DNA of 64,000 nt. Source: an uncultured bacterium (GTDB lineage: Bacteria; Acidobacteriota; Thermoanaerobaculia; Multivoradales; JAHZIX01). The notes below the pieces were generated by a model, which saw only the letters and a list, made by a program, of their open reading frames with translations, did no database searches and was not told the origin of the DNA. Location of the stretch: positions 457,824 through 521,823 of the forward strand of contig CBDUPA010000002.1 in assembly GCA_965368975.1 (NCBI GenBank), given 5' to 3'. Positions 1 through 64,000 of this stretch are shown here, piece by piece (the stretch's first letter is position 1; every line of letters begins with the position of its first letter). Both the position numbers and the translations under genes were made by a program.

Positions 1-636
1 TCTGCCAAGTTCGACGTGGTGGTCTTCGATACCGACGGTCGAGTGCTGGTGGAGATCGAAGGCTACACCTTGCGCCGGCTGAGTGCTGAGCAGCTCGCCG
101 TACCGACCACGCAGCCGGCCGAGGAAGCACCGCTGGCACAGGCCATTCGCAATGCCGAGGGAATCGAAGTGCTCGAGCGGATCCTGGCGGACCAGCTACC
201 GCAACGAGGCCTGGCGCAGGTGGCCGTCTCGACGGTTGATTTCGCAGCGCGGCTCGCACGGCTCGGCGAGACCCGCGCGCAGGTCGAGGGAGACGGCACC
301 ACCGCGAGCCACGCCAGACCCAACCTCTCGACGACCTACGTGGCGCCGAGTTCGGAGTTCGAGCGACACGTCGCCGAGGTGTGGAGGGAGTTGCTCGGCG
401 TCGAGGAGCTCGGAGTTCACGACGACTTCTTCGAACTGGGTGGCCATTCGATCTTGGCAACGCAGAGCGCGGCCCGGTTGCGGGAGAAGCTCGGCACGGA
501 CATGCCCTTGGACGAGTTCTTCGAAGCCAACACCATCGCGCAGCTGGCGCAGCGTCTACTCGACTTTGAAGCCGAGACAGCGGCGGAGGGCGCCGGCGCG
601 AGATCTTTGGGCGACATCGAAGAAGGCTCCCTGTGA
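1..636 (+). CDS. C-terminal end of an NRPS/PKS protein (5-prime partial; the gene begins upstream of the window), ending in a peptidyl carrier protein domain and a short C-terminal docking tail
   Basis: Frame 1 is open from nt 1. Translation contains the PCP core YVAPSSEFERHVAEVWRELLGVEELGVHDDFFELGGHSILAT (GGHS phosphopantetheine site near nt 440-452). The TGA stop at 634-636 overlaps the GTG start of the next NRPS gene (GTGA). Confidence 0.8.
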   Translation, partial: SAKFDVVVFDTDGRVLVEIEGYTLRRLSAEQLAVPTTQPAEEAPLAQAIRNAEGIEVLERILADQLPQRGLAQVAVSTVDFAARLARLGETRAQVEGDGTTASHARPNLSTTYVAPSSEFERHVAEVWRELLGVEELGVHDDFFELGGHSILATQSAARLREKLGTDMPLDEFFEANTIAQLAQRLLDFEAETAAEGAGARSLGDIEEGSL

Positions 637-3600
637 ACCGAGCTATCGAAACACTGTGGCTGGCCCTGGACAGCGGCTTGCAGCTCTGGGTCGACGGCGA
701 TCAACTGCGCTTTCGAAGCGCCACGGGAGCTTTGACGGACGAGCTGAAGGCACGGCTCAAAGCGCACAAGACGGAACTGCTCGACCTGATCGGTCCGGGA
801 CGCAAGCTGTGCCTGCCGGCGTTGGCCCAGCAGAGACTGTGGTTCTTGCAGCAACTCGACCCGCACAGCCCGGCGTACAACCTGCCGGCCGTGTCGCGAC
901 TGCAGGGGCAGCTGGATGCCCATGCCTTGGCGCGGGCGCTGGCGCGCATCGTCGAGCGTCACGAGAGCTTGCGGACCGTGTTCGTGCTGCTCGACGGCCG
1001 GGTCGCCCAGTCCGTGGTGACGGCGCGGACATCGGTGCCCGTAGTGGACCTGAGCCGCTTGCCACCGGCCTTGGTGGAGCGCCTGGCGCAAGAGCTGGCG
1101 TCGCGGGAAGTGCAGAGCGCCTTCGACCTGGCTAGCGGACCGCTGGTGCACTTCCGACTGTTTCGACTGGGTCCAGAGGATCACGCGCTGGTGATCAACA
1201 TCCACCACAGCGTCTATGACGGCTGGTCGGTGGGCTTGTTGTTCGGTGAGCTGGTGGCCTTGTACAACTTCGAGGTCGATGGGCGCGGCGAGCCGGCAGT
1301 GCCACCTGGAGTCCCACCCGTTCCGGACCTACCGCTGCAGTATGCGGACTACGCTCTGTGGCAACGCGAGCAGCTGCAAGGCGCGCTTCTGGAGCGCCTG
1401 CTCGACTACTGGCGCGAACGGCTACCACGCGTGCCGTCGGCCCTCGACCTACCGGGTCAACTCACACTGCGGCGCAACCCTGTTGCCCGAAACGACGACG
1501 GGTCCCCGAGGGATGCCGGCTTCCTGGGCGACGAGGTGCTCTTCAGCTTCCCGGGCGACGTGCGCGATCGGCTCGAAACACTGGCTCGGCAGCGTGGCAC
1601 CAGCCTGCCAGTGGTGCTGCTCGCCGGCTTCCAGACGCTGCTCCACGCCTACACCGGCGCACCGGCGGTGACGCTGGGTCAACCAACAGCGAACCGGACT
1701 CGGCGCGAGGTGGAAGCCCTGATCGGCTTCTTCGCCAACATCGTGGTCTTGCACACCGATCTGCGGGGTGATCCGAGCTTCGACGAGCTTCTGACGCGCG
1801 CGCAGATAACGGCGCGCGGCGCCGGAGCGCACCAGGAGTTACCCTTCGACCGCTTGGTGGAGGAGCTGGCACCCGAACGGGACCCGGCACGAAGGAATCC
1901 GCTGTTCCAGATCTTCTTCGCGGTGCAGAACGCGCCGCGCGGCGAGGCGCGGCTACGGGGCCTGACACTGCAACCCCTGCCCTTCGCGGCACGGGTGACG
2001 CGCTTCGACCTGGAAGTCCACCTGACACCGGCACCAGACAGTGCCAGTGGCGGCAGTGGCAGTCGCAGTAGCAGCGGCATCCTGTGCCACGTGATCTACA
2101 GCACAGCCCTGCTGGAGCGCACCGCCGTGGAGCGGCTGCCACGGCATCTGCTGCGCATTCTGGAGCAGGCGGTAGAGCGGCCGGCGCGGCACCTTGGCGG
2201 GTTCCAGCTGCTGACTCGGGCCGAGACTCGGCAGCTGCTCGACTGGACGACAACTGGGGCGCACGGACCGGCAACCGAGCAGGCACTCTTGGGCGCCTTC
2301 AACGCCCACGTCGCCGCCGGGCCAGAGGCAGCCGCACTGGTCGGCGACCACGGATCCATCCTGGCAACGCGACGCGAAGTGCAGGACGCGGCGACTCGCG
2401 AGGCTCAGGAGCAGGGCAACAATCCGCTCCAGGCACTACTCGATGTCGGTGGCCTGCCGGCGTTACTGGAGGCAGCAAACCCGCACCTGCGCCTGCTCGG
2501 ACCGACCGGACAACCGGCACCGATCGGCGTCTGGGCTTCCATCGACGTCTGTCTGCCGCGGGCCGGCGAGATGACTCCCGTGCCCAGCCGAGCCTTCCAG
2601 GGACGTTGGCGCTCCAACGGCGGCATCGAGCTGCGCCCGGCTGGAAGCCCGGTTGGCAGCAGGCCCGCCGGAACCGTGGATGCACACCGGCTGTGGCGGC
2701 AGGGTGCTCTTGTTGACACCCGGGTGATCGAACGTCGGCTGCTGGACTTGCGCTTTGGCGAGACTGGACTGAGCGGTGCGGCGGTGCGTGCACGGCGGGT
2801 GTTCAGCAACCCAGCGCGGGCGTGTGACCGCGGGGAGAATGATAGCGAACTCGTGGCGTGGGTGACGGCGAGCGTATCGCTGGCACCGGAACGGCTGGAC
2901 GCCGTAATGCGCGAGACCTTTTTGGCGAGGCAGGTAGACCCGCGTTGGATTCCACAGGCAATCGTCCAGGTGTCCTTGTTGCCCCTGACCCAGGACGGCC
3001 AGCTCGACGAGCGCGCGCTGCAGCGGGTGGAAGTGCCGACACCGGACATCCTACAGCGCTGGCGAACCCGCTTGCGGGCACTGCCGGAAGTTCGTGACGT
3101 GGAGGTAGTGTCGATCCAAGTGCCGCGGACGCTGGACCGCTACCACCGGGACGACCTTGTGCCTCCCGGCGAAGGTGTCTCGCCAGCTGCCACGGACACC
3201 ACAACGCGGACCGCTGCTCGCGAGGCGGCCGTTCTCGAGATTCCGCCGGCCGAGACGCCGCCTGCCGAGGCATCGTCGACCGTGGCGGATGGCGGTCCGC
3301 TGGAGCTGCCGGCCGAGGCGCCAAGAACGCTGGGAGAGGCTCTGCTGCGAACAGCGCGGGAGCATGCCGAGCACGGCATTGCCTACATCGGCGCGGATGG
3401 TAGCGAGGACCGGCAAAGCTATCCGCAGCTGCTTGTCGAGGCGCAGGCGATCCTCGGCGGCCTGCGCCGGGACGGCCTCGTCGCGGGCGACTATGTGGTG
3501 CTGCAGTTCGAGGACATCCGCCTGCACCTGACGACTTTCTGGGCCTGCATCCTCGGTGGTCTCGTACCGGTGACCGTGGCGGTACCGCCGTCCTACGAGG

Positions 3601-6600
3601 TCGACGAAGCCGGCGAGTACAACGCCGTGGCGCTCAAGCTGCTCAACACTTGGCGCTTGCTCGGCCATGCCGCGGTGCTGACGCAGGTATCGCTCGCTGG
3701 CGCACTCGCAAGGTTGGGACTCGAGCCGCCGATCCATGCCATTGTGGTCGATCCCTTCCTCGAGCGGAAGCCGGCGACACCGCGTACCGCCGACTCCCAC
3801 GACGTGGCTTTCTTGCAGCTGACCTCCGGCAGCACGGGCATTCCGAAGTGTATCCAGGAGACCCACCACGGCATCGCCCACCACATCGAGGGCTCGCGCC
3901 TGGTCAACGGCAACAGCGCACGCGACATCACGCTGAACTGGCTACCACTGGACCACGTGGTGCCGATGCTCACCTACCACATCAAGGACGTCTATCTGGG
4001 CTGCCGGCAAGTGCAGCTGGCAGGTGCCCGCGTGTTCGCGGATCCACTGTGCTGGCTGGATGCCCTGGAAAGGCACGGCGTCACCCACAGCTGGGCGCCC
4101 AACTTCGGCTTCAAGCTCGTTGCCGATGCCCTGGCGCAAGCATCGCCGTCGCGGTCCGCACAGGTCTGGGATCTCAGCCGCCTGCAGTTGCTGATGAATG
4201 CGGGCGAGCAAGTGACGCTGCCGGTGGTCGACGACTTTCTCCGGCGCACGGCACCCTTCGATGTGCGACCCGAAGTGATGCAGCCGGCCTACGGCATGGC
4301 TGAGCTGTGTACCGCCATGACCTACGCCAACGGCTTCCGGCCGGAAACTGGCGCCTTTCGCTGCCGCAAGGCTGGCCTGGGCGAGGCTCTCGTGGCCGCC
4401 GACACTGGGGATCCTCTGGGTGTCGACTTCATCGACGTCGGCCCGCCGATTCCGGGGGTACGGCTGCGCGTGGTGAATGCCGACAGCCGACCGTTACCGG
4501 AGGGAGTCGTGGGTCGGCTACAAGTCGCGGGCGCCATCGTCACTCCCGGCTACCTCAACAACGAGGCGGCCAACCGGGAGGCTTTCCCGCGAACCTACGA
4601 AGACGACGGCGTCTGGTTCCACACCGGCGATCTGGCCTTCCTGCGAGGTGGTCACCTCACGATCACGGGACGCGAGAAGGAAGTGATCATCGTCCGCGGG
4701 GCCAACTTCTACTGCTACGAGATCGAGGACATCGTTTCGAGCGTTGACGGCGTCGCGGCCACCTTCAGTGCCGCCTGCGCACTGGAAGACCCCGTGACCG
4801 GCACCGAAGGGCTGGCGATTTTCTTCGTCCCGGAGTCACCAGATCCTGAGGCGTCGCATTGCAGGTTGGACACGACTGTGTCTCGCCGCGTGGCCCGGCT
4901 GGCCGATGCAGTGCAGGCGGCAGTGACGGAGCGGTTGGGAATCAGTCCGTCCGTGGTCTTGCCGCTGGCGCCCGAGGACTTCCCAAAGACGACGAGTGGC
5001 AAGATTCAGCGTACTCGGCTGAAGGAGGCGCTGGAGACCGGTGAGTTCGACGAGCTGCGGCGCCGACTCGACTTGCAGGTCGATGCGCTGGCTGGGCCGC
5101 TCGGTACAGAGAGAACGGTACCAGCCTGGTTTCACCAGCGCGTATGGCGGCGTTGCCCGCTATCAGCCAAGCCGCGCCGGAACCGCGAGATACGCGTTCG
5201 GATGCTCGTTCCAAGGGATGCGAGTGGGTCTGCGGAGAGCACGCGTCTAGCCGCAGTGGTGCGAGAACAGCTGCAGCAGCAAGAGGCTACCGTCGACGGG
5301 TACCAGCTGCCGGCCACCGCGGAGCTGGCGCAAGCGTTACAGCCAGGAGACACTCTGATCTACCTGGGAGCCTGGAATGCTACTCCGCGCGTTGAGACAG
5401 CGGAAGATCTGACCAGGCTGCAGGAAGTTTGGGTTCGAGATGTGCTGGAGTTGGTGAGTTCGCTGCAGACCGTACCGCCGGAACGACGACGCGGGCTGCA
5501 CCTCCTGGTTCCGACGGCAAGCTCGCACCATGTGGGACCCGCAACGGGCGACCCTTCGGTCGGCACGGCGTCCGATGAGGCAGAATCGGCCCGGGGGTCG
5601 CAAGCAAGGGAACCGCAAGGCCGCAATGGCTGGGTGTACGCTGGGGTCTCCTCGGTGTTCAAGACTTGGAGCCAGGAGCAGCCCTGGCTGCAGGCACGCC
5701 ACCTGGACCTGCCTGCCACTGCTTCGCATCTCGAACTGGCGCGGCACCTGGTGGCCGAGGTCGCGGCGCAGCACGGAGCCGGAGCGGTGAGCGCGGCAAC
5801 CCTGGAGGACGTCGCCTGGCGGGATGGGACACGCTATGTGACTCGCTTGCGCCCCCTGAGGATGAAACCACCGGCGGCGGAGTCCTCAGCGGTCGAGATC
5901 TTCTCACGCCGTAGCCGCTGGTTGTTGACCGGCGGGTTGGGAGGGATTGGCCGACGGCTGGCAGCGTGGCTCCTACGGGAGCGTGGCGCCCGGCTCTTGC
6001 TGACCGGGCGACGGTCGGCCCAGGATTCCGACATCGTGCGCGAACTCCAGGCGCTCGCGACACTCGGCGACGTCACCTACGTGTCCTGCGACGTGACCGA
6101 CGGTGCCGCATTGGAAACGGCCGTTGCGAGGGCCGAGAAGGCTTGGGGCGCGACGCTCTCGGGAGCCGTGCATCTGGCTGGCAGCTACCACGAAGCGCTG
6201 CTGTCGGATGAGAGCGTCGAGGGCTTCCTGCGCCCGTGGCGGTCGAAGGTGCTGGGCGGATGGCAATTACGCCAGCTTCTCGCGGCGCGGCCAGAAAGCC
6301 AGCTCATCGCCTTCTCCTCGGTCAACGGATCTCTTGGCGGCCGCGGTGTCGCAGCCTACGGGGCGGCGAATGCGGGGCTCGAAGGACTGTGCGCGATGCC
6401 TTGCCGTGACGGACCACGAGTTCACACGCTGGCCTGGAGCCTCTGGCAGGACGTCGGCATGAGCCAGGGTTTCGCCGCTGGCGAGGCTGCGCGGGCGCGC
6501 GGCTTCCTGCCGGTCTCGGCACCGGCGGGGTTGCTCTCTCTACAAGCCGTGCTTGGCCGGATGGGTCCTCAGGACGCTTCGCGGCAAGAAGCCTCGGCGC

Positions 6601-7988
6601 TTCTCGTGGGACTCGACGACCGGCAGCCACACGTGCGGCAGATCCTCGAGCTGCCGGGCAGCGAGCCCAAGGACCTGCGTGCTTGGCAGCTCGCGGCTGC
6701 CATGGTGATCGAGGGCGGGGTGCAGCCACGGCTGGATGACTTCGCTTTGCGGGACCGCTTCGGCACCCCGGCTCCGTGCAGCACCCACGAAGTCGACACC
6801 TTACCGCGCGGCACGGACGGTGGCGTCGACACGCCCACATTGCGCAGGCGGCTTCAGCAGCTGGTCACGGGTCGGACGACAGTAGACCGGCACGTGGCAC
6901 CGCGCAGCGACCTGGAAGCCCGACTGGCTGAGCTGTGGCAAGAGCTCTTGGGTGGTGCTTCACCTAGCGTGCGAGACAATTTCTTCCGTCTGGGCGGCCA
7001 CTCCCTGTTGGCGTCGCGACTGGTTCTGGAGATCGAACGCCGTCTCGACACGCAGCTCCCCGTCTCGGCGCTGTTCCAGGCACCAACCATTGAACGCTTG
7101 GCGCGGATCATCGAGGCCCAGGAGCGGGGAGCCGGAGGCAGGGCCTGGTCGCCGCTTGTGCCGCTACAGCCGGAAGGCGATAGGACGCCCTTCTTTTGCG
7201 TTGCACCGATCATGGGCACGGTGTTTCCCTACTTCGAGCTGGCGCAGTTACTTGGGCCCGGTGCCTTGGACCGTCGGCGGCCGTTCGTCGGCGTCCAGCC
7301 GCTGGGCCTTGCTACTGGCCAGACGGCGCTCGCCACGATCGAGGAGATCACGGAATACTTCCTGACCGAGATCCGGGCACTGCAGCCGACGGGCCCGTAC
7401 TTTCTGGGCGGCTGGTCCTTCGGTAGCTTTGTGGTCTACGAGCTGACGCGCCGGCTACGCCAGCAGGGAGAGGAGATCGCCCTGGCCGCGCTCATCGATA
7501 CGCCAGCACCGCTACCGTCGCAACGACCGTCCTTCCTGCACGGTCTGCGCTTCCTCTTCGCCACTTTGCTGCGAAACTTTTGGCCGTGGGTCAAGGATTA
7601 CTTCGCCCTGCAACGCACTGGCGATTTCGGAGACGAGAAAGACAGCCGCGGTCTGTGGCAACGCTTGTTGGAGCGAGCAACGCTGGCCGAGGTGATCCCA
7701 GAGGAGTCGCGAGAGGTGATGTCGCACCAGCCACAGATCCGTGCCATGTTGCGCGCCATGCGCGCCAACAGCGAGGCGATGGGACGCTACCAACCGCGAG
7801 CCGCAGACGTGCGCGTGCTGCTGCTGCGCACCGAGCACAGCTGGAGTCGCAGCGAGGACGAGACGCTCGGCTGGAGCGAACTGGCCCTGGGCGGCGTCGA
7901 GGTGGAGCGGCTGCCGGGCAATCACATGACGCTGCTGCGGAAGCCGCACGTGGAGACGGTAGCGCGAGTGCTCGCGCGGTACCTGTAG
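633..7988 (+). CDS. Non-ribosomal peptide synthetase terminal module, 2451 aa: N-terminal docking, C, degenerate A remnant, acyl-AMP-ligase (FAAL)-like adenylation, KR, PCP, TE
   Basis: Single long ORF. C-domain motifs LPALAQQRLWFL and HHSVYDGWS. A-domain C-terminal motif remnant LLPLTQDGQLDERAL. FAAL-like motifs FLQLTSGSTGIPK, FHTGDLAFL and TGREKEVIIVRGANFYCYEIED. KR Rossmann motif LLTGGLGGIGRRLA with YGAANA. PCP motif FFRLGGHSLLAS. TE motifs GGWSFGS and GNHMTLL. Start is GTG at 633, coupled to the upstream stop. Confidence 0.9.
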   Translation: MNRAIETLWLALDSGLQLWVDGDQLRFRSATGALTDELKARLKAHKTELLDLIGPGRKLCLPALAQQRLWFLQQLDPHSPAYNLPAVSRLQGQLDAHALARALARIVERHESLRTVFVLLDGRVAQSVVTARTSVPVVDLSRLPPALVERLAQELASREVQSAFDLASGPLVHFRLFRLGPEDHALVINIHHSVYDGWSVGLLFGELVALYNFEVDGRGEPAVPPGVPPVPDLPLQYADYALWQREQLQGALLERLLDYWRERLPRVPSALDLPGQLTLRRNPVARNDDGSPRDAGFLGDEVLFSFPGDVRDRLETLARQRGTSLPVVLLAGFQTLLHAYTGAPAVTLGQPTANRTRREVEALIGFFANIVVLHTDLRGDPSFDELLTRAQITARGAGAHQELPFDRLVEELAPERDPARRNPLFQIFFAVQNAPRGEARLRGLTLQPLPFAARVTRFDLEVHLTPAPDSASGGSGSRSSSGILCHVIYSTALLERTAVERLPRHLLRILEQAVERPARHLGGFQLLTRAETRQLLDWTTTGAHGPATEQALLGAFNAHVAAGPEAAALVGDHGSILATRREVQDAATREAQEQGNNPLQALLDVGGLPALLEAANPHLRLLGPTGQPAPIGVWASIDVCLPRAGEMTPVPSRAFQGRWRSNGGIELRPAGSPVGSRPAGTVDAHRLWRQGALVDTRVIERRLLDLRFGETGLSGAAVRARRVFSNPARACDRGENDSELVAWVTASVSLAPERLDAVMRETFLARQVDPRWIPQAIVQVSLLPLTQDGQLDERALQRVEVPTPDILQRWRTRLRALPEVRDVEVVSIQVPRTLDRYHRDDLVPPGEGVSPAATDTTTRTAAREAAVLEIPPAETPPAEASSTVADGGPLELPAEAPRTLGEALLRTAREHAEHGIAYIGADGSEDRQSYPQLLVEAQAILGGLRRDGLVAGDYVVLQFEDIRLHLTTFWACILGGLVPVTVAVPPSYEVDEAGEYNAVALKLLNTWRLLGHAAVLTQVSLAGALARLGLEPPIHAIVVDPFLERKPATPRTADSHDVAFLQLTSGSTGIPKCIQETHHGIAHHIEGSRLVNGNSARDITLNWLPLDHVVPMLTYHIKDVYLGCRQVQLAGARVFADPLCWLDALERHGVTHSWAPNFGFKLVADALAQASPSRSAQVWDLSRLQLLMNAGEQVTLPVVDDFLRRTAPFDVRPEVMQPAYGMAELCTAMTYANGFRPETGAFRCRKAGLGEALVAADTGDPLGVDFIDVGPPIPGVRLRVVNADSRPLPEGVVGRLQVAGAIVTPGYLNNEAANREAFPRTYEDDGVWFHTGDLAFLRGGHLTITGREKEVIIVRGANFYCYEIEDIVSSVDGVAATFSAACALEDPVTGTEGLAIFFVPESPDPEASHCRLDTTVSRRVARLADAVQAAVTERLGISPSVVLPLAPEDFPKTTSGKIQRTRLKEALETGEFDELRRRLDLQVDALAGPLGTERTVPAWFHQRVWRRCPLSAKPRRNREIRVRMLVPRDASGSAESTRLAAVVREQLQQQEATVDGYQLPATAELAQALQPGDTLIYLGAWNATPRVETAEDLTRLQEVWVRDVLELVSSLQTVPPERRRGLHLLVPTASSHHVGPATGDPSVGTASDEAESARGSQAREPQGRNGWVYAGVSSVFKTWSQEQPWLQARHLDLPATASHLELARHLVAEVAAQHGAGAVSAATLEDVAWRDGTRYVTRLRPLRMKPPAAESSAVEIFSRRSRWLLTGGLGGIGRRLAAWLLRERGARLLLTGRRSAQDSDIVRELQALATLGDVTYVSCDVTDGAALETAVARAEKAWGATLSGAVHLAGSYHEALLSDESVEGFLRPWRSKVLGGWQLRQLLAARPESQLIAFSSVNGSLGGRGVAAYGAANAGLEGLCAMPCRDGPRVHTLAWSLWQDVGMSQGFAAGEAARARGFLPVSAPAGLLSLQAVLGRMGPQDASRQEASALLVGLDDRQPHVRQILELPGSEPKDLRAWQLAAAMVIEGGVQPRLDDFALRDRFGTPAPCSTHEVDTLPRGTDGGVDTPTLRRRLQQLVTGRTTVDRHVAPRSDLEARLAELWQELLGGASPSVRDNFFRLGGHSLLASRLVLEIERRLDTQLPVSALFQAPTIERLARIIEAQERGAGGRAWSPLVPLQPEGDRTPFFCVAPIMGTVFPYFELAQLLGPGALDRRRPFVGVQPLGLATGQTALATIEEITEYFLTEIRALQPTGPYFLGGWSFGSFVVYELTRRLRQQGEEIALAALIDTPAPLPSQRPSFLHGLRFLFATLLRNFWPWVKDYFALQRTGDFGDEKDSRGLWQRLLERATLAEVIPEESREVMSHQPQIRAMLRAMRANSEAMGRYQPRAADVRVLLLRTEHSWSRSEDETLGWSELALGGVEVERLPGNHMTLLRKPHVETVARVLARYL
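810..2100 (+). other. NRPS condensation (C) domain
   Basis: Qxxx(L)WF-like LPALAQQRLWFLQQL and the HHxxxDG catalytic motif HHSVYDGWS (nt ~1202-1228). Confidence 0.8.
2200..3050 (+). other. Degenerate or truncated adenylation-domain remnant (only C-terminal A8-A10-like motifs retained)
   Basis: About 280 aa between the C domain and the FAAL-like domain. Retains an A10-like LPLTQDGQLDERALQRV and an RWIPQAIVQV (LPxYMIP-like) stretch. No TSGSTG, no YGPTE, no GELxIxG cores. Confidence 0.5.
3330..5050 (+). other. Acyl-AMP ligase (FAAL/FadD32-like) adenylation domain
   Basis: FLQLTSGSTGIPKC (nt 3816-3857), WFHTGDLAFLRGGHLTITGREKEVIIVRGANFYCYEIED, PKTTSGKIQR. Confidence 0.7.
5900..6450 (+). other. 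Ketoreductase (KR) domain
   Basis: Rossmann GGxGxxG motif WLLTGGLGGIGRRLAAWL (nt ~5929-5952). Also DVTDGAALE and the catalytic region FSSVNGSLGGRGVAAYGAANA. Confidence 0.75.
6880..7100 (+). other. Peptidyl carrier protein (PCP/T) domain
   Basis: LAELWQELLGGASPSVRDNFFRLGGHSLLASRLVLEIERRL (GGHS at nt ~6993). Confidence 0.85.
7170..7985 (+). other. Type I thioesterase (TE) release domain
   Basis: GxSxG motif LGGWSFGSFVVYEL (nt ~7409) and the His-containing LPGNHMTLL near the C-terminus. Confidence 0.8.
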
Positions 7989-7995
7989 CCGGTAC

Positions 7996-8019
7996 CCTCC
8001 GAGCAACCGGAATCGGAGG
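7996..8019. terminator. GC-rich hairpin immediately after the NRPS stop codon (candidate terminator in a convergent gap)
   Basis: cctccga-gcaaccggaa-tcggagg: 7-bp perfect stem, 10-nt loop, 8 nt after the TAG at 7986-7988. No clear U-tract. Confidence 0.35.
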
Positions 8020-8098
8020 CGCCTGACGGCGCAGGGTGGCCCCATGTGGCCGCTCCTACCCGGTGTGCTCGTGACCGGCTAACTCAGTTCGTCAGACC

Positions 8099-8488
8099 TC
8101 AGTTCGTCAGACGCTGCTGCACGCGGGCGCGCTGCAGGGCCGCCTGACGACGCTCAAAGCTGTCTTCGTCCGTCACCAACATGGCATGCGCTTCGTCGAG
8201 GATGCGCTGCGCCGCTTCGGCGTCCAGCTCGTCCAGGCTACGTGCGTTCTCGGTCAGCAGGGTCAACGTGTTGCCCACTACCTGGGCGAAGCCGCTGTCG
8301 ACGTACACAAGGCGCTCGCCTTCGGGGGTCGTCACTTGCAGCACTCCGATTCCCAGCCGGCACAGCAAAGGTGCGTGGTTGGGCAGGATGCCGACCTGAC
8401 CGTCGAACGCAGGTACCACCGCGGAGGTGGCTTCACACTCCAGGAAGGAGCCTTCCGGCGTCACAACGCTGCACTGAAAGGTGGCCAT
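8099..8488 (-). CDS. atpC: F1Fo ATP synthase epsilon subunit
   Basis: 129 aa: MATFQCSVVTPEGSFLECEATSAVVPAFDGQVGILPNHAPLL... typical AtpC beta-sandwich plus C-terminal helices. Last gene of the atp operon. Confidence 0.9.
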   Translation of the reverse strand: MATFQCSVVTPEGSFLECEATSAVVPAFDGQVGILPNHAPLLCRLGIGVLQVTTPEGERLVYVDSGFAQVVGNTLTLLTENARSLDELDAEAAQRILDEAHAMLVTDEDSFERRQAALQRARVQQRLTN

Positions 8489-8498
8489 GAGTTCCGCC

Positions 8499-10873
<2,375 letters not shown>

Positions 10874-10907
10874 GGGTCCTCCCTAGGATATCGGGTGGGC
10901 TTGCGGG

Positions 10908-12635
10908 TCAGGCCTGGTAGTCTTCGACGAAGCGAGCCTTGAAGGTCTCGATCGCGGCGATGAGGGTACTGGTCATTTCGTCGCTGAAACTGCCCCTGGC
11001 GTCCAGCTCGCTGACCAGGTCGGCGTGCTCGTCGCGCACGTACTCGATCATCTTGCGCTCGAACTCCAGCACCTGTGGCAGCGGCAGATCGTCCATGTAG
11101 CCCTTGGTACCGGCGAAGATGCTGATGATCTGACCGTTGACGTCGTACGGCGAGTACTGCGGCTGCTTGAGCAACTCGGCCATGCGCTGACCACGGTCCA
11201 GCTGACGCTGGGTGGCGGGGTCGAGTTCGGTTCCAAGCTGGGCAAAGGCTTCCAGTTCACGGAACGCCGCCATGTCGAGACGCAGTGAGCCGGCAATCTT
11301 CTTCATCGCCTTGCGCTGGGCGTTACCGCCCACGCGGCTGACACTGGTGCCAACGTTGACCGCCGGCCGGGTGCCAGCCAGGAAGAGGTCGGGCTCGAGG
11401 TAGATCTGGCCATCGGTGATCGAGATCACGTTGGTCGGGATATAGGCCGAGACCTCACCTTCCAGCGTCTCGATGATCGGCAGCGCGGTCATCGAACCGC
11501 CGCTGTCCGGGAAATGATGAACCTTGAACTTGTCCTTGTCCGACAGTGTCTCCAGCCAAGCCTCGGCACGCTCGACGCCCTCGGGGCGATGGTAGAGGCC
11601 GTCGCTATCGTCCGGGCGATGCTCTTCCGGTGCGTTCAAACCGTCTGGATGCTTGCGTGCCAGGGAACGATCCTTGGAGTCTTCAGGAGTGTCCGCGGGC
11701 ACAACGGCATACTCGTCGCGCAGCTTGACGGCGCGCTCGAGCAGGCGGGAGTGCAGGTAGAAGACGTCACCGGGGTAGGCTTCACGCCCTGGCGGACGGC
11801 GCAGCAGCAGCGACAGCTGACGGTAGGAGTACGCCTGCTTGGTCAAGTCGTCGTAGACCACCAGGGTCGCCTTGCCGTGGACGTACATGAAGTACTCGGC
11901 AATGGCGGCACCGGCATAGGGAGCGATGTACTGCAGCGGCGCGGCGTCGGAAGCACCCGCGGAGACGATGACGGTGTAATCCATCGCGCCGACTTCGCGC
12001 AGCTTCTCGATCACACCGGCGACCGTCGACTCCTTCTGGCCGATGGCGACGTAGACGCAGATGACGTCTTGGCCCTTCTGGTTGATGATCGTGTCCAGGG
12101 CGATCGCGGTCTTGCCGGTCTTGCGGTCGCCAATGATCAGCTCGCGCTGGCCGCGACCGATCGGGATCATGGCGTCGATCGCCTTGATACCGGTCTGCAG
12201 CGGCTCGGTCACCGGCTGGCGGCCGGCGATGCCTGGAGCCTTGACCTCCAGTGGTCGGCGCAGTTCACCGTCGACCTCCGCGCCACCGTCGAGCGGACGG
12301 CACAGCGGGTCGACGACACGACCGACCAGGTTGTCGCTGACCGGCACGCTGAGTAGCTCACCGGTGCGCTTGACCTCGTCGCCTTCCTTGATACCCAGGT
12401 AGTCACCGAGCACCACGACGCCGACAGAGCTTTCTTCCAGGTTGAGCACCTGGCCCATGGCGCCATTGGCGAAGACCACGCGCTCACTGGCCATGGCGTT
12501 CGCGAGACCGTAGACACGGGCAATGCCATCGCCGATCTCCAGCACACGGCCGACTTCGGCGAGGTCGACATCGCTACGATATTGTTGAATCTCTTCGGCG
12601 ATGACCGAGGAGATTTCGTCGACTTTGAACTTCAT
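10908..12635 (-). CDS. atpA: F1Fo ATP synthase alpha subunit (575 aa, with a ~56-aa insertion)
   Basis: [19 protein letters not shown]..., P-loop [29 protein letters not shown] long insert (KLRDEY...[11 protein letters not shown]) precedes [11 protein letters not shown]. Confidence 0.9.
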
Positions 12636-12659
12636 GGCAGCTTAGTCCCCATCTTGTCT

Positions 12660-13253
12660 CTAGGCCGCGATGTGGTCGCGGCTCTGAATCTCTTGGGCAG
12701 CACGGCGGAGCAGGCTCTGCCCCATGTGCTCCAGCCTCGTCTTGACACTGGCGTCGACCTTGCGGTCTCCGACCTGCAAAATCATGCCCCCGATCAGAGT
12801 GCCGTCCACGCGTTCGTGCAGCACGGGCTCGAGGTCTAGATTCTGCTGGATGCCGGCACTGATCTTGGTGCGCAGGTCGTCGGTGAGCGGCACGGCGGTG
12901 GTCACTTGTACATCGACTCGGCGGGAAGCCTCCAGAATGCCTCGCCGGTAAGCCTCCGCGACGGCCGGCAGGAAAGCCAGCCGGCCCTTGCGGTTGAGCA
13001 CCTGTAGGGCGTCGACCAGCAGATCGCTAGTCTTGCCACGGAACATCGTCTCCAGGCTTTTGGCGCGCTCGGCGGAATCGATCAACGGGCTCCCGATGAA
13101 GGCTCGGAACGGCTCGGAACGGCTCGCGAACTCGGCCAGCGCTTGCAGTTCTTCTAGCAATTCGTCCTGCTGTCCCTGCTCCGCCGCCACGTGATACATG
13201 GCGTCGCTGTACACCCGAGCCAGGGCGAGCATGCGGTCGTCGATCTTGGCCAT
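12660..13253 (-). CDS. atpH: F1Fo ATP synthase delta subunit (OSCP)
   Basis: 197 aa; position between atpF and atpA; ...LLVDALQVLNRKGRLAFLPAVAEAY... delta-like. Confidence 0.8.
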   Translation of the reverse strand: MAKIDDRMLALARVYSDAMYHVAAEQGQQDELLEELQALAEFASRSEPFRAFIGSPLIDSAERAKSLETMFRGKTSDLLVDALQVLNRKGRLAFLPAVAEAYRRGILEASRRVDVQVTTAVPLTDDLRTKISAGIQQNLDLEPVLHERVDGTLIGGMILQVGDRKVDASVKTRLEHMGQSLLRRAAQEIQSRDHIAA

Positions 13254-13325
13254 GTTGCCTCGCTTCAGTGTTCGTTCAAGCCTGCGGCCGCCCCGGGTTG
13301 TCCCGGCGGCCTTGGGCCTGAGAAG

Positions 13326-13943
13326 TCAGTTGGCCCGCAGGTGGGAGATGGCGTCGATGGACTCGGCCACCAGGCGCTCGTGATCTTCGGGCTTCAGTTC
13401 GCGCTCGAGAATGCGAGCCGCGGCGGATGTGGCCAGCTGGGTGGCCTGTGCATAGACGTCCTTGACGGCCTGCTCCTTGGCACGCTCGATCTCGCCCTGC
13501 ACACGCTCGAGGGTTTCCTCCGCCTTACGGCGGGCCTCAGCCTCGATCTCCTGGCCGATTTCGACAGCTTTGCGGCGTGCTTTCTCCAGCGACTCGTCTG
13601 CGAGCTTGCGCGCCTCGGCCAGCTTGGCAGCGTACTCCTGCCGCTGCGCATCGGCTTCTTCGCGGTCCTTGCGGGCCTGCTCCAGGGAATCATGGATGAA
13701 GCGTTCGCGCTTCTGCAGCCCTTCGAGGATCGGACCCCAAACGAACTTGCCGAGCACGATCAGCAGAGCGATGAAAATGACAGTGGTCCACAGCGCGTTG
13801 CCGATGTCACCGGCAAACGGGTTGTTGCCACCCTCGCCACCGCCGGCAGCCCAGGCGGGCAGAGACACGAACGCGACCAGCAGAGCAGCTGCCGCAAGCA
13901 GTGCGGCGCTCACCCTGGGAGCGGTCTTGGTTTTGTTGATCAT
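13326..13943 (-). CDS. atpF: F1Fo ATP synthase subunit b
   Basis: 205 aa: N-terminal TM helix followed by a long charged coiled coil (EEADAQRQEYAAKLAEARKLADESLEKARRKAVEIGQEIEAEARRKAEE). Confidence 0.85.
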   Translation of the reverse strand: MINKTKTAPRVSAALLAAAALLVAFVSLPAWAAGGGEGGNNPFAGDIGNALWTTVIFIALLIVLGKFVWGPILEGLQKRERFIHDSLEQARKDREEADAQRQEYAAKLAEARKLADESLEKARRKAVEIGQEIEAEARRKAEETLERVQGEIERAKEQAVKDVYAQATQLATSAAARILERELKPEDHERLVAESIDAISHLRAN

Positions 13944-14091
13944 CGTACGAAGATCCTCAGGCAGCTTTGCAGATAGAAGACAGGGGCGACGCTGGGCCGC
14001 GCCCGGGAGACCGGGCGCGAACCAACCACGTCATGGGCCCACCACGAATGGCCAGCCACGGTTCAGATTGCCGCGTGTACCGGGCTCGGGG

Positions 14092-15407
<1,316 letters not shown>

Positions 15408-15502
15408 CTTCGGCTCCGTGGGTCTCGAGTGTTGGGAGTTTGCGCGAGGATCGCAGTGACCTGGCCCTCAACCATGAGAGCGGCCAGTTGCGAGAATCGC
15501 GA

Positions 15503-15913
15503 CTACTTGGAGGGCGACGACGGATCACCCTGGACCAGGATCAGTCGAGTGTCGACGATCAACAAGGCCATGTAGCTCAGTGCCAGCCAGAGAAGAAAGG
15601 GCTTCAGGGCCACCCAGCCCGAGAGCGCGATCAGGAGGCCCGCGAGGGCCACGATCACGAGACGGGCGCCCATCGCCGCCATGGCGGCGAAGACACCCTT
15701 CGGACCACCTAGATCGCGGCTGCGCAGGATGATCACAGCACCGACCAGCGCAGCAGCCAGGCTGACGGCGCACGCCAGCAGCAGAGCCGGCACGGCCGTG
15801 TCGCCCGCCAGCTTGCGCGTGATCGGGATGCCCACCAACACCAACAGCGTGGTGACGGCAACGGCGCTCAGTGCAAAGCGCAGCCAAGCCCACAATGGTG
15901 ATCCAGATGGCAC
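15503..15913 (-). CDS. atpI: ATP synthase protein I (AtpI-like small membrane protein)
   Basis: 136 aa, four predicted TM helices, located between atpZ and atpB. Confidence 0.6.
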   Translation of the reverse strand: MPSGSPLWAWLRFALSAVAVTTLLVLVGIPITRKLAGDTAVPALLLACAVSLAAALVGAVIILRSRDLGGPKGVFAAMAAMGARLVIVALAGLLIALSGWVALKPFLLWLALSYMALLIVDTRLILVQGDPSSPSK

Positions 15914-15927
15914 GGGTGACGCGTGTG

Positions 15928-16242
15928 TCAGCGTTCGTCTCCGGATTGCTTCAAAGAGTTCGAGTCCGAGCCTTCACGGCCCTTGCCGGCAACTGACGAA
16001 CCCGAACCTGCGCGCAAGGCGCCGCGAATCAGGTTGTACATGGCACCGACGAGACCGAGAAGGGCGCCGCAAAGAATGCCCCAAGGCCGACTGTCGTAGC
16101 GAAGATCCACCCAATACCCAACGAGAGCGAAACCCAGAACCGCGGCGGCGAAATCGAAGCCCAGACTGGCTGAAGTGAACGTCCCTCGAGAGCGTTCGCT
16201 GCGCCGGTGGCCTTCGCCGTCCTGCCCGTTACCGGTGGGCAT
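15928..16242 (-). CDS. atpZ: AtpZ/ATPase_gene1 family small membrane protein
   Basis: SLGFDFAAAVLGFALVGYWVDLRYDSRPWGILCGALLGLVGAMYNL matches the AtpZ two-helix GxxxG-rich motif. Start chosen at MPTGNGQ (ATG 16242); the track ORF extends to 16311. Confidence 0.6.
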   Translation of the reverse strand: MPTGNGQDGEGHRRSERSRGTFTSASLGFDFAAAVLGFALVGYWVDLRYDSRPWGILCGALLGLVGAMYNLIRGALRAGSGSSVAGKGREGSDSNSLKQSGDER

Positions 16243-16475
16243 CGGCCGTTCCCTACCTCGTCGTGATGGTGAGATTTTCGCCGGGTCGGCACCGCACGGA
16301 AGCGTGATCACGTGTGGCGTTGATTCTGGCGGCGGTCAGACTTCTAGTGAGCGGCCCGTTGCCGGTCCGCAGGCGGAGTGTAGCAATGTCGACCTTCGGG
16401 TTCAACCCCCACTGCAACTTTCCGCCGCCGCGCTCCAGTGCAGCGACTCGCGGCGACGGAAGCGCCCGGGCGGAA

Positions 16476-17882
16476 TCAGGCGAAACTGTGCCCTTGAATG
16501 ACCGCCCAGATGATCCACAAGATGGCCAACGGGCACAGCACGCGCACCAAGAAGCGCCAGAGGCCATAGAGCGGGAAGGGGCCATCGTTGCCCGCCTCCA
16601 GCTCGCCCTTGGTCAGGGAACGATCGAGCACCCACCCGGCGAAGACAGCAATCAGCAGCGCACCGATGGGCAGTAGCCAGTTGGTGCAGAAGTAGTCGAT
16701 GCCGCCAAAGAAACCCATGCCTCCCCACAGACCGGTGAGACCTCCGTGGGCGCCTAGCGACAGAGCCGATGGCAGGCCGAGCAGGAAGACGAAGCCGCCG
16801 AGAACGAGCGACGCTTTGCGCCGGCTCCAGCCGCGACGGTCGATGAAGTAGGAGACCACGACCTCGAGCAACGAGATGGTCGAGGTCAAAGCAGCGAAAC
16901 CCACCAGTAGGTAGAAGACCGGGGCGATCACGACGCCGCCGGGCAGTTCATAGAACATGCGCGGCAGGGTGGTGAAGAGGATGGTCGAGCTCTGACTGAA
17001 GGTCGCGTCGCGGGTGTCTTCAGGCACGCTGAAGATGATTGAGAACATGACCACCGAGGCAGCCATGGCGATGCCGGTATCGAGAAGGCAGATGGTGGCG
17101 GACGAGCGCGGAATCGAGTCGTTGCGCGAGACGTACGAGCCGTAGGTGATCATGGCTCCCATGCCAAGGGACAGGCTGAAGAACGCCAGGCCGACGGCCT
17201 CGAGCACACCATTGGCGGTGATCGGGCCGACATGAAAGAGGAAGCCGATGGCGTCGCCGAAGCCGGGAGTGCGAATCGAGTTCAGCACCAGCAGCAGCAG
17301 AATGCCGCCGAGGACTGGCATCAAGAACTTGGTGGTGCGCTCGATGCCAGACTTGACGCCCATCGCCACCACGCCCACGGTCGCAACCATGAAGACCAGG
17401 TGGAAGCCTAGTTGCATCGGCGCATTCCCGAGGAAGGAACCGAAGGAGCTGCCGAGATTCTCTGCGGTCTCGGCAGTGAAGCCCTGGACGGACCAGCTCA
17501 CGCACTTGCCGAAGTAGAAGACGGTCCAGCCAGCGACGATCGAGTAGTAGGACAGAATCGCGCAGCCTGCAGCCACTCCCATCCAGCCGACAGCTCCCCA
17601 CAACTTGCCGCCGACACGCCCTTTGGCCAGTTCGAGGAACGCTCCCACAGGGCTCTGCTGCGTACGCCTGCCGATCAAGATCTCGGCGACCATGATCGGC
17701 GCCCCGATCAACAGCACCGCGACCAGGTAGGTCAGAACAAAGGTGCCGCCATCATTGGCGTAGGTGACGTAAGGGAACTTCCAGATGTTCCCAAGGCCGA
17801 TCGCCGAGCCTGCGGCGGCCAGGATGAAGCCCAGACGGCCAAAGGTGCCGCGTGCGGACGCGGTGTCGGGTGCGGATTCCAT
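16476..17882 (-). CDS. Neurotransmitter:sodium symporter (NSS/SNF) family transporter
   Basis: NSS signature GLGNIWKFPY, ~12 TM helices. Start chosen at MESAPDT (ATG 17882), preceded by GGAGGTGG. Confidence 0.85.
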   Translation of the reverse strand: MESAPDTASARGTFGRLGFILAAAGSAIGLGNIWKFPYVTYANDGGTFVLTYLVAVLLIGAPIMVAEILIGRRTQQSPVGAFLELAKGRVGGKLWGAVGWMGVAAGCAILSYYSIVAGWTVFYFGKCVSWSVQGFTAETAENLGSSFGSFLGNAPMQLGFHLVFMVATVGVVAMGVKSGIERTTKFLMPVLGGILLLLVLNSIRTPGFGDAIGFLFHVGPITANGVLEAVGLAFFSLSLGMGAMITYGSYVSRNDSIPRSSATICLLDTGIAMAASVVMFSIIFSVPEDTRDATFSQSSTILFTTLPRMFYELPGGVVIAPVFYLLVGFAALTSTISLLEVVVSYFIDRRGWSRRKASLVLGGFVFLLGLPSALSLGAHGGLTGLWGGMGFFGGIDYFCTNWLLPIGALLIAVFAGWVLDRSLTKGELEAGNDGPFPLYGLWRFLVRVLCPLAILWIIWAVIQGHSFA

Positions 17883-18065
17883 TTGTCCACCTCCAGAGGG
17901 GGTAAGAGCCATGCCCGCGCGGTGCTCACGGCCAGCCCAGACGGCCTCGGATGCTCACCACGCCCAGATTGAACCAAGCTAGCAGGACGAGAAGATATCA
18001 CGAACAGACAGGGCACCCTGCGCTGCCCAGAGCCATGTTCAAGCGGCGCGGAACCGCCACGTGAA

Positions 18066-19058
18066 TCAGGGCTCGAGCGTGTGCGAACCCGACAGGCGAT
18101 CGCCGAGCGAGCGCCCCCTGAGCGCCAGCAGCAGCGGCAGCCCCGCCAAGGCCAAGGTCACCAAGGCCACCAGCCATCGGACGGTCGTCTGGACGAAGCT
18201 CAGGTTCTCACCACCCAGGCTGCGTGCACTCAGTCCCAGGCTCGCCATTCCCGGCGTCTGCCCCCAGAAAGCGAGAGGCACGACGGTGTAGAAGAAGGAG
18301 AAGACAAGCAAGAAGAGCAGCAGCGGCGGCCACTGGTGCTGGAGGTCGGGCGACACTCCCAGCAGGTAGTTGCCGATCAGCAGGATGCCCAGCACCGCCG
18401 CGTGGACCGCTAGGTCTGCCAGTCCGCCCAACAGGCGACTGGAAACCCGCGCTGGCCGCCCTCCGGTGGCGTAGCCCTCGGCATCGAGCTCCTCCACGCC
18501 ATAGTCGTCGAATTCGTCCTGACCTCCCAGGGCTCCCGCAGAACCCGCTGCCGCCTCGTCGAGCGGTACCGCGTACGGATCCTCTAGCTGGTCGTCGAGT
18601 AGGTCTTCGACATCGGGCAACTCGTGCCCCAGCGCAGAGACCGCCTGCGGCCCCTCGGCCTCCAGATCGGCTTCGTACGCCTCGTCGTCGTACGCCCCCT
18701 CATCGAACGAGTCTTCCCGGTCGCACCCGTCACCGGCAGCGCCCTCCGACTCTACGTCGAAGGGCGGCTCTCCCGCATCCTCTCCCCAGTCGTCGCCTGC
18801 GACCTCGCCATCGCCATCGTCCATGGGACCGTCGTAGATCAGGTTGGGAGCGGAACTGCCGACACGGGGCGGCGGCTCGGGCTCCGTCGCGGCCTCGGGA
18901 AACAGAGGCAGCGACTCAGCGAGATCGCGCGGCGGGCGCCGGGATCGCCCGCGACCATCACCGCGACGGCCGGGCACCTCATCATCGGCCTCGGCGGCCG
19001 TGGATTCGGTGCCCGCGAAGAGCGGTAGATCATCATACGTCGGAGGTCGGCGGCTCAT
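18066..19058 (-). CDS. RDD-family membrane protein with a long acidic low-complexity N-terminal region
   Basis: C-terminal RDD-like TM region (RVSSRLLGGLADLAVHAAVLGILLIG...QTTVRWLVALVTLALAGLPLLLALRGRSLGDRLSGSHTL). N-terminal 200 aa D/E-rich. Confidence 0.6.
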   Translation of the reverse strand: MSRRPPTYDDLPLFAGTESTAAEADDEVPGRRGDGRGRSRRPPRDLAESLPLFPEAATEPEPPPRVGSSAPNLIYDGPMDDGDGEVAGDDWGEDAGEPPFDVESEGAAGDGCDREDSFDEGAYDDEAYEADLEAEGPQAVSALGHELPDVEDLLDDQLEDPYAVPLDEAAAGSAGALGGQDEFDDYGVEELDAEGYATGGRPARVSSRLLGGLADLAVHAAVLGILLIGNYLLGVSPDLQHQWPPLLLFLLVFSFFYTVVPLAFWGQTPGMASLGLSARSLGGENLSFVQTTVRWLVALVTLALAGLPLLLALRGRSLGDRLSGSHTLEP

Positions 19059-19073
19059 GAGTTCCGCCCGTCC

Positions 19074-21740
19074 TCAGGGCACGGTCCGGAAGGGCAGGTA
19101 CTTGACGTAGATGCGGTAGAGCAGGTCGGCGTCCCGCTGCAGGTAGGTCTGCGCGAACAGCAGGTGGCGTCGAGCATCGGCATCGTCCGGATCGACATCG
19201 AGCAGTTCGGTGAAACTCTGCTCGGCGCTGTTGAGGTTGCCACGCTGCAGGCTCTGGACACCGATATTGTAGTAGCTGTAGGCGATCAGCAGCTTGATGT
19301 CCGGGTCGTCGGGCTCGTCGAGGTGACGACGCCACAACATCCGTAGCGCTTCTTCCCATTCGTTGCGCTCGAACAGCTTGATCTCCTCGCTCAGCGAGCG
19401 GGCCTTCTCTTCGGTGTCGAACAACCGCTGACTGTCGGCGGGTGACAGCGCCAGGGTCTCACCAGCAGCTCGGAACAATGCGCGCGCCTCGAGCATGCGA
19501 CCCTCGGAAACCGCCGTACGGGCGGCGGCTGCCAGGGCGTCGTGGCGTGCCTGCACAGCGGGATCGATCTCGGGGCCGTCCCCGTCGTCCGGCTGCTGCG
19601 CGCCCTCCCATTGGGCGATCAACGCCTGCGCTTCTTCATAGTGCGGACTGCTCGGCGGCAACTTCTTGAGCGACGTCAAGGCGGCCTCGGTGTTGCCGCG
19701 CTCGTACTGGGCACGCGCACGATCGATGGGCGAAAGTCGCTGTCCGGGCGTTTCTTGGCCGGCGGACGGATCTGGCGTGTTGGGGAAGAAGTCGTCGCGG
19801 TGCGTGAACACATACCAGCCACCGCCGAGCACCAGCGCCAGCACAAGGCCACCGATGAGCAGGAAACGACGCCGGGCACTGGCTCCACCGACCGCAACCT
19901 GACGCTTCTCTGCCGGGCCGCGCGGCGTGGACTCTTCGCCCGGCTCTGGCGGCACCATGATTTCTTTGGCGAGCATGTGCTCGGCCGCCGCCTCGATCGT
20001 GTCGGTCGTGTTGCCTTGCTCATCCACCTCGGGCATCTGGCCAGCTTCGAGCTGCTCCAGGAAGTCCCGAGCCTCGTTATTGCCGGGCTGAGCCGCGAGA
20101 ACCTGCTCGAAGGCCTGCTTGGCGGCGTCGGCATCCTGGGCCCTGAGAGCCTCCATGCCCTCCTGGAACACTTCCTCGACTTGCCGCTCCGACTCGGCCT
20201 TGAGCTGGCGCGCCTTGTCGATGCGCGTAGAGGCCTCTTCGTTGTCGAGATCGATCAGAAAGATGCGCGACCAAGCGTCGATGGCCCCCTGGTAGTCACG
20301 TTGCTCAAAGGCCTCCTGACCCTCGCGCAGCAAATCGTCAATACGGCTGTCGCCGCTCGGCGGAATCGGCTCTGACGCGGGTGCCGCTGGGACGGGTGCC
20401 GCGGGAACGGTAGCCGGCTCTGCGGCGGCTTCCGCTGCAGCGGGCTCCGGCGAGAGCTCTTCGACGGGCAGAGCTGGCGGTTCGCTCGTCGGCTCCGGTG
20501 ACGGCAAATCGAAGCCACCGCCGGCATCCTCGGACCCGAGGTCGAAACCACCCGGCGCGGAAGCAGCCTCCGGCGTTCCCAGATCGAAGCCATCTCCCAG
20601 ATCGAAACCCGCGTCCGGCCCGGCGGTAGCCGGCGCCGCGGGTGTGGCGGCCGGTGCAGCAGGCGGGACCGGTTCCGTGGGCAGCTCGAAACCACCGACA
20701 TCGGGCGGCGAGGCCGACGGCGGCGGCTCGAAACTCAAGTCCGCAGCGCCCAGCTCATCCGCGCCCAACTCTTCAGAACCGAGCTCTTCAGCGCCTAGCT
20801 CAAAGCCGCCACCCCCGAGATCGAAACCCGCACCCGCTTCCGCGGCGGGTGTCTCCAAGCTGTCCGCCGCCGGCTCGCCGAGATCCGCAAGCGAGAAGTC
20901 GAAGCCTCCCTGATCCACCGGCGCGGCTGCCGTCGGCTCGGCCGCGGCAGGAGGCTGCATCTTGACGGTCCCCAGCGGCTCCCCCGCACCCGGCACCTCT
21001 TCGGATGCCGGCTCTTCCAGGCTGCCGAAGTCCAGGCTCTCGAGATCGAAACCCTGGTCTGCCGGGGCAGCGGCCTGCTGAGCAGCTTGCTGCGCGGCGG
21101 CCTGTTGCGCGGCGGCCTGTTGCGCGGCGGCCTGCTGCGCGGCAACAGCCTGCGCGTGCGCCTGCAGCATCTGCGCGACCCGTGGGTTCTGGGGATCCAG
21201 CCCCTGCGCTTTCTTCAACTCTTCTGCCGCCACATCCAGCTCACCACGATCCAGGGCGCCAGCGGCCCCCCGCAGGAAGCCCTCGACGTATTGCGCGGTT
21301 TGCTGGCGCATCTGCACGGCCTGTACCAGCTCCTGCATGTCCTGGTGCTGCATCACCGTCGCCTGATACTTGCGCGCCAGCTGGAGCAGCTTGTCGAGGT
21401 CACCATCAGCCTGCAGCTTCTGTAGCGCTGCTCGCAGCTTGTTGGGATCGACCGCAGGAGCAGCCGCGGGAGCAGGCGCAGGAGCAGCCGCGGGAGCAGG
21501 CGTAGGTGCAGCCGCCGCTCCGGCAACCAGGTCTGCCGTCTCGACGGGCCCACCCTGCTGCAAGCGCTCCGCCAGAATCTGTGCCGGTCGGAACTGGGGA
21601 TCGAGACGCTGAATGAAATCGCATCCCAGCATCGCTTCCTGCACGCTGCCCTGTTGCGCGGAATCCAGGGTTTGCTTGAAGGTACCCAGAATTCGTTCAC
21701 GGGTTTCCTTGGGCAGCGAGGGGTTGCCTTGATATTCCAT
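19074..21740 (-). CDS. Large TPR-repeat membrane-anchored protein with a disordered acidic GFDL-repeat and QQAAA-repeat region
   Basis: Start chosen at MEYQGNP (ATG 21740). Single TM helix RRFLLIGGLVLALVLGGGWYVF. C-terminal TPR-like helices (EEAQALIAQWEG..., YSYYNIGVQSLQRGNLNSAEQSFTELLDVDPDDADARRHL). Central repeats GFDL/GFEL x~8 and QQAAA x4. Confidence 0.6.
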   Translation of the reverse strand: MEYQGNPSLPKETRERILGTFKQTLDSAQQGSVQEAMLGCDFIQRLDPQFRPAQILAERLQQGGPVETADLVAGAAAAPTPAPAAAPAPAPAAAPAVDPNKLRAALQKLQADGDLDKLLQLARKYQATVMQHQDMQELVQAVQMRQQTAQYVEGFLRGAAGALDRGELDVAAEELKKAQGLDPQNPRVAQMLQAHAQAVAAQQAAAQQAAAQQAAAQQAAQQAAAPADQGFDLESLDFGSLEEPASEEVPGAGEPLGTVKMQPPAAAEPTAAAPVDQGGFDFSLADLGEPAADSLETPAAEAGAGFDLGGGGFELGAEELGSEELGADELGAADLSFEPPPSASPPDVGGFELPTEPVPPAAPAATPAAPATAGPDAGFDLGDGFDLGTPEAASAPGGFDLGSEDAGGGFDLPSPEPTSEPPALPVEELSPEPAAAEAAAEPATVPAAPVPAAPASEPIPPSGDSRIDDLLREGQEAFEQRDYQGAIDAWSRIFLIDLDNEEASTRIDKARQLKAESERQVEEVFQEGMEALRAQDADAAKQAFEQVLAAQPGNNEARDFLEQLEAGQMPEVDEQGNTTDTIEAAAEHMLAKEIMVPPEPGEESTPRGPAEKRQVAVGGASARRRFLLIGGLVLALVLGGGWYVFTHRDDFFPNTPDPSAGQETPGQRLSPIDRARAQYERGNTEAALTSLKKLPPSSPHYEEAQALIAQWEGAQQPDDGDGPEIDPAVQARHDALAAAARTAVSEGRMLEARALFRAAGETLALSPADSQRLFDTEEKARSLSEEIKLFERNEWEEALRMLWRRHLDEPDDPDIKLLIAYSYYNIGVQSLQRGNLNSAEQSFTELLDVDPDDADARRHLLFAQTYLQRDADLLYRIYVKYLPFRTVP

Positions 21741-21910
21741 GCTAGCGCCTTCAAATGATTCGAATCTGGAGACCGGGGCCGTCCACCGGCGAGTCTTCCG
21801 CACTCGGACGGCCCATTTTGACATAGATCTTCCAGCGTGTGCGGGCAGGTGCCCCGTCGACGCTCATCAGCCCGAGCACCTACACAGGGGCTTCCAGCAC
21901 AAATGCAGAC

Positions 21911-21933
21911 GACCGGAGCACATGGCTCCGGTC
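21911..21933 (-). terminator. Perfect 9-bp-stem hairpin downstream of the hmgA stop (candidate terminator; member of the CACATGG-loop hairpin family)
   Basis: gaccggagc-acatg-gctccggtc, 34 nt beyond the hmgA stop on the minus strand. Confidence 0.45.
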
Positions 21934-21966
21934 GCATAGCAAGGCACGATCGCCACAGAGTGGCGG

Positions 21967-23130
21967 CTATTCGATCCAGGACTTGAAGTAATCCGGATCT
22001 TCCAGCGGCAACAGCGGCTTGGCCGCGTACAGTGGACGGAAGGTATCGAACATGACCGCCAGCTCGTCGGTGGCCGGCTGACCGAGCGACGCCTCCATGC
22101 GCCCCGGGTGGGGACCGTGCGGGATGCCATCCGGGTGCAACGTCACCGAGCCGAACTCGATGCCCTTGCGACTCATGAACTCGCTCGAGGCGTAGTAGAT
22201 GACCTCGTCGGACATGACGTTCGAGTGGTTGTACGGCGCCGGGATAGCCGTGGGGTCGAAATCGTAAGGACGCGGACAGAAGGAGCAGACAACGAAACCG
22301 TCGACCTCGAAGGTCTGGTGGATCGGTGGCGGCAAGTGGAAGCGACCGACGCGCGGTTCGAAGTCGTGGATCGACAACGCCCAGGGATAGTAGTAGCCAT
22401 CCCAGCCAACGACATCGAAGGGATGGTGTGCAAGCACCATCTCGGTCAGCGCGTCGTACTGCTTGACCAGCACACGGAACTCACCTTGCTCGTCGTGCGT
22501 GCGCAGCGTTTCCGGCTTGCGGATGTCGCGCTCACAATAGGGAGCATCCTCCATCAGCTGTCCGTGCTCGTTGCGGTAGCGCTTGGGCGTGCGCACGTAG
22601 CCGCCGCACTCGAGAATCAGCATGCGTACCGGCTGCTGGCTGTAGCTGTAGCGATGAACGATGTTGCGCGGAATCACCAGGTAGTCGCCAGGGCGGAATG
22701 GCAGATCGCCGTACTGAGACTCCAGCACGCCCTCGCCCTCGGCCACGTAGACGATCTCGTCACCCTGGCCGTTGCGGTAGAAGAAGTCGTCTTCCTGGTC
22801 GGGTTGTGCGAAGTACGAAGCGACATCCTGGTTGAACAGCACGGGCAGGCGATCGAGCACGGCGCTACCTCCCGCCGGCTGCTGGTGCAGCCGGAAGTGG
22901 CGGTGGCGCAGGCAGGCGTCGCCGTCGGCCTCGAGCTTCATCGAGCGCAGCTGGCGCACCTGCTGGACGCGCGTCGGCGGATACAGGTGATAGAGCAGGG
23001 ACGAGATGCCGACGAAGCCCTTGTTACCGACCAATTCTTCTTGGTACAGCTCGCCGCCCTGCTCTTCCGGCCGCCGGAAGATGCTGTGACGCTTACGCGG
23101 GATCTCGCCGAGACGATGATAGATGGGCAT
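21967..23130 (-). CDS. hmgA: Homogentisate 1,2-dioxygenase
   Basis: 387 aa with HGD family motifs (...LVIPRNIVHRYS..., FCPRPYDFDPTAIPAPYNHSNVMSDEVIYY, GSVTLHPDGIPHGPHPG). Confidence 0.9.
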   Translation of the reverse strand: MPIYHRLGEIPRKRHSIFRRPEEQGGELYQEELVGNKGFVGISSLLYHLYPPTRVQQVRQLRSMKLEADGDACLRHRHFRLHQQPAGGSAVLDRLPVLFNQDVASYFAQPDQEDDFFYRNGQGDEIVYVAEGEGVLESQYGDLPFRPGDYLVIPRNIVHRYSYSQQPVRMLILECGGYVRTPKRYRNEHGQLMEDAPYCERDIRKPETLRTHDEQGEFRVLVKQYDALTEMVLAHHPFDVVGWDGYYYPWALSIHDFEPRVGRFHLPPPIHQTFEVDGFVVCSFCPRPYDFDPTAIPAPYNHSNVMSDEVIYYASSEFMSRKGIEFGSVTLHPDGIPHGPHPGRMEASLGQPATDELAVMFDTFRPLYAAKPLLPLEDPDYFKSWIE

Positions 23131-23170
23131 GAGGTCGTGTCCCTCCTAGGTTTCTGGGGCTTGCTGGGCT

Positions 23171-24280
23171 TCAGAGATTACCGCGCAGCTCTTGCTCGCG
23201 CTCGATCGACTCGAAAAGGGCCTTGAAGTTGCCCTTGCCGAAGCCGCGACTCCCCTTGCGCTGGATCAATTCGTAGAACAGCGTCGGGCGGTCTTCCACC
23301 GGCTTGGTGAACAGCTGTAGCAGATAGCCTTCCTCGTCGCGGTCGACCAGGATACCGAGGTCGTGCACAGCGTCGATCGACTCGTCGATCTTGCCAACGC
23401 GCTGGGGCAGCTCTTCGTAGTAGGTGTCCGGCACTTCCAGGAACTCGACTCCGCAGTCTCGCAGCCGCTGTACGGTCGCCAGGATGTCGTCGGTCAGCAT
23501 CGCGATGTGCTGCACACCCGGACCATTGTAGTAGTCCAGGTACTCTTCGATCTGGCTCTTCTTGCGACCATCCGCAGGCTCGTTGATCGGGAACTTGATG
23601 GCGTAGGAGTTGTCCGACATGACGATGCTCATCAGCGCGGAGTATTCGGTCGAAATATCCTTGTCATCGAAGCTGATGTAGCGATTGAAACCGAGGATGT
23701 TCGAGTACCAGTCCGCCCAGTAATTCATCTTGCCGAGCTCGACGTTGCCAACGATGTGGTCGACCCGCTGAATGCCAACGCTCTCCCCGGGCAGGTTCAG
23801 CGGCTCGAAGCCAGGCAGGAAGGGGCCGTCGTACTTCTTGCCCTTCACACCACCGTTGTGCGAGATCAATGAATGGATCGTGTCGCCGTAGGTCTTGATC
23901 GCGGCGCGCCGCACCACTCCATGCTCGTCTTCCATGTCGTAGGGCTCGACGGCTGGCTCGGCACCGCGCTCCAGGGCCGCTGCGAAGGCGCGGTCGGCGT
24001 CTGCGACTTCGAAAGCGATGTCGCGCACGCCGTCGCCGTGCCGAGTCAGATGCTCCTGGATCTCGTGGTCTTCCTTCTTGAGTGGAGAGGTGAAGACGAA
24101 GCGTGCTTCGTTCTGCTCCAAGGCGTGGGAAGTACGATCCCGCTCGCCTGTCTCGAGCCCGGAGTAGGCGAACTGCGAGAAGCCGAAGGCGTTACGGTAG
24201 AAGAACGCCGCCTGCTTAGCGTTGCCGACCCAGAACTCGATGTGGTGGATGCGCTTCAGCTCCAAGGGATTGTCACTCAT
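23171..24280 (-). CDS. hppD: 4-hydroxyphenylpyruvate dioxygenase
   Basis: 369 aa: [18 protein letters not shown]..., two VOC-fold repeats, [54 protein letters not shown]. Confidence 0.9.
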
Positions 24281-24339
24281 GTCGGAAGCTCCTTTGGCAT
24301 ATCTTCAAAGCTATGGTCTTGGGGACTGCGGGCTCTTGG

Positions 24340-24371
24340 GCGGTTGAGAGAACCGAGCGGTTGAGAAGACC
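24340..24371. promoter_or_regulatory. Two 15-bp direct repeats (gcggttgagaRaacc) upstream of hppD; candidate transcription-factor site
   Basis: gcggttgagagaacc (24340-24354) and gcggttgagaagacc (24357-24371), 60-90 bp upstream of the hppD start on the minus strand. Confidence 0.3.
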
Positions 24372-24475
24372 GGAGGAAGGTACCGGCGACCGCACGAAAG
24401 TGTAGCAAAGTCCAGGAGTCTCTGAAGAAGTACCGAATTATCTTCAGGCGTCGGCGGCACAGCATCGAGCATCCC

Positions 24476-24514
24476 GGAAGTTCTGCGGCCTCAATGGGAT
24501 TGAGCCGCAGAATT
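24476..24514 (-). terminator. Long near-perfect hairpin immediately after the ABC-exporter ATPase stop (candidate terminator)
   Basis: gaagttctgcggc-ctcaatgggattgag-gccgcagaattc; the outer arms ttctgcggc/gccgcagaa and the inner tcaat/attga are inverted repeats. No U-tract. Confidence 0.45.
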
Positions 24515-25804
24515 CTACCTGGGATAGCCGCCGTCGGAGTGCTGTCGATCCTTCCAGGCGACCCCACCCTGGAAGGTCCACGCATGCTCCGGCGCATAGA
24601 CGCCGGCGCTCTTGCGTGGTGCCTCGACGGTGAAGCCGAGCGCACCCTCTCGGTAGTCGTAGGGCGCACCGTCGCGGGCGTGTACGGCCACGTCGAGCCG
24701 GTACTCGCCGGCGGCCAGGCGCAGCGCCGGACAGCGCACACGCACCCGCACGTCGCCGTCGAAACGGTCCGGCACCAACCCAGCCAACTCGGTGTTCGTG
24801 CCCCAACAGTCGACGCCGCGCGGCGTCGCGATGTTGACGCCAAAGACGAAATCGTCCAGCGGCACGCGGGCCCGCGCGTCAATCTCGATCTCCACGGCCT
24901 CGCCGCTGGTGAAGAGGTAACGCTCGCCCCCCTCGCTGCCGCGCAGCGTCACATTGACGATCTCAGCCTCGCGCGAACCCCAGCGCCGCCCCTCTTCGCC
25001 CTCAGCCTCGGCCTCGGCCTGCGTCCTGACCTTGTCATCCTGGTGCATACGCCCTTCGGCCTGAGCGACAGCGTGACGGTAGGCGTCGACCACTCGCCGC
25101 GGCTCGCCCAGCTCACGGGGCACGCCCCGATCGAGCCAGAGCACGCGGTCGCACAGGTCGAGCACCAGATCCAGGGAGTGGCTGACAAAGAGTACGGTGG
25201 CCCCTTTGGACAGCATCTCTTCGATGCGCCGCAAGCAGCGATGGGCGAAAGCCTCATCACCGACCGCCAAAACCTCGTCGACCAGCAAGACATCTGGATC
25301 CGTGTGGACGGCAACCGCGAAGCCGAGGCGCACATACATACCGGAAGAGTAGTTCTTGACCGGCTCTTCCATGAACTCACCGAGACCGGAGAACTCGACG
25401 ATCTCGTCATAGCGGCGATCGAGCTCCTTGCGACTCAACCCGAGCAAGGTTCCGTTGATGTAGAGGTTCTCCCGCCCCGAGATTTCGGGGTGGAACCCAG
25501 CGCCAAGTTCGATCAGCGCCGCCAGACGGCCATCGACCTCGACGCTCCCCTCGGTGGGCTGCAGGATGCCGGCCACCGTCTTGAGTAGCGTCGACTTACC
25601 TGACCCATTGCCGCCCACGACGCCGAAGGCCTCGCCGCGGCCGACCTCGAAGTTGACCTCGGACAGCGCTCGGATCGCCTCCCCCTGGCGCAGACCGCGC
25701 GTGAGATTGCCGTCGAGCAGGGCACTCTTCAGTGTCCGCAGCTGCGCACCCGGCACCATCCGGCGGTAGAGCTTGGTCAATCCCTGGACGCGGATCACAC
25801 TCAT
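24515..25804 (-). CDS. Polysaccharide/teichoic-acid-type ABC exporter ATP-binding protein (Wzt/TagH/KpsT family) with a C-terminal substrate-binding extension
   Basis: Walker [14 protein letters not shown]-like YSSGMYVRLGFAVAV, Walker B LLVDEVLAVGD, plus a ~170-aa C-terminal domain. Confidence 0.8.
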   Translation of the reverse strand: MSVIRVQGLTKLYRRMVPGAQLRTLKSALLDGNLTRGLRQGEAIRALSEVNFEVGRGEAFGVVGGNGSGKSTLLKTVAGILQPTEGSVEVDGRLAALIELGAGFHPEISGRENLYINGTLLGLSRKELDRRYDEIVEFSGLGEFMEEPVKNYSSGMYVRLGFAVAVHTDPDVLLVDEVLAVGDEAFAHRCLRRIEEMLSKGATVLFVSHSLDLVLDLCDRVLWLDRGVPRELGEPRRVVDAYRHAVAQAEGRMHQDDKVRTQAEAEAEGEEGRRWGSREAEIVNVTLRGSEGGERYLFTSGEAVEIEIDARARVPLDDFVFGVNIATPRGVDCWGTNTELAGLVPDRFDGDVRVRVRCPALRLAAGEYRLDVAVHARDGAPYDYREGALGFTVEAPRKSAGVYAPEHAWTFQGGVAWKDRQHSDGGYPR

Positions 25805-25816
25805 GGCAGCTGTCTC

Positions 25817-26626
25817 CTAGGCCAACTCGACCAGCGTCTCGCGCAGACGCGCGAACAACCACGCGCCGCAGGCGAGAGCGACGAGACTGATCGACAACAT
25901 CTGCAGCCATAGCCAGGCACCGGGAACGGTGCCGTCGACCAGCACTTGTTGGTAGGCCATGGTGTAGGGCGTGAAGGGATTGAAGAGAATCGCCCGACGC
26001 AGCAAGAGCACAGGAATCTGCTCCAACGGATAGAGGATCGGCGTCAAGAAGAAGAGCAGGGTCAGGACGTTGGCGAGCAGATCCTTGACGTCGCGGAACA
26101 GCGCATTCAGCGCTGCCAGACCGAGGGTCAAGCCGGCGACCATCGGCAGCTGGATCACCATCACCAGCGGCAACAGCAGCATCCCCCAGCCGCCAGCCTG
26201 GAGGCCGAGCATGCGCGCACCGGCAAGGGCCAGCAGCAGGATCGGCAGCGCGTACAAGAAGTGCACCAAGTGCGTCAGCACGACTACCAGCGGCGGCAGT
26301 TCGACGGGAAAGACCGCCTTGCGAATCAGGGCCGAGTGCGTGGTCAACGACACCGCGCCCTCCAGCAAGGAACTGGAGACCCAGATCCAGGGAAACAGGC
26401 CAGCGACCAGGAACAGCGGGTACAGTCCCTGCGCACCACCGCGCAGCTCCCCGCCGGCAAAGATGACGCCGAACACCAGGGTGTACACAGCCGTCAACAG
26501 CAGCGGATTGACCAGCGACCAGAAAAAGCCGAGAACCGACCCGCGGTACCGTGCCTTGATCTCCCGCTGCGTGAGCGTGAAGAGCAGGGCTCGGTGCCGC
26601 ACGATCTGGCTTAGGCTGCGCAACAT
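25817..26626 (-). CDS. ABC-2 type exporter permease (Wzm/TagG/KpsM family)
   Basis: 269 aa, six TM helices. N-terminal ...LTQREIKARYRGSVLGFFWSLVNPLL... is the ABC-2 signature. Confidence 0.8.
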   Translation of the reverse strand: MLRSLSQIVRHRALLFTLTQREIKARYRGSVLGFFWSLVNPLLLTAVYTLVFGVIFAGGELRGGAQGLYPLFLVAGLFPWIWVSSSLLEGAVSLTTHSALIRKAVFPVELPPLVVVLTHLVHFLYALPILLLALAGARMLGLQAGGWGMLLLPLVMVIQLPMVAGLTLGLAALNALFRDVKDLLANVLTLLFFLTPILYPLEQIPVLLLRRAILFNPFTPYTMAYQQVLVDGTVPGAWLWLQMLSISLVALACGAWLFARLRETLVELA

Positions 26627-26651
26627 GTGGTGGAACTCTTACGGAACTTCA

Positions 26652-26686
26652 GATGCAAAAGGCCCCTCCCGCTGACGGGAGAGGCC
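26652..26686 (-). terminator. Rho-independent terminator after the substrate-binding-protein gene
   Basis: ggcccctcccg-ctga-cgggagaggcc (11-bp stem, 1 mismatch) followed on the minus strand by UUUUG (plus-strand caaaa at 26656-26660). Confidence 0.6.
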
Positions 26687-26774
26687 GGTGCCAGGCTTCG
26701 CAAGCCGGCGTCGTCTTCGGTGCGGTGCTCGGCGCGATGCTCGGTGCGATGCTCGGTGAAGCGCGCCAGGCGGC

Positions 26775-27977
26775 TCAGCCGTCGCTGCCGCTGACCAGCT
26801 CGCGCCGCTCGTTCTGAATCTGCTGGTACTGGCGCAACAGGATTTCTCGCTGTTCCTTGACCCAGACTTCGTGGTCGACCGCCTTGCCTTCGACGATCAG
26901 GTAGACGCGCGGCCACTTCTGGACATCGCCCTTCTCGTCGAACTGCAGGATGCCGGTAGCGCCCTGCAGATCGCCCAGGCTGCGAAGGCCGCGCCAGAAG
27001 TTGGTCGGACGGTCGGCCCCCTTCTGCAGGGCCTGGCAGAACACCAGCATCGCATCGTACCCGTGCGCGGCGTAGATGTCCGGCTTTTCGCCATACTGCG
27101 CTTCATAGGTGCTGACGAAGTTGGTCAGGCGCTCCGTGTCCGGGTTGCTCGGATCATAGGGCGGATGGGTGATGTAAACCCCTTCGCCCGCCTCGCCAGC
27201 GGCCGTGATCGACTCCTGGGTGGCGAACGCCGAGACGGTGAGAACGCGACCTTCGAAGCCTTTCTCACTGAGCAGCTTGATCTGCTCGACCAAGACATCC
27301 GCGTAGTCCGCCAGGTAGACGGCATCGGGGTTCAGCTCGACGACGCGATCGACCAGGGCGCTGAAGTCCTGGGTGTCCTTGGGATACTCGATCGCCTCCA
27401 GCACCTGGCCACCGTTCTGCTCGAAGGAGCTGGCGAACACCGCCTGGATGCCCTTGGCGTACTCGGACTCGGCTGCCAGCGTCACGGCGGTCTCGAGGTT
27501 GATCTTCTGACGCGCGTACTCGCCCATCTTCATACCTTCGCGGTAGTCCGAAGGCCAGACGCGGTAGAAGAGACGCGAGATGCCGGTCAGATCCGGGGTC
27601 GAGGCCGACGGCGAGAGCAGCACGCGGTTGTACTCATCCGCCACCTGCACCATGGCCCGGGCTTCGGGTGTGGTGACACCGCCGATAACCGCCCAGGCGC
27701 CTGCGCTGTATTCCTGCCCCAGGACCTCTTTGGCCCGTTCAGGGTTGCTCTCGGAGTCGAGAACTTCCAGCTGAATCGCCGGAGCACCTTCGTCCGCCTG
27801 ACACTCGGCCAGCCCGACATCGATGCCGCGGCGGATCACTTCGCCGTAGTTCTGCCACTCACCGGAGAGCGGCAACACAGCGCCTAGGCGGACGGTGTCC
27901 TGCCCCGGGCAACCGGTTAGAAAGAGAGCCGCGACCAGGCACAGCGCCAGCAGTGCGAGTCCGTTTCGGATACTCAT
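26775..27977 (-). CDS. Periplasmic substrate-binding lipoprotein (LivJ/LivK-like type 1 PBP, ABC transporter)
   Basis: Lipobox LTGC after the signal peptide MSIRNGLALLALCLVAALFLTGC. Start chosen at ATG 27977, preceded by GGAAGGGA. Type-I PBP fold (RLGAVLPLSGEWQNYGE...). Confidence 0.75.
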   Translation of the reverse strand: MSIRNGLALLALCLVAALFLTGCPGQDTVRLGAVLPLSGEWQNYGEVIRRGIDVGLAECQADEGAPAIQLEVLDSESNPERAKEVLGQEYSAGAWAVIGGVTTPEARAMVQVADEYNRVLLSPSASTPDLTGISRLFYRVWPSDYREGMKMGEYARQKINLETAVTLAAESEYAKGIQAVFASSFEQNGGQVLEAIEYPKDTQDFSALVDRVVELNPDAVYLADYADVLVEQIKLLSEKGFEGRVLTVSAFATQESITAAGEAGEGVYITHPPYDPSNPDTERLTNFVSTYEAQYGEKPDIYAAHGYDAMLVFCQALQKGADRPTNFWRGLRSLGDLQGATGILQFDEKGDVQKWPRVYLIVEGKAVDHEVWVKEQREILLRQYQQIQNERRELVSGSDG

Positions 27978-28099
27978 AACTATCCCTTCCGAATGTCGAT
28001 CGTGCTTGAGTCGTTTTTCATGCATAACTCTTCACCACCGGCCGTTTCTAACTCAGGGTACCAACCCTGTCAAGTTGAGTCACAGGGACAGGTCGCGAC

Positions 28100-29281
28100 T
28101 CAGGTACCGCGCAGCGCCGTCGCCACGGGCTGGCGCGCGGCCTGGATGGCGGGCAACAGGCCGCCGAGCAAGCCTATGAGCAAGGCGTAGAAGATGCCCC
28201 GCAGCAACAGCTCCGGCGTCACAGCAAAAGCGAAGGTCACCTGACTGAAGGTCTGCCAGTTCATGGTCGCGGCCTGGTAGCCGTTGAACCCAAGATAGGC
28301 CAGCACGCCCCCGACCGTGCCGCCGAGCGCCGCGAGCACCAGGGATTCGACCAGGATCGACACCACGACCGGAAACCTAGTGAAACCGAGCGCGCGCAGC
28401 GTCGCAATCTCGGTGCTACGGCTGGCAACCGCCGAGTACATGGTGATCAAGGCGCCGAAGATGGCACCTAGGCCCATCAGGAAGGCGACAACACCACCAA
28501 CCATCGACACCAGGCCAACCAGGACTTCCGACTGCTGCGCGTAATAGGTGTCCGTGGCAAAGACATCGACGTCGAGACGCGGGTCCGAGGTCAGCGCATC
28601 CTTGAACGGGCCAAAGTCGTCGACCGACTCGAGGCGCGCATACACCGATTGAAAACTGTTACCGCGCCGGTAGGCGGGCTGGAGCACCTTGGCATCGCAC
28701 CACAGCTCACTCTCTTCTACCGCGCCACCGACACTGAAGACGCCGACCACGGTCCAGCTGCTCTGACCGAGTTCGAGCTTCGAGCCCAGGTCGACATCGA
28801 ACTCGCGCAGCGCCCCGACGCCCACGACCACCTCGTTGCGCCCCGGCGTGAAACGCCGTCCGTCCACGATCTCGACGTTGTCGCGCACCTCGAAGGCCTC
28901 GGTCTGCACCCCGCGCAGCGGCACGTTGGCATCGGTGCCCGTTCCGCGCTTGGGCAAGTTGATGATGACGAAAAGCTCCGAGGACGCCAGCGGGTTGCCA
29001 TCGGTGTCGCGGGCCAGTCCGGGCGCGTCGGCGATGATCCGGGTGCTGTCCTGACTCAGACCGCTGGTCATCTCGCTCTCGCTACCGGCGCGCAGCACGA
29101 TGGCGAGGTCTGGCGAGCCCGCGGTGTTCATGGTCGCCTGCACACCGGCGGCGATCGACAGCATGGCGACGAAGACGGCTACGACACCGGCGACACCAAC
29201 GGCAGCGACGGTCGACGGGCCGAGACGCTGAGGCAGGCTCTGCAGACTGATGCGAGTGACTGCCAGGATTTGTTTGAGCAT
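28100..29281 (-). CDS. FtsX-family ABC transporter permease (MacB/LolC-like)
   Basis: Start chosen at MLKQILAVTRISLQSL (ATG 29281), preceded by GAGGAG. N-terminal TM, large periplasmic loop, C-terminal 3-TM FtsX domain. Confidence 0.8.
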   Translation of the reverse strand: MLKQILAVTRISLQSLPQRLGPSTVAAVGVAGVVAVFVAMLSIAAGVQATMNTAGSPDLAIVLRAGSESEMTSGLSQDSTRIIADAPGLARDTDGNPLASSELFVIINLPKRGTGTDANVPLRGVQTEAFEVRDNVEIVDGRRFTPGRNEVVVGVGALREFDVDLGSKLELGQSSWTVVGVFSVGGAVEESELWCDAKVLQPAYRRGNSFQSVYARLESVDDFGPFKDALTSDPRLDVDVFATDTYYAQQSEVLVGLVSMVGGVVAFLMGLGAIFGALITMYSAVASRSTEIATLRALGFTRFPVVVSILVESLVLAALGGTVGGVLAYLGFNGYQAATMNWQTFSQVTFAFAVTPELLLRGIFYALLIGLLGGLLPAIQAARQPVATALRGT

Positions 29282-29327
29282 GGGATGATCTCCTCTTCTG
29301 CCTCTAAGACAGTTCTGCCAGCAAGAT

Positions 29328-30476
29328 TCAGTCGCGCCGCAGCGCTTCAGCGACCTGTAGACGCTTCGCTTGCAGACCCGGTACCAAGCCGATGACGACG
29401 CCGAAGACCAGTACCAGGACGCCTCCCAGAACCAGCTTCTGCGCCGGAATGTAGAACACCGGCAGCGCACCGCCGGTCGGATCGCCACCCAGCGTCAGCA
29501 CCCAGGCCGTCAGCAGACCCAGGCCACCACCGAGCACCGCCAACAGGCACGACTCCGCGAGGACCATCGCCAAGACACCAGCATCGGTGAAGCCGATCGC
29601 CTTGAGCACCGCCAGTTCGTTGGTGCGCTCGCGAACCGCTTGCGCCATGGTGTTGCCCACCACCAGCAGCAAGAGGAAGAAGACCACGGACAACACCGCG
29701 CGCACGATGGCGCCGATGTCCCCGATCTGCTTGGCGAAGGCTTGGACGAAGGCGAGTTCCGTCGCGGTGCTGGTCTCCGCCGACGAGTTGGCGAACATCG
29801 CATCGATCTGCTCAGCGATCTCTTCGGATCGCTCGGGCTCGTCGACGGTCACCACGTACCAACCCGCCAGGCCCGGACCGCCGGAGACTTCGTCGAGGTA
29901 GTCGTAGTGGAAGAAGAAGCCGGTCAGATCCGTATTCTTGTCGTCGCTGTCGTAGATCCCTACCAGCTCGAATTCCCAGGCCGACGCATCCTGCTTGCGC
30001 CAGATGGTGCCCATGATCGGCACGATGTCGCCGACCTCCCAGCCGTAGCGTTCCGCCAGCACGCGTCCTGCAACGGCGCCGCGACGCGTGCGCTGCCAGG
30101 CTGCTTGCTGATCCTCCGGCACCTGGTACTCCGGGTACGACTGCAGGAACTCCTCCGGCTCGACGGCGATGCGGGCGAAGAAGTTCTTCGGATCTTGGTA
30201 GACACCGCCGAACCACGTCTGGTGGCTAGCGACGGACACGCCCTCGATGCGACCGATGCGCTCTTTGTAGCTGACGGGGAGCAACTGGATGAGCGACACC
30301 TTGTGCCGCACGACCAGGCGATCGTTGCCCGCCAGGCTGACACCGGCATCGAAGGCCTGCTGCACGGCGGCCAACAAGCCGAAGAGCAGGAAGGCGACGA
30401 AGATACAGCCGAAGGCCAGGATGACTCGCAGCGGCCGGCGGCGCAGGTTCGCCCAGAGCAGGCCAAGGTACTTCAT
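29328..30476 (-). CDS. FtsX-family ABC transporter permease (second paralogous copy)
   Basis: MKYLGLLWANLRRRPLRVILAFGCIFVAFLL..., same topology as the downstream permease. Confidence 0.8.
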   Translation of the reverse strand: MKYLGLLWANLRRRPLRVILAFGCIFVAFLLFGLLAAVQQAFDAGVSLAGNDRLVVRHKVSLIQLLPVSYKERIGRIEGVSVASHQTWFGGVYQDPKNFFARIAVEPEEFLQSYPEYQVPEDQQAAWQRTRRGAVAGRVLAERYGWEVGDIVPIMGTIWRKQDASAWEFELVGIYDSDDKNTDLTGFFFHYDYLDEVSGGPGLAGWYVVTVDEPERSEEIAEQIDAMFANSSAETSTATELAFVQAFAKQIGDIGAIVRAVLSVVFFLLLLVVGNTMAQAVRERTNELAVLKAIGFTDAGVLAMVLAESCLLAVLGGGLGLLTAWVLTLGGDPTGGALPVFYIPAQKLVLGGVLVLVFGVVIGLVPGLQAKRLQVAEALRRD

Positions 30477-31189
30477 GCCGCGGCTCCCAGCTTGCCTTTG
30501 TCCAAGTGCAACACACGAGTCGCGCGCTCGGCAGCGGCCGGGTCGTGCGTGACCATGATGATGGTCTTGCCGTGCTCCTGGTTCAGCGCCTGCAGCAAGT
30601 CCAGGATTTCGTCACCACTCTGACGGTCGAGGTCGCCTGTGGGCTCGTCGCACAGCAGTAGCGTTGGATCTGTGACGATGGCGCGGGCAATACCCACGCG
30701 CTGGGCCTGACCACCAGAAAGCTGGCGCGGATAGTGGTTCGCACGGTCCGACAGGCCGACCAGCGCCAGCGCGGTTTCTACCTGACGCTTGCGGCGACTG
30801 CCATTGAGTGACGTCAGCAGCAAGGGCAGCTCGACGTTGCGCTCGGCGTTGAGCACCGGCATCAGGTTGTAGAACTGAAAGATGAAGCCAACGTGGCGCG
30901 AGCGCCAGCGGGCCAGCTGCGAGTCGCTGAGCGCGCTGATGCGCTCCCGACCTACGTGGACCTCGCCACGGCTCGGTCGATCGAGGCCACCGATCAGGTT
31001 CAGCAAGGTGCTCTTGCCGGAACCGGACGGTCCCATCAACGCCAGGAACTCACCGCTCTGCACGTCGAGATCGAGGCCATCGAGCACGTCGATGCGCTCG
31101 GATCCGCGGTGATAGATCTTGTGCACGTCGCGCACCTTCACCAGCGTGTCTTTGGAAAGGCCTTCACCGGAAGAGATCGTCTCAGACAT
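30473..31189 (-). CDS. ABC transporter ATP-binding protein (MacB/LolD-type)
   Basis: VRDVHKIY, Walker A GPSGSGKST, signature LSGGQAQRVGIARA, Walker B LLLCDEPTGDLD. Start chosen at MSETISS (ATG 31189), preceded by GAGGAG. Confidence 0.85.
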   Translation of the reverse strand: MSETISSGEGLSKDTLVKVRDVHKIYHRGSERIDVLDGLDLDVQSGEFLALMGPSGSGKSTLLNLIGGLDRPSRGEVHVGRERISALSDSQLARWRSRHVGFIFQFYNLMPVLNAERNVELPLLLTSLNGSRRKRQVETALALVGLSDRANHYPRQLSGGQAQRVGIARAIVTDPTLLLCDEPTGDLDRQSGDEILDLLQALNQEHGKTIIMVTHDPAAAERATRVLHLDKGKLGAAA

Positions 31190-31211
31190 AGCAACTCCTC
31201 TGCATTGCGAT

Positions 31212-32465
31212 TCAATCCACTCGTACGCGTGCACCGTCCACCAACTCGACGGGTGGATCGACGACCACTCGGTCGGCCGCGGTGACCCCCGCCAGCACCA
31301 CGACGCGCTCGCCGCGTCCAGCGCCACCGCGCTCGGCTCCGAGACGCACCGCGCGCCGCTCGACTCGATCCCCGCGCAGCACGAAGACGACTTGCGCTCC
31401 ATTCTCGTCGCGCACCGCGGCGCTCGGCATCAACAGCTCAGACGACGCCTCGGCGCTGGTGTCAGCGCTCTCAGCCTCGCTCTCGGCATCCAGGAAAGCA
31501 ACCTTGATCCCCATGTCCGGCAGGATGCGAGCGTCCAGTTCCTGGAAGCGGATACGCACCATCACCGTCGCCTTCTGCCGGTCGGCGGTGGGCACCGGAG
31601 TGATGACTTCTGCCGGTATCTGCCAGTCGGGGTAGGCATCGAGCGTCGCCAACACGGGCTGGCCCGATTGCACGCGGTTGATATACGCCTCGTTGACATC
31701 GACCTCGATCTCCAGCGAGCTCATGTCGACGACGGTACAGACACCGGTTCGAGTGAAACCACCGCCGGCACTGACCGGCGAGATCATCTCGCCCGGCTGC
31801 GCGTCCTTGGTCACCACGACACCATCGAAGGGCGCCCGAATCACAGTGTCCTCCAGCTCTTGCTGGCGCAGGGCCAAACGGCCAGCGGCGACGTCGATCT
31901 GCTGCCGGGCCTGCTCGAGTCGGGCCTGGAGCGCGTCCACTTCGGCCTGAGCGCGGTCCAGTTCGGCACGCGCCGAGGCGTCGGCCGCGGTCAGCCGCTG
32001 CTGGCGGCCCAGCTCCAGGCGGGCCTCGTCCAACCGCACCTCGATCTCGGGCAGGACCCGGTGCGCGGCGTCCAGCTCAGCACGCGCCAGGGTCAGCTGA
32101 CGCTGCACCGTGCTGGCGTCGAGGCGCGCCAGAACCTGCCCTTGACGCACCGCCAGACCCTCGTCGACCAGCACCTCGACAATCTTCCCTGTCACCTTGG
32201 ACGAAACGACCGCGCGACGCCGTGCGGTGACGTAGCCGGAAGCGTCGAGCACTGCTCCGGCGGCGGCCGCCTGGTCCGCGCTGACCTCGACCACTGCCGC
32301 GGTCTCCACTGGCAACACCGGGGGCCGCTGCCACCAGTACCAAACCGCGGCCGCCAGCACGGCGACCAGCAGCAGCCCGACCCAGAGGCCGGTCCGAGAC
32401 CGTCTCGACGTGTCTTCGTCGGAGCGGTCGATACGCAGATCGTCGATCGAAGGTGTACTGGCCAT
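31212..32465 (-). CDS. HlyD/MacA-like periplasmic adaptor (membrane fusion protein)
   Basis: N-terminal TM (LWVGLLLVAVLAAAVWYWW), long coiled coil (LTLARAELDAAHRVLPEIEVRLDEARLELGRQQRL...), beta-barrel region (VIRAPFDGVVVTKDAQPGEMI). Confidence 0.8.
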   Translation of the reverse strand: MASTPSIDDLRIDRSDEDTSRRSRTGLWVGLLLVAVLAAAVWYWWQRPPVLPVETAAVVEVSADQAAAAGAVLDASGYVTARRRAVVSSKVTGKIVEVLVDEGLAVRQGQVLARLDASTVQRQLTLARAELDAAHRVLPEIEVRLDEARLELGRQQRLTAADASARAELDRAQAEVDALQARLEQARQQIDVAAGRLALRQQELEDTVIRAPFDGVVVTKDAQPGEMISPVSAGGGFTRTGVCTVVDMSSLEIEVDVNEAYINRVQSGQPVLATLDAYPDWQIPAEVITPVPTADRQKATVMVRIRFQELDARILPDMGIKVAFLDAESEAESADTSAEASSELLMPSAAVRDENGAQVVFVLRGDRVERRAVRLGAERGGAGRGERVVVLAGVTAADRVVVDPPVELVDGARVRVD

Positions 32466-32502
32466 GATGTCTCCCTGCCGCCACCCGAAGCCGCGGTGGC
32501 AT

Positions 32503-32526
32503 CCGGAGACTGGCCCCAGTCTCTGG
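32503..32526. promoter_or_regulatory. Near-perfect 11-bp inverted repeat between queD and the efflux operon (operator or terminator candidate)
   Basis: ccggagactgg-cc-ccagtctctgg; 1 mismatch; ~40 bp upstream of the MFP start on the minus strand. Confidence 0.3.
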
Positions 32527-32675
32527 GGATACCAGCCTTCGGGCCCGCTGTCTCGCCAGCATCACATGCGAGAGCGTTTCAATTCGGGGGTCAGCTGATG
32601 ATTCTGAGCAAGCAAGTACGGCTCACGGCCGCTCGGGTTGCGGTGGGCTCCGAGGAAGCCTCGCGACGCGCGCGC

Positions 32676-33059
32676 TCAGGGCTCGTAGATGGCGCAGGAG
32701 GTATCCGTCTCCCACACCTCCACACGCCGCACCTGGACGCGCCCAGCCGCCGACTCCATGGTCCCGATGCGCCGCGCTACTTCGTCGTAGATGTGACCAC
32801 TGATCAGCTCGGCGGTCGTGTTCACCCGGTCGAAGGGCTCGAGCTCGTTGAGCACGTGGTGATCGAAAGGATCCAGGATCTCCTTCATCACCGCCTTGAG
32901 ATCCTGGAAGTCCAGCACCATGCCCAGCGCATCGAGCTGACGCGCGCTCAAGTGCACGCGCACGCGATAGTTGTGGCCATGCAGATTCTGACACCCGCGA
33001 GTGTGGCCACGAATGAAGTGGGCGGCGCTGAAGGAGAATTCTTTGAAGACGGTGTACAT
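32676..33059 (-). CDS. queD: 6-carboxy-5,6,7,8-tetrahydropterin synthase (PTPS family)
   Basis: 127 aa: MYTVFKEFSFSAAHFIRGHTRGCQNLHGHNYRV... with the zinc-binding His triad and Cys/Glu catalytic motif typical of QueD/PTPS. Confidence 0.85.
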   Translation of the reverse strand: MYTVFKEFSFSAAHFIRGHTRGCQNLHGHNYRVRVHLSARQLDALGMVLDFQDLKAVMKEILDPFDHHVLNELEPFDRVNTTAELISGHIYDEVARRIGTMESAAGRVQVRRVEVWETDTSCAIYEP

Positions 33060-33282
33060 GGGGAATACAAGCCTCTGGCGGCCTCGGGCCCTATTGTAGC
33101 GGCAATGCCCATTGTAGCTGGGAATGGCAGAGCCCGGGAGGCTGTTGCACTAGACGAGCGAGATGTCAGGAGTTGCTCTCGCTCCGGAGGCCGTACCTCG
33201 TTCTCTCCGGCAATCTCCAACAACTCCTTCTCCTCCCATGCCCGGGCCGAAGTCTCCCTCCTCGGTCCGGGCAGTTTTGTGC

Positions 33283-35079
33283 TCAGACATCAGCATAGAG
33301 GGCTTCGACTTTGTCGTCGTACTTCTTCATCACGACGCGGCGGCGAACTTTGAGCGAGGCCGTGAGCTCACCAGCCTCGACGGTCAGGTCGCTGGGCAAC
33401 AGGGCGAAGCGTTTGACCGACTCGTAAGACGCCAGCTCCTTGTTGCACTCGGCGATCTCGGCCTCGATCAGCTGGCGCACCTTGTCGTGCTCAGCCAACT
33501 CCTCGTAGCTCAGCTGGCCGAAGCCCTCCTCTTGCGCCCACGCCTGGATGTTGTCGGGCTCCAGAGTGATCAGGGCGGAGATAAACTTGCGGCGGTCGCC
33601 AACAGCAACGGCCTGGCTGATGTATCGCGACGTGCGCAGGATCTGCTCGATGCGCTGCGGTGCGACATTCTTGCCACCGGCGGTGATGATCAGGTCCTTC
33701 TTGCGGTCCGTGATGCGTAGGTAGCCACCCTCGTCGATCTCACCGACATCGCCGGTATGCAGCCAGCCATCTTCGTCGACCGTCTCGGCAGTGGCTTCCT
33801 GGTTCTTGAAGTAGCCCTGCATCACGTTGTCGCCGCGGGTCAGGATCTCGCCATCCTCGGCGATCTTGCATTCGATGTCGGGCCCCGGCTGGCCGACGGT
33901 GCCGAAGCGGTTGCCGTCGATGCGGTTGACATGGCTGAAGGAGGTGTTCTCGGTCATGCCGAGGCCCTCCACAATCAGGATGCCGCAGGCGTGGAAGAAC
34001 TCGCCAATTTGGCGGTTGAGCGGTGCGGCACCGGAGACGGCGTAGACCAGGTTACCGCCGAAGGCTGCGTGGATCTTGGCGAACACCAACTTGTGCGCCA
34101 GCTTGTGCTTGAGTGCCAGCAAGCCGCCGATCGACTGGCCGGCCTGCTGCCGCTGGCTGACCTCACGACCGACTCCCAGCGACCAGTCGAAGATGACCTT
34201 CTTGAGGCCGCCCGCGTCCTCGACGCCGGAGGTGATTTTCTCGTGCACCTTCTCGAAGATGCGCGGCACGCTGGCGAAGAAATGCGGCTGCGCGGCGCGC
34301 AGGTCTTCGGCCACCGTCTGAATGCTCTCGGCCAGCACCACGGTCAGTGCCTGGCTCATCGACGTCGCGACGATCAGGCGCGCAAAGACGTGCGCCATGG
34401 GTAGGAAGAGGAAGGTGCGGTAGTGCGGCTCGGAGTACAAGCACGCGTTGGCCTGTTCGATGGTGCACATCAGGTTCTTGTGGCTGATCATCACGCCCTT
34501 GGGTACACCGGTGGTGCCCGAGGTGTAGACCAGCATGGCCAGATCGTCCCGGCGCAGATCACCGATGCGCGTCTCCAGCACATCGACGGACACGTCTTCG
34601 GCGCTGTCCAGAAACTGCTGCCAGCTCAGAACGTCTTGGCCATCACCGTCACCGTCGAAGAGGACCATGCGCTTGACCTTCGGCAACTTGTCGCGCACCG
34701 ACTCGATCTTGGCCATCTGTTCGGCATCCTCGACGAACAGCACCACGGCATCGCAGTGGTCGATGACGTAAGCGCACTCTTCGGCGATCGATGCCGGATA
34801 GACGCCGACCGTCACGCCGCCCGTCGCCTGGTTGCCCAGCTCCGTGAGGATCCATTCGAGGCGCGTCTGGCTCAGAATCGCGACACGATCGCCGTGCTCG
34901 ACTCCTTGCGCCAGCAGGGCGCGGGCAATGGTATCGACCCGCTCTCGTACCTCGCGCCAGCGCAGGTCGACCCATGACCTTTCACCCGAAGCCTCGACCT
35001 TCTTGTAGCGGTAGGCAATCTGCTCCGGATTCGATTCGGTGACGTGACGGAAGAGCTGGCAAAGCGAAGCGTGCTCCAT
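33283..35079 (-). CDS. Long-chain fatty acid-CoA ligase (AMP-dependent synthetase/ligase)
   Basis: 598 aa: LVYTSGTTGVPKGVMISHKN, GLGMTE, YLHTGDVGEIDEGGYLRITDRKKDLIITAGGKNVAPQ. Confidence 0.85.
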   Translation of the reverse strand: MEHASLCQLFRHVTESNPEQIAYRYKKVEASGERSWVDLRWREVRERVDTIARALLAQGVEHGDRVAILSQTRLEWILTELGNQATGGVTVGVYPASIAEECAYVIDHCDAVVLFVEDAEQMAKIESVRDKLPKVKRMVLFDGDGDGQDVLSWQQFLDSAEDVSVDVLETRIGDLRRDDLAMLVYTSGTTGVPKGVMISHKNLMCTIEQANACLYSEPHYRTFLFLPMAHVFARLIVATSMSQALTVVLAESIQTVAEDLRAAQPHFFASVPRIFEKVHEKITSGVEDAGGLKKVIFDWSLGVGREVSQRQQAGQSIGGLLALKHKLAHKLVFAKIHAAFGGNLVYAVSGAAPLNRQIGEFFHACGILIVEGLGMTENTSFSHVNRIDGNRFGTVGQPGPDIECKIAEDGEILTRGDNVMQGYFKNQEATAETVDEDGWLHTGDVGEIDEGGYLRITDRKKDLIITAGGKNVAPQRIEQILRTSRYISQAVAVGDRRKFISALITLEPDNIQAWAQEEGFGQLSYEELAEHDKVRQLIEAEIAECNKELASYESVKRFALLPSDLTVEAGELTASLKVRRRVVMKKYDDKVEALYADV

Positions 35080-35134
35080 CGGGAACTCCTTGCGATCAAC
35101 GGCTCAGCGATGTGGCGTCCTGGTACCTGCGGCG

Positions 35135-35620
35135 TCAAACAGACGTACTATCGTAACCCACTCGTTCCAGGACATGCCGGAAATGACGCTCCTCGACAGG
35201 CTGCACGGACAGGCGCTGTCCTTTGCGAATGACCAACATGCCATCGAGATCCGGATCGTCCTTGGCCTCCTGCAGCGACAGTGAACGCTCGAAACTGGCC
35301 ACGTGTTCGACATTAACCAGGATCCAGCGCGGATCCTCCGGCTTGGATTTGAGGTCGTAGTACTTGCTGTCCACATCAAATTGCGTCGGGTCCGGATACC
35401 CTTCCCGGCACACGCGAGCAAGCCCGACGATGCCCGGCGGCTTGGTGTTGGAGTGGTAGAACAGCACCAGGTCGCCGGCCTTCATCTCATCGCGCATGAA
35501 ATTGCGTGCCTGGTAGTTCCGCACCCCGTCCCACATGGTGCTGCCGTCACGCTTCAGATCCTCGATGCTGTAGACGTCAGGCTCACTCTTGATCAGCCAG
35601 TACCTACGCGCGTCTGCCAC
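35135..35620 (-). CDS. EVE-domain (PUA-like) protein
   Basis: 161 aa: YWLIKSEPDVYSIEDL...GVRNYQARNFMRDEMKAGDLVLFYHS... EVE signature. Confidence 0.8.
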   Translation of the reverse strand: MADARRYWLIKSEPDVYSIEDLKRDGSTMWDGVRNYQARNFMRDEMKAGDLVLFYHSNTKPPGIVGLARVCREGYPDPTQFDVDSKYYDLKSKPEDPRWILVNVEHVASFERSLSLQEAKDDPDLDGMLVIRKGQRLSVQPVEERHFRHVLERVGYDSTSV

Positions 35621-35678
35621 GGTCTCTCCCCTCTCTATCTTCTATGTCTCGCAAGGCCCCGTATCTCCAGATCCAGAC

Positions 35679-36008
35679 TTACATGAAGCCCAGGTCGAGC
35701 TTGGCCGCTTCGGACATCATCTCGGGCGTCCACTGCGGGTCCCACACGAGGTGCACCTCGCAGGTCTCGACGCCCGGCACGCCGAGCGCCTTCATCTCGA
35801 CTTCGCCAGGCAGCGTCCCCGCGACAGGGCAGGCCGGCGACGTCAGCGTCATGCGGATCTCGCAGTGGTCGCCCTCGACATCGACGTCGTAGATCAGGCC
35901 CAGCGCGTAGATGTTGACCGGGATCTCCGGGTCGTACACCGTCTCGAGCTGCGCCACGACCTGCTCTTCGAGAGTCTTGGTGGTGGGGTCGGGGTTGTTG
36001 TCGCTCAT
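35679..36008 (-). CDS. sufT: SUF-system Fe-S assembly protein SufT (DUF59/MIP18 family)
   Basis: Start chosen at MSDNNPDP (ATG 36008), preceded by GGAGAA. ...VYDPEIPVNIYALGLIYDV... and ...TLTSPACPVAGTL... are DUF59 motifs. Confidence 0.75.
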   Translation of the reverse strand: MSDNNPDPTTKTLEEQVVAQLETVYDPEIPVNIYALGLIYDVDVEGDHCEIRMTLTSPACPVAGTLPGEVEMKALGVPGVETCEVHLVWDPQWTPEMMSEAAKLDLGFM

Positions 36009-36010
36009 TT

Positions 36011-36469
36011 TCAATTCTCCGTCGTCACCGCTTCGACCTCGCCTTCCAAGGCCGACTTCAACGTGTGCCAGGCCAGCGTCGCGCACTTGACGCGCATCGG
36101 GTACTGGCGCACGCCGCCGAAGACACCCAACTTGCCCAACTCCTCCTCAGCTTCGCTGCGGTCCGACGGATCGCCGGTGAGCAGGCGGTGGAAGAGGTCG
36201 AAGAGGTGCTCGGCCTCGGCGCGGCTCTTGCCCTGTAGCGCTTCGGTCATCAAAGATGCTGATGCCTGCGAAATGGCGCAGCCGTTGCCCTGAAAGGTGA
36301 TGCGCTCGAGGTGGTCGTCGACCATCTTGACGAAGACCTTCACCTTGTCACCGCACAGCGGATTGTGGCCTTCAGCACAGCCGTCCGCATCATCGAGCAC
36401 GACGAAGTTGCGCGGCTTCTTGTTGTGGTCCAGGATGACTTCCTGGTACAGATCCGTCAGGTCCGACAT
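36011..36469 (-). CDS. sufU: SufU (NifU/IscU-like Fe-S scaffold, zinc-dependent sulfurtransferase)
   Basis: LYQEVILDHNKKPRNF..., GNPLCGDKVKV, QGNGCAISQASASLMTE. Start chosen at ATG 36469, preceded by AAGGAGAAGA. Confidence 0.85.
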   Translation of the reverse strand: MSDLTDLYQEVILDHNKKPRNFVVLDDADGCAEGHNPLCGDKVKVFVKMVDDHLERITFQGNGCAISQASASLMTEALQGKSRAEAEHLFDLFHRLLTGDPSDRSEAEEELGKLGVFGGVRQYPMRVKCATLAWHTLKSALEGEVEAVTTEN

Positions 36470-36511
36470 GTCTTCTCCTTGCATTCTTGCATCGTACGAC
36501 GCCCGACCTCG

Positions 36512-37846
36512 CTATCCGAACAGGTCCACGACCTTGCGAAGTCCCGCGACCAGCGCGTCGACCTCTGCGAAGGTGTTGTAGAAAGCAAATGACGCACGCG
36601 TGGTGGCGTGCGTGCCGAAGCGGCGCAGCAGCGGCTGCGCGCAGTGGTGACCGGCGCGTACCGCCACGCCTTGCTGGTCGAGAATGGTGGCGATGTCGTG
36701 CGAATGGGCCCCATCGAGCACAAAGGTCAACACGCTGACCTTGTGCGGTGCCCGGCCGAGGATGCGCACCCCCGGCAGCTCGCTCACCAGCTCGGTGGCG
36801 CGTGCCAGCAACGCGGCCTCGTGGCGGGCCACGGCCTCCATGTCGAGCCCCTGGACATACTCCAGCGCCGCACCCAGGCCAATCACCTGCGCGATCGGAG
36901 GCGTGCCGGCCTCGAAGCGCTGCGGCGGATCCCGGAAGGTGCTGCCCTCGAAGGTGACCTCCAGGATCATGTCGCCGCCACCCTGCCAGGGCGGCATGCT
37001 CTCCAGGTGCGCCTGCTTGCCGTAGAGCACACCGACACCGGTCGGACCGAAGACTTTGTGGCCCGAGAAGACCAGGAAGTCACAGTCCAGCGCCTGCACG
37101 TCGACCGGGCCGTGGGGCAGCGCCTGGGCGCTGTCCAGGAGTACCGGAATCTGGTGCTCATGCGCCAGGCGGATCAGCTGCTCGACCGGATTGATCGTGC
37201 CGAGCACGTTCGAGATGTGGCACAGCGCGACAAAACGCGTGCGCGGCCCGAGCAGGGCGGCATAGGCCTCGACATCGAGCACACCGTCGTCGTCGACCGG
37301 CACCACCTTCACCGTCGCGCCGTGCTGCTGGCACACCAACTGCCAGGGCACCAGGTTGGCGTGGTGCTCCATGGCGGTGACGATCACCTCGTCGCCGGCC
37401 TGCAACCTCGGCGCCACGAAGCAGCGCGCCACCAGGTTGATCCCCTCGGTGGTGCCGTGCGTGAACACGACTTCACTCTCGCGCGCCGCGTTCAGGTGCC
37501 GCTGCACCGTGCCGCGCACGGCCTCGTAGCTCAGCGTCGCGCGCTCGGACAGCGTGTGGACGCCGCGGTGCACATTTGCGCAATCGTGCTCGTAGTAACG
37601 GCGCAGCGCGTCGAGCACCGGGCGCGGTTTCTGCGCCGTGGCGGCGTTGTCCAGGTAGACCAGAGGGTGACCGTGGACCTGCTGCGCCAGCGCGGGAAAT
37701 GCAGCGCGCACCCGCGACACATCGAAGGCCACCGGCCGGACGCCGACGGCAGTGTCGCCCGCATCCGTCGCACCTGTGGCCTGTCGACGAGTGGTCTGTT
37801 GGCGATCGTCTGGCTGCAGAAGTGCTGTGGGCGTGCCCACGCTCAC
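36512..37846 (-). CDS. sufS: Cysteine desulfurase SufS (class V aminotransferase, PLP-dependent)
   Basis: LVYLDNAATAQKP..., FSGHKVFGPTGVGVLYG (PLP Lys), RAGHHCAQPL (catalytic Cys). The N-terminal 37 aa may be over-extension; GTG start at 37846, or an internal GTG near VAFDV. Confidence 0.85.
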   Translation of the reverse strand: MSVGTPTALLQPDDRQQTTRRQATGATDAGDTAVGVRPVAFDVSRVRAAFPALAQQVHGHPLVYLDNAATAQKPRPVLDALRRYYEHDCANVHRGVHTLSERATLSYEAVRGTVQRHLNAARESEVVFTHGTTEGINLVARCFVAPRLQAGDEVIVTAMEHHANLVPWQLVCQQHGATVKVVPVDDDGVLDVEAYAALLGPRTRFVALCHISNVLGTINPVEQLIRLAHEHQIPVLLDSAQALPHGPVDVQALDCDFLVFSGHKVFGPTGVGVLYGKQAHLESMPPWQGGGDMILEVTFEGSTFRDPPQRFEAGTPPIAQVIGLGAALEYVQGLDMEAVARHEAALLARATELVSELPGVRILGRAPHKVSVLTFVLDGAHSHDIATILDQQGVAVRAGHHCAQPLLRRFGTHATTRASFAFYNTFAEVDALVAGLRKVVDLFG

Positions 37847-37856
37847 CCCCTCGGTC

Positions 37857-39266
37857 TCAAACCGCCTGCCTCACGATCTCACCACCGGGCAGCCGGCTGA
37901 ACAGGAACTCTTCGAGATCCTGGCGCACCGCGTCGACGCGGATGCGCTCCACCAGTTCGCTGGCGAAAGCGTAGGTCAGCAGGCTGCTCGCGGCTTCGGC
38001 ACTGATGCCGCGCGAGCGCAGGTAGAAGATGGCTTCCTCGTCCAGCTGGCCGACCGTCGAGCCGTGTGTGCAACGCACGTCGTCGGCGAAGATCTCTAGC
38101 TGCGGGTTCGAGTTGGCCAGGGCGTTCGGCGACAGTAGCAAGTTGCGGTTGGTCTGCTTGGCGTCGGTCTTCTGGGCGTCCTTGTGGACATGGATCAGAC
38201 CGTTGAACACCGCCCGGCCGTGACCGTCCAGAATGCCCTTGTACAGCTCGTGGCTGGTGCAGTGCGGCTTGGCGTGATCCACCTTCATGTGGTTGTCGAC
38301 GTGCTGGCGGCCGTCCACCAGGTACAAGCCGTTGAGCGTGCAGTCGCCCCCTTCACCGTCCAGATAGCCGTTGAGGTCGTTGCGCACCAGCTTGCCGCCC
38401 AGCGAGATGTTGTGCGAGCGGAAGACCGCGGCGCGGTCCGAATACGACTGCTGGGTGGCGACGTGGAAGGCGTGGCGCGGCTCGCGCTGCACCTTGTAGT
38501 GGTCGAGGAATGCATTGGGGCCGCAGACGGCCTCCGTCACCGGATTGGTGAACACGTGCTCGCTTTCCCCTGCCGGGCCTTCCATGCCGATGTAGGTCTC
38601 GACCACCGTCACCTGTGCCCCTTCATCGGCGACGAAGAGGTTGCGCGGGAAGCTGACGCTACCCGGCGTGACGGCGACGAAGATCACCTGGATCGGCACT
38701 TCCACCAGCACATTGCGGCGCGCATGCACGAAAGCACCGCCGGCACCGGCACTGGCCAGGAACGCCGTATTGAGCGCGGTGAAGGGACTGTCATCCACGT
38801 TGGCGTAGCGCCCCAGGTGAGCCTCGACGCCTTCGGCTCCTTGCTGGATCGCCTCGGCGAGAGGCAGCACCGTGACGCCCTCGGGCAGGTCGGCAGGCAC
38901 CAACAGCTCGGGACGGAAGTGCCCGTCGACGAACACCAGGTGGAGTCCACCGTCAAAGCGGTAGCGGTCGATCAGCTCGATCACCCCGGGTGCCACCTCC
39001 GGCAGCGCCCCTAGTACGGAAGCTGGCACCGGCTCAAAGCCACCGTTGGCGATCGGCTTGACGTTGGTGAAACGCCATTCTTCCTGGCGCAGCGTCGGGA
39101 AGCCTTGGCGGGCGAAGGCTTCTCGACCGTCCCGTCGCAACTGCGCGACGCGCGGCGAGGCGCCTGGCCCCGTCTCCTGCACTGCGGCGGCGAGGTCGAC
39201 CAAGGCTTGCACCTCGGGAGCGACCGTGGCCGTGTGAGTCTCTGGCTCAGCTACAGCTTGCATCAT
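37857..39266 (-). CDS. sufD: Fe-S cluster assembly protein SufD
   Basis: 469 aa with a beta-helix C-terminal region homologous to SufB (...TNRNLLLSPNALANSNPQLEIFADDVRCTHGSTVGQLDEEAIFYLRSRGI...). Confidence 0.85.
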   Translation of the reverse strand: MMQAVAEPETHTATVAPEVQALVDLAAAVQETGPGASPRVAQLRRDGREAFARQGFPTLRQEEWRFTNVKPIANGGFEPVPASVLGALPEVAPGVIELIDRYRFDGGLHLVFVDGHFRPELLVPADLPEGVTVLPLAEAIQQGAEGVEAHLGRYANVDDSPFTALNTAFLASAGAGGAFVHARRNVLVEVPIQVIFVAVTPGSVSFPRNLFVADEGAQVTVVETYIGMEGPAGESEHVFTNPVTEAVCGPNAFLDHYKVQREPRHAFHVATQQSYSDRAAVFRSHNISLGGKLVRNDLNGYLDGEGGDCTLNGLYLVDGRQHVDNHMKVDHAKPHCTSHELYKGILDGHGRAVFNGLIHVHKDAQKTDAKQTNRNLLLSPNALANSNPQLEIFADDVRCTHGSTVGQLDEEAIFYLRSRGISAEAASSLLTYAFASELVERIRVDAVRQDLEEFLFSRLPGGEIVRQAV

Positions 39267-39272
39267 CTCTCC

Positions 39273-40028
<756 letters not shown>

Positions 40029-40063
40029 GATCGTATGCTCTCTCCGTTCGTGTTTTTCTTTGA

Positions 40064-41509
<1,446 letters not shown>

Positions 41510-41631
41510 GGCGTCTCCTGTTCCTAACTTCCAACGGTGTCGAGCTGCCAGCGGTGTCGCCAGCTAGCCGGACTGTTTCTCTACTTTTCTTGCAGGCGGG
41601 CCGCTCGAGAGCGCGGCAGGGAGGAAGCCGC

Positions 41632-42108
41632 TCAGCTGAGCGCCGCACTCTCGAGACCGGCTTCGGTCCGCTCTCCGATGGTCACCAGGCGCGCCGACGA
41701 CGTCATGGGCTGCCCCATCTCCGCCAGCGTGATGCCTTCGAGCGCCTGACGAATCGCCTGGTTGATGCGATTCCAGTTGCTGCGCGACGGGCAGGTCGCG
41801 GCAAGACCGCACTCACCCGGCGTGTCGTCGATGCATTCGGTGATCCCGATCGGCCCTTCCAGGGCGCCGATGATCTCCGCCACCGTGATCTCGTCCGCCG
41901 GCCGGCTCAGGCTGTAACCACCCTTGACCCCACGCTGGGAGTCGAGAACCCCTTCGCGCGACAGCGCCTTGAGGATCTTGCTCACCATCGGCGCCGGCAA
42001 GTTCGCCTCCGTCGACAGGTCGGGCGCGGTGAACAACCGTTCCGGTTGATGCGCCAGGTGTGTCAGGAGGACGATGCCGTAGTCGGTTTGCTTGGTAATT
42101 CTCAGCAT
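41632..42108 (-). CDS. Rrf2-family transcriptional regulator (IscR/SufR-like), first gene of the suf operon
   Basis: MLRITKQTDYGIVLLTHLA... wHTH. Cys cluster CIDDTPGECGLAATCPSRSNW is suggestive of Fe-S ligation. Confidence 0.85.
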   Translation of the reverse strand: MLRITKQTDYGIVLLTHLAHQPERLFTAPDLSTEANLPAPMVSKILKALSREGVLDSQRGVKGGYSLSRPADEITVAEIIGALEGPIGITECIDDTPGECGLAATCPSRSNWNRINQAIRQALEGITLAEMGQPMTSSARLVTIGERTEAGLESAALS

Positions 42109-42264
42109 GGCTTTGGGTGCTCGGGGTCTGGGATACTGGAGCCCAGAAGGAAAAGGGACCTTTGTGGTCCTCTTTGGGGATACTAGGGACCTTATTGAGA
42201 CTTGTCAAGGCTGTGTCCAAGCTTCTGGGGCGGGGTGCGAGACACCACGGCGTAGACTCGGACC

Positions 42265-43197
42265 ATGAAGTCTCCCCTCCTTGTAGCCGCCGCAGATTGG
42301 AGCGTCGACGGCCGCAAGCGTCATCTCGCCAGAGCCGCCTGGAACCCCAAGACACAGCACTACGAGATCCACGCCTCCGAAGAGGTCGGCGACACCTCGA
42401 TGCTGATCGACCGCCTCCGGGATGGCTTGCCGAGCGGCGCCACCGTCATCCTCGGCTTCGATCTCCCAATCGGCCTCCCCAAGCCCTACGCCAATACCGC
42501 AGGCATAACGTCATTCCTCGACTTTCTTCCACGAATCGGGGCCGATCGCTGGGCCAGATTCGCCACCCACACCAACACCCCGACGCTCGACCAGCCCTTC
42601 GCACCGCTGCGCGTCCGCAAGAAGGGCGATTTCACGCGTCAAGATCTGGTCGACGGTCTCGGCCTCAGCAGCTTCGACGACATCCAACGCCGCTGCGACC
42701 GTCTCGCCAAGGCACAACCGCTCTTCCTCACCGTCGGCGGCAAGCAGGTCGGCCGCGCAGCCTTGCATGCTTGGCAGCACGTCCTGATCCCGAATCTAGA
42801 CCGCCTGCGCATCTGGCCGTTCCACGGCTCGCTCGCCGAGTTGATCGCGGAGCCGGGGGCTACGGTGATCGTCGAAGTGTATCCGGGCGGGGCGTACGCA
42901 CAGCTGGGGATGGAGTTGGGGCGTCAGCAAAGAGGCGGGAAGCGTCGAAGTAAAACACGTCGAGAGGACCGGCAGCACCCCGACGTCGGCGGACGACTCT
43001 TGGCAGCCCTCGAAGGCGTTGGCCAGGTGACGCAGGAAGCCCGAGCCGAGATCCTGAGCGGCTTTGACAGCGATGACGCCTTCGACGCGATGGTCGGATT
43101 AGCGGCGCTCTTGATGGGCACCACGGGACGCTGGAAGGACGAGACGCCGACCGACGATGCGGTGCGCAACGTCGAGGGGTGGATCTGGCGGCTATGA
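42265..43197 (+). CDS. Hypothetical protein, DUF429-like (predicted RNase-H-fold)
   Basis: 310 aa: LLVAAADWSVDGRKRHLARAA..., no identifiable catalytic motif by eye. Family assignment tentative. Confidence 0.35.
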   Translation: MKSPLLVAAADWSVDGRKRHLARAAWNPKTQHYEIHASEEVGDTSMLIDRLRDGLPSGATVILGFDLPIGLPKPYANTAGITSFLDFLPRIGADRWARFATHTNTPTLDQPFAPLRVRKKGDFTRQDLVDGLGLSSFDDIQRRCDRLAKAQPLFLTVGGKQVGRAALHAWQHVLIPNLDRLRIWPFHGSLAELIAEPGATVIVEVYPGGAYAQLGMELGRQQRGGKRRSKTRREDRQHPDVGGRLLAALEGVGQVTQEARAEILSGFDSDDAFDAMVGLAALLMGTTGRWKDETPTDDAVRNVEGWIWRL

Positions 43198-43354
43198 GCC
43201 AGCGACGGACTGAACGCCCGACCATAGCCAATTGGAAGGCGACCGCGCAGATGGGGACCATTGGCCCTCCGCCTTGCACGCCCGGTCGAGGAGGTTTGTA
43301 CAGTTTGGCCCTCCGAACAGAGGGAACATCGCTAGCAGGTTCCGTCTCAGGAGT

Positions 43355-43380
43355 GTACGAACTCATAGGCTAGTTCGTAC
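43355..43380. promoter_or_regulatory. Perfect 9-bp inverted repeat upstream of the secreted-protein gene (candidate operator)
   Basis: gtacgaact-cataggct-agttcgtac, 33 bp upstream of ATG 43413. Also a direct repeat ttggccctccg at 43261 and 43305. Confidence 0.35.
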
Positions 43381-43412
43381 GCGACACCCAACTCTCTTCA
43401 AAGGAGCGACGC

Positions 43413-44213
43413 ATGAAGCTTTCCACCTCTCTTCTCCTCCTGGGATCGCTGCTGGTGCTGATGCCCGTCAGCTCCCAGGCGGCGATTCAGCCCATGCTGT
43501 TCTTCGAGACGCAGGTTCCCGCTGCATGCCTGGCGGAGCACCCGAACAACAAAGGCAGCTACATTCGGCAGTATCGGGACACCACCAACCCTTGCCCGGG
43601 ACTCTCCGTGTACCACATCGTCCATGGGGCCAACGCGTACGCCTGGAGCTTCGAGAGCTTCTACATCAGCAACGGATTCCTTCGCCAGATGAACGAAATC
43701 TTCATCAACGAGAACACCGGCGCCTTTACCTTCTACAGAGCCTTCCGAGATCAGACGACACTGTCGAAGGGGATTCCCACCATCCCAACGTATATCCCCG
43801 GCACCTCGAAGTTCTGGTATGCACCGCCGTACCATGAAGAACACTGGACGAACGGCAGTGGTCAACCTGTTTGCTTCAACACGCAGCAGAACTGGGTCTG
43901 GGGCTCCCTCAACTGGACGCAAGTCTACGACGGAGGCACCTACTCTGGCTGGCTGCAAGACAAGCGCTCGTCATCGCAGAACCCGAGTACCTGGCACAAT
44001 GTGCAGGTCGTCGTCAGAGTGGACCAGTGGGGCTACGGCAATTACGAGTTCTACCACTACGGCCGCTGGCAGAATCCCGCGACGGGACAGTGGCAGGGGT
44101 TGGGCCTGATCAAGTGGGAGAAGTACTCCGGCTCTCAGCTCGTCATCGCCACCGAGAACCACTATCTGGTGGATTGCAACGTTGTGGCCACGTGCACAAC
44201 ATGCCCTCCCTGA
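43413..44213 (+). CDS. Secreted Trp/Tyr-rich Cys-containing protein of unknown function (lower-GC gene)
   Basis: Signal peptide MKLSTSLLLLGSLLVLMPVSSQA; RBS AAGGAG at 43401. 266 aa, ~15% aromatic residues, C-terminal CNVVATCTTCPP. GC ~57% versus ~68% background. No recognisable family. Confidence 0.55.
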   Translation: MKLSTSLLLLGSLLVLMPVSSQAAIQPMLFFETQVPAACLAEHPNNKGSYIRQYRDTTNPCPGLSVYHIVHGANAYAWSFESFYISNGFLRQMNEIFINENTGAFTFYRAFRDQTTLSKGIPTIPTYIPGTSKFWYAPPYHEEHWTNGSGQPVCFNTQQNWVWGSLNWTQVYDGGTYSGWLQDKRSSSQNPSTWHNVQVVVRVDQWGYGNYEFYHYGRWQNPATGQWQGLGLIKWEKYSGSQLVIATENHYLVDCNVVATCTTCPP

Positions 44214-45533
44214 TCAGCCACTTCCCGGTGCAAGGACCTCAATCTCCAAATCGAAGGGCTGCGACCCCTGGTCGCTGAACCAGGTCACGTTCTCAGCCAC
44301 CATGTCGAGTCTCACCCAGTAGGTCCCAGGCTCCGCCGGGACGGTCAAGTCGAGCTCGAGTTCGGCTTGCTGTCCCGGTTCCAGGTCCGTGGACAGGGCA
44401 GCACGACCCCATTCCCTCCAGACGCCTTGGGGCTCGCCGTCGACCTTCGGCCGTAGGCGCGCGCCGAGCAGAGTCTCGCCAGGGAACCGGCCGTCGCCGT
44501 GGAGCCACAGGGAGTCGCCGCTGTTGCGCACCTGGCACCGCCAGCTGAGCCGCGAGGCCGCGGCGGCGCTCGTCTCGGACGCCGTGTCGTGCAACAGCCG
44601 GATCTCGGCGGCGTGACGGCCCGGTTGACGGGTGGTGAGCTGGGTTTCGCCTTTGTAGAGCAGAATGAACTGGTTGGCCAACAGCTGGTCCTTCTGGTGG
44701 CGCCAGAAGTGCGAGAAGTGCTTGCCGCGCAGGAAGGCAGCTTGCTCGCTGGCTGGGATCTCCGGTGCCCTCAAGGCGACGGGCACGAAGGTGACGCGAC
44801 TGAAGCCGGCGTCGAGGGCGGCGACTTCGAGATCTTCGAGGACCACGTCGTTTTCCAGCACAGCCGTCTCCTCCACTTCGCGCTGGCTGGTAGGCGCCGA
44901 GGAATGCTCGCGCCCCGGCTCGGACATCGCGACGATGCCGCCGGGACGCAGCACGCGCTGCATCTCACGCAACACATCTCCGGGATTCGGGATGTGGTGG
45001 TAGGCGTCATGGATGACGATGCGATCGACAGAAGCAGCGTCGAGAGGTAGGCGGTAGCCATCGTAGGGCAAGAAGAGGGGGTCGAGATCCCAGCGCGTGC
45101 GGGCGTCGCGCTCGAACAGCTCACGGCCCAGTCGTAGAGCGGTGGCCGAGACGTCGACCGACACGGTCCGGCAGCCGTGGAGATTCAGGAAGTGGGAGAT
45201 CCAGCAGCTGCCCGCCCCCAACTCGAGCACTCGGTCCCCCGGCCCAACCCGCAGGTAGTGCAACAGCACGCCCAGGTTGAAGAGGTAGCGCGGAAAGGCG
45301 AAGGGATCGCTGTACGGCTTGCCGAGCAGGTAGGCTCGATACGGCGCCTGCGCGAAGTACGCCTCGGCGGCGGCGTTGAGTTCGTCGGTGCGCTGCTCGA
45401 TCTCGGACGCCCTATCGACACCAGCCGCCGCCGGCATTCGGATCTGCGGCCGTAGCAGTACCTGGACGGCGGCGTCGGTGAGTCGGCCGGTCAGCCGGCG
45501 GACGAAGCGGTGGAGCCAGGATCGCGATGCCAT
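44214..45533 (-). CDS. Class I SAM-dependent methyltransferase with a C-terminal beta-sandwich-like extension
   Basis: Motif I VLELGAGSCWIS, motif post-I RTVSVDVS, PGGIVAM. C-terminal ~150 aa (…PGTYWVRLDMVAENVTWF…) resembles an Ig/CARDB-like domain. Stop abuts the stop of the convergent gene (44213/44214). Confidence 0.7.
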   Translation of the reverse strand: MASRSWLHRFVRRLTGRLTDAAVQVLLRPQIRMPAAAGVDRASEIEQRTDELNAAAEAYFAQAPYRAYLLGKPYSDPFAFPRYLFNLGVLLHYLRVGPGDRVLELGAGSCWISHFLNLHGCRTVSVDVSATALRLGRELFERDARTRWDLDPLFLPYDGYRLPLDAASVDRIVIHDAYHHIPNPGDVLREMQRVLRPGGIVAMSEPGREHSSAPTSQREVEETAVLENDVVLEDLEVAALDAGFSRVTFVPVALRAPEIPASEQAAFLRGKHFSHFWRHQKDQLLANQFILLYKGETQLTTRQPGRHAAEIRLLHDTASETSAAAASRLSWRCQVRNSGDSLWLHGDGRFPGETLLGARLRPKVDGEPQGVWREWGRAALSTDLEPGQQAELELDLTVPAEPGTYWVRLDMVAENVTWFSDQGSQPFDLEIEVLAPGSG

Positions 45534-45591
45534 TTCATGATTGTCTCATCCAGGCGCGCGGCGGTGCTACTGGTCTGTGGAGCAGTTTCGG

Positions 45592-45630
45592 CCATGCAGG
45601 AATCATGACGTGCCTTGATTCCTGGCATGG
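45592..45630. promoter_or_regulatory. 14/15-bp inverted repeat in the divergent promoter region between the methyltransferase and the NRPS gene (candidate operator)
   Basis: ccatgcaggaatca-tgacgtgcc-t-tgattcctggcatgg; arms differ by a single inserted c. Confidence 0.4.
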
Positions 45631-45687
45631 GGCGGAGGACAATCGCGAGAGGAAGAGGCCCCTCAGGTCTCTCTGGAGGAGGAAATC

Positions 45688-48600
45688 ATGTCGACGTCGG
45701 ATCCGTCGCGTCCGAATGGCGCGCAGACGCCGCAGCCTACGCTCAGCGGGACGCAGCAGCTCTTGGCCGCACAGCTGACGGCCTTCAACCAGCTGGTGCA
45801 GAATCAACTGGCGGCGCTGCGTGGCGCTGGCGTGCGCAACCAGGCACCAGCAACGCAGGGCACGGCCGCGACGCAGGGGGCAGCCGCGACGCAGGGAGCA
45901 CCGCCACCAGCTCCCACCGAGCCATCAACGACGACGCAAGCAGAGGCAACCCCAGCCGGAGACAAGAAGCTCGCCTTCTTCACCCGCCGCGACGGCAAAC
46001 CCGGCCTGAAAGGTGCGACGGTGGGCGACGAGTCGCTGCGGCACGAGGTGCCGGACATCGTGCTCGAAGCGCGAGAGGAAGTGAAGTTCAGCTTCTACTT
46101 CTTCGGCAACTACCCGGCCGGCTTCCGCGACGACAAATACGACCTCCTTTTCCGGGCGGCGCGCTTCGCCGACACGCACGGCTTCGAAGGGCTGTGGTTC
46201 CCGGAGCGGCACTTCCATCCGTTCGGCGGCCTGTCACCCAACGCGTCGGTACTGGCGGCAGCGCTGGCGCGGGAGACGGAACGGGTGCGCCTGTGCTCCG
46301 GCAGCGTGGTGCTGCCCCTACACCATCCGGTGCGGGTAGCGGAGGAATGGTCCCTGGTGGACAACCTGTCCAAAGGGCGCGTGGGACTGTCCGTCGCGTC
46401 CGGCTGGCATCCCAACGACTTTGTGCTGGCACCGGAGAATTTCGGCAAGCACAAAGACCTGACGTTCGATCGTATCGACATCATTCGGCGCCTGTGGCGC
46501 GGCGAGCCGGTGACGTTCCCGGACGGCGCCGGCAACGACTTTCCGGTGCAGCTCTTCCCGCGACCGCTGCAGCAAGAGCCGACCATCTGGATGACGGTGG
46601 TCAACAACCCGGAAACCTACCGCCGCGCGGGCGAGGTCGGCGCCGGGGTCTTGACCAACCTGATGTCGCAGACGCCGGAGGCGCTGGCGGACAACCTCAA
46701 GATTCACCGGCAGGCGCTGCTCGACCACGGGCACGACCCGGAGAAGGCCCCGGTGACGGTGCTGCTGCACACGTTCCTCGGCAGCGACCAGCAAGCCGTG
46801 ATGGAGCATGCGCGCAAGCCGTTTCACGCCTACCTGGAATCGTCCGTGGGACTGTTCAAGAACATGGCGGCGGCACACGGGGTGTCGGTCGATTTCGACC
46901 GCCTGAGCGAAGAAGACAACGAGTACTTGATGGACCTGGCCTACCAGCGCTACGCGGCGACCAGCGCGCTGGTCGGCACGCCCGACACGTGCATGCCGAT
47001 CGTCGAACGATTGCGCCAGATGGGGGTACACGAGATTGCCTGCCTGGTGGACTTCGGTGTCGACGCACCGTCCGTGCAAGAGAGCCTGCCCTTCGTCGAC
47101 GAGCTACGACAGCGCTTCGAGGCCGAGGCAGTGCAACAGCGCGGACCGATGGACCTCCCCGCGCCGGCGGCACCGCCCTCGGCGATGTCTGCGACGACGC
47201 CCCAGCCGGGGCGCATCATGGACGCACGGGGAGCCCAGATAGAGGCAGACAGCTTCCCGCTCACCGGTTCGCAGCAGCAGCTCTACACCCTCGCCGCCTT
47301 CAGCCCGGCCGCCAGCGCCGCCTACAACGAGCACATGGTGCTGGAACTGAACGGTCCCCTGCAGCTGCCGGCGCTGGAAGCGGCGCTGGCACAGGTGGTG
47401 CTTCGGCACGAGGCGCTACGCACGGTGCTGGTGCCAACAGCGGGTGACGACAACGACCATCAGCGCGTGCTGCAGTCCGTGGATCTACGCCTCTCCCTGG
47501 TCGATGCAACGGGCCTGGGTGCCGCTGGCATCGAGATCGTATCCGAAGCGTGGCGCGCCGAGATCGGCGGTCGAGCGTTGGACCTGGAGCACGGGCCACT
47601 AGCCCGCATCGGCCTGCTGCGACTGGGCGGCGGACGTCACCTGCTGGCGCTGATCGTCCATCACACGATGGCCGATGGTCTATCGCTGGTGGTCGTGGGA
47701 CGTGAGCTGCTGGCCCTCTACGATGCCTTCGCTAGCGGCACCGAGCCACCGGTGCTGCCAGCACCGATGTCCATCCGCGACTATGCCGCCTGGATCGACG
47801 CGGCGCTGGCGCAGCGCGACATCGAAGCCTGCGACGCCTGGTGGCGCCAACACATGGCGGCTCCGCTGCCGACCTTCGACCCACCGACGGACCGGCCACG
47901 ACCGCCGGTGCGCAGCTTCGAAGGAGATCGCCGCTGGCTGCGTCTCGACGGCGACTTCCTACAAGCCGTGCGCGACTTGGGCGCCAAGCATGGCTGCACC
48001 CTGACCGTGACGCTGCTCGCCGCTTACGCCGAGGTGCTGCGGCGCTGGTGTGGCCAGGACGACGTCATCGTCGGCATTGCCGCCGCGCATCGACCCGGCG
48101 GAGCCCAAGGTGAAGCGCTGGTGGGGCACACCACGGACGTCCTGCCGCTGCGCTGGAACCGCGCCGGTGAAGCCGGCGACCTCGACTTCGCCAACCACCT
48201 GAAAGCCACCCGTCACCTGCTCTTCGACGCCCAGGAGCACGACTGCGGCTTTCCGCACCTGCTGCGCCTGCTCGACGTCAAGCCCGAGCCGGGCCGCGGT
48301 TCGCTGGTGAGCACCATCTTCAACATCGACCCCGAGCTGCCGCTGCCTCCGTCCGGCGGCCTGCAGACGCGCGTTGGCGAACCGGTGTTCCGCAAAATCA
48401 AGTTCGACCTGGCGCTACATGTCGTCCCTGGACTTGCTGTCCCCAGTCTGGCCGCCCCCGGAGTTGCCGGCCCCGGAGCTGGAGAGGCAGGGTCGACCAC
48501 CGGCAACCTGGCCTTCGGTCTCGACTACGTCACCGACCTGTTCGACGCCACCACCATGCAGCGCCTGCTCGGCCACCTGCACACTCTGCTCGACGCCGCC

Positions 48601-50535
48601 GTCGCCGACCCGGCACGACCGCTGACGTCGCTGCCCCTGTGCTCGACGGCGCAGCGGCAGCAAGCGCTCTACGAGTGGGGCGGCTACCGTCCTTTCGAGG
48701 TGGCTTTCGACCCCGAAGATCCAGAGCTGGGCGGCAACATTGCGCACCAGTTCCGACAGCAAGCGGCCCGCACCCCGGATGCCGTCGCGGTGGTGGCGGG
48801 ACATTGCCACCTCAGCTACCGGGAGCTCGACCGCCGCGCCCACAGCCTGGCCGCACAGTTGGTACAGCTGGGCATCCGCCCGGAGACGCCCGTGGCTCTG
48901 TGCACCGAGCGCAGCCTGGAGCGCATCGTCGCCCTGGTCGGCATCCTCGCCGTCGGCGGCGTCTACCTGCCGCTCGACCCCGCCGACCCCGCGCGACGCC
49001 TCGGCTACCTACTCGACGACACCGGCGTCCAGCTGGTCCTCGGCACCGGCGAGCAGCTCGACCGCCTGCCGCTGGACGAATTGGACGAACGCGACATCGA
49101 GATGCTGGAGCTGGAGGAGCTGGACGTGCACAACGAGGTGGAGAGCGCACCGCTTCCCGCCTGCCACCCCGACCAGCTCGCCTATATCGTCTACACCTCC
49201 GGCTCGACCGGCCAGCCCAAAGGCGTCCGCGTGCCGCACCGCGCCGTCCTACGCCTGGTACAGCGCACCGACTTCGCACGCATGGACGCGGACGAAACCT
49301 GGCTGCACGCCGCGCCACTCGCCTTCGACGCCTCGAAGCTCGAAATCTGGGGCGCCCTGCTGCACGGCAGCCGCCTGGTGCTGCTGCCGCCCGGCAAGCA
49401 AGACCTGGCGTCGATCGCGCGCGTGATCGAACGCGGTGGCATCTCCTCCGCCTGGTTGACGGCAGCGCTGTTCCAGCAGATGGTGGAACAGCAACTGCCA
49501 AGACTGGGGGGTCTGCGTCAATTGCTGGCGGGCGGCGATGTCCTCGCTCCGGACGCTGTGCGCCGGCTGCTCGAAGTCCACGACAGCCTGCGATTGATCG
49601 ACGGCTACGGCCCCACTGAAAACACCACCTTCACCACCTGCGGCCCGGTCGATCGCCCCGAAGACGTCGGCACCACGGTGAGCATCGGCCGCCCGATCGC
49701 GGGGACCCGGATCTTGGTGCTGGACGAGAACAGCCAGCCCGTGCCGCCGGGTGTGCCCGGGGAGTTGCTGGCGGCGGGAAGCGGCCTGGCACGCGACTAC
49801 CTAGCGCAACCGGCCCTGACCGCCGAGCGCTTCGTGCCGAATCCATTTCCAGGCGCCCCGGGAGAACGCGTCTACCGCACCGGCGACCGTGCCCGCTTCT
49901 TCGCCGACGGCCGCCTCGACTTCCTAGGCCGCATCGACCAGCAGGTCAAAGTGCGCGGCTTCCGCGTCGAACCGGGCGAGATCGAAGCGGTACTCGGCGA
50001 GCATCCGGAAGTGTCGCAGGCAGCGGTGGTGCTGCGTCGGGATGAGGAGGACCAGAGCCTCGTCGCCTTTGTGTCGCCACGTGAGTTGCTAGCCGGGGAT
50101 GGGGAAGTGTCGCCAGAACTGGCGCAAAGCCTGACGGCGACAATCCGGACCTACCTGGAACATCGCCTGCCGCCATACATGGTCCCGTCCGTCTTCGAAG
50201 TGCTGCCGCGCCTGCCGGTGAACGCCAACGGCAAACTGGACCGGAAGGCACTAGCGAGCCTGGCTGAAGGAGCGCAGACGGCATCGGCCGCGGTGAAGAT
50301 TGCGCCGCGGACACCGCTGGAGACGCGACTGACAGAGATGTGGTGCGAGGTGCTGAAGCGGGACGAGGTCGGGGTGACGGAGAACTTCTTTGACCTCGGC
50401 GGACATTCTTTGCTGGCGACGCGGTTGTTGTACCGCGTGCACCAGGCGTATGGCGTCGAGTTGCCGATGCTGGAGCTGTTCCAACATCCGACGATCGAGG
50501 AGTTGGCGGCGCGGGTGGAGGGTGTGCGGGGGTAG
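45688..50535 (+). CDS. Non-ribosomal peptide synthetase, single module: luciferase-like monooxygenase (LLM)-C-A-PCP (1615 aa)
   Basis: RBS GGAGGAGG. LLM domain (FSFYFFGNY...HGFEGLWFPERHFHPFGG...SVASGWHPNDF). C-domain HHTMADGLS. A-domain AYIVYTSGSTGQPKGV, FDASKLEIW, YGPTENTTFTT, YRTGDRARF, NGKLDRKAL. PCP FFDLGGHSLLATRLL. No TE or reductase domain. Confidence 0.9.
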   Translation: MSTSDPSRPNGAQTPQPTLSGTQQLLAAQLTAFNQLVQNQLAALRGAGVRNQAPATQGTAATQGAAATQGAPPPAPTEPSTTTQAEATPAGDKKLAFFTRRDGKPGLKGATVGDESLRHEVPDIVLEAREEVKFSFYFFGNYPAGFRDDKYDLLFRAARFADTHGFEGLWFPERHFHPFGGLSPNASVLAAALARETERVRLCSGSVVLPLHHPVRVAEEWSLVDNLSKGRVGLSVASGWHPNDFVLAPENFGKHKDLTFDRIDIIRRLWRGEPVTFPDGAGNDFPVQLFPRPLQQEPTIWMTVVNNPETYRRAGEVGAGVLTNLMSQTPEALADNLKIHRQALLDHGHDPEKAPVTVLLHTFLGSDQQAVMEHARKPFHAYLESSVGLFKNMAAAHGVSVDFDRLSEEDNEYLMDLAYQRYAATSALVGTPDTCMPIVERLRQMGVHEIACLVDFGVDAPSVQESLPFVDELRQRFEAEAVQQRGPMDLPAPAAPPSAMSATTPQPGRIMDARGAQIEADSFPLTGSQQQLYTLAAFSPAASAAYNEHMVLELNGPLQLPALEAALAQVVLRHEALRTVLVPTAGDDNDHQRVLQSVDLRLSLVDATGLGAAGIEIVSEAWRAEIGGRALDLEHGPLARIGLLRLGGGRHLLALIVHHTMADGLSLVVVGRELLALYDAFASGTEPPVLPAPMSIRDYAAWIDAALAQRDIEACDAWWRQHMAAPLPTFDPPTDRPRPPVRSFEGDRRWLRLDGDFLQAVRDLGAKHGCTLTVTLLAAYAEVLRRWCGQDDVIVGIAAAHRPGGAQGEALVGHTTDVLPLRWNRAGEAGDLDFANHLKATRHLLFDAQEHDCGFPHLLRLLDVKPEPGRGSLVSTIFNIDPELPLPPSGGLQTRVGEPVFRKIKFDLALHVVPGLAVPSLAAPGVAGPGAGEAGSTTGNLAFGLDYVTDLFDATTMQRLLGHLHTLLDAAVADPARPLTSLPLCSTAQRQQALYEWGGYRPFEVAFDPEDPELGGNIAHQFRQQAARTPDAVAVVAGHCHLSYRELDRRAHSLAAQLVQLGIRPETPVALCTERSLERIVALVGILAVGGVYLPLDPADPARRLGYLLDDTGVQLVLGTGEQLDRLPLDELDERDIEMLELEELDVHNEVESAPLPACHPDQLAYIVYTSGSTGQPKGVRVPHRAVLRLVQRTDFARMDADETWLHAAPLAFDASKLEIWGALLHGSRLVLLPPGKQDLASIARVIERGGISSAWLTAALFQQMVEQQLPRLGGLRQLLAGGDVLAPDAVRRLLEVHDSLRLIDGYGPTENTTFTTCGPVDRPEDVGTTVSIGRPIAGTRILVLDENSQPVPPGVPGELLAAGSGLARDYLAQPALTAERFVPNPFPGAPGERVYRTGDRARFFADGRLDFLGRIDQQVKVRGFRVEPGEIEAVLGEHPEVSQAAVVLRRDEEDQSLVAFVSPRELLAGDGEVSPELAQSLTATIRTYLEHRLPPYMVPSVFEVLPRLPVNANGKLDRKALASLAEGAQTASAAVKIAPRTPLETRLTEMWCEVLKRDEVGVTENFFDLGGHSLLATRLLYRVHQAYGVELPMLELFQHPTIEELAARVEGVRG
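45970..47100 (+). other. Luciferase-like monooxygenase domain (natural-product LLM type) fused N-terminally to the NRPS module
   Basis: TIM-barrel flavin monooxygenase-like motifs; ~375 aa. Confidence 0.7.
47155..48480 (+). other. NRPS condensation domain
   Basis: HHTMADGLS (nt ~47660). Confidence 0.8.
48565..50130 (+). other. NRPS adenylation domain
   Basis: A3 TSGSTGQPKG (nt ~49195), A4 FDAS, A5 YGPTE, A10 NGKLDRKAL. Confidence 0.85.
50290..50500 (+). other. PCP (thiolation) domain
   Basis: LTEMWCEVLKRDEVGVTENFFDLGGHSLLATRLLYRV. Confidence 0.85.
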
Positions 50536-50539
50536 TGAG

Positions 50540-53098
50540 TCATTCCTCTGGGCTCCACTTTTCAAGCACAGCCAAACGGACCTCGTGTCGTTCTGGAAGC
50601 TTGGCCACACAGCGAAGGAGCTCCTCAACAAAAGTAGTGAGCCGAGTCGTGTCGCCAAGAGCTTCCAGCGTTAGGGAAAGATTGTGTATCAAACGCAGGG
50701 AGTCTGGGTGCTCTCGACCAAGAACACGGCGGCTGATCTTGAGTGTCGCCAACTGATGATCACGTGCACCTACATAGTCACCAAGACAGCGAAGCGTTTC
50801 AGCAAGGTTGTTGCGCGAACTAAGGGTGGCCGGATGCTCTTCGCCCAAGACTCGACGACGGACCTCTAGAACAGCTGAATGCTCATCTCGAGCCTTTCCA
50901 TACTCCTCTAGTGACCGAAGTGTTTCGGCAAGGTTGTTGCGCGAATGTAAAGTGCTCGGGTGCTCGTCACCAAGGGTACGGCGACTAATTGCTAACGTTG
51001 CCGAGTGTTCACATCGAGCACCGGCGTAGTTGCCAAGAGAGCGAAGGGTCTCGGCAAGATTATTTCGCGAACGAAGCGTGTCTTGGTTCTCTTCGCCCAG
51101 GACACGACGACGCACTTCTAAAACTGCTGCATGCTCATCTTGAGCGGCCGCATAGTCACCAAGAGAACGAAGAGTCTCTGCAAGATTGCTGCGAGAATGG
51201 AGCGTGGACGGGTGTTCTTCACCCAAGAGACGGCCATAGACCTCAAGTGTTGCTGAGAGTTCATCTCGAGCACCGGTGTAGTCACCAAGCGCACGAAGAG
51301 TCGCGGCAAGATTGTTGCGCGAACGTAGTGTAGCTTGGTGCTCTTCACCTAAAACACTGCGGCAGACTTCTAGAGCCCTTACTTCGAGCTGCCTTGCCAC
51401 TTTGTAGTGCCCTATCGCAAAAACATAGAAACCCGTTTTCCGCAGAATTCGAGCCGGATTCACTTTGAAGACATCAAGGTCAACCTTCCTCCAGTGTTTG
51501 TCTGTTGCCTGGACCTGCGGTAACAACCGCTGGAACTGTGGCCAGCTGATCGGCTCATCAGGTCTTCCCGCTGGCATAGCGGCATCGAGTGCCCTGTGAG
51601 CACACTCCAGTGCCCCGTTCCATTCTCCAGCAGTTTCTAACTGCGCCAGCATCACCTCCTGCACTAGTCGGTGTAGCGAGAGCGTACGAGCTATTCGGTC
51701 CCAAGTCACCAAGGAATAGCGCTGTAACGGTGCCAACACCAACTCAGCAAAGGTCAATGGACACTGCAAATCTTCCTTGACTTCAGCAGCAGCAGGTCCG
51801 AGGTACTCGCCGCCTTGGCTGAAGATCTCTGCAGGGATGTCGAATGGCGCATAGAAAGCACAAGCCCTTAACACTTCGGCTGCAACCGGGGCAGTCTTCT
51901 CCAGCGGCTTGAAGCTGAGGTTCCATGTAGTCGCCACCGTCGCCGGATAGTCTCCAAACTGCGGCGCCTCCTTGTCCAGCAGCTTCAGACGTCGCTTCCG
52001 ATACGCAGCGAGGTAGTCAGCAAAGCTGACTTCGTGAATATCGACATAGGCACCTGCTTGCTCCAAAGCCAACGGTAAGTAACCGAGTTCCTCCGCCAAC
52101 TCCTCGGCAGCTGACCGAGCACCCGCATCCCTCCTAGCTCGCCGAAGAAGCAGATCCGTCGCCTGCTCCGACGGCAGTACACCCACTCCAAGCGGCTCCT
52201 GCCCAAAACCCTGGATCTTCCGATCACGCGACGTCACCAGCAGATGCCCCGAACTAGCAGCCGGCCTGAGAGGTCGAATCTCATCGGGCGCATCAACGTT
52301 GTCGAGCACCAACAGCCAGTCGCCTCGTTCCGACAACCAATGTTGAAACATCTCTGCAGCTTCGTCGACTGGTGTCTCTCGGGTGGTGATTTTGAGTCGC
52401 TGCGCCATCTGCGCATAGCTGGCTCGCAGCGCGTCAGCAGAAGAAGCATCCGCCCAGAAGACATACGGATAGTCAGCGCGATGGCGATAGCAAAACTCGA
52501 CCGCCGTCTGAGTCTTACCGATGCCACCGAGCCCTGTGATCGCCTGCGTCGAGGCCACACGCTTGGCCGCGGCAAGTCGCCGTTCCAGCTCCTCCAGTAA
52601 CTCCTCCCGCCCCGTGAAGAACGGATTGCGAGGCGGCACGTTCCAGAAAGTTCGCGGCTCCTCGTCTGGTCCGAAGAAGCGGGCTTTGACCAGCGGATAC
52701 TCACGAACTCTCTTGTCAAACGACGTGAGCCCCCAAACTTTCAGCTCGAACTCGCCCTGAATCACCTCGACCAGATGTTCTTCCGTCTCACGACTGACCG
52801 GACAGGTCGCCGCCAGCAAGTAGACATCCGGCGAGGGTGTCGGCGGCTTCCTGAGCACCTTCCTCACTTCGTCGGCAGCCTGCGCCTTGCCGAAGCGTTG
52901 CACACGCTTCGCCTGCGTCACCCATCGCCGCCCATCCGGCGCAGTGCTGACGACATCGCAGCCATCCTCACTACCTGCATCGCCCCAGTGGCGCACCTCC
53001 CTATGCCCCATGGCTTCAAGCAACCAGTGACACAGCTCCTCGAACTGCCTCGGAGACAGCTCGAAGTAGTTGAGATGGTGCTCGGTGTAGGCCATCAA
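50540..53098 (-). CDS. STAND NTPase: N-terminal Mrr-like PD-(D/E)xK nuclease, NB-ARC, C-terminal TPR array; candidate anti-phage defence (Avs / bacterial NLR-like) protein; lower-GC gene
   Basis: N-terminus FEELCHWLLEAMGHREV...GSEDGCDVV...RWVTQAKRV (D...QxK restriction-endonuclease-like core). NB-ARC Walker A ITGLGGIGKTQTAVEF, Walker B LLVLDNVD, LLVTSRD, GLPLA-like LGYLPLALEQAGAYV. Then ~7 TPR_12-like repeats (LGEEHPSTLHSRNNLAETLRSLGDYAGAR). GC ~52-59% versus ~68% background. Confidence 0.75.
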   Translation of the reverse strand: MMAYTEHHLNYFELSPRQFEELCHWLLEAMGHREVRHWGDAGSEDGCDVVSTAPDGRRWVTQAKRVQRFGKAQAADEVRKVLRKPPTPSPDVYLLAATCPVSRETEEHLVEVIQGEFELKVWGLTSFDKRVREYPLVKARFFGPDEEPRTFWNVPPRNPFFTGREELLEELERRLAAAKRVASTQAITGLGGIGKTQTAVEFCYRHRADYPYVFWADASSADALRASYAQMAQRLKITTRETPVDEAAEMFQHWLSERGDWLLVLDNVDAPDEIRPLRPAASSGHLLVTSRDRKIQGFGQEPLGVGVLPSEQATDLLLRRARRDAGARSAAEELAEELGYLPLALEQAGAYVDIHEVSFADYLAAYRKRRLKLLDKEAPQFGDYPATVATTWNLSFKPLEKTAPVAAEVLRACAFYAPFDIPAEIFSQGGEYLGPAAAEVKEDLQCPLTFAELVLAPLQRYSLVTWDRIARTLSLHRLVQEVMLAQLETAGEWNGALECAHRALDAAMPAGRPDEPISWPQFQRLLPQVQATDKHWRKVDLDVFKVNPARILRKTGFYVFAIGHYKVARQLEVRALEVCRSVLGEEHQATLRSRNNLAATLRALGDYTGARDELSATLEVYGRLLGEEHPSTLHSRSNLAETLRSLGDYAAAQDEHAAVLEVRRRVLGEENQDTLRSRNNLAETLRSLGNYAGARCEHSATLAISRRTLGDEHPSTLHSRNNLAETLRSLEEYGKARDEHSAVLEVRRRVLGEEHPATLSSRNNLAETLRCLGDYVGARDHQLATLKISRRVLGREHPDSLRLIHNLSLTLEALGDTTRLTTFVEELLRCVAKLPERHEVRLAVLEKWSPEE
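50580..51420 (-). repeat. Tandem ~126-bp nucleotide repeats (about 7 copies) encoding TPR repeats
   Basis: Recurrent caagattgttgcgcgaacg.../aaggttgttgcgcgaa... blocks every ~126 nt; mirrored at protein level by RSRNNLAETLRSLGDY... repeats. Confidence 0.8.
51840..52590 (-). other. NB-ARC NTPase domain
   Basis: GxxGxGKT Walker A, hhhhD Walker B, TTR-like and GLPL-like motifs. Confidence 0.75.
52650..53098 (-). other. Mrr-like restriction endonuclease (PD-(D/E)xK) effector domain of the STAND protein
   Basis: Motif order D (GSEDGCDVV) then QxK (VTQAKR), as in Mrr_cat. Confidence 0.5.
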
Positions 53099-53138
53099 GA
53101 CTCGCTGTGCTCGAAAGTCTCGGGCAGGCCTTAGAAAG

Positions 53139-54212
53139 CTAAGCAGCCTGCCGCGACGTCAAGATCTCCTCGAAGAACCGCTCCACGCCCGCCAAGAACA
53201 CCTCCGGCGTATCCATCACCTGCAACTGACGCCGCAGCTTCAACCCATCCGGAAGCCCGAAGCTGTACCAGCGCGCAAAACTCCGCAGCTTGTGCATGGC
53301 ATCGGTTCGCTCGCGCGTCTCGGCAACGGTGCGGAAGTGATCCAAGATCAACTCCCTGCGATCTTCCAGCGTCGGCTCGCGTAACTGCTTGCCCTCCAGC
53401 CGCGCGGCGATCTGACGGAACAGCCACGGATTCTTGGTCGCACCGCGCCCAACCATGACGCCATCACAGCCGGTCTTCCTGAACATCTCGATGGCATCTT
53501 CCGGCTCTTCGACGTCACCATTGCCGATCACCGGAATCGACAGCGCTTCCTTCAAGCGCGCGATGTGGGTCCAGTCAGCCTCGCCTTTGTACATCTGCTT
53601 GGCGGTGCGGGCGTGCATGGCGACGGCGTCGACGCCTTCAGCGTCGCAGATGCGGCCCAGTTCCAGGTAGTTCCGGCGGTTCACGTCCAGACCGAGACGG
53701 AACTTGACCGTCAACGGGACGCTCACCTGCCGCCGGACATTGACGATGATCGCCTCGGCTAGCTTCAGATCTCCCATCAACGCGGCCCCGGCGCAGCCTT
53801 TGAGCACCTTGTTGGCGGGACAACCCATGTTGATGTCGCACAGGTCGGGGCGCAGGTCCTCGACGATGCGGGCGGCGTCGGCCATGGTGTCGGCGTCGGA
53901 GCCGTAGATCTGGATGGCCAGGGGGCGTTCTTCCTCCTGGAACTGCATCAGGCGGCGCGTGAACTTGCGGCCGCTGGTGATATCGCGAGAGGAGAGGAAT
54001 TCCATCGACACCACACCGACACCGCCGATGCGGCGCACGATGAGGCGAAAGTCGCAATCGGTGATGCCGGCCATGGGGGCCAGCCACAGGGGTGGATCGA
54101 CGGTGACGCGGTGTTCTCCCGTGCCCAGGTGTACGGGGTCGGCGGCGACAGGAGCAGCGGTGTGTTGGCGCGGAGTTTCAGGCATGGTGCAGGTCTGGGT
54201 TGTGCCGGTCAT
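53139..54212 (-). CDS. dus: tRNA-dihydrouridine synthase (DusB-like)
   Basis: LAPMAGITDCDFR, ...DINMGCPANKV..., KFRLG, catalytic Cys; start likely internal to the track ORF (an N-terminal ~30 aa extension). Confidence 0.85.
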   Translation of the reverse strand: MTGTTQTCTMPETPRQHTAAPVAADPVHLGTGEHRVTVDPPLWLAPMAGITDCDFRLIVRRIGGVGVVSMEFLSSRDITSGRKFTRRLMQFQEEERPLAIQIYGSDADTMADAARIVEDLRPDLCDINMGCPANKVLKGCAGAALMGDLKLAEAIIVNVRRQVSVPLTVKFRLGLDVNRRNYLELGRICDAEGVDAVAMHARTAKQMYKGEADWTHIARLKEALSIPVIGNGDVEEPEDAIEMFRKTGCDGVMVGRGATKNPWLFRQIAARLEGKQLREPTLEDRRELILDHFRTVAETRERTDAMHKLRSFARWYSFGLPDGLKLRRQLQVMDTPEVFLAGVERFFEEILTSRQAA

Positions 54213-54271
54213 GGCAGTTCTGCAGGAAAGGCGAATTGTAACGCAGGCACCAGGGCGGTAGGATCGGACGC

Positions 54272-55009
54272 GTGGCCTGGTACAAGGAATGGTTCGACGA
54301 GCAGTATCTCGACCTCTACGCCCACCGCGACGAACGCGAGGCGGAGCGGCAGGTCGATTTCGTCGAGTCCCAGCTCAGTGATGGTCCGCGACCGCGGATG
54401 ATTCTGGACCTGGCCTGCGGGGCCGGGCGCCACTCGGACATCCTGAGCAAGCGTGGCTACCGGGTGGTGGGTGTCGACCTCTCGCTGACCCTACTCGCCG
54501 TCCACCCGGGACCGCGCCGGATCTGCGGCGACATGTGCAGCCTGCCCTTCCACTGCGACAGCTTCGACTGGCTACTCAACTTCTTCACCTCCTTCGGCTA
54601 CTTCGAGCGCGAGCGCCAGAACTTCCAGGTGCTGGAGGAGATCACTCGCGTGCTGCGCCCTGGCGGTCGCTTCCTGCTCGACTTTCTCAACCGCGACGTG
54701 GTGATCAACAACCTGCGGCCCACGGACGTCCAGGAGGACGACAAGCGACGGGTGGAGATCGAGCGCTGGTACGACCCAGCGTCACAGCGCATCAACAAAC
54801 GCATTCGCGTACAACCTCGCGGGGCTGCTCCCCGTACCTACCTCGAGAGCGTGCGCGCCTACTCCCAGGAAGAAGTCACCATCGGGATGCGCTGGGCGGG
54901 ACTGGAAGTCGACACGCTCTTCGGTAGCTTCGACGGAGACTCCTTTCATCGTGACAGCGAACGCCTCATCATCCTCGGGCACAAGCCCATCCTCGGCAGT
55001 GGCCGCTGA
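54272..55009 (+). CDS. Class I SAM-dependent methyltransferase
   Basis: ILDLACGAGRHS (motif I), YRVVGVDLS, LRPGGRFLLD; immediately upstream of, and overlapping, bshC. Confidence 0.75.
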   Translation: MAWYKEWFDEQYLDLYAHRDEREAERQVDFVESQLSDGPRPRMILDLACGAGRHSDILSKRGYRVVGVDLSLTLLAVHPGPRRICGDMCSLPFHCDSFDWLLNFFTSFGYFERERQNFQVLEEITRVLRPGGRFLLDFLNRDVVINNLRPTDVQEDDKRRVEIERWYDPASQRINKRIRVQPRGAAPRTYLESVRAYSQEEVTIGMRWAGLEVDTLFGSFDGDSFHRDSERLIILGHKPILGSGR

Positions 55010-56801
55010 CGCCGCTGCGCGGGATCCTGACGAGTACGGCCTCGGTCCGCTCGTCGCCACGGATCTACCGCGACTCGACTTGCTGGCGGGCGAACGCCTG
55101 GCACCGCTCTCTGCGGCGCTGGTGCGGGGTGAGCAGCGCGAGTTGCTGGCGCCGCTACGCCACCTGACACCGGGCACGCTGCCGGCAGCCATTGCGCCGG
55201 CTGGCAATGAGCCCGCACCGCTCGACCGTTCCGCGCTGGCGGAGGGCCTGGCCATCGCCAATCGTAGCTATGGCCACCCCAAGGCCACGGAACTGGCCGC
55301 CAAGCTGGCGGATCCGGCAACGCGCGTGGTGGTGACGGGGCAGCAGCCGGGGTTGTTCGGCGGTCCGCTGTACACGCTGTCCAAGGCGCTGGCGGCGGCG
55401 CGGTGGGCTGAAGCACTAGAGGCGGCGGCCCTGGAAGAAAGGGCAATAGAGGCGGCGGCCCCGGAAGCTCGGAATGGGGACACCCCCGGACAGCCTGCGG
55501 TGGCGGTCTTCTGGGTAGCCACCGAGGATCACGACTTCCGCGAGGTGGCGACGACGACCGTACTGGGTCCAGACGGGCCGTTGACGTTGACGCTCGGCGA
55601 CGATTCACAGCCGCTGTTGCCGGTCGGCATGCGCAGCCTGGGACCGGGGGTGGAAGAGATCCTGGCGACGCTGCGGGAGCAGCTACCCGGCGACCGCTAC
55701 AGCGACTGGCTGGACGAGGTCGGCCGCTGGTATCGACCGGACGCGCGCTTCGGCGAGTCGTTCTGCCGTCTGCTGGTGCGCTTGCTGGGTGACCGCTGCC
55801 CGCTGATCCTCGACGCGATGTTGCCGGCGGTGAAGGTGGCGCAGCAGCCGTGGTTGCGGCAGCTGGTGGAGCAGCGGCATACGGTGGCCCGCAAGATCGC
55901 CGAGCACGAAGCGAACGTCGAGGCCGCGGGCTTCCCACTGCAGGTGGCGGCCCAGGGCCCCGCGACAGACCCGGAGCCGGAAAGCTCGATTGTCAGTCCG
56001 CTGTTTCTCTTGCACCAGGGGGAGCGTCGACGTATCGAGTGGCAGGGGGAGGACCGGTTCAGCCTGCGCGGCAGCGACGAGCCGGCGCGGCCGGTGGCCG
56101 AACTGTTGCAGCTGCTGGACGACAATCCTCTCCTGGTGAGTCCCGGCGTGCTGGCACGGCCAGCCGTGCAGGACGCGATTCTCGGCACCACGCTGATGGT
56201 GCTGGGCCCGGCCGAGCTCGCCTACATGACGCAGGCTTCCGCGTGCCACAAAATACTCGGCCTCGATGCACAGAACCGGCCCGCCCCCTGGGTGACACTG
56301 CGGCCACAGATCGCGGTGCTCGAACCGCGGCATCTGAATTGGCTCGAGGAGCTGGGGCTGCGCCTGCCGCAGCTGCTGGGCGATCGCGAGACTCTGAACG
56401 CCGAGCTGGCGCGGCGGCACGGCGCCGACTTCGTGGCGCCGATGCAGAAACGCATCCTGGCCCTGCTCGAAGAGCTGCGCGATGCCGCCATCGCGGTTGA
56501 TCCGAATCTGCTCAGCTCGTGGAAGAAGACGCGCGGGCAGGTGGAGAAGGCGCTGGGCATGTTCCAGGGCCGCATCCACCAGGCGGCCGCACGCGCCGAC
56601 GAGACGCGCAACCAGCGACTGGACAACCTGCGGGACACCTTGTTGCCCGCCGGCAAGGGACAGGAGCGGTTGATCTCCTGCATCCACTTCCCGGGCAAGT
56701 ACGGTGACGACTTCGTCGAGGCCTGCTGGCTGCAGCTGGATCTCGACCCGCGGCAGCTGCAGGTGGTGCAGTCCGTACCGCCGCGGGGGAAGCAGCCATG
56801 A
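54951..56801 (+). CDS. bshC: Bacillithiol biosynthesis cysteine-adding enzyme BshC
   Basis: 616 aa with the BshC family core VVVTGQQPGLFGGPLYTLSKALAAARWAE and overall length and topology of YllA/BshC. The start overlaps the upstream methyltransferase gene by 59 nt; exact start uncertain. Confidence 0.7.
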   Translation: MTANASSSSGTSPSSAVAADAAARDPDEYGLGPLVATDLPRLDLLAGERLAPLSAALVRGEQRELLAPLRHLTPGTLPAAIAPAGNEPAPLDRSALAEGLAIANRSYGHPKATELAAKLADPATRVVVTGQQPGLFGGPLYTLSKALAAARWAEALEAAALEERAIEAAAPEARNGDTPGQPAVAVFWVATEDHDFREVATTTVLGPDGPLTLTLGDDSQPLLPVGMRSLGPGVEEILATLREQLPGDRYSDWLDEVGRWYRPDARFGESFCRLLVRLLGDRCPLILDAMLPAVKVAQQPWLRQLVEQRHTVARKIAEHEANVEAAGFPLQVAAQGPATDPEPESSIVSPLFLLHQGERRRIEWQGEDRFSLRGSDEPARPVAELLQLLDDNPLLVSPGVLARPAVQDAILGTTLMVLGPAELAYMTQASACHKILGLDAQNRPAPWVTLRPQIAVLEPRHLNWLEELGLRLPQLLGDRETLNAELARRHGADFVAPMQKRILALLEELRDAAIAVDPNLLSSWKKTRGQVEKALGMFQGRIHQAAARADETRNQRLDNLRDTLLPAGKGQERLISCIHFPGKYGDDFVEACWLQLDLDPRQLQVVQSVPPRGKQP

Positions 56802-57562
56802 GCGAGTCGCGGCAGCCTCAGAAGCTCGACGTACTGGCGATCGGCGCGCATCCGGACGATGTCGAGCTCGGCTGCGGCGGCACGCTCGCCGTGCTGGCAC
56901 AGCAGGGCAAGAAGGTCGGCATCGTGCACCTGACGCGCGGTGAGCGCGGCACGCGCGGCACACCGGAGGAGCGCGAGCAGGAAGCAGGACGCGCGGCGGA
57001 AGCGCTGGGGGCGGAGGTGCTCGAACTCCTCGACTGCGGCGATGGCAGCCTGCGCACCGGTGAGGCGGAGGAAGACGCGCTGATCGAGGTGCTGCGACGC
57101 TACCGGCCGGAGGTCGTGCTCGGTCCGACGCCGCGTGATCGCCATCCGGATCATGGTCGCGCCCACCAGCTGGTGGAAGCCGCGGCCTTCTATGCCGGGC
57201 TGCGTCGACGCGGGGACGATGGGCTGGAGCCGCACCGGCCGGCGGCGGTGTTCAGCTACATGCAGCACGACCCGTTCGACGTGCGCTTCGTGGTCGACGT
57301 GACCGCCGGCTGGCAGCGCAAGTTGCGCTCGCTGGCTGCCTACGACAGTCAGTTGCACGCCACGGCCTTCGGCTCCGAGGACGGCAAGACCACCGACGAA
57401 CCCATGACCAAGGTCGCCACCCCGGAATTCGCCCTCGCCGTCGAGGGACGCGCGCGGCACTTCGGCCAGATGATCGGCGCCACCTTCGGCGAGCCGTTCA
57501 CCTGCCGTCTACCTCTGGCGGTCAGCGATGTACTGACCCTAGCACCCGGAGGGGTGCGATGA
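56798..57562 (+). CDS. bshB: Bacillithiol biosynthesis deacetylase BshB1 (LmbE/PIG-L family)
   Basis: LAIGAHPDDVELGCGGTLA (PIG-L zinc motif), HPDH; ATGA start/stop overlap with bshC. Confidence 0.8.
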   Translation: MSESRQPQKLDVLAIGAHPDDVELGCGGTLAVLAQQGKKVGIVHLTRGERGTRGTPEEREQEAGRAAEALGAEVLELLDCGDGSLRTGEAEEDALIEVLRRYRPEVVLGPTPRDRHPDHGRAHQLVEAAAFYAGLRRRGDDGLEPHRPAAVFSYMQHDPFDVRFVVDVTAGWQRKLRSLAAYDSQLHATAFGSEDGKTTDEPMTKVATPEFALAVEGRARHFGQMIGATFGEPFTCRLPLAVSDVLTLAPGGVR

Positions 57563-57657
57563 GCAATACCGCCCTAGCACCCGGAGGGGTGCGATGAGCA
57601 ATACCGCCCTGGCACCCGGAGGGGTGCGCTAATTGGACCGTGCACCCCTCCGGGTGC
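57542..57657. repeat. 35-bp tandem repeat (2.5 copies) duplicating the bshB 3-prime end and stop codon, ending in a perfect 16-bp inverted repeat
   Basis: gcacccggaggggtgcgatgagcaataccgcccta x2, then gcacccggaggggtgc-gctaattggaccgt-gcacccctccgggtgc. Creates two 12-codon mini-ORFs (MSNTALAPGGVR). Confidence 0.85.
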
Positions 57658-57677
57658 AACGAGAATATGGAGCGCCC

Positions 57678-58799
57678 ATGAAAATCGGTATCAGTTGTTA
57701 TCCGAGCTACGGCGGCTCCGGCGTGGTCGCCTCGGAGCTGGCCATGGCCCTCGCGGCCGGCGGCGACGAAGTGCACGTGATCAGCTATGCGTTGCCGTCG
57801 CGGTTGTTCCTCAACGACCCTCGGCTGCACTACCACGAGGTCGTGGTGCCGCACTATCCGCTGTTCGAGTATCCGCCCTACTCGCTAGCGCTCGCGACCA
57901 AGATGGTCGAGGTAGCACGGCACCAAGAGCTGGACCTCATGCACGTGCACTACGCGGTGCCCAACGCCGTCTCGGCCGTGCTAGCGCGGCAGATGTTGGA
58001 GCCGACACGCCACCTGCCGGTGGTGACGACCTTGCACGGCACCGATATCACGCTGGTCGGCAACGACCCCAACTACCTCGAGACAACTCGCTTCGGCATC
58101 CTGCAGAGCAACGGCGTCACCACTGTGTCGCAGGCGCTCAAGGACGGCACCTGTGAGCACCTGGGCATCAGCCGCGACATCGACGTAATTCCCAATTTCA
58201 TCGATCCGCAACGCTTCAGCAAGGTCAAGGCCGAGGGCTTCGGCGCACGCCGCTGGGCAGAGGGTGGCGACCGCCTGCTGGTGCACATCTCGAACTTCCG
58301 GCCGGTCAAGCGTACCGAGGACGTGGTCGAGATTTTCGCCCGCATCCGGCGCGAGGTGCCCTGCCGGCTCTTGATGGTGGGCGATGGTCCCGAGCGGGCG
58401 CGCGTCGAGAAGCTGTGCCGCGACCATAAGATCTGCCACGCCATCACCTTCATGGGCAACCTGCCACTGATCGAGGAAGTGCTGATCGGGGCGGACCTCT
58501 TCCTGCTGCCTTCGGAAAACGAGAGCTTCGGCCTGGCAGCGCTGGAGGCTCTGGCCTGCGGTGTGCCCGTGATCGCCAGTGATGTCGGTGGCTTGCCGGA
58601 AGTGGTGACCGAAGGCGAGAACGGCTTCCTGCGGCCGGTGGGTGATGTCGACGCGATGGCGGAGGCCGGCATTTCCCTGCTCCAGGACGCCGACCGGCAC
58701 GCGCGCTTCTGCAGGGCGGCGCGCACCCTGGCGGTAGAGCGCTTCGACCAGGACAAGGTGGTCGACCAGTACCGCGAGGCATACCGTAAGGTGCTGTGA
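57678..58799 (+). CDS. bshA: Bacillithiol biosynthesis glycosyltransferase BshA (GT4; N-acetylglucosaminyl-malate synthase)
   Basis: MKIGISCYPSYGGSGVVASELAMALAAGGDEVHVIS..., C-terminal GT4 EX7E region (SENESFGLAALEALACGVPVIASDVGGLPEVV). Start ATG 57678 with GGAG upstream. Confidence 0.8.
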   Translation: MKIGISCYPSYGGSGVVASELAMALAAGGDEVHVISYALPSRLFLNDPRLHYHEVVVPHYPLFEYPPYSLALATKMVEVARHQELDLMHVHYAVPNAVSAVLARQMLEPTRHLPVVTTLHGTDITLVGNDPNYLETTRFGILQSNGVTTVSQALKDGTCEHLGISRDIDVIPNFIDPQRFSKVKAEGFGARRWAEGGDRLLVHISNFRPVKRTEDVVEIFARIRREVPCRLLMVGDGPERARVEKLCRDHKICHAITFMGNLPLIEEVLIGADLFLLPSENESFGLAALEALACGVPVIASDVGGLPEVVTEGENGFLRPVGDVDAMAEAGISLLQDADRHARFCRAARTLAVERFDQDKVVDQYREAYRKVL

Positions 58800-59491
58800 G
58801 GCCGCAAGGTACTGTGAGCTCGCAAGGCTGTGCGGACTCGGCGGCATGGCCGCCCGGCGCCTACCTGACGCCGGCAACAAGGCTGGCGCTCGACCGGAGC
58901 ATGGAACTGCGAGAGCGCAAATCTCGCTTTCTGACCTTCATCGGCGCCGTGCAGGACGAGGACGAGCTACGGGCCTCGCTGGCCGAGGTGCAGACGCACT
59001 ACCCCGACGCCAACCATCACTGCTGGGCCAGCCGCCTGGAGCCGGAGCGCGACGGAGCCGAGCCGGTCGAGCGCTGCTCGGACGATGGCGAACCCGCCGG
59101 CACCGCCGGCCTGCCGATGCTACAGGTGCTGCGTGGCGCCGAGCTGTGCGGCGTGCTCGCGGTGGTGGTGCGCTGGTTCGGCGGTATCAAGCTGGGCAAG
59201 GGCGGCCTGGTGAGAGCCTACGCCGAGGCGACGCGGCTGGCCCTCGCGGAGCTACCGACGCGGCTGTGCGTACCGTCCGATCCGCTGGTCGTGGAGTTGC
59301 CCTATGAGGTGTTGGGCGCGGTGAAGCGCCTGATCCATCCACCGGAGGTCGAGCTGGTGGACGAAGTCTACGGAGCTGGCGTGCACATGACGCTGAACGT
59401 CCATCGACACCGGCGGCAGGCGGTCGAGGAGGCCCTGGCGGAACTGCGGCTGACGCCGGAGCCACCGAGTCCTGTCGAGCCGGTTCCCTGA
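58796..59491 (+). CDS. IMPACT/YigZ (UPF0029) family protein
   Basis: YLTPATRLALDRSMELRERKSRFLTF (compare YigZ N-terminus ...EEIKKSRF), RWFGGIKLGKGGLVRAY. Start uncertain: 58796 or an in-frame alternative before 58901. Confidence 0.7.
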   Translation: MRPQGTVSSQGCADSAAWPPGAYLTPATRLALDRSMELRERKSRFLTFIGAVQDEDELRASLAEVQTHYPDANHHCWASRLEPERDGAEPVERCSDDGEPAGTAGLPMLQVLRGAELCGVLAVVVRWFGGIKLGKGGLVRAYAEATRLALAELPTRLCVPSDPLVVELPYEVLGAVKRLIHPPEVELVDEVYGAGVHMTLNVHRHRRQAVEEALAELRLTPEPPSPVEPVP

Positions 59492-59609
59492 GGCACCCCT
59501 CGACACAGGAGCGAACCCCTGTACTACAATTTACAGGTTCTCATCGTATTCCCTGATGACTTGCTGTCAGCCGGCCGGTCGAGCCGCTCACCTGCACGAA
59601 GGAGCCAAC

Positions 59610-60035
59610 ATGAGCGAAAACGTCACGCCTCCCCCGCCACCGTCCGACACACCGCCACCACCCCCAGCTTCGGACTCGCCACCACCACCACCACCGAGCA
59701 GCGGCGGTCCGGCCGGCGCCCAGAGTTCGAATCGAACCCTGATGATCATCTTGGCGTATCTGCCTCCGCTATCGCTGATCCCACTCCTGATGGAAGAGGA
59801 CGAGGACGTCAAGTGGCATGCCAAGCACGGCTTGGTCCTTCTGGTGCTCTGGGTTGCCGTCAGCATAGGCTTCTTCGCGCTCAGCTGGGTGCCTTTCTTG
59901 GGTTGCCTTACCAGCATCATCTGGTTCTTCATGTTCATCCCGATCATCGGCATTCACATCGTCTGCATGATCAAGGGTGTGGACGGTGAGCGCTTCAAGC
60001 TTCCAGGTATCAGCGACCTCGCTGACAGCTTCTAG
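59610..60035 (+). CDS. DUF4870-like small membrane protein with a proline-rich N-terminus
   Basis: Start ATG 59610 with AAGGAG upstream. PPPPPSDTPPPPPASDSPPPPPP, then TM helices (ILAYLPPLSLIPLLMEEDEDVKWHAKHGLVLLVLW...). Confidence 0.55.
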   Translation: MSENVTPPPPPSDTPPPPPASDSPPPPPPSSGGPAGAQSSNRTLMIILAYLPPLSLIPLLMEEDEDVKWHAKHGLVLLVLWVAVSIGFFALSWVPFLGCLTSIIWFFMFIPIIGIHIVCMIKGVDGERFKLPGISDLADSF

Positions 60036-60420
60036 TGACCCCGCCGACAGCTTTCCGGTGAGCCAGGAAGGTGATACGTCCCAGGCCGCGTCCCCCAAAG
60101 CCGTCGACGGCAGCCGGCGGACGCGGCGCTGGCGTATCGCGCTGGTGGTCTTCGCGCTGCTCTGGGGCATCGACCTGCTGCAACCGCCCCGCCGCCAGCT
60201 CACCACTTGGGTGCTGCTCACGACCATCGGCACCTACCAGGCAACGCTCTCACCGCTGATGCCCAGCCTGGGTGTCCACTGTCGCTTCACCCCCACCTGC
60301 AGCCACTACGGCGAAGCGGTGATCCGCGAGTACGGCGCCGTCAAGGGCGTGGGCTTGACGCTGTGGCGCGTCGTGCGCTGCGGTCCATGGACGGAGGCGG
60401 GAACCGAGGATCCGCCGTAG
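59977..60420 (+). CDS. yidD: Membrane protein insertion efficiency factor YidD (start uncertain; likely shorter)
   Basis: C-terminal CRFTPTCSHYGEAVIREYGAVKGVGLTLWRVVRCGPW is the YidD signature. The ORF as drawn overlaps the upstream gene by 59 nt, so the true start is probably a downstream non-ATG codon. Confidence 0.7.
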   Translation: MWTVSASSFQVSATSLTASSDPADSFPVSQEGDTSQAASPKAVDGSRRTRRWRIALVVFALLWGIDLLQPPRRQLTTWVLLTTIGTYQATLSPLMPSLGVHCRFTPTCSHYGEAVIREYGAVKGVGLTLWRVVRCGPWTEAGTEDPP

Positions 60421-60483
60421 CCACCTCAAAGGCCCCACCAAGAGAGGACAGCTTACCCCTGAAGGTGGGATACGCTTGCCGCC

Positions 60484-60822
60484 ATGGACGCCCCCGCCCG
60501 CAACCAGCTGACCGAGATCCGCCGCCTACCCGAGGACAAGCGCCTGCGCCTGACCTGGCAAGACGGACACTGCGCTGACTTCGACTGGGACTACCTGCGC
60601 GGCTGGTGTCCATGTGCCGGCTGCCAGGGCCATTCGGGGGCCCATATCCAGTACAAGCCCCCCACCAAGCCGGTGAACCTGGAGCAGATCGAGGCGGTCG
60701 GCAACTACGCTGTCTCGTTCCTGTGGTCGGATGGCCACGGCACCGGTATCTACAAGTTCAGCTACCTGCGCGAGATCTGCCCATGTGACGGCTGCAAGTC
60801 GGGCCGGGAGGCGCAGGCTTGA
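60484..60822 (+). CDS. DUF971 (gamma-butyrobetaine hydroxylase-like N-terminal zinc-ribbon) domain protein
   Basis: 112 aa: LRLTWQDGHCADFDWDYLRGWCPCAGCQGH ... YKFSYLREICPCDGC. Confidence 0.7.
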   Translation: MDAPARNQLTEIRRLPEDKRLRLTWQDGHCADFDWDYLRGWCPCAGCQGHSGAHIQYKPPTKPVNLEQIEAVGNYAVSFLWSDGHGTGIYKFSYLREICPCDGCKSGREAQA

Positions 60823-61697
60823 CGGAGGCGGTCTTCGACGGGCCCGTTGGGGACTTCGACGGACCTGTCGGGAACTTCGACGGGCCTATTGGGGTCTTCG
60901 ACTCGGGCGTCGGCGGCTTGACGGTGGTCGCGGCGCTGCGCCGCCGGCTGCCGCACGAGTCGATCCTCTACTTGGGCGACACCGCCCGCCTGCCCTACGG
61001 CAGCAAATCACCAGCGACAGTCACCCGTTACACGCAGCGCAACGTCGACTTCCTGATTCGCCACGGCGCCAAGGCAGTGGTGGTCGCCTGCAATACGGCG
61101 TCCGCACTGGCTCTACCCAACCTGGCACTGGCGCGCCTGCAACAGGGCGACCAGGAACACCCGGTCCCAACCTGGGGCGTGGTCGAGCCCGGTGCCGCGA
61201 CGGCGGTGGCGGCGACGCGCGGCGGCGCGGTGGGGGTGATCGGCACGGAATCGACCATCCGCTCCGAGAGCTACGTGCAGGCCCTGCACCGGCGGCGGCC
61301 GGGGCTTCGCGTGCTCACGCAGGCATGCCCGCTCTTCGTGCCGCTGGTCGAAGAGGGCTGGCTCGACGATCCGATTGCCGAGCAGGTGGCACAGCGCTAC
61401 CTGCAGCCTCTGCTCGACGGGGGTATCGATACGCTGGTCTTGGGGTGCACCCACTATCCGCTGCTCAAGCCGGTGCTAGAACGCGTCATGGGGCTGGATG
61501 TCGAACTGGTGGACAGCGCCGAAGCCGTGGCCGCGCTGGTGGCCGCGGAACTGGAGCGACGCGGCCTGTTGCGCCGGGCTACGGCCGCCGCGGAGCAGCA
61601 CGTCTGCGTCACTGACGCCAGCGAGAGCTTCGAGCGCCTGGTGCGGCGCATTCTGGGACCGCGCCACGGCGTGCTCGAATTGGTCGATATCGGCTGA
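60819..61697 (+). CDS. murI: Glutamate racemase
   Basis: IGVFDSGVGGLTV, VVACNTAS, LGCTHYPLL. TTG start at 60819 overlaps the upstream stop. N-terminus carries 3 extra imperfect copies of the FDGPVGx heptad. Confidence 0.85.
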   Translation: MTEAVFDGPVGDFDGPVGNFDGPIGVFDSGVGGLTVVAALRRRLPHESILYLGDTARLPYGSKSPATVTRYTQRNVDFLIRHGAKAVVVACNTASALALPNLALARLQQGDQEHPVPTWGVVEPGAATAVAATRGGAVGVIGTESTIRSESYVQALHRRRPGLRVLTQACPLFVPLVEEGWLDDPIAEQVAQRYLQPLLDGGIDTLVLGCTHYPLLKPVLERVMGLDVELVDSAEAVAALVAAELERRGLLRRATAAAEQHVCVTDASESFERLVRRILGPRHGVLELVDIG

Positions 61698-61739
61698 CCT
61701 GGCGGAGGGACGCGAGGATTCAGATGCGGCCAGGCCGGA

Positions 61740-61828
61740 GGGTAGGCACATGGGCCTACCCCTACACGGAATATACCTACGTGATCTGAGCAGCATAATC
61801 TGGGTAGGGGCGACCCCATGTGGTCGCC
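61740..61828. repeat. Pair of REP-like hairpins sharing a GGGTAGG lead and a CACATGG/CCATGTGG loop
   Basis: gggtaggc-acatgg-gcctaccc (61740-61761) and gggcgacc-ccatgt-ggtcgccc (61807-61828), between murI and rph. Confidence 0.5.
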
Positions 61829-61874
61829 CTCGGTGGCGCTGACGCTCATTCGGGCGGGCGTGTACAATCCGCCC

Positions 61875-62726
61875 ATGTCGGAACCAACACCCACCTCGAC
61901 CTCCTTCCGCCGAGTCCAAGATCGTGCCGCCGACAGCCTGCGGCCCGTGACGCTGGAACTCGGTGTCCAAAAATTCGCCGAAGGTTCGGCCCTCATCAAG
62001 GCCGGCGACACGCACGTGCTCGCAGCGGCCAGCATCGAGAAGCGTGTACCACCGTTCGTGCAGGAAGGCCACGGTTGGCTGACTGCCGAATACGCCATGC
62101 TGCCACGCGCCACGCAAACGCGCTCGACACGAGAGGTGTCACGCGGCAAGCAGAGCGGGCGCAGCCAGGAGATCCAGCGCCTGATCGGCCGCAGCCTGCG
62201 CCAGGCGGTCGACCTGAGCAAGCTGCCGGACATCACCCTGACCCTCGACTGCGACGTCTTGCAAGCGGACGGCGGCACCCGTACGGCATCGATCACCGCA
62301 GCCTATGCGGCGACAGTGCAGGCCCTGGGCCAGGTCTTCCTGGCCGGCGACCTACCGACCTGGCCACTGCGGCGGCAGATCGCCGCGGTCTCGGTGGGTC
62401 TGATGGGCGAACTACCGCTGCTCGACCTCGACTACGTGGAAGACCGCGACGGCGCGGTCGACATGAACGTCGTCGGCACACCCGAGGGCGAGCTAGTGGA
62501 AGTCCAGGGCACCGGTGAGTCGCGCGGTTTTGCCCGCAGCGAACTCGACGCCCTGCTCGATCTGGCGCAGAAAGGCATCGGCGAGCTGGCGCACATCCAG
62601 AATCAGGCGCTGGGCGGAATCTTGGAAGACGTCGACGCGGTTCGCCAACGTGCGGGGCGCCAGAGCGGCCAGCGACGACCGGCACCAGCACGCAGCGAGA
62701 AGGATCTCTGGGGTCCTCCCGGATAG
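61875..62726 (+). CDS. rph: Ribonuclease PH (with a ~40-aa basic C-terminal extension)
   Basis: Start chosen at MSEPTPT (ATG 61875). LRPVTLELGVQKFAEGSALIKAGDTHVLAAAS..., DCDVLQADGGTRTASITAA. Confidence 0.9.
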   Translation: MSEPTPTSTSFRRVQDRAADSLRPVTLELGVQKFAEGSALIKAGDTHVLAAASIEKRVPPFVQEGHGWLTAEYAMLPRATQTRSTREVSRGKQSGRSQEIQRLIGRSLRQAVDLSKLPDITLTLDCDVLQADGGTRTASITAAYAATVQALGQVFLAGDLPTWPLRRQIAAVSVGLMGELPLLDLDYVEDRDGAVDMNVVGTPEGELVEVQGTGESRGFARSELDALLDLAQKGIGELAHIQNQALGGILEDVDAVRQRAGRQSGQRRPAPARSEKDLWGPPG

Positions 62727-62763
62727 ACCTGCCACCACGAGCACGCACAACCGAGACTGTATC

Positions 62764-64000
62764 TTGACGATCTTTGCTTTCCTTCTCCTCCTCCTCCTCA
62801 CTCTTCCCGGCATGCTGATGGCGGACGAGTTCGCCTCGGCGGAGCGGTCCGCCCCGGGCGGGCTGGCCCTGTCCGAGGGTGGCCAGGATGACCCATCTCC
62901 CGAGAATCGCCAGAGCAGCGAAGCAACACCCGAACCGGCAGCAGCAGGGCCTGCAGCCTTCGGCGATACCGTGACCGAAGAGATGACGGTGACCGCTGGC
63001 CAGCCCTGGGGCACCCTCAGCGCTGCCAGCGGCGCCGCCACCGTGTTGCGCACAGAAGACCTGGCGGCACCGCCGGACACCCTCGGGCAGTTGCTACAGC
63101 ACGCACCGTCGGTGTCCGAGACCGGCCAGGGAGGGCAATTCCAGACCTTCTCGATCCGCGGCGTCTCGCGCCAGCGCGTGCTCACGCTGGTTTCCGGCAT
63201 GCGCATGACCAGCGAGCGCCGCGCCGGGGTCGCCACCTCCTTCTTCGACCCCTTGCTCATCGGCCCCGTCGATCTGCTGCGCGGCCCGGCCTCCAGCTAC
63301 CACGGCTCCGAGGCCTTGGGCGGCGTGGTGCAGCTGTTCCCACGCGCCTTCAACGGCTGGAACGTCGCCACCGGCTGGGAAAGTCAAGGCAACGAACGCT
63401 ATGTGCGTGTCGCCTGGGGCGACCCCGAACGAGGCTGGTCGCTGGGCCTGGTACGACGCACGGCCGACAACGCTGAGACACCCGCCGGCACCGAGCTCGA
63501 TACGCACTTCACGCAGTGGTCCGCCAGCGTACACAAGACGTGGTCCACCGAGGGTGGCGTACGCGCTGGCGGCCTGGACTACGAGATCCTACTCATTCCT
63601 GCCGTCGCTGACGATCTGGGCAAGTCGAGCACCGACTTCCCCGAGAGCCGTATCACCACGTATCCGCGCGAGCGCCACCTGCTGGCCAAGCTCGGGATCG
63701 ACGCCCCCAACTGGCGCTTCAACGTCTGGGCGCACCCCCAAGACCTCGAGACCGAAGCCCTGCGCCCCGAGCGCAGCCTGTCGACCGTGGCCAACGAAAG
63801 TCTCGATCTCGGCAGCTCCTGGCGCTATCGATTCGACCTCGACCCGAACACCAGCGCGCAGGCCGGCATCAGCTGGTTCGGGCGTCGAGGCGTCGGTGCG
63901 GAGGAGACCGAGATCGACCTGCAGTCCGGCGAAAGTACGACCCGCACAACGCTGCAGAGCGCCGAGCAGGACGAAGTCGACGCCTTCGCCTCGCTGCGCT
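62764..64000 (+). CDS. TonB-dependent receptor (3-prime partial; runs off the window), signal peptide and plug domain
   Basis: TTG start 62764 gives MTIFAFLLLLLLTLPGMLMADE (signal peptide). Plug motifs ETGQGGQFQTFSIRGVSRQRV (checked in frame at 63121) and DLLRGPASSYHGSEALGGVVQLF. Not in the ORF track because there is no stop in the window. Confidence 0.75.
   Translation, partial: MTIFAFLLLLLLTLPGMLMADEFASAERSAPGGLALSEGGQDDPSPENRQSSEATPEPAAAGPAAFGDTVTEEMTVTAGQPWGTLSAASGAATVLRTEDLAAPPDTLGQLLQHAPSVSETGQGGQFQTFSIRGVSRQRVLTLVSGMRMTSERRAGVATSFFDPLLIGPVDLLRGPASSYHGSEALGGVVQLFPRAFNGWNVATGWESQGNERYVRVAWGDPERGWSLGLVRRTADNAETPAGTELDTHFTQWSASVHKTWSTEGGVRAGGLDYEILLIPAVADDLGKSSTDFPESRITTYPRERHLLAKLGIDAPNWRFNVWAHPQDLETEALRPERSLSTVANESLDLGSSWRYRFDLDPNTSAQAGISWFGRRGVGAEETEIDLQSGESTTRTTLQSAEQDEVDAFASLR

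Follow-up and report, generated by a model that had tools for sequence, protein, structure and literature searches.

The gene examined here lies in a window of 64 kb (the whole stretch of DNA that was analysed) from an uncultured member of the Thermoanaerobaculia (Acidobacteriota). It is a single ORF that starts with ATG and encodes a 1615-residue protein carrying, in this order, a luciferase-like monooxygenase (LLM), a condensation (C), an adenylation (A) and a PCP domain (Table 1). A Shine-Dalgarno-like GGAGGAGG, read from the sequence, sits 5 nt upstream of the ATG, which supports position 45688 as a genuine translation start. The ORF and its Pfam and NCBIfam matches bear out the initial annotation, which had described a single-module LLM-C-A-PCP NRPS without a release domain.

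Table 1 Features of the NRPS gene and its surroundings, in window coordinates (residues are those of the 1615-residue protein)
Feature	Position	Strand	Basis or remark
End of carrier-protein gene upstream of the other NRPS	~301-630		PCP match at 301-567 by tblastn; acidic docking tail ending in DIEEGSL before the stop (translation of 1-660)
Other NRPS, TubC_N dock-C-A(KR insert)-PCP-TE	633-7988	+	Pfam; last gene of NRPS/PKS locus
atp genes	8499-15407		between the two NRPS loci
MacB/HlyD-type ABC exporter	28100-32465		between the two NRPS loci
FadD11-like fatty acid-CoA ligase	33283-35079		between the two NRPS loci
suf operon	36512-42108		between the two NRPS loci
Class I SAM methyltransferase, 439 aa	44214-45533	-	Pfam; divergent neighbour
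Perfect 9-bp inverted repeat CAGGAATCA-N10-TGATTCCTG	45597-45624	.	extends imperfectly to ~45592-45630
Shine-Dalgarno-like site	45675-45682	+	5 nt before ATG
LLM-C-A-PCP gene	45688-50535	+	1615 aa
N-terminal leader, 133 aa	45688-46086	+	Q/A/T/P-rich, low complexity
18-bp tandem repeat in leader	45853-45896		gives ATQG(T/A)A units
FMN-dependent LLM (Ox) domain, PuwE type	46087-47109	+	residues 134-474; TIGR04020, 6KET
Condensation domain	47248-48567	+	PF00668, residues 521-914, E 5e-71
Adenylation domain	48751-50235	+	PF00501, residues 1022-1372, E 5e-87; AMP-binding_C (PF13193), residues 1431-1516; TIGR01733
PCP domain	50326-50517	+	PF00550, residues 1547-1610, E 3e-19
Stop codon TAG	50533-50535	+	5 residues past PCP
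Gap between NRPS stop and STAND gene	50536-50539		4 bp
STAND NTPase gene	50540-53098	-	Pfam Mrr_cat, NB-ARC, TPR; convergent, not part of the module

The LLM domain (Ox) matches Bac_luciferase in Pfam (residues 150–448, E 8e-54) and the NCBIfam model TIGR04020, which describes the MupA/Atu3671 family of FMN-dependent natural-product LLMs, with 488.1 bits against a cutoff of 244.45 and over the full length of the model (positions 1–341 of 341). Its best solved structure is PDB 6KET, named “PuwE” (E 1.9e-138), to which it aligns without gaps over 341 residues at 56% identity. As in PuwE-type initiation units, the Ox domain stands directly before the C domain. The HHxxxDG active site of the C domain is intact (HHTMADG, residues 658–664), and the closest solved C domains are those of Txo1, Txo2 and PvdL (residues 558–863). 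The A domain scores 421 bits against TIGR01733 (cutoff 317) and contains motifs A3, A4, A5, A7, A8 and A10, while the presumed motif A6 region deviates at two conserved glycines (G1363A and G1370D). The phosphopantetheine site of the PCP is GGHS (residues 1571–1574, with Ser1574). The protein therefore combines the HHxxxDG motif, the A core motifs and the GGxS serine of a C-A-PCP elongation-type module. Extraction of the A-domain specificity code, a check that the initial annotation had proposed, gave the Stachelhaus code DALWLGGTFK, with the pocket residues Asp235 and Lys517 in place; it was read from an alignment to the GrsA fragment, and the same alignment reproduces DAWTIAAICK. We take this code to be valine-like, or like those of other branched-chain aliphatic residues, on comparison with known codes rather than by a predictor.

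The leader that precedes the Ox domain has no homologue in a scan of 1.84 billion representative proteins, and its residues 75–133 align with the interdomain linker that joins aminotransferase (AmT) and Ox domains in fused homologues. A remnant of an AmT domain at the 5′ end was considered and rejected. The BLAST HSP that had placed residues 28–46 on the last AmT helix of one homologue (P0021) was discarded, phmmer comparison of the N-terminus with all homologues was non-significant, and a profile test returned 2.9 bits, below many of 500 shuffles.

By its strong ribosome binding site, native codon usage, intact catalytic motifs and level of conservation, the gene looks functional. Its GC3 of 0.83 is native and housekeeping-like, and 93% of the near-invariant columns are conserved in the protein, a share that falls within the range of its homologues (0.86–1.0). 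Private changes at otherwise invariant sites number eight, compared with five to seven in equally isolated homologues and 14 in P0085; family-invariant residues are altered in the Ox domain at P186A, R203C, L298P/P299T and Y340H. No orthologue above ~47% identity was found among 5.8 billion proteins.

The inverted repeat upstream of the gene sits in the 154-bp divergent intergenic region shared with the methyltransferase gene. The window has a single copy and 100 shuffles had none; the repeat folds as RNA with −24.9 kcal/mol (z = −3.3) and may be an operator or leader hairpin. Homologues of the methyltransferase at 50–58% identity are widespread; their neighbourhoods differ and have no adjacent LLM-NRPS, and a conserved methyltransferase–NRPS link was not found among them.

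Downstream, the module is followed by no TE, reductase or further NRPS gene, as had been noted initially; the next gene, which converges on it across the 4-bp gap, encodes a STAND NTPase whose true start is likely the ATG at 53095. The STAND protein comprises Mrr_cat (residues 13–81), NB-ARC (165–352) and TPR_12 and TPR_10 repeats (549–816), and thus has the tripartite layout of antiviral, Avs-like STAND proteins: an N-terminal effector, the STAND NTPase and a C-terminal repeat sensor. Matches to curated defence-system models in PADLOC were weak (E 1e-7 or worse) and confined to the nuclease domain, and the best NCBIfam match, made through the NB-ARC/TPR region, is the FxSxx-COOH-system TPR protein (515 bits, cutoff 300). 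The STAND gene is of foreign composition. Its GC is 0.55–0.60, compared with 0.66–0.70 in the surroundings, and its GC3 is 0.58 overall, dropping from 0.73 (Mrr) through 0.63 (NB-ARC) to 0.46 (TPR), compared with 0.82–0.90 in neighbouring genes. The tight convergent junction with a lower-GC STAND gene, as initially described, is therefore real. Around the STAND gene we found no tRNA genes, no flanking direct repeats longer than 7 bp, no mobile-element genes, no terminator-like or promoter-like sites and no Rfam family.

The other NRPS of the window ends 37.7 kb upstream of the LLM-C-A-PCP gene, and the atp and suf genes lie between, in agreement with the initial view of two unlinked NRPS loci split by housekeeping operons. 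The FadD11-like ligase, which scores below its family cutoff, is the only other AMP-binding gene outside the NRPS loci. Outside the left locus, no KS, AT, AmT, FAAL, TE, reductase or free-standing ACP was found in the 64-kb window. The tblastn searches of the window with the multi-module homologues and a 3933-aa megasynthase (from L082) returned only the two known loci and the generic acyl-CoA ligase. A class III aminotransferase before the Ox domain was not found either, as PF00202 in the protein or as AmT by tblastn in the 64 kb, and the sole chain-release function in the window is the TE of the separate left locus.

Beyond the STAND gene lie the Dus and bsh genes, a housekeeping block that is syntenic with other Thermoanaerobaculia. 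Collinearity with these relatives breaks at the Dus stop codon, and the window lacks the MtnA-like and Cys/Met PLP enzyme genes that form a conserved block 3′ of Dus in the relatives. The region 3′ of Dus varies among the relatives, where kinase-TPR, Yip1 and Na/H exchanger genes are inserted, and the Dus-anchored loci of 43 Acidobacteriota genomes contain no homologue of the NRPS, the STAND protein or the 439-aa methyltransferase.

The protein was compared with 26 colinear homologues (40–47% identity over 90–98% of its length). All have an aminotransferase match but P0001, P0053, P0067, P0076, P0085 and P0101, and where domains were mapped (P0021, P0014, P0022 and P0054) the AmT domain lies directly before the LLM domain. 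In the ORF at 2498–14296 of L082 the order is FAAL-ACP-KS-AT-ACP-AmT-LLM-C-A-PCP. The module corresponds to the C-terminal third of FAAL-ACP-KS-AT-ACP-AmT-Ox-C-A-PCP lipo-initiation megasynthases, whose products are 3-amino-2-hydroxy-fatty-acyl peptides such as those of the puwainaphycin, microginin and ralsolamycin type. Candidates for stand-alone, LLM-first precedents included P0053 and P0101, which were rejected as both are cut by contig ends, and P0076, rejected as a mis-called part of a 3933-aa ORF. P0067 (from Microcystis) and P0001 start with the LLM domain 96 and 47 bp inside their contigs, respectively, and may be the sole genuine LLM-first genes among these candidates.

The homologues are also informative about the 3′ end of the gene, where the initial annotation had raised the possibility that insertion of the STAND gene truncated the cluster. 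We regard it as highly improbable that such an insertion removed downstream modules or a TE, whether these belonged to the NRPS gene itself or to the one after it. The STAND gene has a GC3 of 0.58 against 0.83 in the NRPS gene, it lies 4 bp from the NRPS stop codon with no terminator between them, the 3′ side of Dus varies between relatives, and past the last PCP helix the protein has 3–10 residues fewer than the nearest homologues that end in a PCP, all of which would fit such an event. However, the PCP is complete (profile positions 2–67 of 67), and 15 of the 26 colinear homologues share this end point, finishing 3–46 residues past the end of this protein and nine of them within 3–10 residues. 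An unrelated gene likewise comes next after the terminal PCP in both L082 and L086, and L086 has no TE within 10 kb. Moreover, tblastn revealed no trace of a C, A, PCP or TE domain, or of any other NRPS part, within the STAND gene or past it, the conserved housekeeping block follows immediately beyond it, and direct repeats, tRNA genes and mobile-element genes are absent from its flanks. The gene itself is thus not truncated, while loss of a whole downstream gene is possible. We are confident both of its identity as a PuwE-type Ox-C-A-PCP module and that the STAND gene did not truncate it.

Since the Ox domain is of the PuwE type, which in published pathways is assigned to tailoring an upstream acyl chain, the missing parts are chiefly those upstream, namely FAAL, ACP, PKS and AmT. 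The anomaly of the locus is therefore the absence of the upstream lipid-building enzymes rather than the 3′ end, a point that the initial annotation had overlooked. The same annotation had proposed that the module delivers an oxidised aminoacyl unit in trans or is a fragment of a disrupted pathway. A trans-acting module or a pathway fragment is plausible, but a PuwE-type Ox domain does not fit an LLM that oxidises the aminoacyl unit of its own module.

On balance, we favour the reading that this is a genuine, intact and natively composed single NRPS module, orphaned or split from a PuwE-type lipo-initiation line, because the upstream FAAL, ACP, PKS and AmT parts and the downstream modules and TE are absent locally. 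Most likely, the module is the one for the first amino acid in a 3-amino-2-hydroxy-acyl lipopeptide pathway; it is now unlinked from its partners and either acts in trans or is a relic that was orphaned recently. We put the chance that it is still active in trans at even or slightly below. With no local partners, an active module would need an acyl-ACP donor and a release partner supplied in trans from elsewhere in the genome. The substrate, the function of the Ox domain and the cooperation in trans are inferred as follows. The A domain would charge the PCP with valine or a related branched-chain residue, the Ox domain would hydroxylate the Cα of a carrier-bound (beta-amino) acyl chain, the C domain would move this chain onto the amino group of Val-S-PCP, and the acyl-Val thioester would be released by a downstream C domain or a hydrolase. 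In known pathways, it is from the logic of the pathway that AmT and Ox domains have been assigned the task of making the 3-amino-2-hydroxy-acyl unit (PMC4219810, PMC13252402).

The gene may instead be a relic: a FAAL/PKS/AmT-Ox-C-A-PCP lipopeptide cluster would have been broken up by rearrangement, and only this 3′ portion would have survived, still open and translatable but without a product. This is a serious possibility, though we consider it the less likely state of the gene. It would account for the lack of the AmT domain that precedes the LLM in the closest colinear homologues (and of the PKS present in the L082 ORF), for the location at a synteny breakpoint, the Dus stop codon, with the usual downstream block missing, for the altered invariant residues in the Ox domain and presumed motif A6, and for the absent docking elements; the apparent stand-alone LLM-first homologues are, in addition, mostly artefacts. 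Long ORFs also persist by chance at 65–70% GC, as a 610-aa ORF in another frame of the same DNA illustrates. However, a relic would have had to retain 1615 codons without a stop or frameshift, together with a strong Shine-Dalgarno site, native GC3 and every catalytic motif, and its private substitutions at invariant sites are no higher than in equally divergent homologues. LLM-start genes, moreover, probably exist inside working clusters, as P0067 and P0001 suggest.

Also to be weighed are readings in which partners lie nearby or are dispensable. That the module feeds or draws on the PKS/NRPS line at the left of the window, which ends C-A(KR)-PCP-TE, is decidedly unlikely. This left line is a hybrid with carrier proteins and has the only TE of the window, both loci are native in composition, and other NRPS pathways are distributed over unlinked loci, as with pvdL, which lies apart from the other pyoverdine NRPS genes. 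The two loci are, however, separated by atp, transporter and suf genes, their C domains are only ~28–31% identical, and nothing appears to be missing from the 3′ end of the left line. The search for matching docking motifs that the initial annotation had suggested also gave no pair: the LLM-C-A-PCP protein has no C-terminal tail, and the sole N-terminal dock in the window (TubC_N, at 633) is already served by the tail of its own upstream neighbour. Because the tail is lacking and the N-terminal 133 residues are unmatched, the protein has no recognisable docking element for trans partners. A working Ox-C-A-PCP enzyme that stands alone, with no covalently or genetically linked partner, is in our view unlikely. 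Such an enzyme might act as a portable adaptor for lipo-initiation, taking acyl groups from a carrier protein that is unlinked or belongs to primary metabolism, or it might make N-(2-hydroxyacyl)-valine-type molecules autonomously and free them by hydrolysis; the lineage-specific 133-residue leader would then be a new kind of docking or regulatory element. In an autonomous mini-synthetase, the C domain would receive acyl-CoA or acyl-ACP from primary metabolism, the Ox domain would hydroxylate it, and N-(2-hydroxy)acyl-valine would be freed by hydrolysis or an unlinked thioesterase, and this we consider very unlikely. Among solved structures, PvdL residues 558–863, the acyl-accepting first C domain of PvdL, are close to the C domain of the module; the FadD11-like ligase and the MacB/HlyD-type exporter lie 10–17 kb upstream; and the L086 cluster likewise has no TE. 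Against this, the module follows a carrier-bound donor in every homologue examined, no release enzyme is nearby, the ligase and exporter lie beyond the suf operon and are of common housekeeping types, and no precedent was found in the literature cited.

For annotation, the lesson is that an NRPS that ends in a PCP beside a foreign gene is not truncated by default, and that the ends of its homologues should be checked first; for the Ox-C-A-PCP family, the informative comparison is on the upstream side. Acidobacteriota are rich in biosynthetic genes, with few characterised products. If active, the module would offer a small, tractable case of trans-acting lipo-initiation in this phylum, and the engineering of 2-hydroxy-acyl peptides would gain a compact Ox-C-A-PCP unit. 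A relic, in turn, would be a record of how biosynthetic lines come apart at synteny breakpoints. Neither outcome would alter current understanding of NRPS biology.

Among known systems, the combination of AmT and LLM domains as a tailoring motif before NRPS modules is found in RmyA of ralsolamycin synthesis (FAAL-KS-AmT-LLM-NRPS) (PMC4989320). Unlike the product of the window gene, RmyA is one giant polypeptide, and the TE belongs to the protein that follows it, RmyB. MycA of mycosubtilin/iturin synthesis is not known to have an Ox domain and, in contrast to the window gene, carries all the upstream domains. Its order, FAAL-ACP-KS-AmT-C-A-PCP, follows a like logic, in which a beta-amino fatty acyl chain is joined to the first amino acid by C-A-PCP (PMC4219810, PMC4989320). 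The best colinear matches (42–47% identity across LLM-C-A-PCP) are acidobacterial and metagenomic FAAL-ACP-KS-AT-ACP-AmT-LLM-C-A-PCP megasynthases, represented by the L082 ORF and by P0054, P0063 and P0072, from Pyrinomonadaceae-like MAGs. Like the window gene they stop a few residues past the PCP, but their own gene or cluster also supplies the acyl-activating, PKS and AmT parts, of which the window gene has none, and their A-domain codes are mostly DAFFLGVTFK, compared with DALWLGGTFK here. The microginin-type P0067 of Microcystis aeruginosa is a separate, colinear LLM-C-A-PCP ORF (41% identity) and is LLM-first like the window gene; it has a 21-residue C-terminal docking tail and is followed by a gene that starts with a TubC_N dock, whereas the window protein has neither. 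Last, PuwE of the puwainaphycin synthetase belongs to a cyanobacterium (Cylindrospermum alatosporum) rather than an acidobacterium, and its KS-AT-ACP and AmT parts and its cluster of FAAL, ACP, further NRPS modules and TE have no equivalent beside the window gene. It is built as PKS module-AmT-Ox-C-A(Val)-PCP, so that the two proteins have the Ox-C-A-PCP order in common. The likeness extends to the gap-free alignment of the Ox domain with 6KET and to the A domain, which in PuwE is predicted to take valine (PMC4219810) and here carries a valine-like code.

The focal NRPS gene is an intact module of the PuwE type, Ox-C-A(Val-like)-PCP (Ox being the LLM domain), and a true orphan, separated from the pathway parts that supply the acyl chain and from those that release the chain. 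The initial annotation had described a single-module LLM-C-A-PCP NRPS with no release domain and a STAND gene next to it, and the ORF, the Pfam domains and the NCBIfam match to the natural-product MupA/Atu3671 LLM domain (TIGR04020; 488 bits against a cutoff of 244, residues 134-474) bear this out in every particular. The C domain contains HHTMADG, the A domain contains motifs A3, A4, A5, A7, A8 and A10, and the PCP contains GGHS and ends 5 residues before the stop codon. Alignment to a GrsA fragment (as a control, the alignment reproduces DAWTIAAICK) gave the ten-residue A-domain specificity code DALWLGGTFK, which, set beside published codes, we take to be valine-like. The nearest solved-structure neighbours of the C domain include PvdL residues 558-863, the first C domain of that enzyme, which accepts an acyl chain.

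Features of the focal NRPS, its surroundings and the Dus 3' flank in relatives (window positions unless a residue range or locus is named)
Feature	Location	Strand	Description
Focal NRPS	45688-50535	+	single ORF, ATG start, 1615 aa
Bac_luciferase	residues 150-448		Pfam, far above cutoff
Condensation	residues 521-914		Pfam, far above cutoff
AMP-binding	residues 1022-1372		Pfam, far above cutoff
AMP-binding_C	residues 1431-1516		Pfam, far above cutoff
PP-binding	residues 1547-1610		Pfam, far above cutoff
Perfect 9-bp inverted repeat	45597-45624		CAGGAATCA-N10-TGATTCCTG; shared methyltransferase/NRPS promoter region
STAND NTPase	50540-53098	-	N-terminal Mrr-type nuclease, NB-ARC, TPR repeats (Pfam Mrr_cat, NB-ARC, TPR)
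MacB-type ABC system and FadD11-like fatty acid-CoA ligase	28100-35079	-	two FtsX permeases, ATPase, HlyD-family adaptor; ligase
Dus 3' flank with inserts, L036	11003-16280		
Dus 3' flank with inserts, L041	1711-5100		
Dus 3' flank with inserts, L043	10980-16600		

The STAND gene is convergent to the focal gene, with 4 bp between them, and its insertion had been proposed to have truncated the NRPS cluster. The evidence instead says that the focal gene was not cut and ends at a natural boundary, because the PCP is complete (positions 2-67 of the 67-position Pfam profile), 15 of 26 colinear homologues stop 3-46 residues past the end of the focal protein (nine of them within 10 residues), tblastn with homologues that continue into C or TE domains found no second C-domain or TE trace under or beyond STAND, and a housekeeping block lies directly past it. 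The focal protein ends in ...AARVEGVRG, compared with ...ARRVEILAGQASR and ...ARRVERGAAPAGAS in homologues, each followed by the stop codon. In the homologous locus L082, the terminal PCP is followed by a convergent, unrelated gene, and in L086 no NRPS-like or TE-like sequence or further module was found within 10 kb after the terminal PCP; as in L086, LLM-C-A-PCP relatives may often have no release domain linked to them. Truncation of the module or cluster by STAND is thus left with very little probability.

The block past STAND (53139-59491) comprises Dus, a methyltransferase, BshC, a BshB-like PIG-L deacetylase, a BshA-like GT4 glycosyltransferase and UPF0029, thus clustering bacillithiol-synthesis genes, and is collinear in many Thermoanaerobaculia genomes (L001, L003, L004, L007, L011, L036 and L043). 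Dus-anchored loci assign the window to Thermoanaerobaculia (Acidobacteriota); the best Dus matches are 65-70% identical. Collinearity ends exactly at the Dus stop codon. In several relatives differing inserts lie 3' of Dus, with genes for a TPR-repeat Ser/Thr kinase, a Yip1-domain protein and a Na/H exchanger, ahead of a conserved block made up of a small ORF, an IF-2B-family gene that is MtnA-like and the gene for a Cys/Met PLP enzyme; the region 3' of Dus seems to vary repeatedly. The conserved MtnA-like and Cys/Met PLP-enzyme block was not found in the window, and the focal NRPS therefore sits at a synteny breakpoint.

The STAND gene does look acquired, given its low GC3, the varied insertions 3' of Dus in relatives and the missing conserved block, and it is probably a later arrival in a spacer between two convergent genes. 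Its GC3 is 0.58 overall, falling from 0.73 in the nuclease through 0.63 in NB-ARC to 0.46 in the TPR region, compared with 0.82-0.90 in the surrounding genes and 0.83 in the focal NRPS; this gradient suggests that the gene is of foreign origin or that its sensor region has been exchanged. A search of its junctions found no repeats, tRNA genes or mobile-element genes. PADLOC gives weak matches, all within the nuclease, and the best NCBIfam match is an FxSxx-COOH-system TPR protein. Translation likely begins at ATG 53095, a codon after the TTG given as the start.

The real anomaly of the locus is upstream, where the acyl-supplying parts are missing: tblastn detected no KS, AT, AmT or FAAL sequence within the 64-kb window. 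Next to the focal gene upstream lies, in divergent orientation, a SAM methyltransferase whose homologues are widespread and have no conserved NRPS neighbour; adjoining it are genes for a secreted protein of unknown function and a DUF429 protein. The inverted repeat in the shared promoter region occurs once in the window (0/100 shuffles) and folds as RNA at -24.9 kcal/mol (z = -3.3); it is a possible operator or leader hairpin. Residues 75-133 of the 133-residue leader align with the AmT-Ox linker of fused homologues; the rest is low-complexity and includes an 18-bp tandem repeat (2.4 copies, 45853-45896) encoding ATQG(T/A)A units. The leader was also considered as a decayed AmT end, to which it has no detectable similarity.

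Whether the module functions is more evenly balanced. In favour of activity, the focal gene has a GGAGGAGG ribosome-binding site 5 nt ahead of its ATG, native codon usage (GC3 0.83) and 1615 uninterrupted codons; it keeps 93% of near-invariant alignment columns (homologue range 0.86-1.0) and carries 8 substitutions of its own at sites that are invariant otherwise, a count that is 5-7 in homologues isolated to the same degree and 14 in one homologue. On the side of doubt, family-invariant Ox residues are changed (P186A, R203C, L298P/P299T, Y340H), G1363A and G1370D fall in the region taken as motif A6, and this GC-rich DNA often contains long ORFs that are spurious. A search for docking motifs came up empty, with no recognisable element at either end of the protein and no homologue of the leader in 1.84 billion representative proteins. 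The protein has no match above 47% identity in a 5.8-billion-protein database, and no orthologue for gauging selection was found. The neighbouring methyltransferase (database copy P0121) and the left NRPS (P0242) have 100% identity matches on one 588,756-nt contig; perhaps the focal gene is missing from the database because the source annotation did not call it, maybe marking it as a partial gene or pseudogene. The chance that the module still works with unlinked partners is close to even; a relic stranded only recently, as the changed residues might indicate, is less likely, if appreciably more so than the other alternatives.

One such alternative is cooperation with the left locus (1-7988, +), which continues past the window edge. 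There, the end of a carrier-protein gene, with its PCP at about 301-567, encodes an acidic C-terminal docking tail, ...DIEEGSL, and is followed by the second NRPS gene (633-7988), TubC_N-C-A-PCP-TE with a KR inserted in the A domain (KR residues 1763-1940), an arrangement characteristic of modules that activate alpha-keto acids and form depsipeptides. The sequence ahead of the PCP (FDVVVFDTDGRVLVEIEGYTLRR) resembles a PKS dehydratase end, and the left locus may therefore be a PKS/NRPS hybrid. The two NRPS loci are not contiguous, as first noted: 37.7 kb separates them, occupied by atp genes, the MacB/HlyD-type ABC system, the FadD11-like ligase and the suf operon with its regulator. Within the atp genes, the listed 704-aa ATP synthase beta ORF (8499-10613, -) has no domain before residue 233 and shares its 5' part with the gamma-subunit gene (9995-10873, -); the true beta start is probably internal, and the long ORF therefore looks like an ORF-listing artefact, not an unusual protein. 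MacB-type ABC systems and fatty acid-CoA ligases are frequent beside lipopeptide clusters; here the ligase match (400 bits) is under the family cutoff of 950, and the suf operon lies between these genes and the focal gene. Cooperation with the left locus is improbable, as is an autonomous acyl-valine synthase. An orphaned module that may still work with unlinked partners is a caution for annotation and a lead for a genome-wide partner search, and would not surprise a specialist.

Whole-protein searches returned best colinear homologues with 40-47% identity across 90-98% of the focal protein. Most of these have a PF00202 aminotransferase match, and AmT directly precedes LLM in all four homologues with mapped domains. 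The true ORF of L082 (2498-14296) encodes FAAL-ACP-KS-AT-ACP-AmT-LLM-C-A-PCP, and the focal gene aligns with the last third of this megasynthase, from within the AmT-LLM linker. On a 968-kb contig, L086 (P0054; 1430-16405) has split C-A and A-PCP genes, FAAL-ACP, a KS gene and AmT-LLM-C-A-PCP. Apparent precedents for LLM-first genes are mostly artefacts of contig ends or gene calling; Microcystis P0067 and cyanobacterial P0001 may be genuine, but these lie within clusters, with docking-domain NRPS genes following them. The AmT and Ox pair of PuwE has also been described for floridanemamide and tychonamide (PMC13252402) and occurs in ralsolamycin RmyA (PMC4989320). The focal LLM domain is 56% identical to PDB 6KET, named PuwE, over 341 residues with no gap (E 1.9e-138). 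PuwE is a hybrid enzyme of the puwainaphycin pathway whose A domain is predicted to take valine (PMC4219810), in keeping with the valine-like code of the focal A domain.

Follow-up and report, generated by a model that had tools for sequence, protein, structure and literature searches.

A horizontally acquired Mrr-NB-ARC-TPR gene downstream of dus in an acidobacterial genome encodes a candidate NLR-like immune protein

Introduction

AP-ATPase-TPR conflict proteins with REase/Mrr heads have already been described computationally in bacteria (PMC7159879, PMC8195603), and the N-terminal heads of these and of the bacterial NB-ARC/TPR NLRs are known to be swappable, including Mrr-like REase, TIR, HNH, caspase and EAD domains (PMC7159879, PMC8195603, bioRxiv 10.1101/2020.01.06.895854). 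Mrr-headed STAND proteins were also among the seeds of the 2026 survey of Lee et al. (PMC13581612), which clustered only sensors of at least 400 aa, a length that the sensor described below (about 310 aa) does not reach.

Here we analyze a single gene of this kind in a 64,000-nucleotide stretch of DNA (hereafter, the window) from a member of the Thermoanaerobaculia. To our knowledge, almost no defence systems have been characterised in the phylum Acidobacteriota. A sequence-only reading of the window had proposed that the gene combines an Mrr-like nuclease, an NB-ARC NTPase and tetratricopeptide repeats in the manner of antiviral STAND (Avs) and bacterial NLR-like proteins, and that, of the systems in the window, it was the one most likely to be undescribed or poorly described. 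We compared each of these proposals with profile, structural, compositional and synteny evidence.

Results

A complete STAND gene between dus and an NRPS gene

The open reading frame list and translation place the gene on the reverse strand at 50540..53098. An ATG at 53095 is almost certainly the start codon, giving 851 aa, judging from stand-alone homologues of the head that begin at the same point ('MxxTEH'); the alternative is a TTG at 53098, 40 bp after dus. The gene and its borders are:

50540..53095, reverse strand: complete coding sequence of the Mrr-NB-ARC-TPR STAND protein, 851 aa, stop codon at 50540-50542
50536..50539, no strand: 4-bp gap separating the stop codons of the convergent NRPS and STAND genes, read from the sequence
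53096..53138, reverse strand: dus-STAND spacer, 43 bp from the dus stop codon to the STAND ATG
53139..54212, reverse strand: dus, tRNA-dihydrouridine synthase (Pfam Dus, E 9e-83)

The NRPS stop codon lies at 50533-50535, and a scan of 50000-54600 found no promoter-like or terminator-like site, in agreement with the stop-to-stop arrangement, leaving no room for a terminator, that had been read from the sequence. The lack of a separate promoter-like site in the dus-STAND spacer suggests that the gene may be transcribed by read-through from dus. The neighbours in the window are dus, the NRPS gene, one or more methyltransferase genes and the bacillithiol genes (bshCBA), with no known defence genes found within about 5 kb. 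In public databases the exact protein forms a singleton cluster.

Nuclease head and NB-ARC switch

The domains and motifs of the N-terminal part and central body are:

52661..53095, reverse strand: N-terminal Mrr-type PD-(D/E)xK nuclease head, aa 1-145 (Pfam Mrr_cat)
53039-53041, 52955-52957, 52913-52915 and 52907-52909, reverse strand: catalytic-type residues E19, D47, Q61 and K63 of the head, respectively
51896..52639, reverse strand: NB-ARC / AP-ATPase nucleotide-binding domain and ARC1, aa 153-400 (Pfam, NCBIfam, alignment)
52514-52516, reverse strand: K194 of Walker A GLGGIGKT (G188-T195)
52301-52303, reverse strand: D265 of Walker B LLVLDNVD
52226-52228, reverse strand: R290 of the sensor-1 motif TSR (quoted earlier as TSRD)
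aa 339-346, reverse strand: GLPL-like motif YLPLALEQ
51476..51895, reverse strand: winged-helix domain (Pfam DUF7779, aa 398-488, 35.3 bits) and helical spacer to aa 540 (predicted secondary structure)
51671-51673, reverse strand: H475, the conserved winged-helix histidine ('LHRLVQEV', MHD-like)

For the head, Pfam reported Mrr_cat at aa 12-80 (28.4 bits against a cutoff of 21), and we found both the alpha-beta-beta-beta-alpha-beta core and the E...D...(E/Q)xK signature of PD-(D/E)xK nucleases; the previously quoted motif GSEDGCDVV...VTQAKR is present in the translation. When PDB sequences were searched with a profile of the head, only AF1548 was returned (E 0.23), and fold comparison was needed; the predicted structure, a high-confidence model, has an Mrr-like nuclease fold, and its fold matches include the effector head of Avs4.

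The NB-ARC match covers aa 164-351 (36.6 bits against a cutoff of 23.5). All motifs expected of an AP-ATPase/NB-ARC STAND protein are present, including the winged helix with its conserved histidine, and in an alignment of 50 sequences the switch motif positions are invariant or nearly so, with H475, R476 and L477 almost invariant. There was no Pfam match to a NACHT module; NB-ARC, AAA_16 and AAA_22 were reported instead. The AlphaFold2 model of the whole protein has a mean pLDDT of 90.7 and a pTM of 0.77. Foldseek matched the body to Apaf-1, 6MFV and plant NRC proteins, and nearest by fold are a STAND-TPR crystal structure, Apaf-1 and Avs3. The three-part layout put forward by the sequence-only reading thus stands, with Mrr_cat and NB-ARC above their cutoffs and TPR_10 and TPR_12 matched, and the other motifs that it quoted (GLGGIGKT, LLVLDNVD, TSRD and, for the GLPL position, YLPLALEQ) are likewise all found in the translation.

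By sequence, the closest solved NTPase is that of AfsR (PDB 8K60, E 1.2e-12 over aa 157-401), with NRC2a also matched, and this resemblance bears on whether the protein could be an AfsR-like pathway regulator or sensor of the adjacent NRPS cluster. Such a role would fit the position of the gene, which abuts the NRPS gene, and biosynthetic clusters of actinobacteria often contain NB-ARC-TPR regulators. Nevertheless, we consider it very unlikely: the AfsR model NF053617 reached 61.5 bits over the NTPase only, far below its cutoff of 1430; no SARP, BTAD or HTH domain was reported by Pfam, and in place of the SARP/AfsR-type DNA-binding domain that had been named as the mark of a transcriptional regulator the head shows a nuclease fold whose catalytic motif is intact; and the gene is convergent to the NRPS gene and differs sharply from it in third-position GC content (GC3; 0.58 versus 0.83), with no NRPS gene in any of the four homologue neighbourhoods.

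The NTPase, winged-helix and TPR body also matched NCBIfam NF040586 (FxsT, 'FxSxx-COOH system tetratricopeptide repeat protein') at 515 bits against an equivalog cutoff of 300, and many homologues carry this name in NCBI records. Nonetheless, it is hardly credible that the protein serves as the TPR component (FxsT) of a system for FxSxx-COOH peptide maturation. The match begins only at aa 153 (best stretch aa 153-532) and leaves the nuclease head outside. What the model recognises is evidently the AP-ATPase-TPR chassis as a whole, regardless of the head. Partner families fxsA, fxsB and fxsC were absent within 10 kb on either side of the gene, the 64 kb contained neither an FxsA-like ORF ending in FxSxx nor a radical-SAM (CxxxCxxC) motif in a real gene, and no HExxH or radical-SAM family was found among the approximately 30 window proteins scanned.

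A short TPR sensor of kinesin-light-chain type

The C-terminal part consists of:

50543..51475, reverse strand: kinesin-light-chain (KLC)-type TPR sensor, aa 541-851 (TPR_12, TPR_10)
50621-51376, reverse strand: six 42-aa TPR units in exact register, aa 574-825

Pfam matched TPR_12 (E 8e-56) and TPR_10 (E 2e-50) over approximately aa 548-800, and the AlphaFold2 model adds capping helices to the six in-register units, for a total of six to seven repeats; the earlier count of about seven was therefore fair. Units 1-5 share 60-74% amino acid identity. Between the nucleotide sequences of the TPR units identity is 63-76%, and at third codon positions it is about 45%. A 126-nt direct-repeat family is visible in the TPR-coding part. 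Tandem Repeats Finder detected no DNA-level array, and the units are too divergent at nucleotide and third codon positions for a recent expansion of hypervariable repeats, a reading that we rejected. The sensor has the lowest GC3 of any domain in the gene (0.45).

Among PDB entries, the sensor matched the KLC1/2 TPRs by sequence and, by fold, reached TM scores of up to 0.8; the best structural matches were complexes of KLC TPRs with cargo peptides (JIP1 and torsinA C-termini, TM 0.76-0.77). KLC TPRs bind cargo peptides, of which the JIP1 and torsinA C-termini are examples. With about 290-310 aa following the spacer, the repeat sensor is short relative to those of characterised Avs proteins, and the type of ligand could accordingly differ.

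Atypical composition and no counterpart after dus in relatives

In composition, no gene of the window stands out more strongly than the STAND gene. Its GC content is 0.571, compared with a mean of 0.652 (sd 0.025) in 1-kb bins elsewhere in the window (z = -3.3), and the 51-52 kb bin (GC 0.551) is the lowest of all 64. The contrast is larger for GC3 (0.58 versus 0.816 +/- 0.036 in 23 other genes, z = -6.5) and is also strong for codon-usage likelihood (z = -5.1), so that the proposed GC and codon-usage profile bore out the impression gained from the letters. The drop in GC is real, but it had been measured against a background of about 68%, whereas the window lies at about 65% and only the adjacent NRPS gene reaches the higher value.

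On the other side, dus is the last gene of a conserved UPF0029-BshA-BshB-BshC-MT-Dus block and marks a synteny breakpoint, with the STAND gene lying beyond it. Acidobacterial relatives have the order dus-hyp159-IF-2B instead, and no STAND homologue was found downstream of dus in 43 acidobacterial loci; orthologues universally conserved beside dus, which would have spoken for a native gene, do not occur. Even in a search of 5.8 billion proteins, the closest relative is only about 48% identical. Given its atypical composition and its absence from the syntenic position in relatives, the STAND gene is a horizontally acquired gene, and it is intact.

The extent of the insertion is less sharply defined. 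The synteny break extends over at least 50 kb; tblastx of the post-dus regions of 15 relatives against the window gave composition noise only, and relaxed tblastn detected neither hyp159 nor IF-2B nor a recombinase in the window, even as a remnant, so the left boundary cannot be set beyond the gene itself. Att-like flanking repeats were limited to short (14-27 nt) direct or inverted matches at chance level, and no tRNA gene was found.

A foreign gene of this kind might be a recently landed, silent or decaying passenger with no present function in its host. Its strongly foreign codon usage, the absence of a detected promoter or terminator of its own, and its status as a singleton with no close relatives are what such a passenger would show. 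We regard this as improbable given an uninterrupted 851-codon reading frame in which catalytic and switch residues are all intact, a very confident predicted fold, and a 43-bp same-strand spacing after dus that permits co-transcription.

Homologues share the chassis and exchange the head

DUF7779 and TPR_10/12 are common to the STAND protein and thousands of homologues, and Pfam annotation of the homologues shows the same chassis bearing Mrr, TIR, SEFIR, HNH or EAD1 heads. In a tree built from the NTPase body only, proteins with SEFIR/TIR, EAD1 or HNH heads fall among those with Mrr heads. Viewed from the head, an exhaustive HMMER search collected 579 representative clusters of the subfamily, in which the head is always N-terminal; of 55 long proteins that bear the head, 16 join it to NB-ARC and 10 to NACHT, with TPR, WD40 or FGE-sulfatase sensors, the repertoire that PMC13581612 reports for the sensors of defence STANDs. 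Further matches to the head came from two PADLOC candidates, PDC-M58A and PDC-S73, and from REase-TIR proteins associated with Argonaute. The chassis also occurs on nine predicted viral contigs, there with TIR or HNH heads. Matches to bSEFIR within the family were rejected as a link to a validated system, for they cover the SEFIR head only, and the literature searched held no experimentally validated member of the exact chassis.

Four homologue neighbourhoods were examined. One homologue (P0004) adjoins AbiEi/AbiEii and a SEFIR/TIR STAND. Another (P0002) belongs to an island of approximately 12.8 kb that also encodes a large serine recombinase; the island is inserted downstream of the dus block that precedes the window gene as well, with hyp159 on one side and IF-2B on the other. 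The remaining two (P0051 and P0013) have neutral contexts with no defence genes. Inserts between dus and IF-2B in four other relatives carry miscellaneous cargo and not defence genes, for which reason we dropped the notion of a defence hotspot and describe the position only as a variable site. Taken together, head swapping, the varied sensor fusions, and the AbiE and recombinase-island contexts of homologues favour an NLR-like conflict or defence protein.

Discussion

Proposed function

We consider it probable that the gene, acquired directly downstream of dus, encodes an NLR-like, single-polypeptide AP-ATPase/NB-ARC STAND protein that acts by abortive infection. By analogy with solved Avs proteins, the TPR sensor and winged helix would hold the ADP-bound protein as an autoinhibited monomer at rest. 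The trigger would be a foreign ligand, most probably a protein or peptide of a phage, that binds the concave TPR groove and releases the NB-ARC switch; the switch would then bind ATP and oligomerise, joining the N-terminal Mrr-type heads as active dimers or tetramers. The assembled heads would be expected to cleave DNA without discrimination, so that the infected cell dies or is arrested.

The same architecture would serve equally well in a conflict or cell-death STAND nuclease triggered by something other than phage, such as plasmids or other mobile DNA, kin or non-self signals, or a stress-derived self peptide. AP-ATPase-TPR proteins have been framed as general conflict or apoptosis-like systems (PMC7159879, PMC8195603) and likened to fungal allorecognition NLRs (bioRxiv 10.1101/2020.01.06.895854), and a non-phage trigger would fit proposals made for them in social or multicellular bacteria and for fungal NB-ARC-TPR NLRs; the sensor is of the KLC/fungal-NLR TPR type, and the window gene has no surrounding defence island. 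We judge this unlikely, though worth keeping in view, as all experimentally characterised bacterial effector-STAND-TPR proteins sense phage proteins (PMC13581612) and the P0004 homologue adjoins the anti-phage abortive-infection pair AbiE.

A narrower proposal concerns what the protein might sense. A C-terminal FxSxx peptide is the presumed partner of the FxsT relatives of the chassis. Together with the KLC-cargo peptide complexes that best match the sensor, this raises the idea, doubtful at present, that the TPRs recognise a short linear or C-terminal peptide and do not envelop a folded phage protein. If so, the FxsT-like AP-ATPase-TPR chassis with its swappable heads would form a peptide-sensing branch of bacterial NLRs, one missed by the 2026 sensor survey because its sensors are shorter than 400 aa.

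Comparison with known systems

The protein shares the generic Avs layout, in which one polypeptide carries an effector at its N-terminus, a STAND NTPase in the middle and a repeat sensor at its C-terminus, and the earlier 'Avs' label is appropriate for the architecture. It does not extend to the models: PADLOC AVAST (Avs1-5) gave no match, the only hits being at the level of the head (Aga_REase-TIR, PDC-M58A and PDC-S73, E <= 0.1), and among 50 family members, too, neither AVAST models nor any other full-length defence model matched. PDC-S73, PDC-M58A and the Argonaute-associated REase-TIR proteins have the same Mrr-like head subfamily (aa ~10-141), but the remainder of each is unrelated to the NB-ARC-TPR body. 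For Avs4 (EcAvs4, PDB 8DGF) the parallel is again architectural, as no sequence relationship was detected either through AVAST models or by phmmer against 8DGF. Unlike Avs4, the STAND protein has an NTPase of the NB-ARC/AP-ATPase (AfsR/Apaf-1-like) clade; it is also smaller (851 versus 1,540 aa), with a short, regular KLC-type TPR array in place of the large, irregular sensor with which Avs4 recognises its ligand, the phage portal protein.

AfsR, the Streptomyces SARP-NB-ARC-TPR regulator (PDB 8K60), has a similar NTPase followed by TPRs, but its N-terminal SARP domain binds DNA and it activates transcription, whereas the STAND protein carries a nuclease head at this position. The FxsT model shares the NTPase, winged-helix and TPR body and does not extend to the nuclease head.

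There is also a likeness to the AP-ATPase-TPR conflict systems of Kaur, Burroughs, Iyer and Aravind (2020, 2021; PMC7159879, PMC8195603) and the bacterial NB-ARC/TPR NLRs of Dyrka et al. (2020; bioRxiv 10.1101/2020.01.06.895854), with which the protein shares both NTPase clade and TPR sensors. Those surveys stress actinobacteria, cyanobacteria and other multicellular lineages and highlight fast-diversifying repeats with 80-90% internal conservation; the gene described here comes from the Thermoanaerobaculia, and its TPR units are 60-74% identical. To call it undescribed was thus an overstatement, as NF040586 already names the chassis, REase/Mrr-headed AP-ATPase-TPR proteins appear in PMC7159879 and PMC8195603, and Mrr-headed seeds in PMC13581612. 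With architecture and likely logic established for Avs4 and related STANDs, the gene is a further member of the bacterial NLR-like family of candidate immune proteins and no new category of system. Should it prove functional, the Acidobacteriota (Thermoanaerobaculia) would contribute an NLR-like immune gene with an Mrr nuclease. The chassis, in which an NB-ARC switch is combined with a short KLC-type TPR sensor, has thousands of homologues and is abundant in metagenomes, but PADLOC does not see it and NCBI mislabels it as an FxSxx-COOH component. The locus offers a clean example both of effector-head swapping on one chassis and of a variable post-dus site, occupied in a related genome by a serine-recombinase island that includes a homologous gene.

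Gene boundaries and domain architecture

The open reading frame of the STAND gene (50540..53098, reverse strand) is genuine, and its start codon is likely the ATG at 53095, giving a product of 851 amino acids, because stand-alone homologues of the head start at the same position. The Pfam domains of this product bear out the Mrr-like nuclease, NB-ARC and TPR architecture proposed by the sequence-only reading, with all motifs present:

Residues 12-80: Mrr_cat, exceeding the cutoff
Residues 164-351: NB-ARC
Residues 398-488: DUF7779, the winged-helix region
Residues about 548-800: TPR_12 and TPR_10, strong matches

The head retains the Mrr-type E...D...QxK signature (E19, D47, Q61 and K63), invariant in 10 Mrr-headed relatives and 30 diverse head homologues, and its AlphaFold2 model has a canonical alpha-beta-beta-beta-alpha-beta nuclease core (pLDDT 92.2 for the head by itself; 90.7, with pTM 0.77, for the full-length protein). 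The NTPase carries the full set of STAND switch elements (GLGGIGKT, LLVLDNVD, TSR, YLPLALEQ and the conserved His of LHRLVQEV), which were invariant or nearly invariant across the family in a 50-sequence alignment. That the gene is a silent passenger is possible but disfavoured by its intact ORF and motifs. The sensor consists of six TPR units of 42 amino acids each, in exact register (residues 574-825). Units 1-5 share 60-74% protein identity and only about 45% identity at third codon positions, which points to old, selectively maintained repeats rather than a recent expansion; TRF found no DNA-level repeat array in the TPR region. By Foldseek, the nearest folds to the whole model were the archaeal STAND-TPR crystal structure 6MFV, Apaf-1 and Avs3, and those nearest to the sensor were kinesin-light-chain (KLC) TPR domains (TM up to 0.8).

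At the sequence level, AfsR is the closest solved NTPase. A role as an AfsR-like regulator of the adjacent NRPS gene is nevertheless opposed by the lack of a DNA-binding head (the SARP/AfsR-type head named beforehand as the sign of such a regulator was looked for, and the nuclease core stands in its place), by an AfsR model score of 61.5 bits, far short of the 1430-bit cutoff, by a gene composition unlike that of the NRPS, and by the occurrence of NRPS genes in none of the neighbourhoods of four homologues (P0002, P0004, P0013 and P0051). The NCBIfam equivalog NF040586, with a score of 515 bits (cutoff 300), would instead make the protein FxsT, the TPR component of an FxSxx-COOH system; however, everything before residue 153 lies outside the match, and the window contains nothing resembling fxsA, fxsB or fxsC, whether gene or motif. 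The model evidently detects the generic chassis, meaning the NTPase, DUF7779 and TPR body without its head, and the NCBI FxSxx-COOH name has probably been over-propagated across NB-ARC-TPR proteins. NF040586 also scored well over cutoff on such proteins with nuclease, TIR or SEFIR heads and without Fxs partner genes.

Composition and immediate flanks

The lowered GC of the gene, also claimed from sequence alone, was confirmed at 0.571 versus 0.652 +/- 0.025 in the other 1-kb bins (z = -3.3), with bin 51-52 kb the minimum among the window's 64. GC3 was 0.58 versus 0.816 +/- 0.036 in 23 other genes (z = -6.5), and the synonymous-codon likelihood gave z = -5.1. Both neighbours have native-like GC3 (NRPS 0.83, dus 0.82), and therefore the anomaly is limited to the STAND gene alone. 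Along the gene (50543-53095), GC3 declines monotonically from head (0.73) through NTPase (0.62) to TPR (0.45), which could reflect a chimeric origin via domain shuffling or uneven amelioration. A similar TPR dip was seen in P0004 (0.48) and was absent from the other homologues compared. GC3 fell below host level in two of the four homologues examined, clearly in P0051 and, along with its island genes, in P0002.

The stop codons of the NRPS gene (50533-50535) and the STAND gene (50540-50542) are separated by 4 bp, as first described, and the STAND ATG lies 43 bp after the stop of dus on the same strand. A consensus scan of 50.0-54.6 kb returned zero promoter-like or terminator-like sites, in agreement with the proposed lack of a terminator, and neither a tRNA nor a convincing att-like repeat was found beside the gene.

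Synteny at the dus locus

Dus homologues (best identity about 70%) assign the window to class Thermoanaerobaculia of the Acidobacteriota, many relatives in which conserve the UPF0029-BshA-BshB-BshC-methyltransferase-Dus block, typically followed by hyp159 and IF-2B (loci L001, L002 and L004). Conservation of the STAND gene beside dus, suggested earlier as counter-evidence, was looked for, and 0 of 43 acidobacterial loci had a STAND or NRPS homologue downstream of dus. Since hyp159 and IF-2B are absent throughout the window, even at relaxed thresholds, dus marks a synteny break, and the leftward limit of the rearrangement cannot be fixed. Because none of the relatives' post-dus genes (hyp159, IF-2B, PTA, PurD, PSP1, Hfq and PdxA in L001-L043) was found in the 64-kb window, the break covers at least 50 kb (window 1-50535), a rearrangement exceeding a single-gene insertion.

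The best homologue, P0002 (1,136 amino acids; 48% identity over 820), lies downstream of the same dus block in a related Thermoanaerobaculia genome (ENA ERZ25074695, contig ctg340335, 453 kb), within an approximately 12.8-kb insert between hyp159 and IF-2B (L081:3758-17065) that also holds a large serine recombinase (535 amino acids), two TPR proteins, an S8 peptidase and a hydrolase. GC3 of the island genes is 0.61-0.70 versus 0.85 in flanking genes. In other relatives this site holds different inserts of 3-6 kb with miscellaneous cargo, so it is variable and not demonstrably a defence hotspot.

Other genes of the window

The window encodes a complete bacillithiol biosynthesis set at 54951-58799 (BshC, BshB/PIG-L and BshA/GT4); the real BshC start is probably later than listed, because the ORF overlaps the methyltransferase gene by ~60 bp and homology only begins near 55074. 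There are two separate NRPS genes, and the roughly 37 kb separating them contain housekeeping genes, among them the suf operon. The NRPS gene at 45688-50535, whose end is 4 bp from the STAND gene, is a single LLM-C-A-T module; its N-terminal luciferase-like monooxygenase is unusual, and it lacks a release domain. The product of the other (633-7988) is C-A-KR-T-TE and carries a docking domain of the TubC type. Four sizeable ORFs (210-294 amino acids) had no Pfam match (43413-44213, 41554-42186, 35589-36293 and 60731-61615), the first of which lies in a local lower-GC patch (0.58) yet keeps a native GC3 (0.80). The gene at 42265-43197 codes for a DUF429 protein.

Effector exchange and contexts of homologues

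The exact protein sequence is present in public databases as a singleton, with closest relatives at merely 46-48% identity and thousands of more distant homologues sharing the NTPase-DUF7779-TPR_10/12 body. In a tree of the body only, Mrr-headed proteins are interleaved with other-headed ones, and sister pairs join P0016 (SEFIR/TIR head) with P0004 (Mrr head), P0011 (EAD1 head) with P0005, and P0021 (HNH head) with P0006; swapping of effectors on one chassis is thus directly visible in the tree. Exhaustive HMMER searching placed the head subfamily in 579 representative clusters, nearly always N-terminal. Among 55 long head-bearing proteins, 16 had NB-ARC and 10 had NACHT, with TPR, WD40 or FGE-sulfatase sensors, the repertoire reported in defence-associated STANDs (PMC13581612). 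PADLOC matched the head to the candidates PDC-M58A and PDC-S73 and to Argonaute-associated REase-TIR proteins. Matches to bSEFIR within the family were rejected as a full-system link, as they covered the SEFIR head only.

Next to P0004 lie AbiEi/AbiEii and another STAND, this one SEFIR/TIR-headed, whereas P0051 and P0013 have neutral contexts. At the P0004 locus (L084:3242-14639), the SEFIR/TIR STAND (1,190 amino acids) and P0004 (953 amino acids) are separated by 3 kb and directly followed by the AbiEii/AbiEi pair, a small cluster resembling a defence island; in its body, the SEFIR/TIR protein shares 61% identity with the Mrr-headed P0002. Chassis relatives at 27-41% identity occur on nine predicted viral contigs (IMG/VR) with other effector heads, among them TIR_2 (L085, L086 and L088), HNH_2 (L089) and a weak trypsin-like match (L087).

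Proposed mechanism

What is shown here is anatomy, conservation and context. By analogy with solved Avs complexes, we infer that ligand binding by the TPR sensor would free an ADP-locked NB-ARC switch, whose ATP-dependent oligomerisation would juxtapose the Mrr heads as an active nuclease that degrades DNA and aborts infection. The main rival is a role in non-phage conflict or cell death. A less conventional and rather unlikely idea is that the short KLC-type sensor recognises a peptide, either linear or C-terminal.

Comparison with known systems

The description of the system as undescribed was overstated. Computational studies already describe the AP-ATPase-TPR class and its REase/Mrr, TIR, HNH and EAD heads (PMC7159879, PMC8195603, bioRxiv 10.1101/2020.01.06.895854), and Mrr-headed STANDs were among the seeds of a 589-clade survey (PMC13581612), so the protein is not categorically new; it is a poorly annotated, experimentally untouched member from an under-studied phylum. 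Its proposed standing as an Avs or bacterial-NLR candidate holds as a candidacy, although no AVAST or other full-length PADLOC model matched the protein or its family, so that by HMM it does not belong to Avs1-5. Its layout of Mrr-like nuclease, STAND and TPR parallels that of Avs4, but the NTPase comes from another clade, and the KLC-type sensor is much shorter and more regular.
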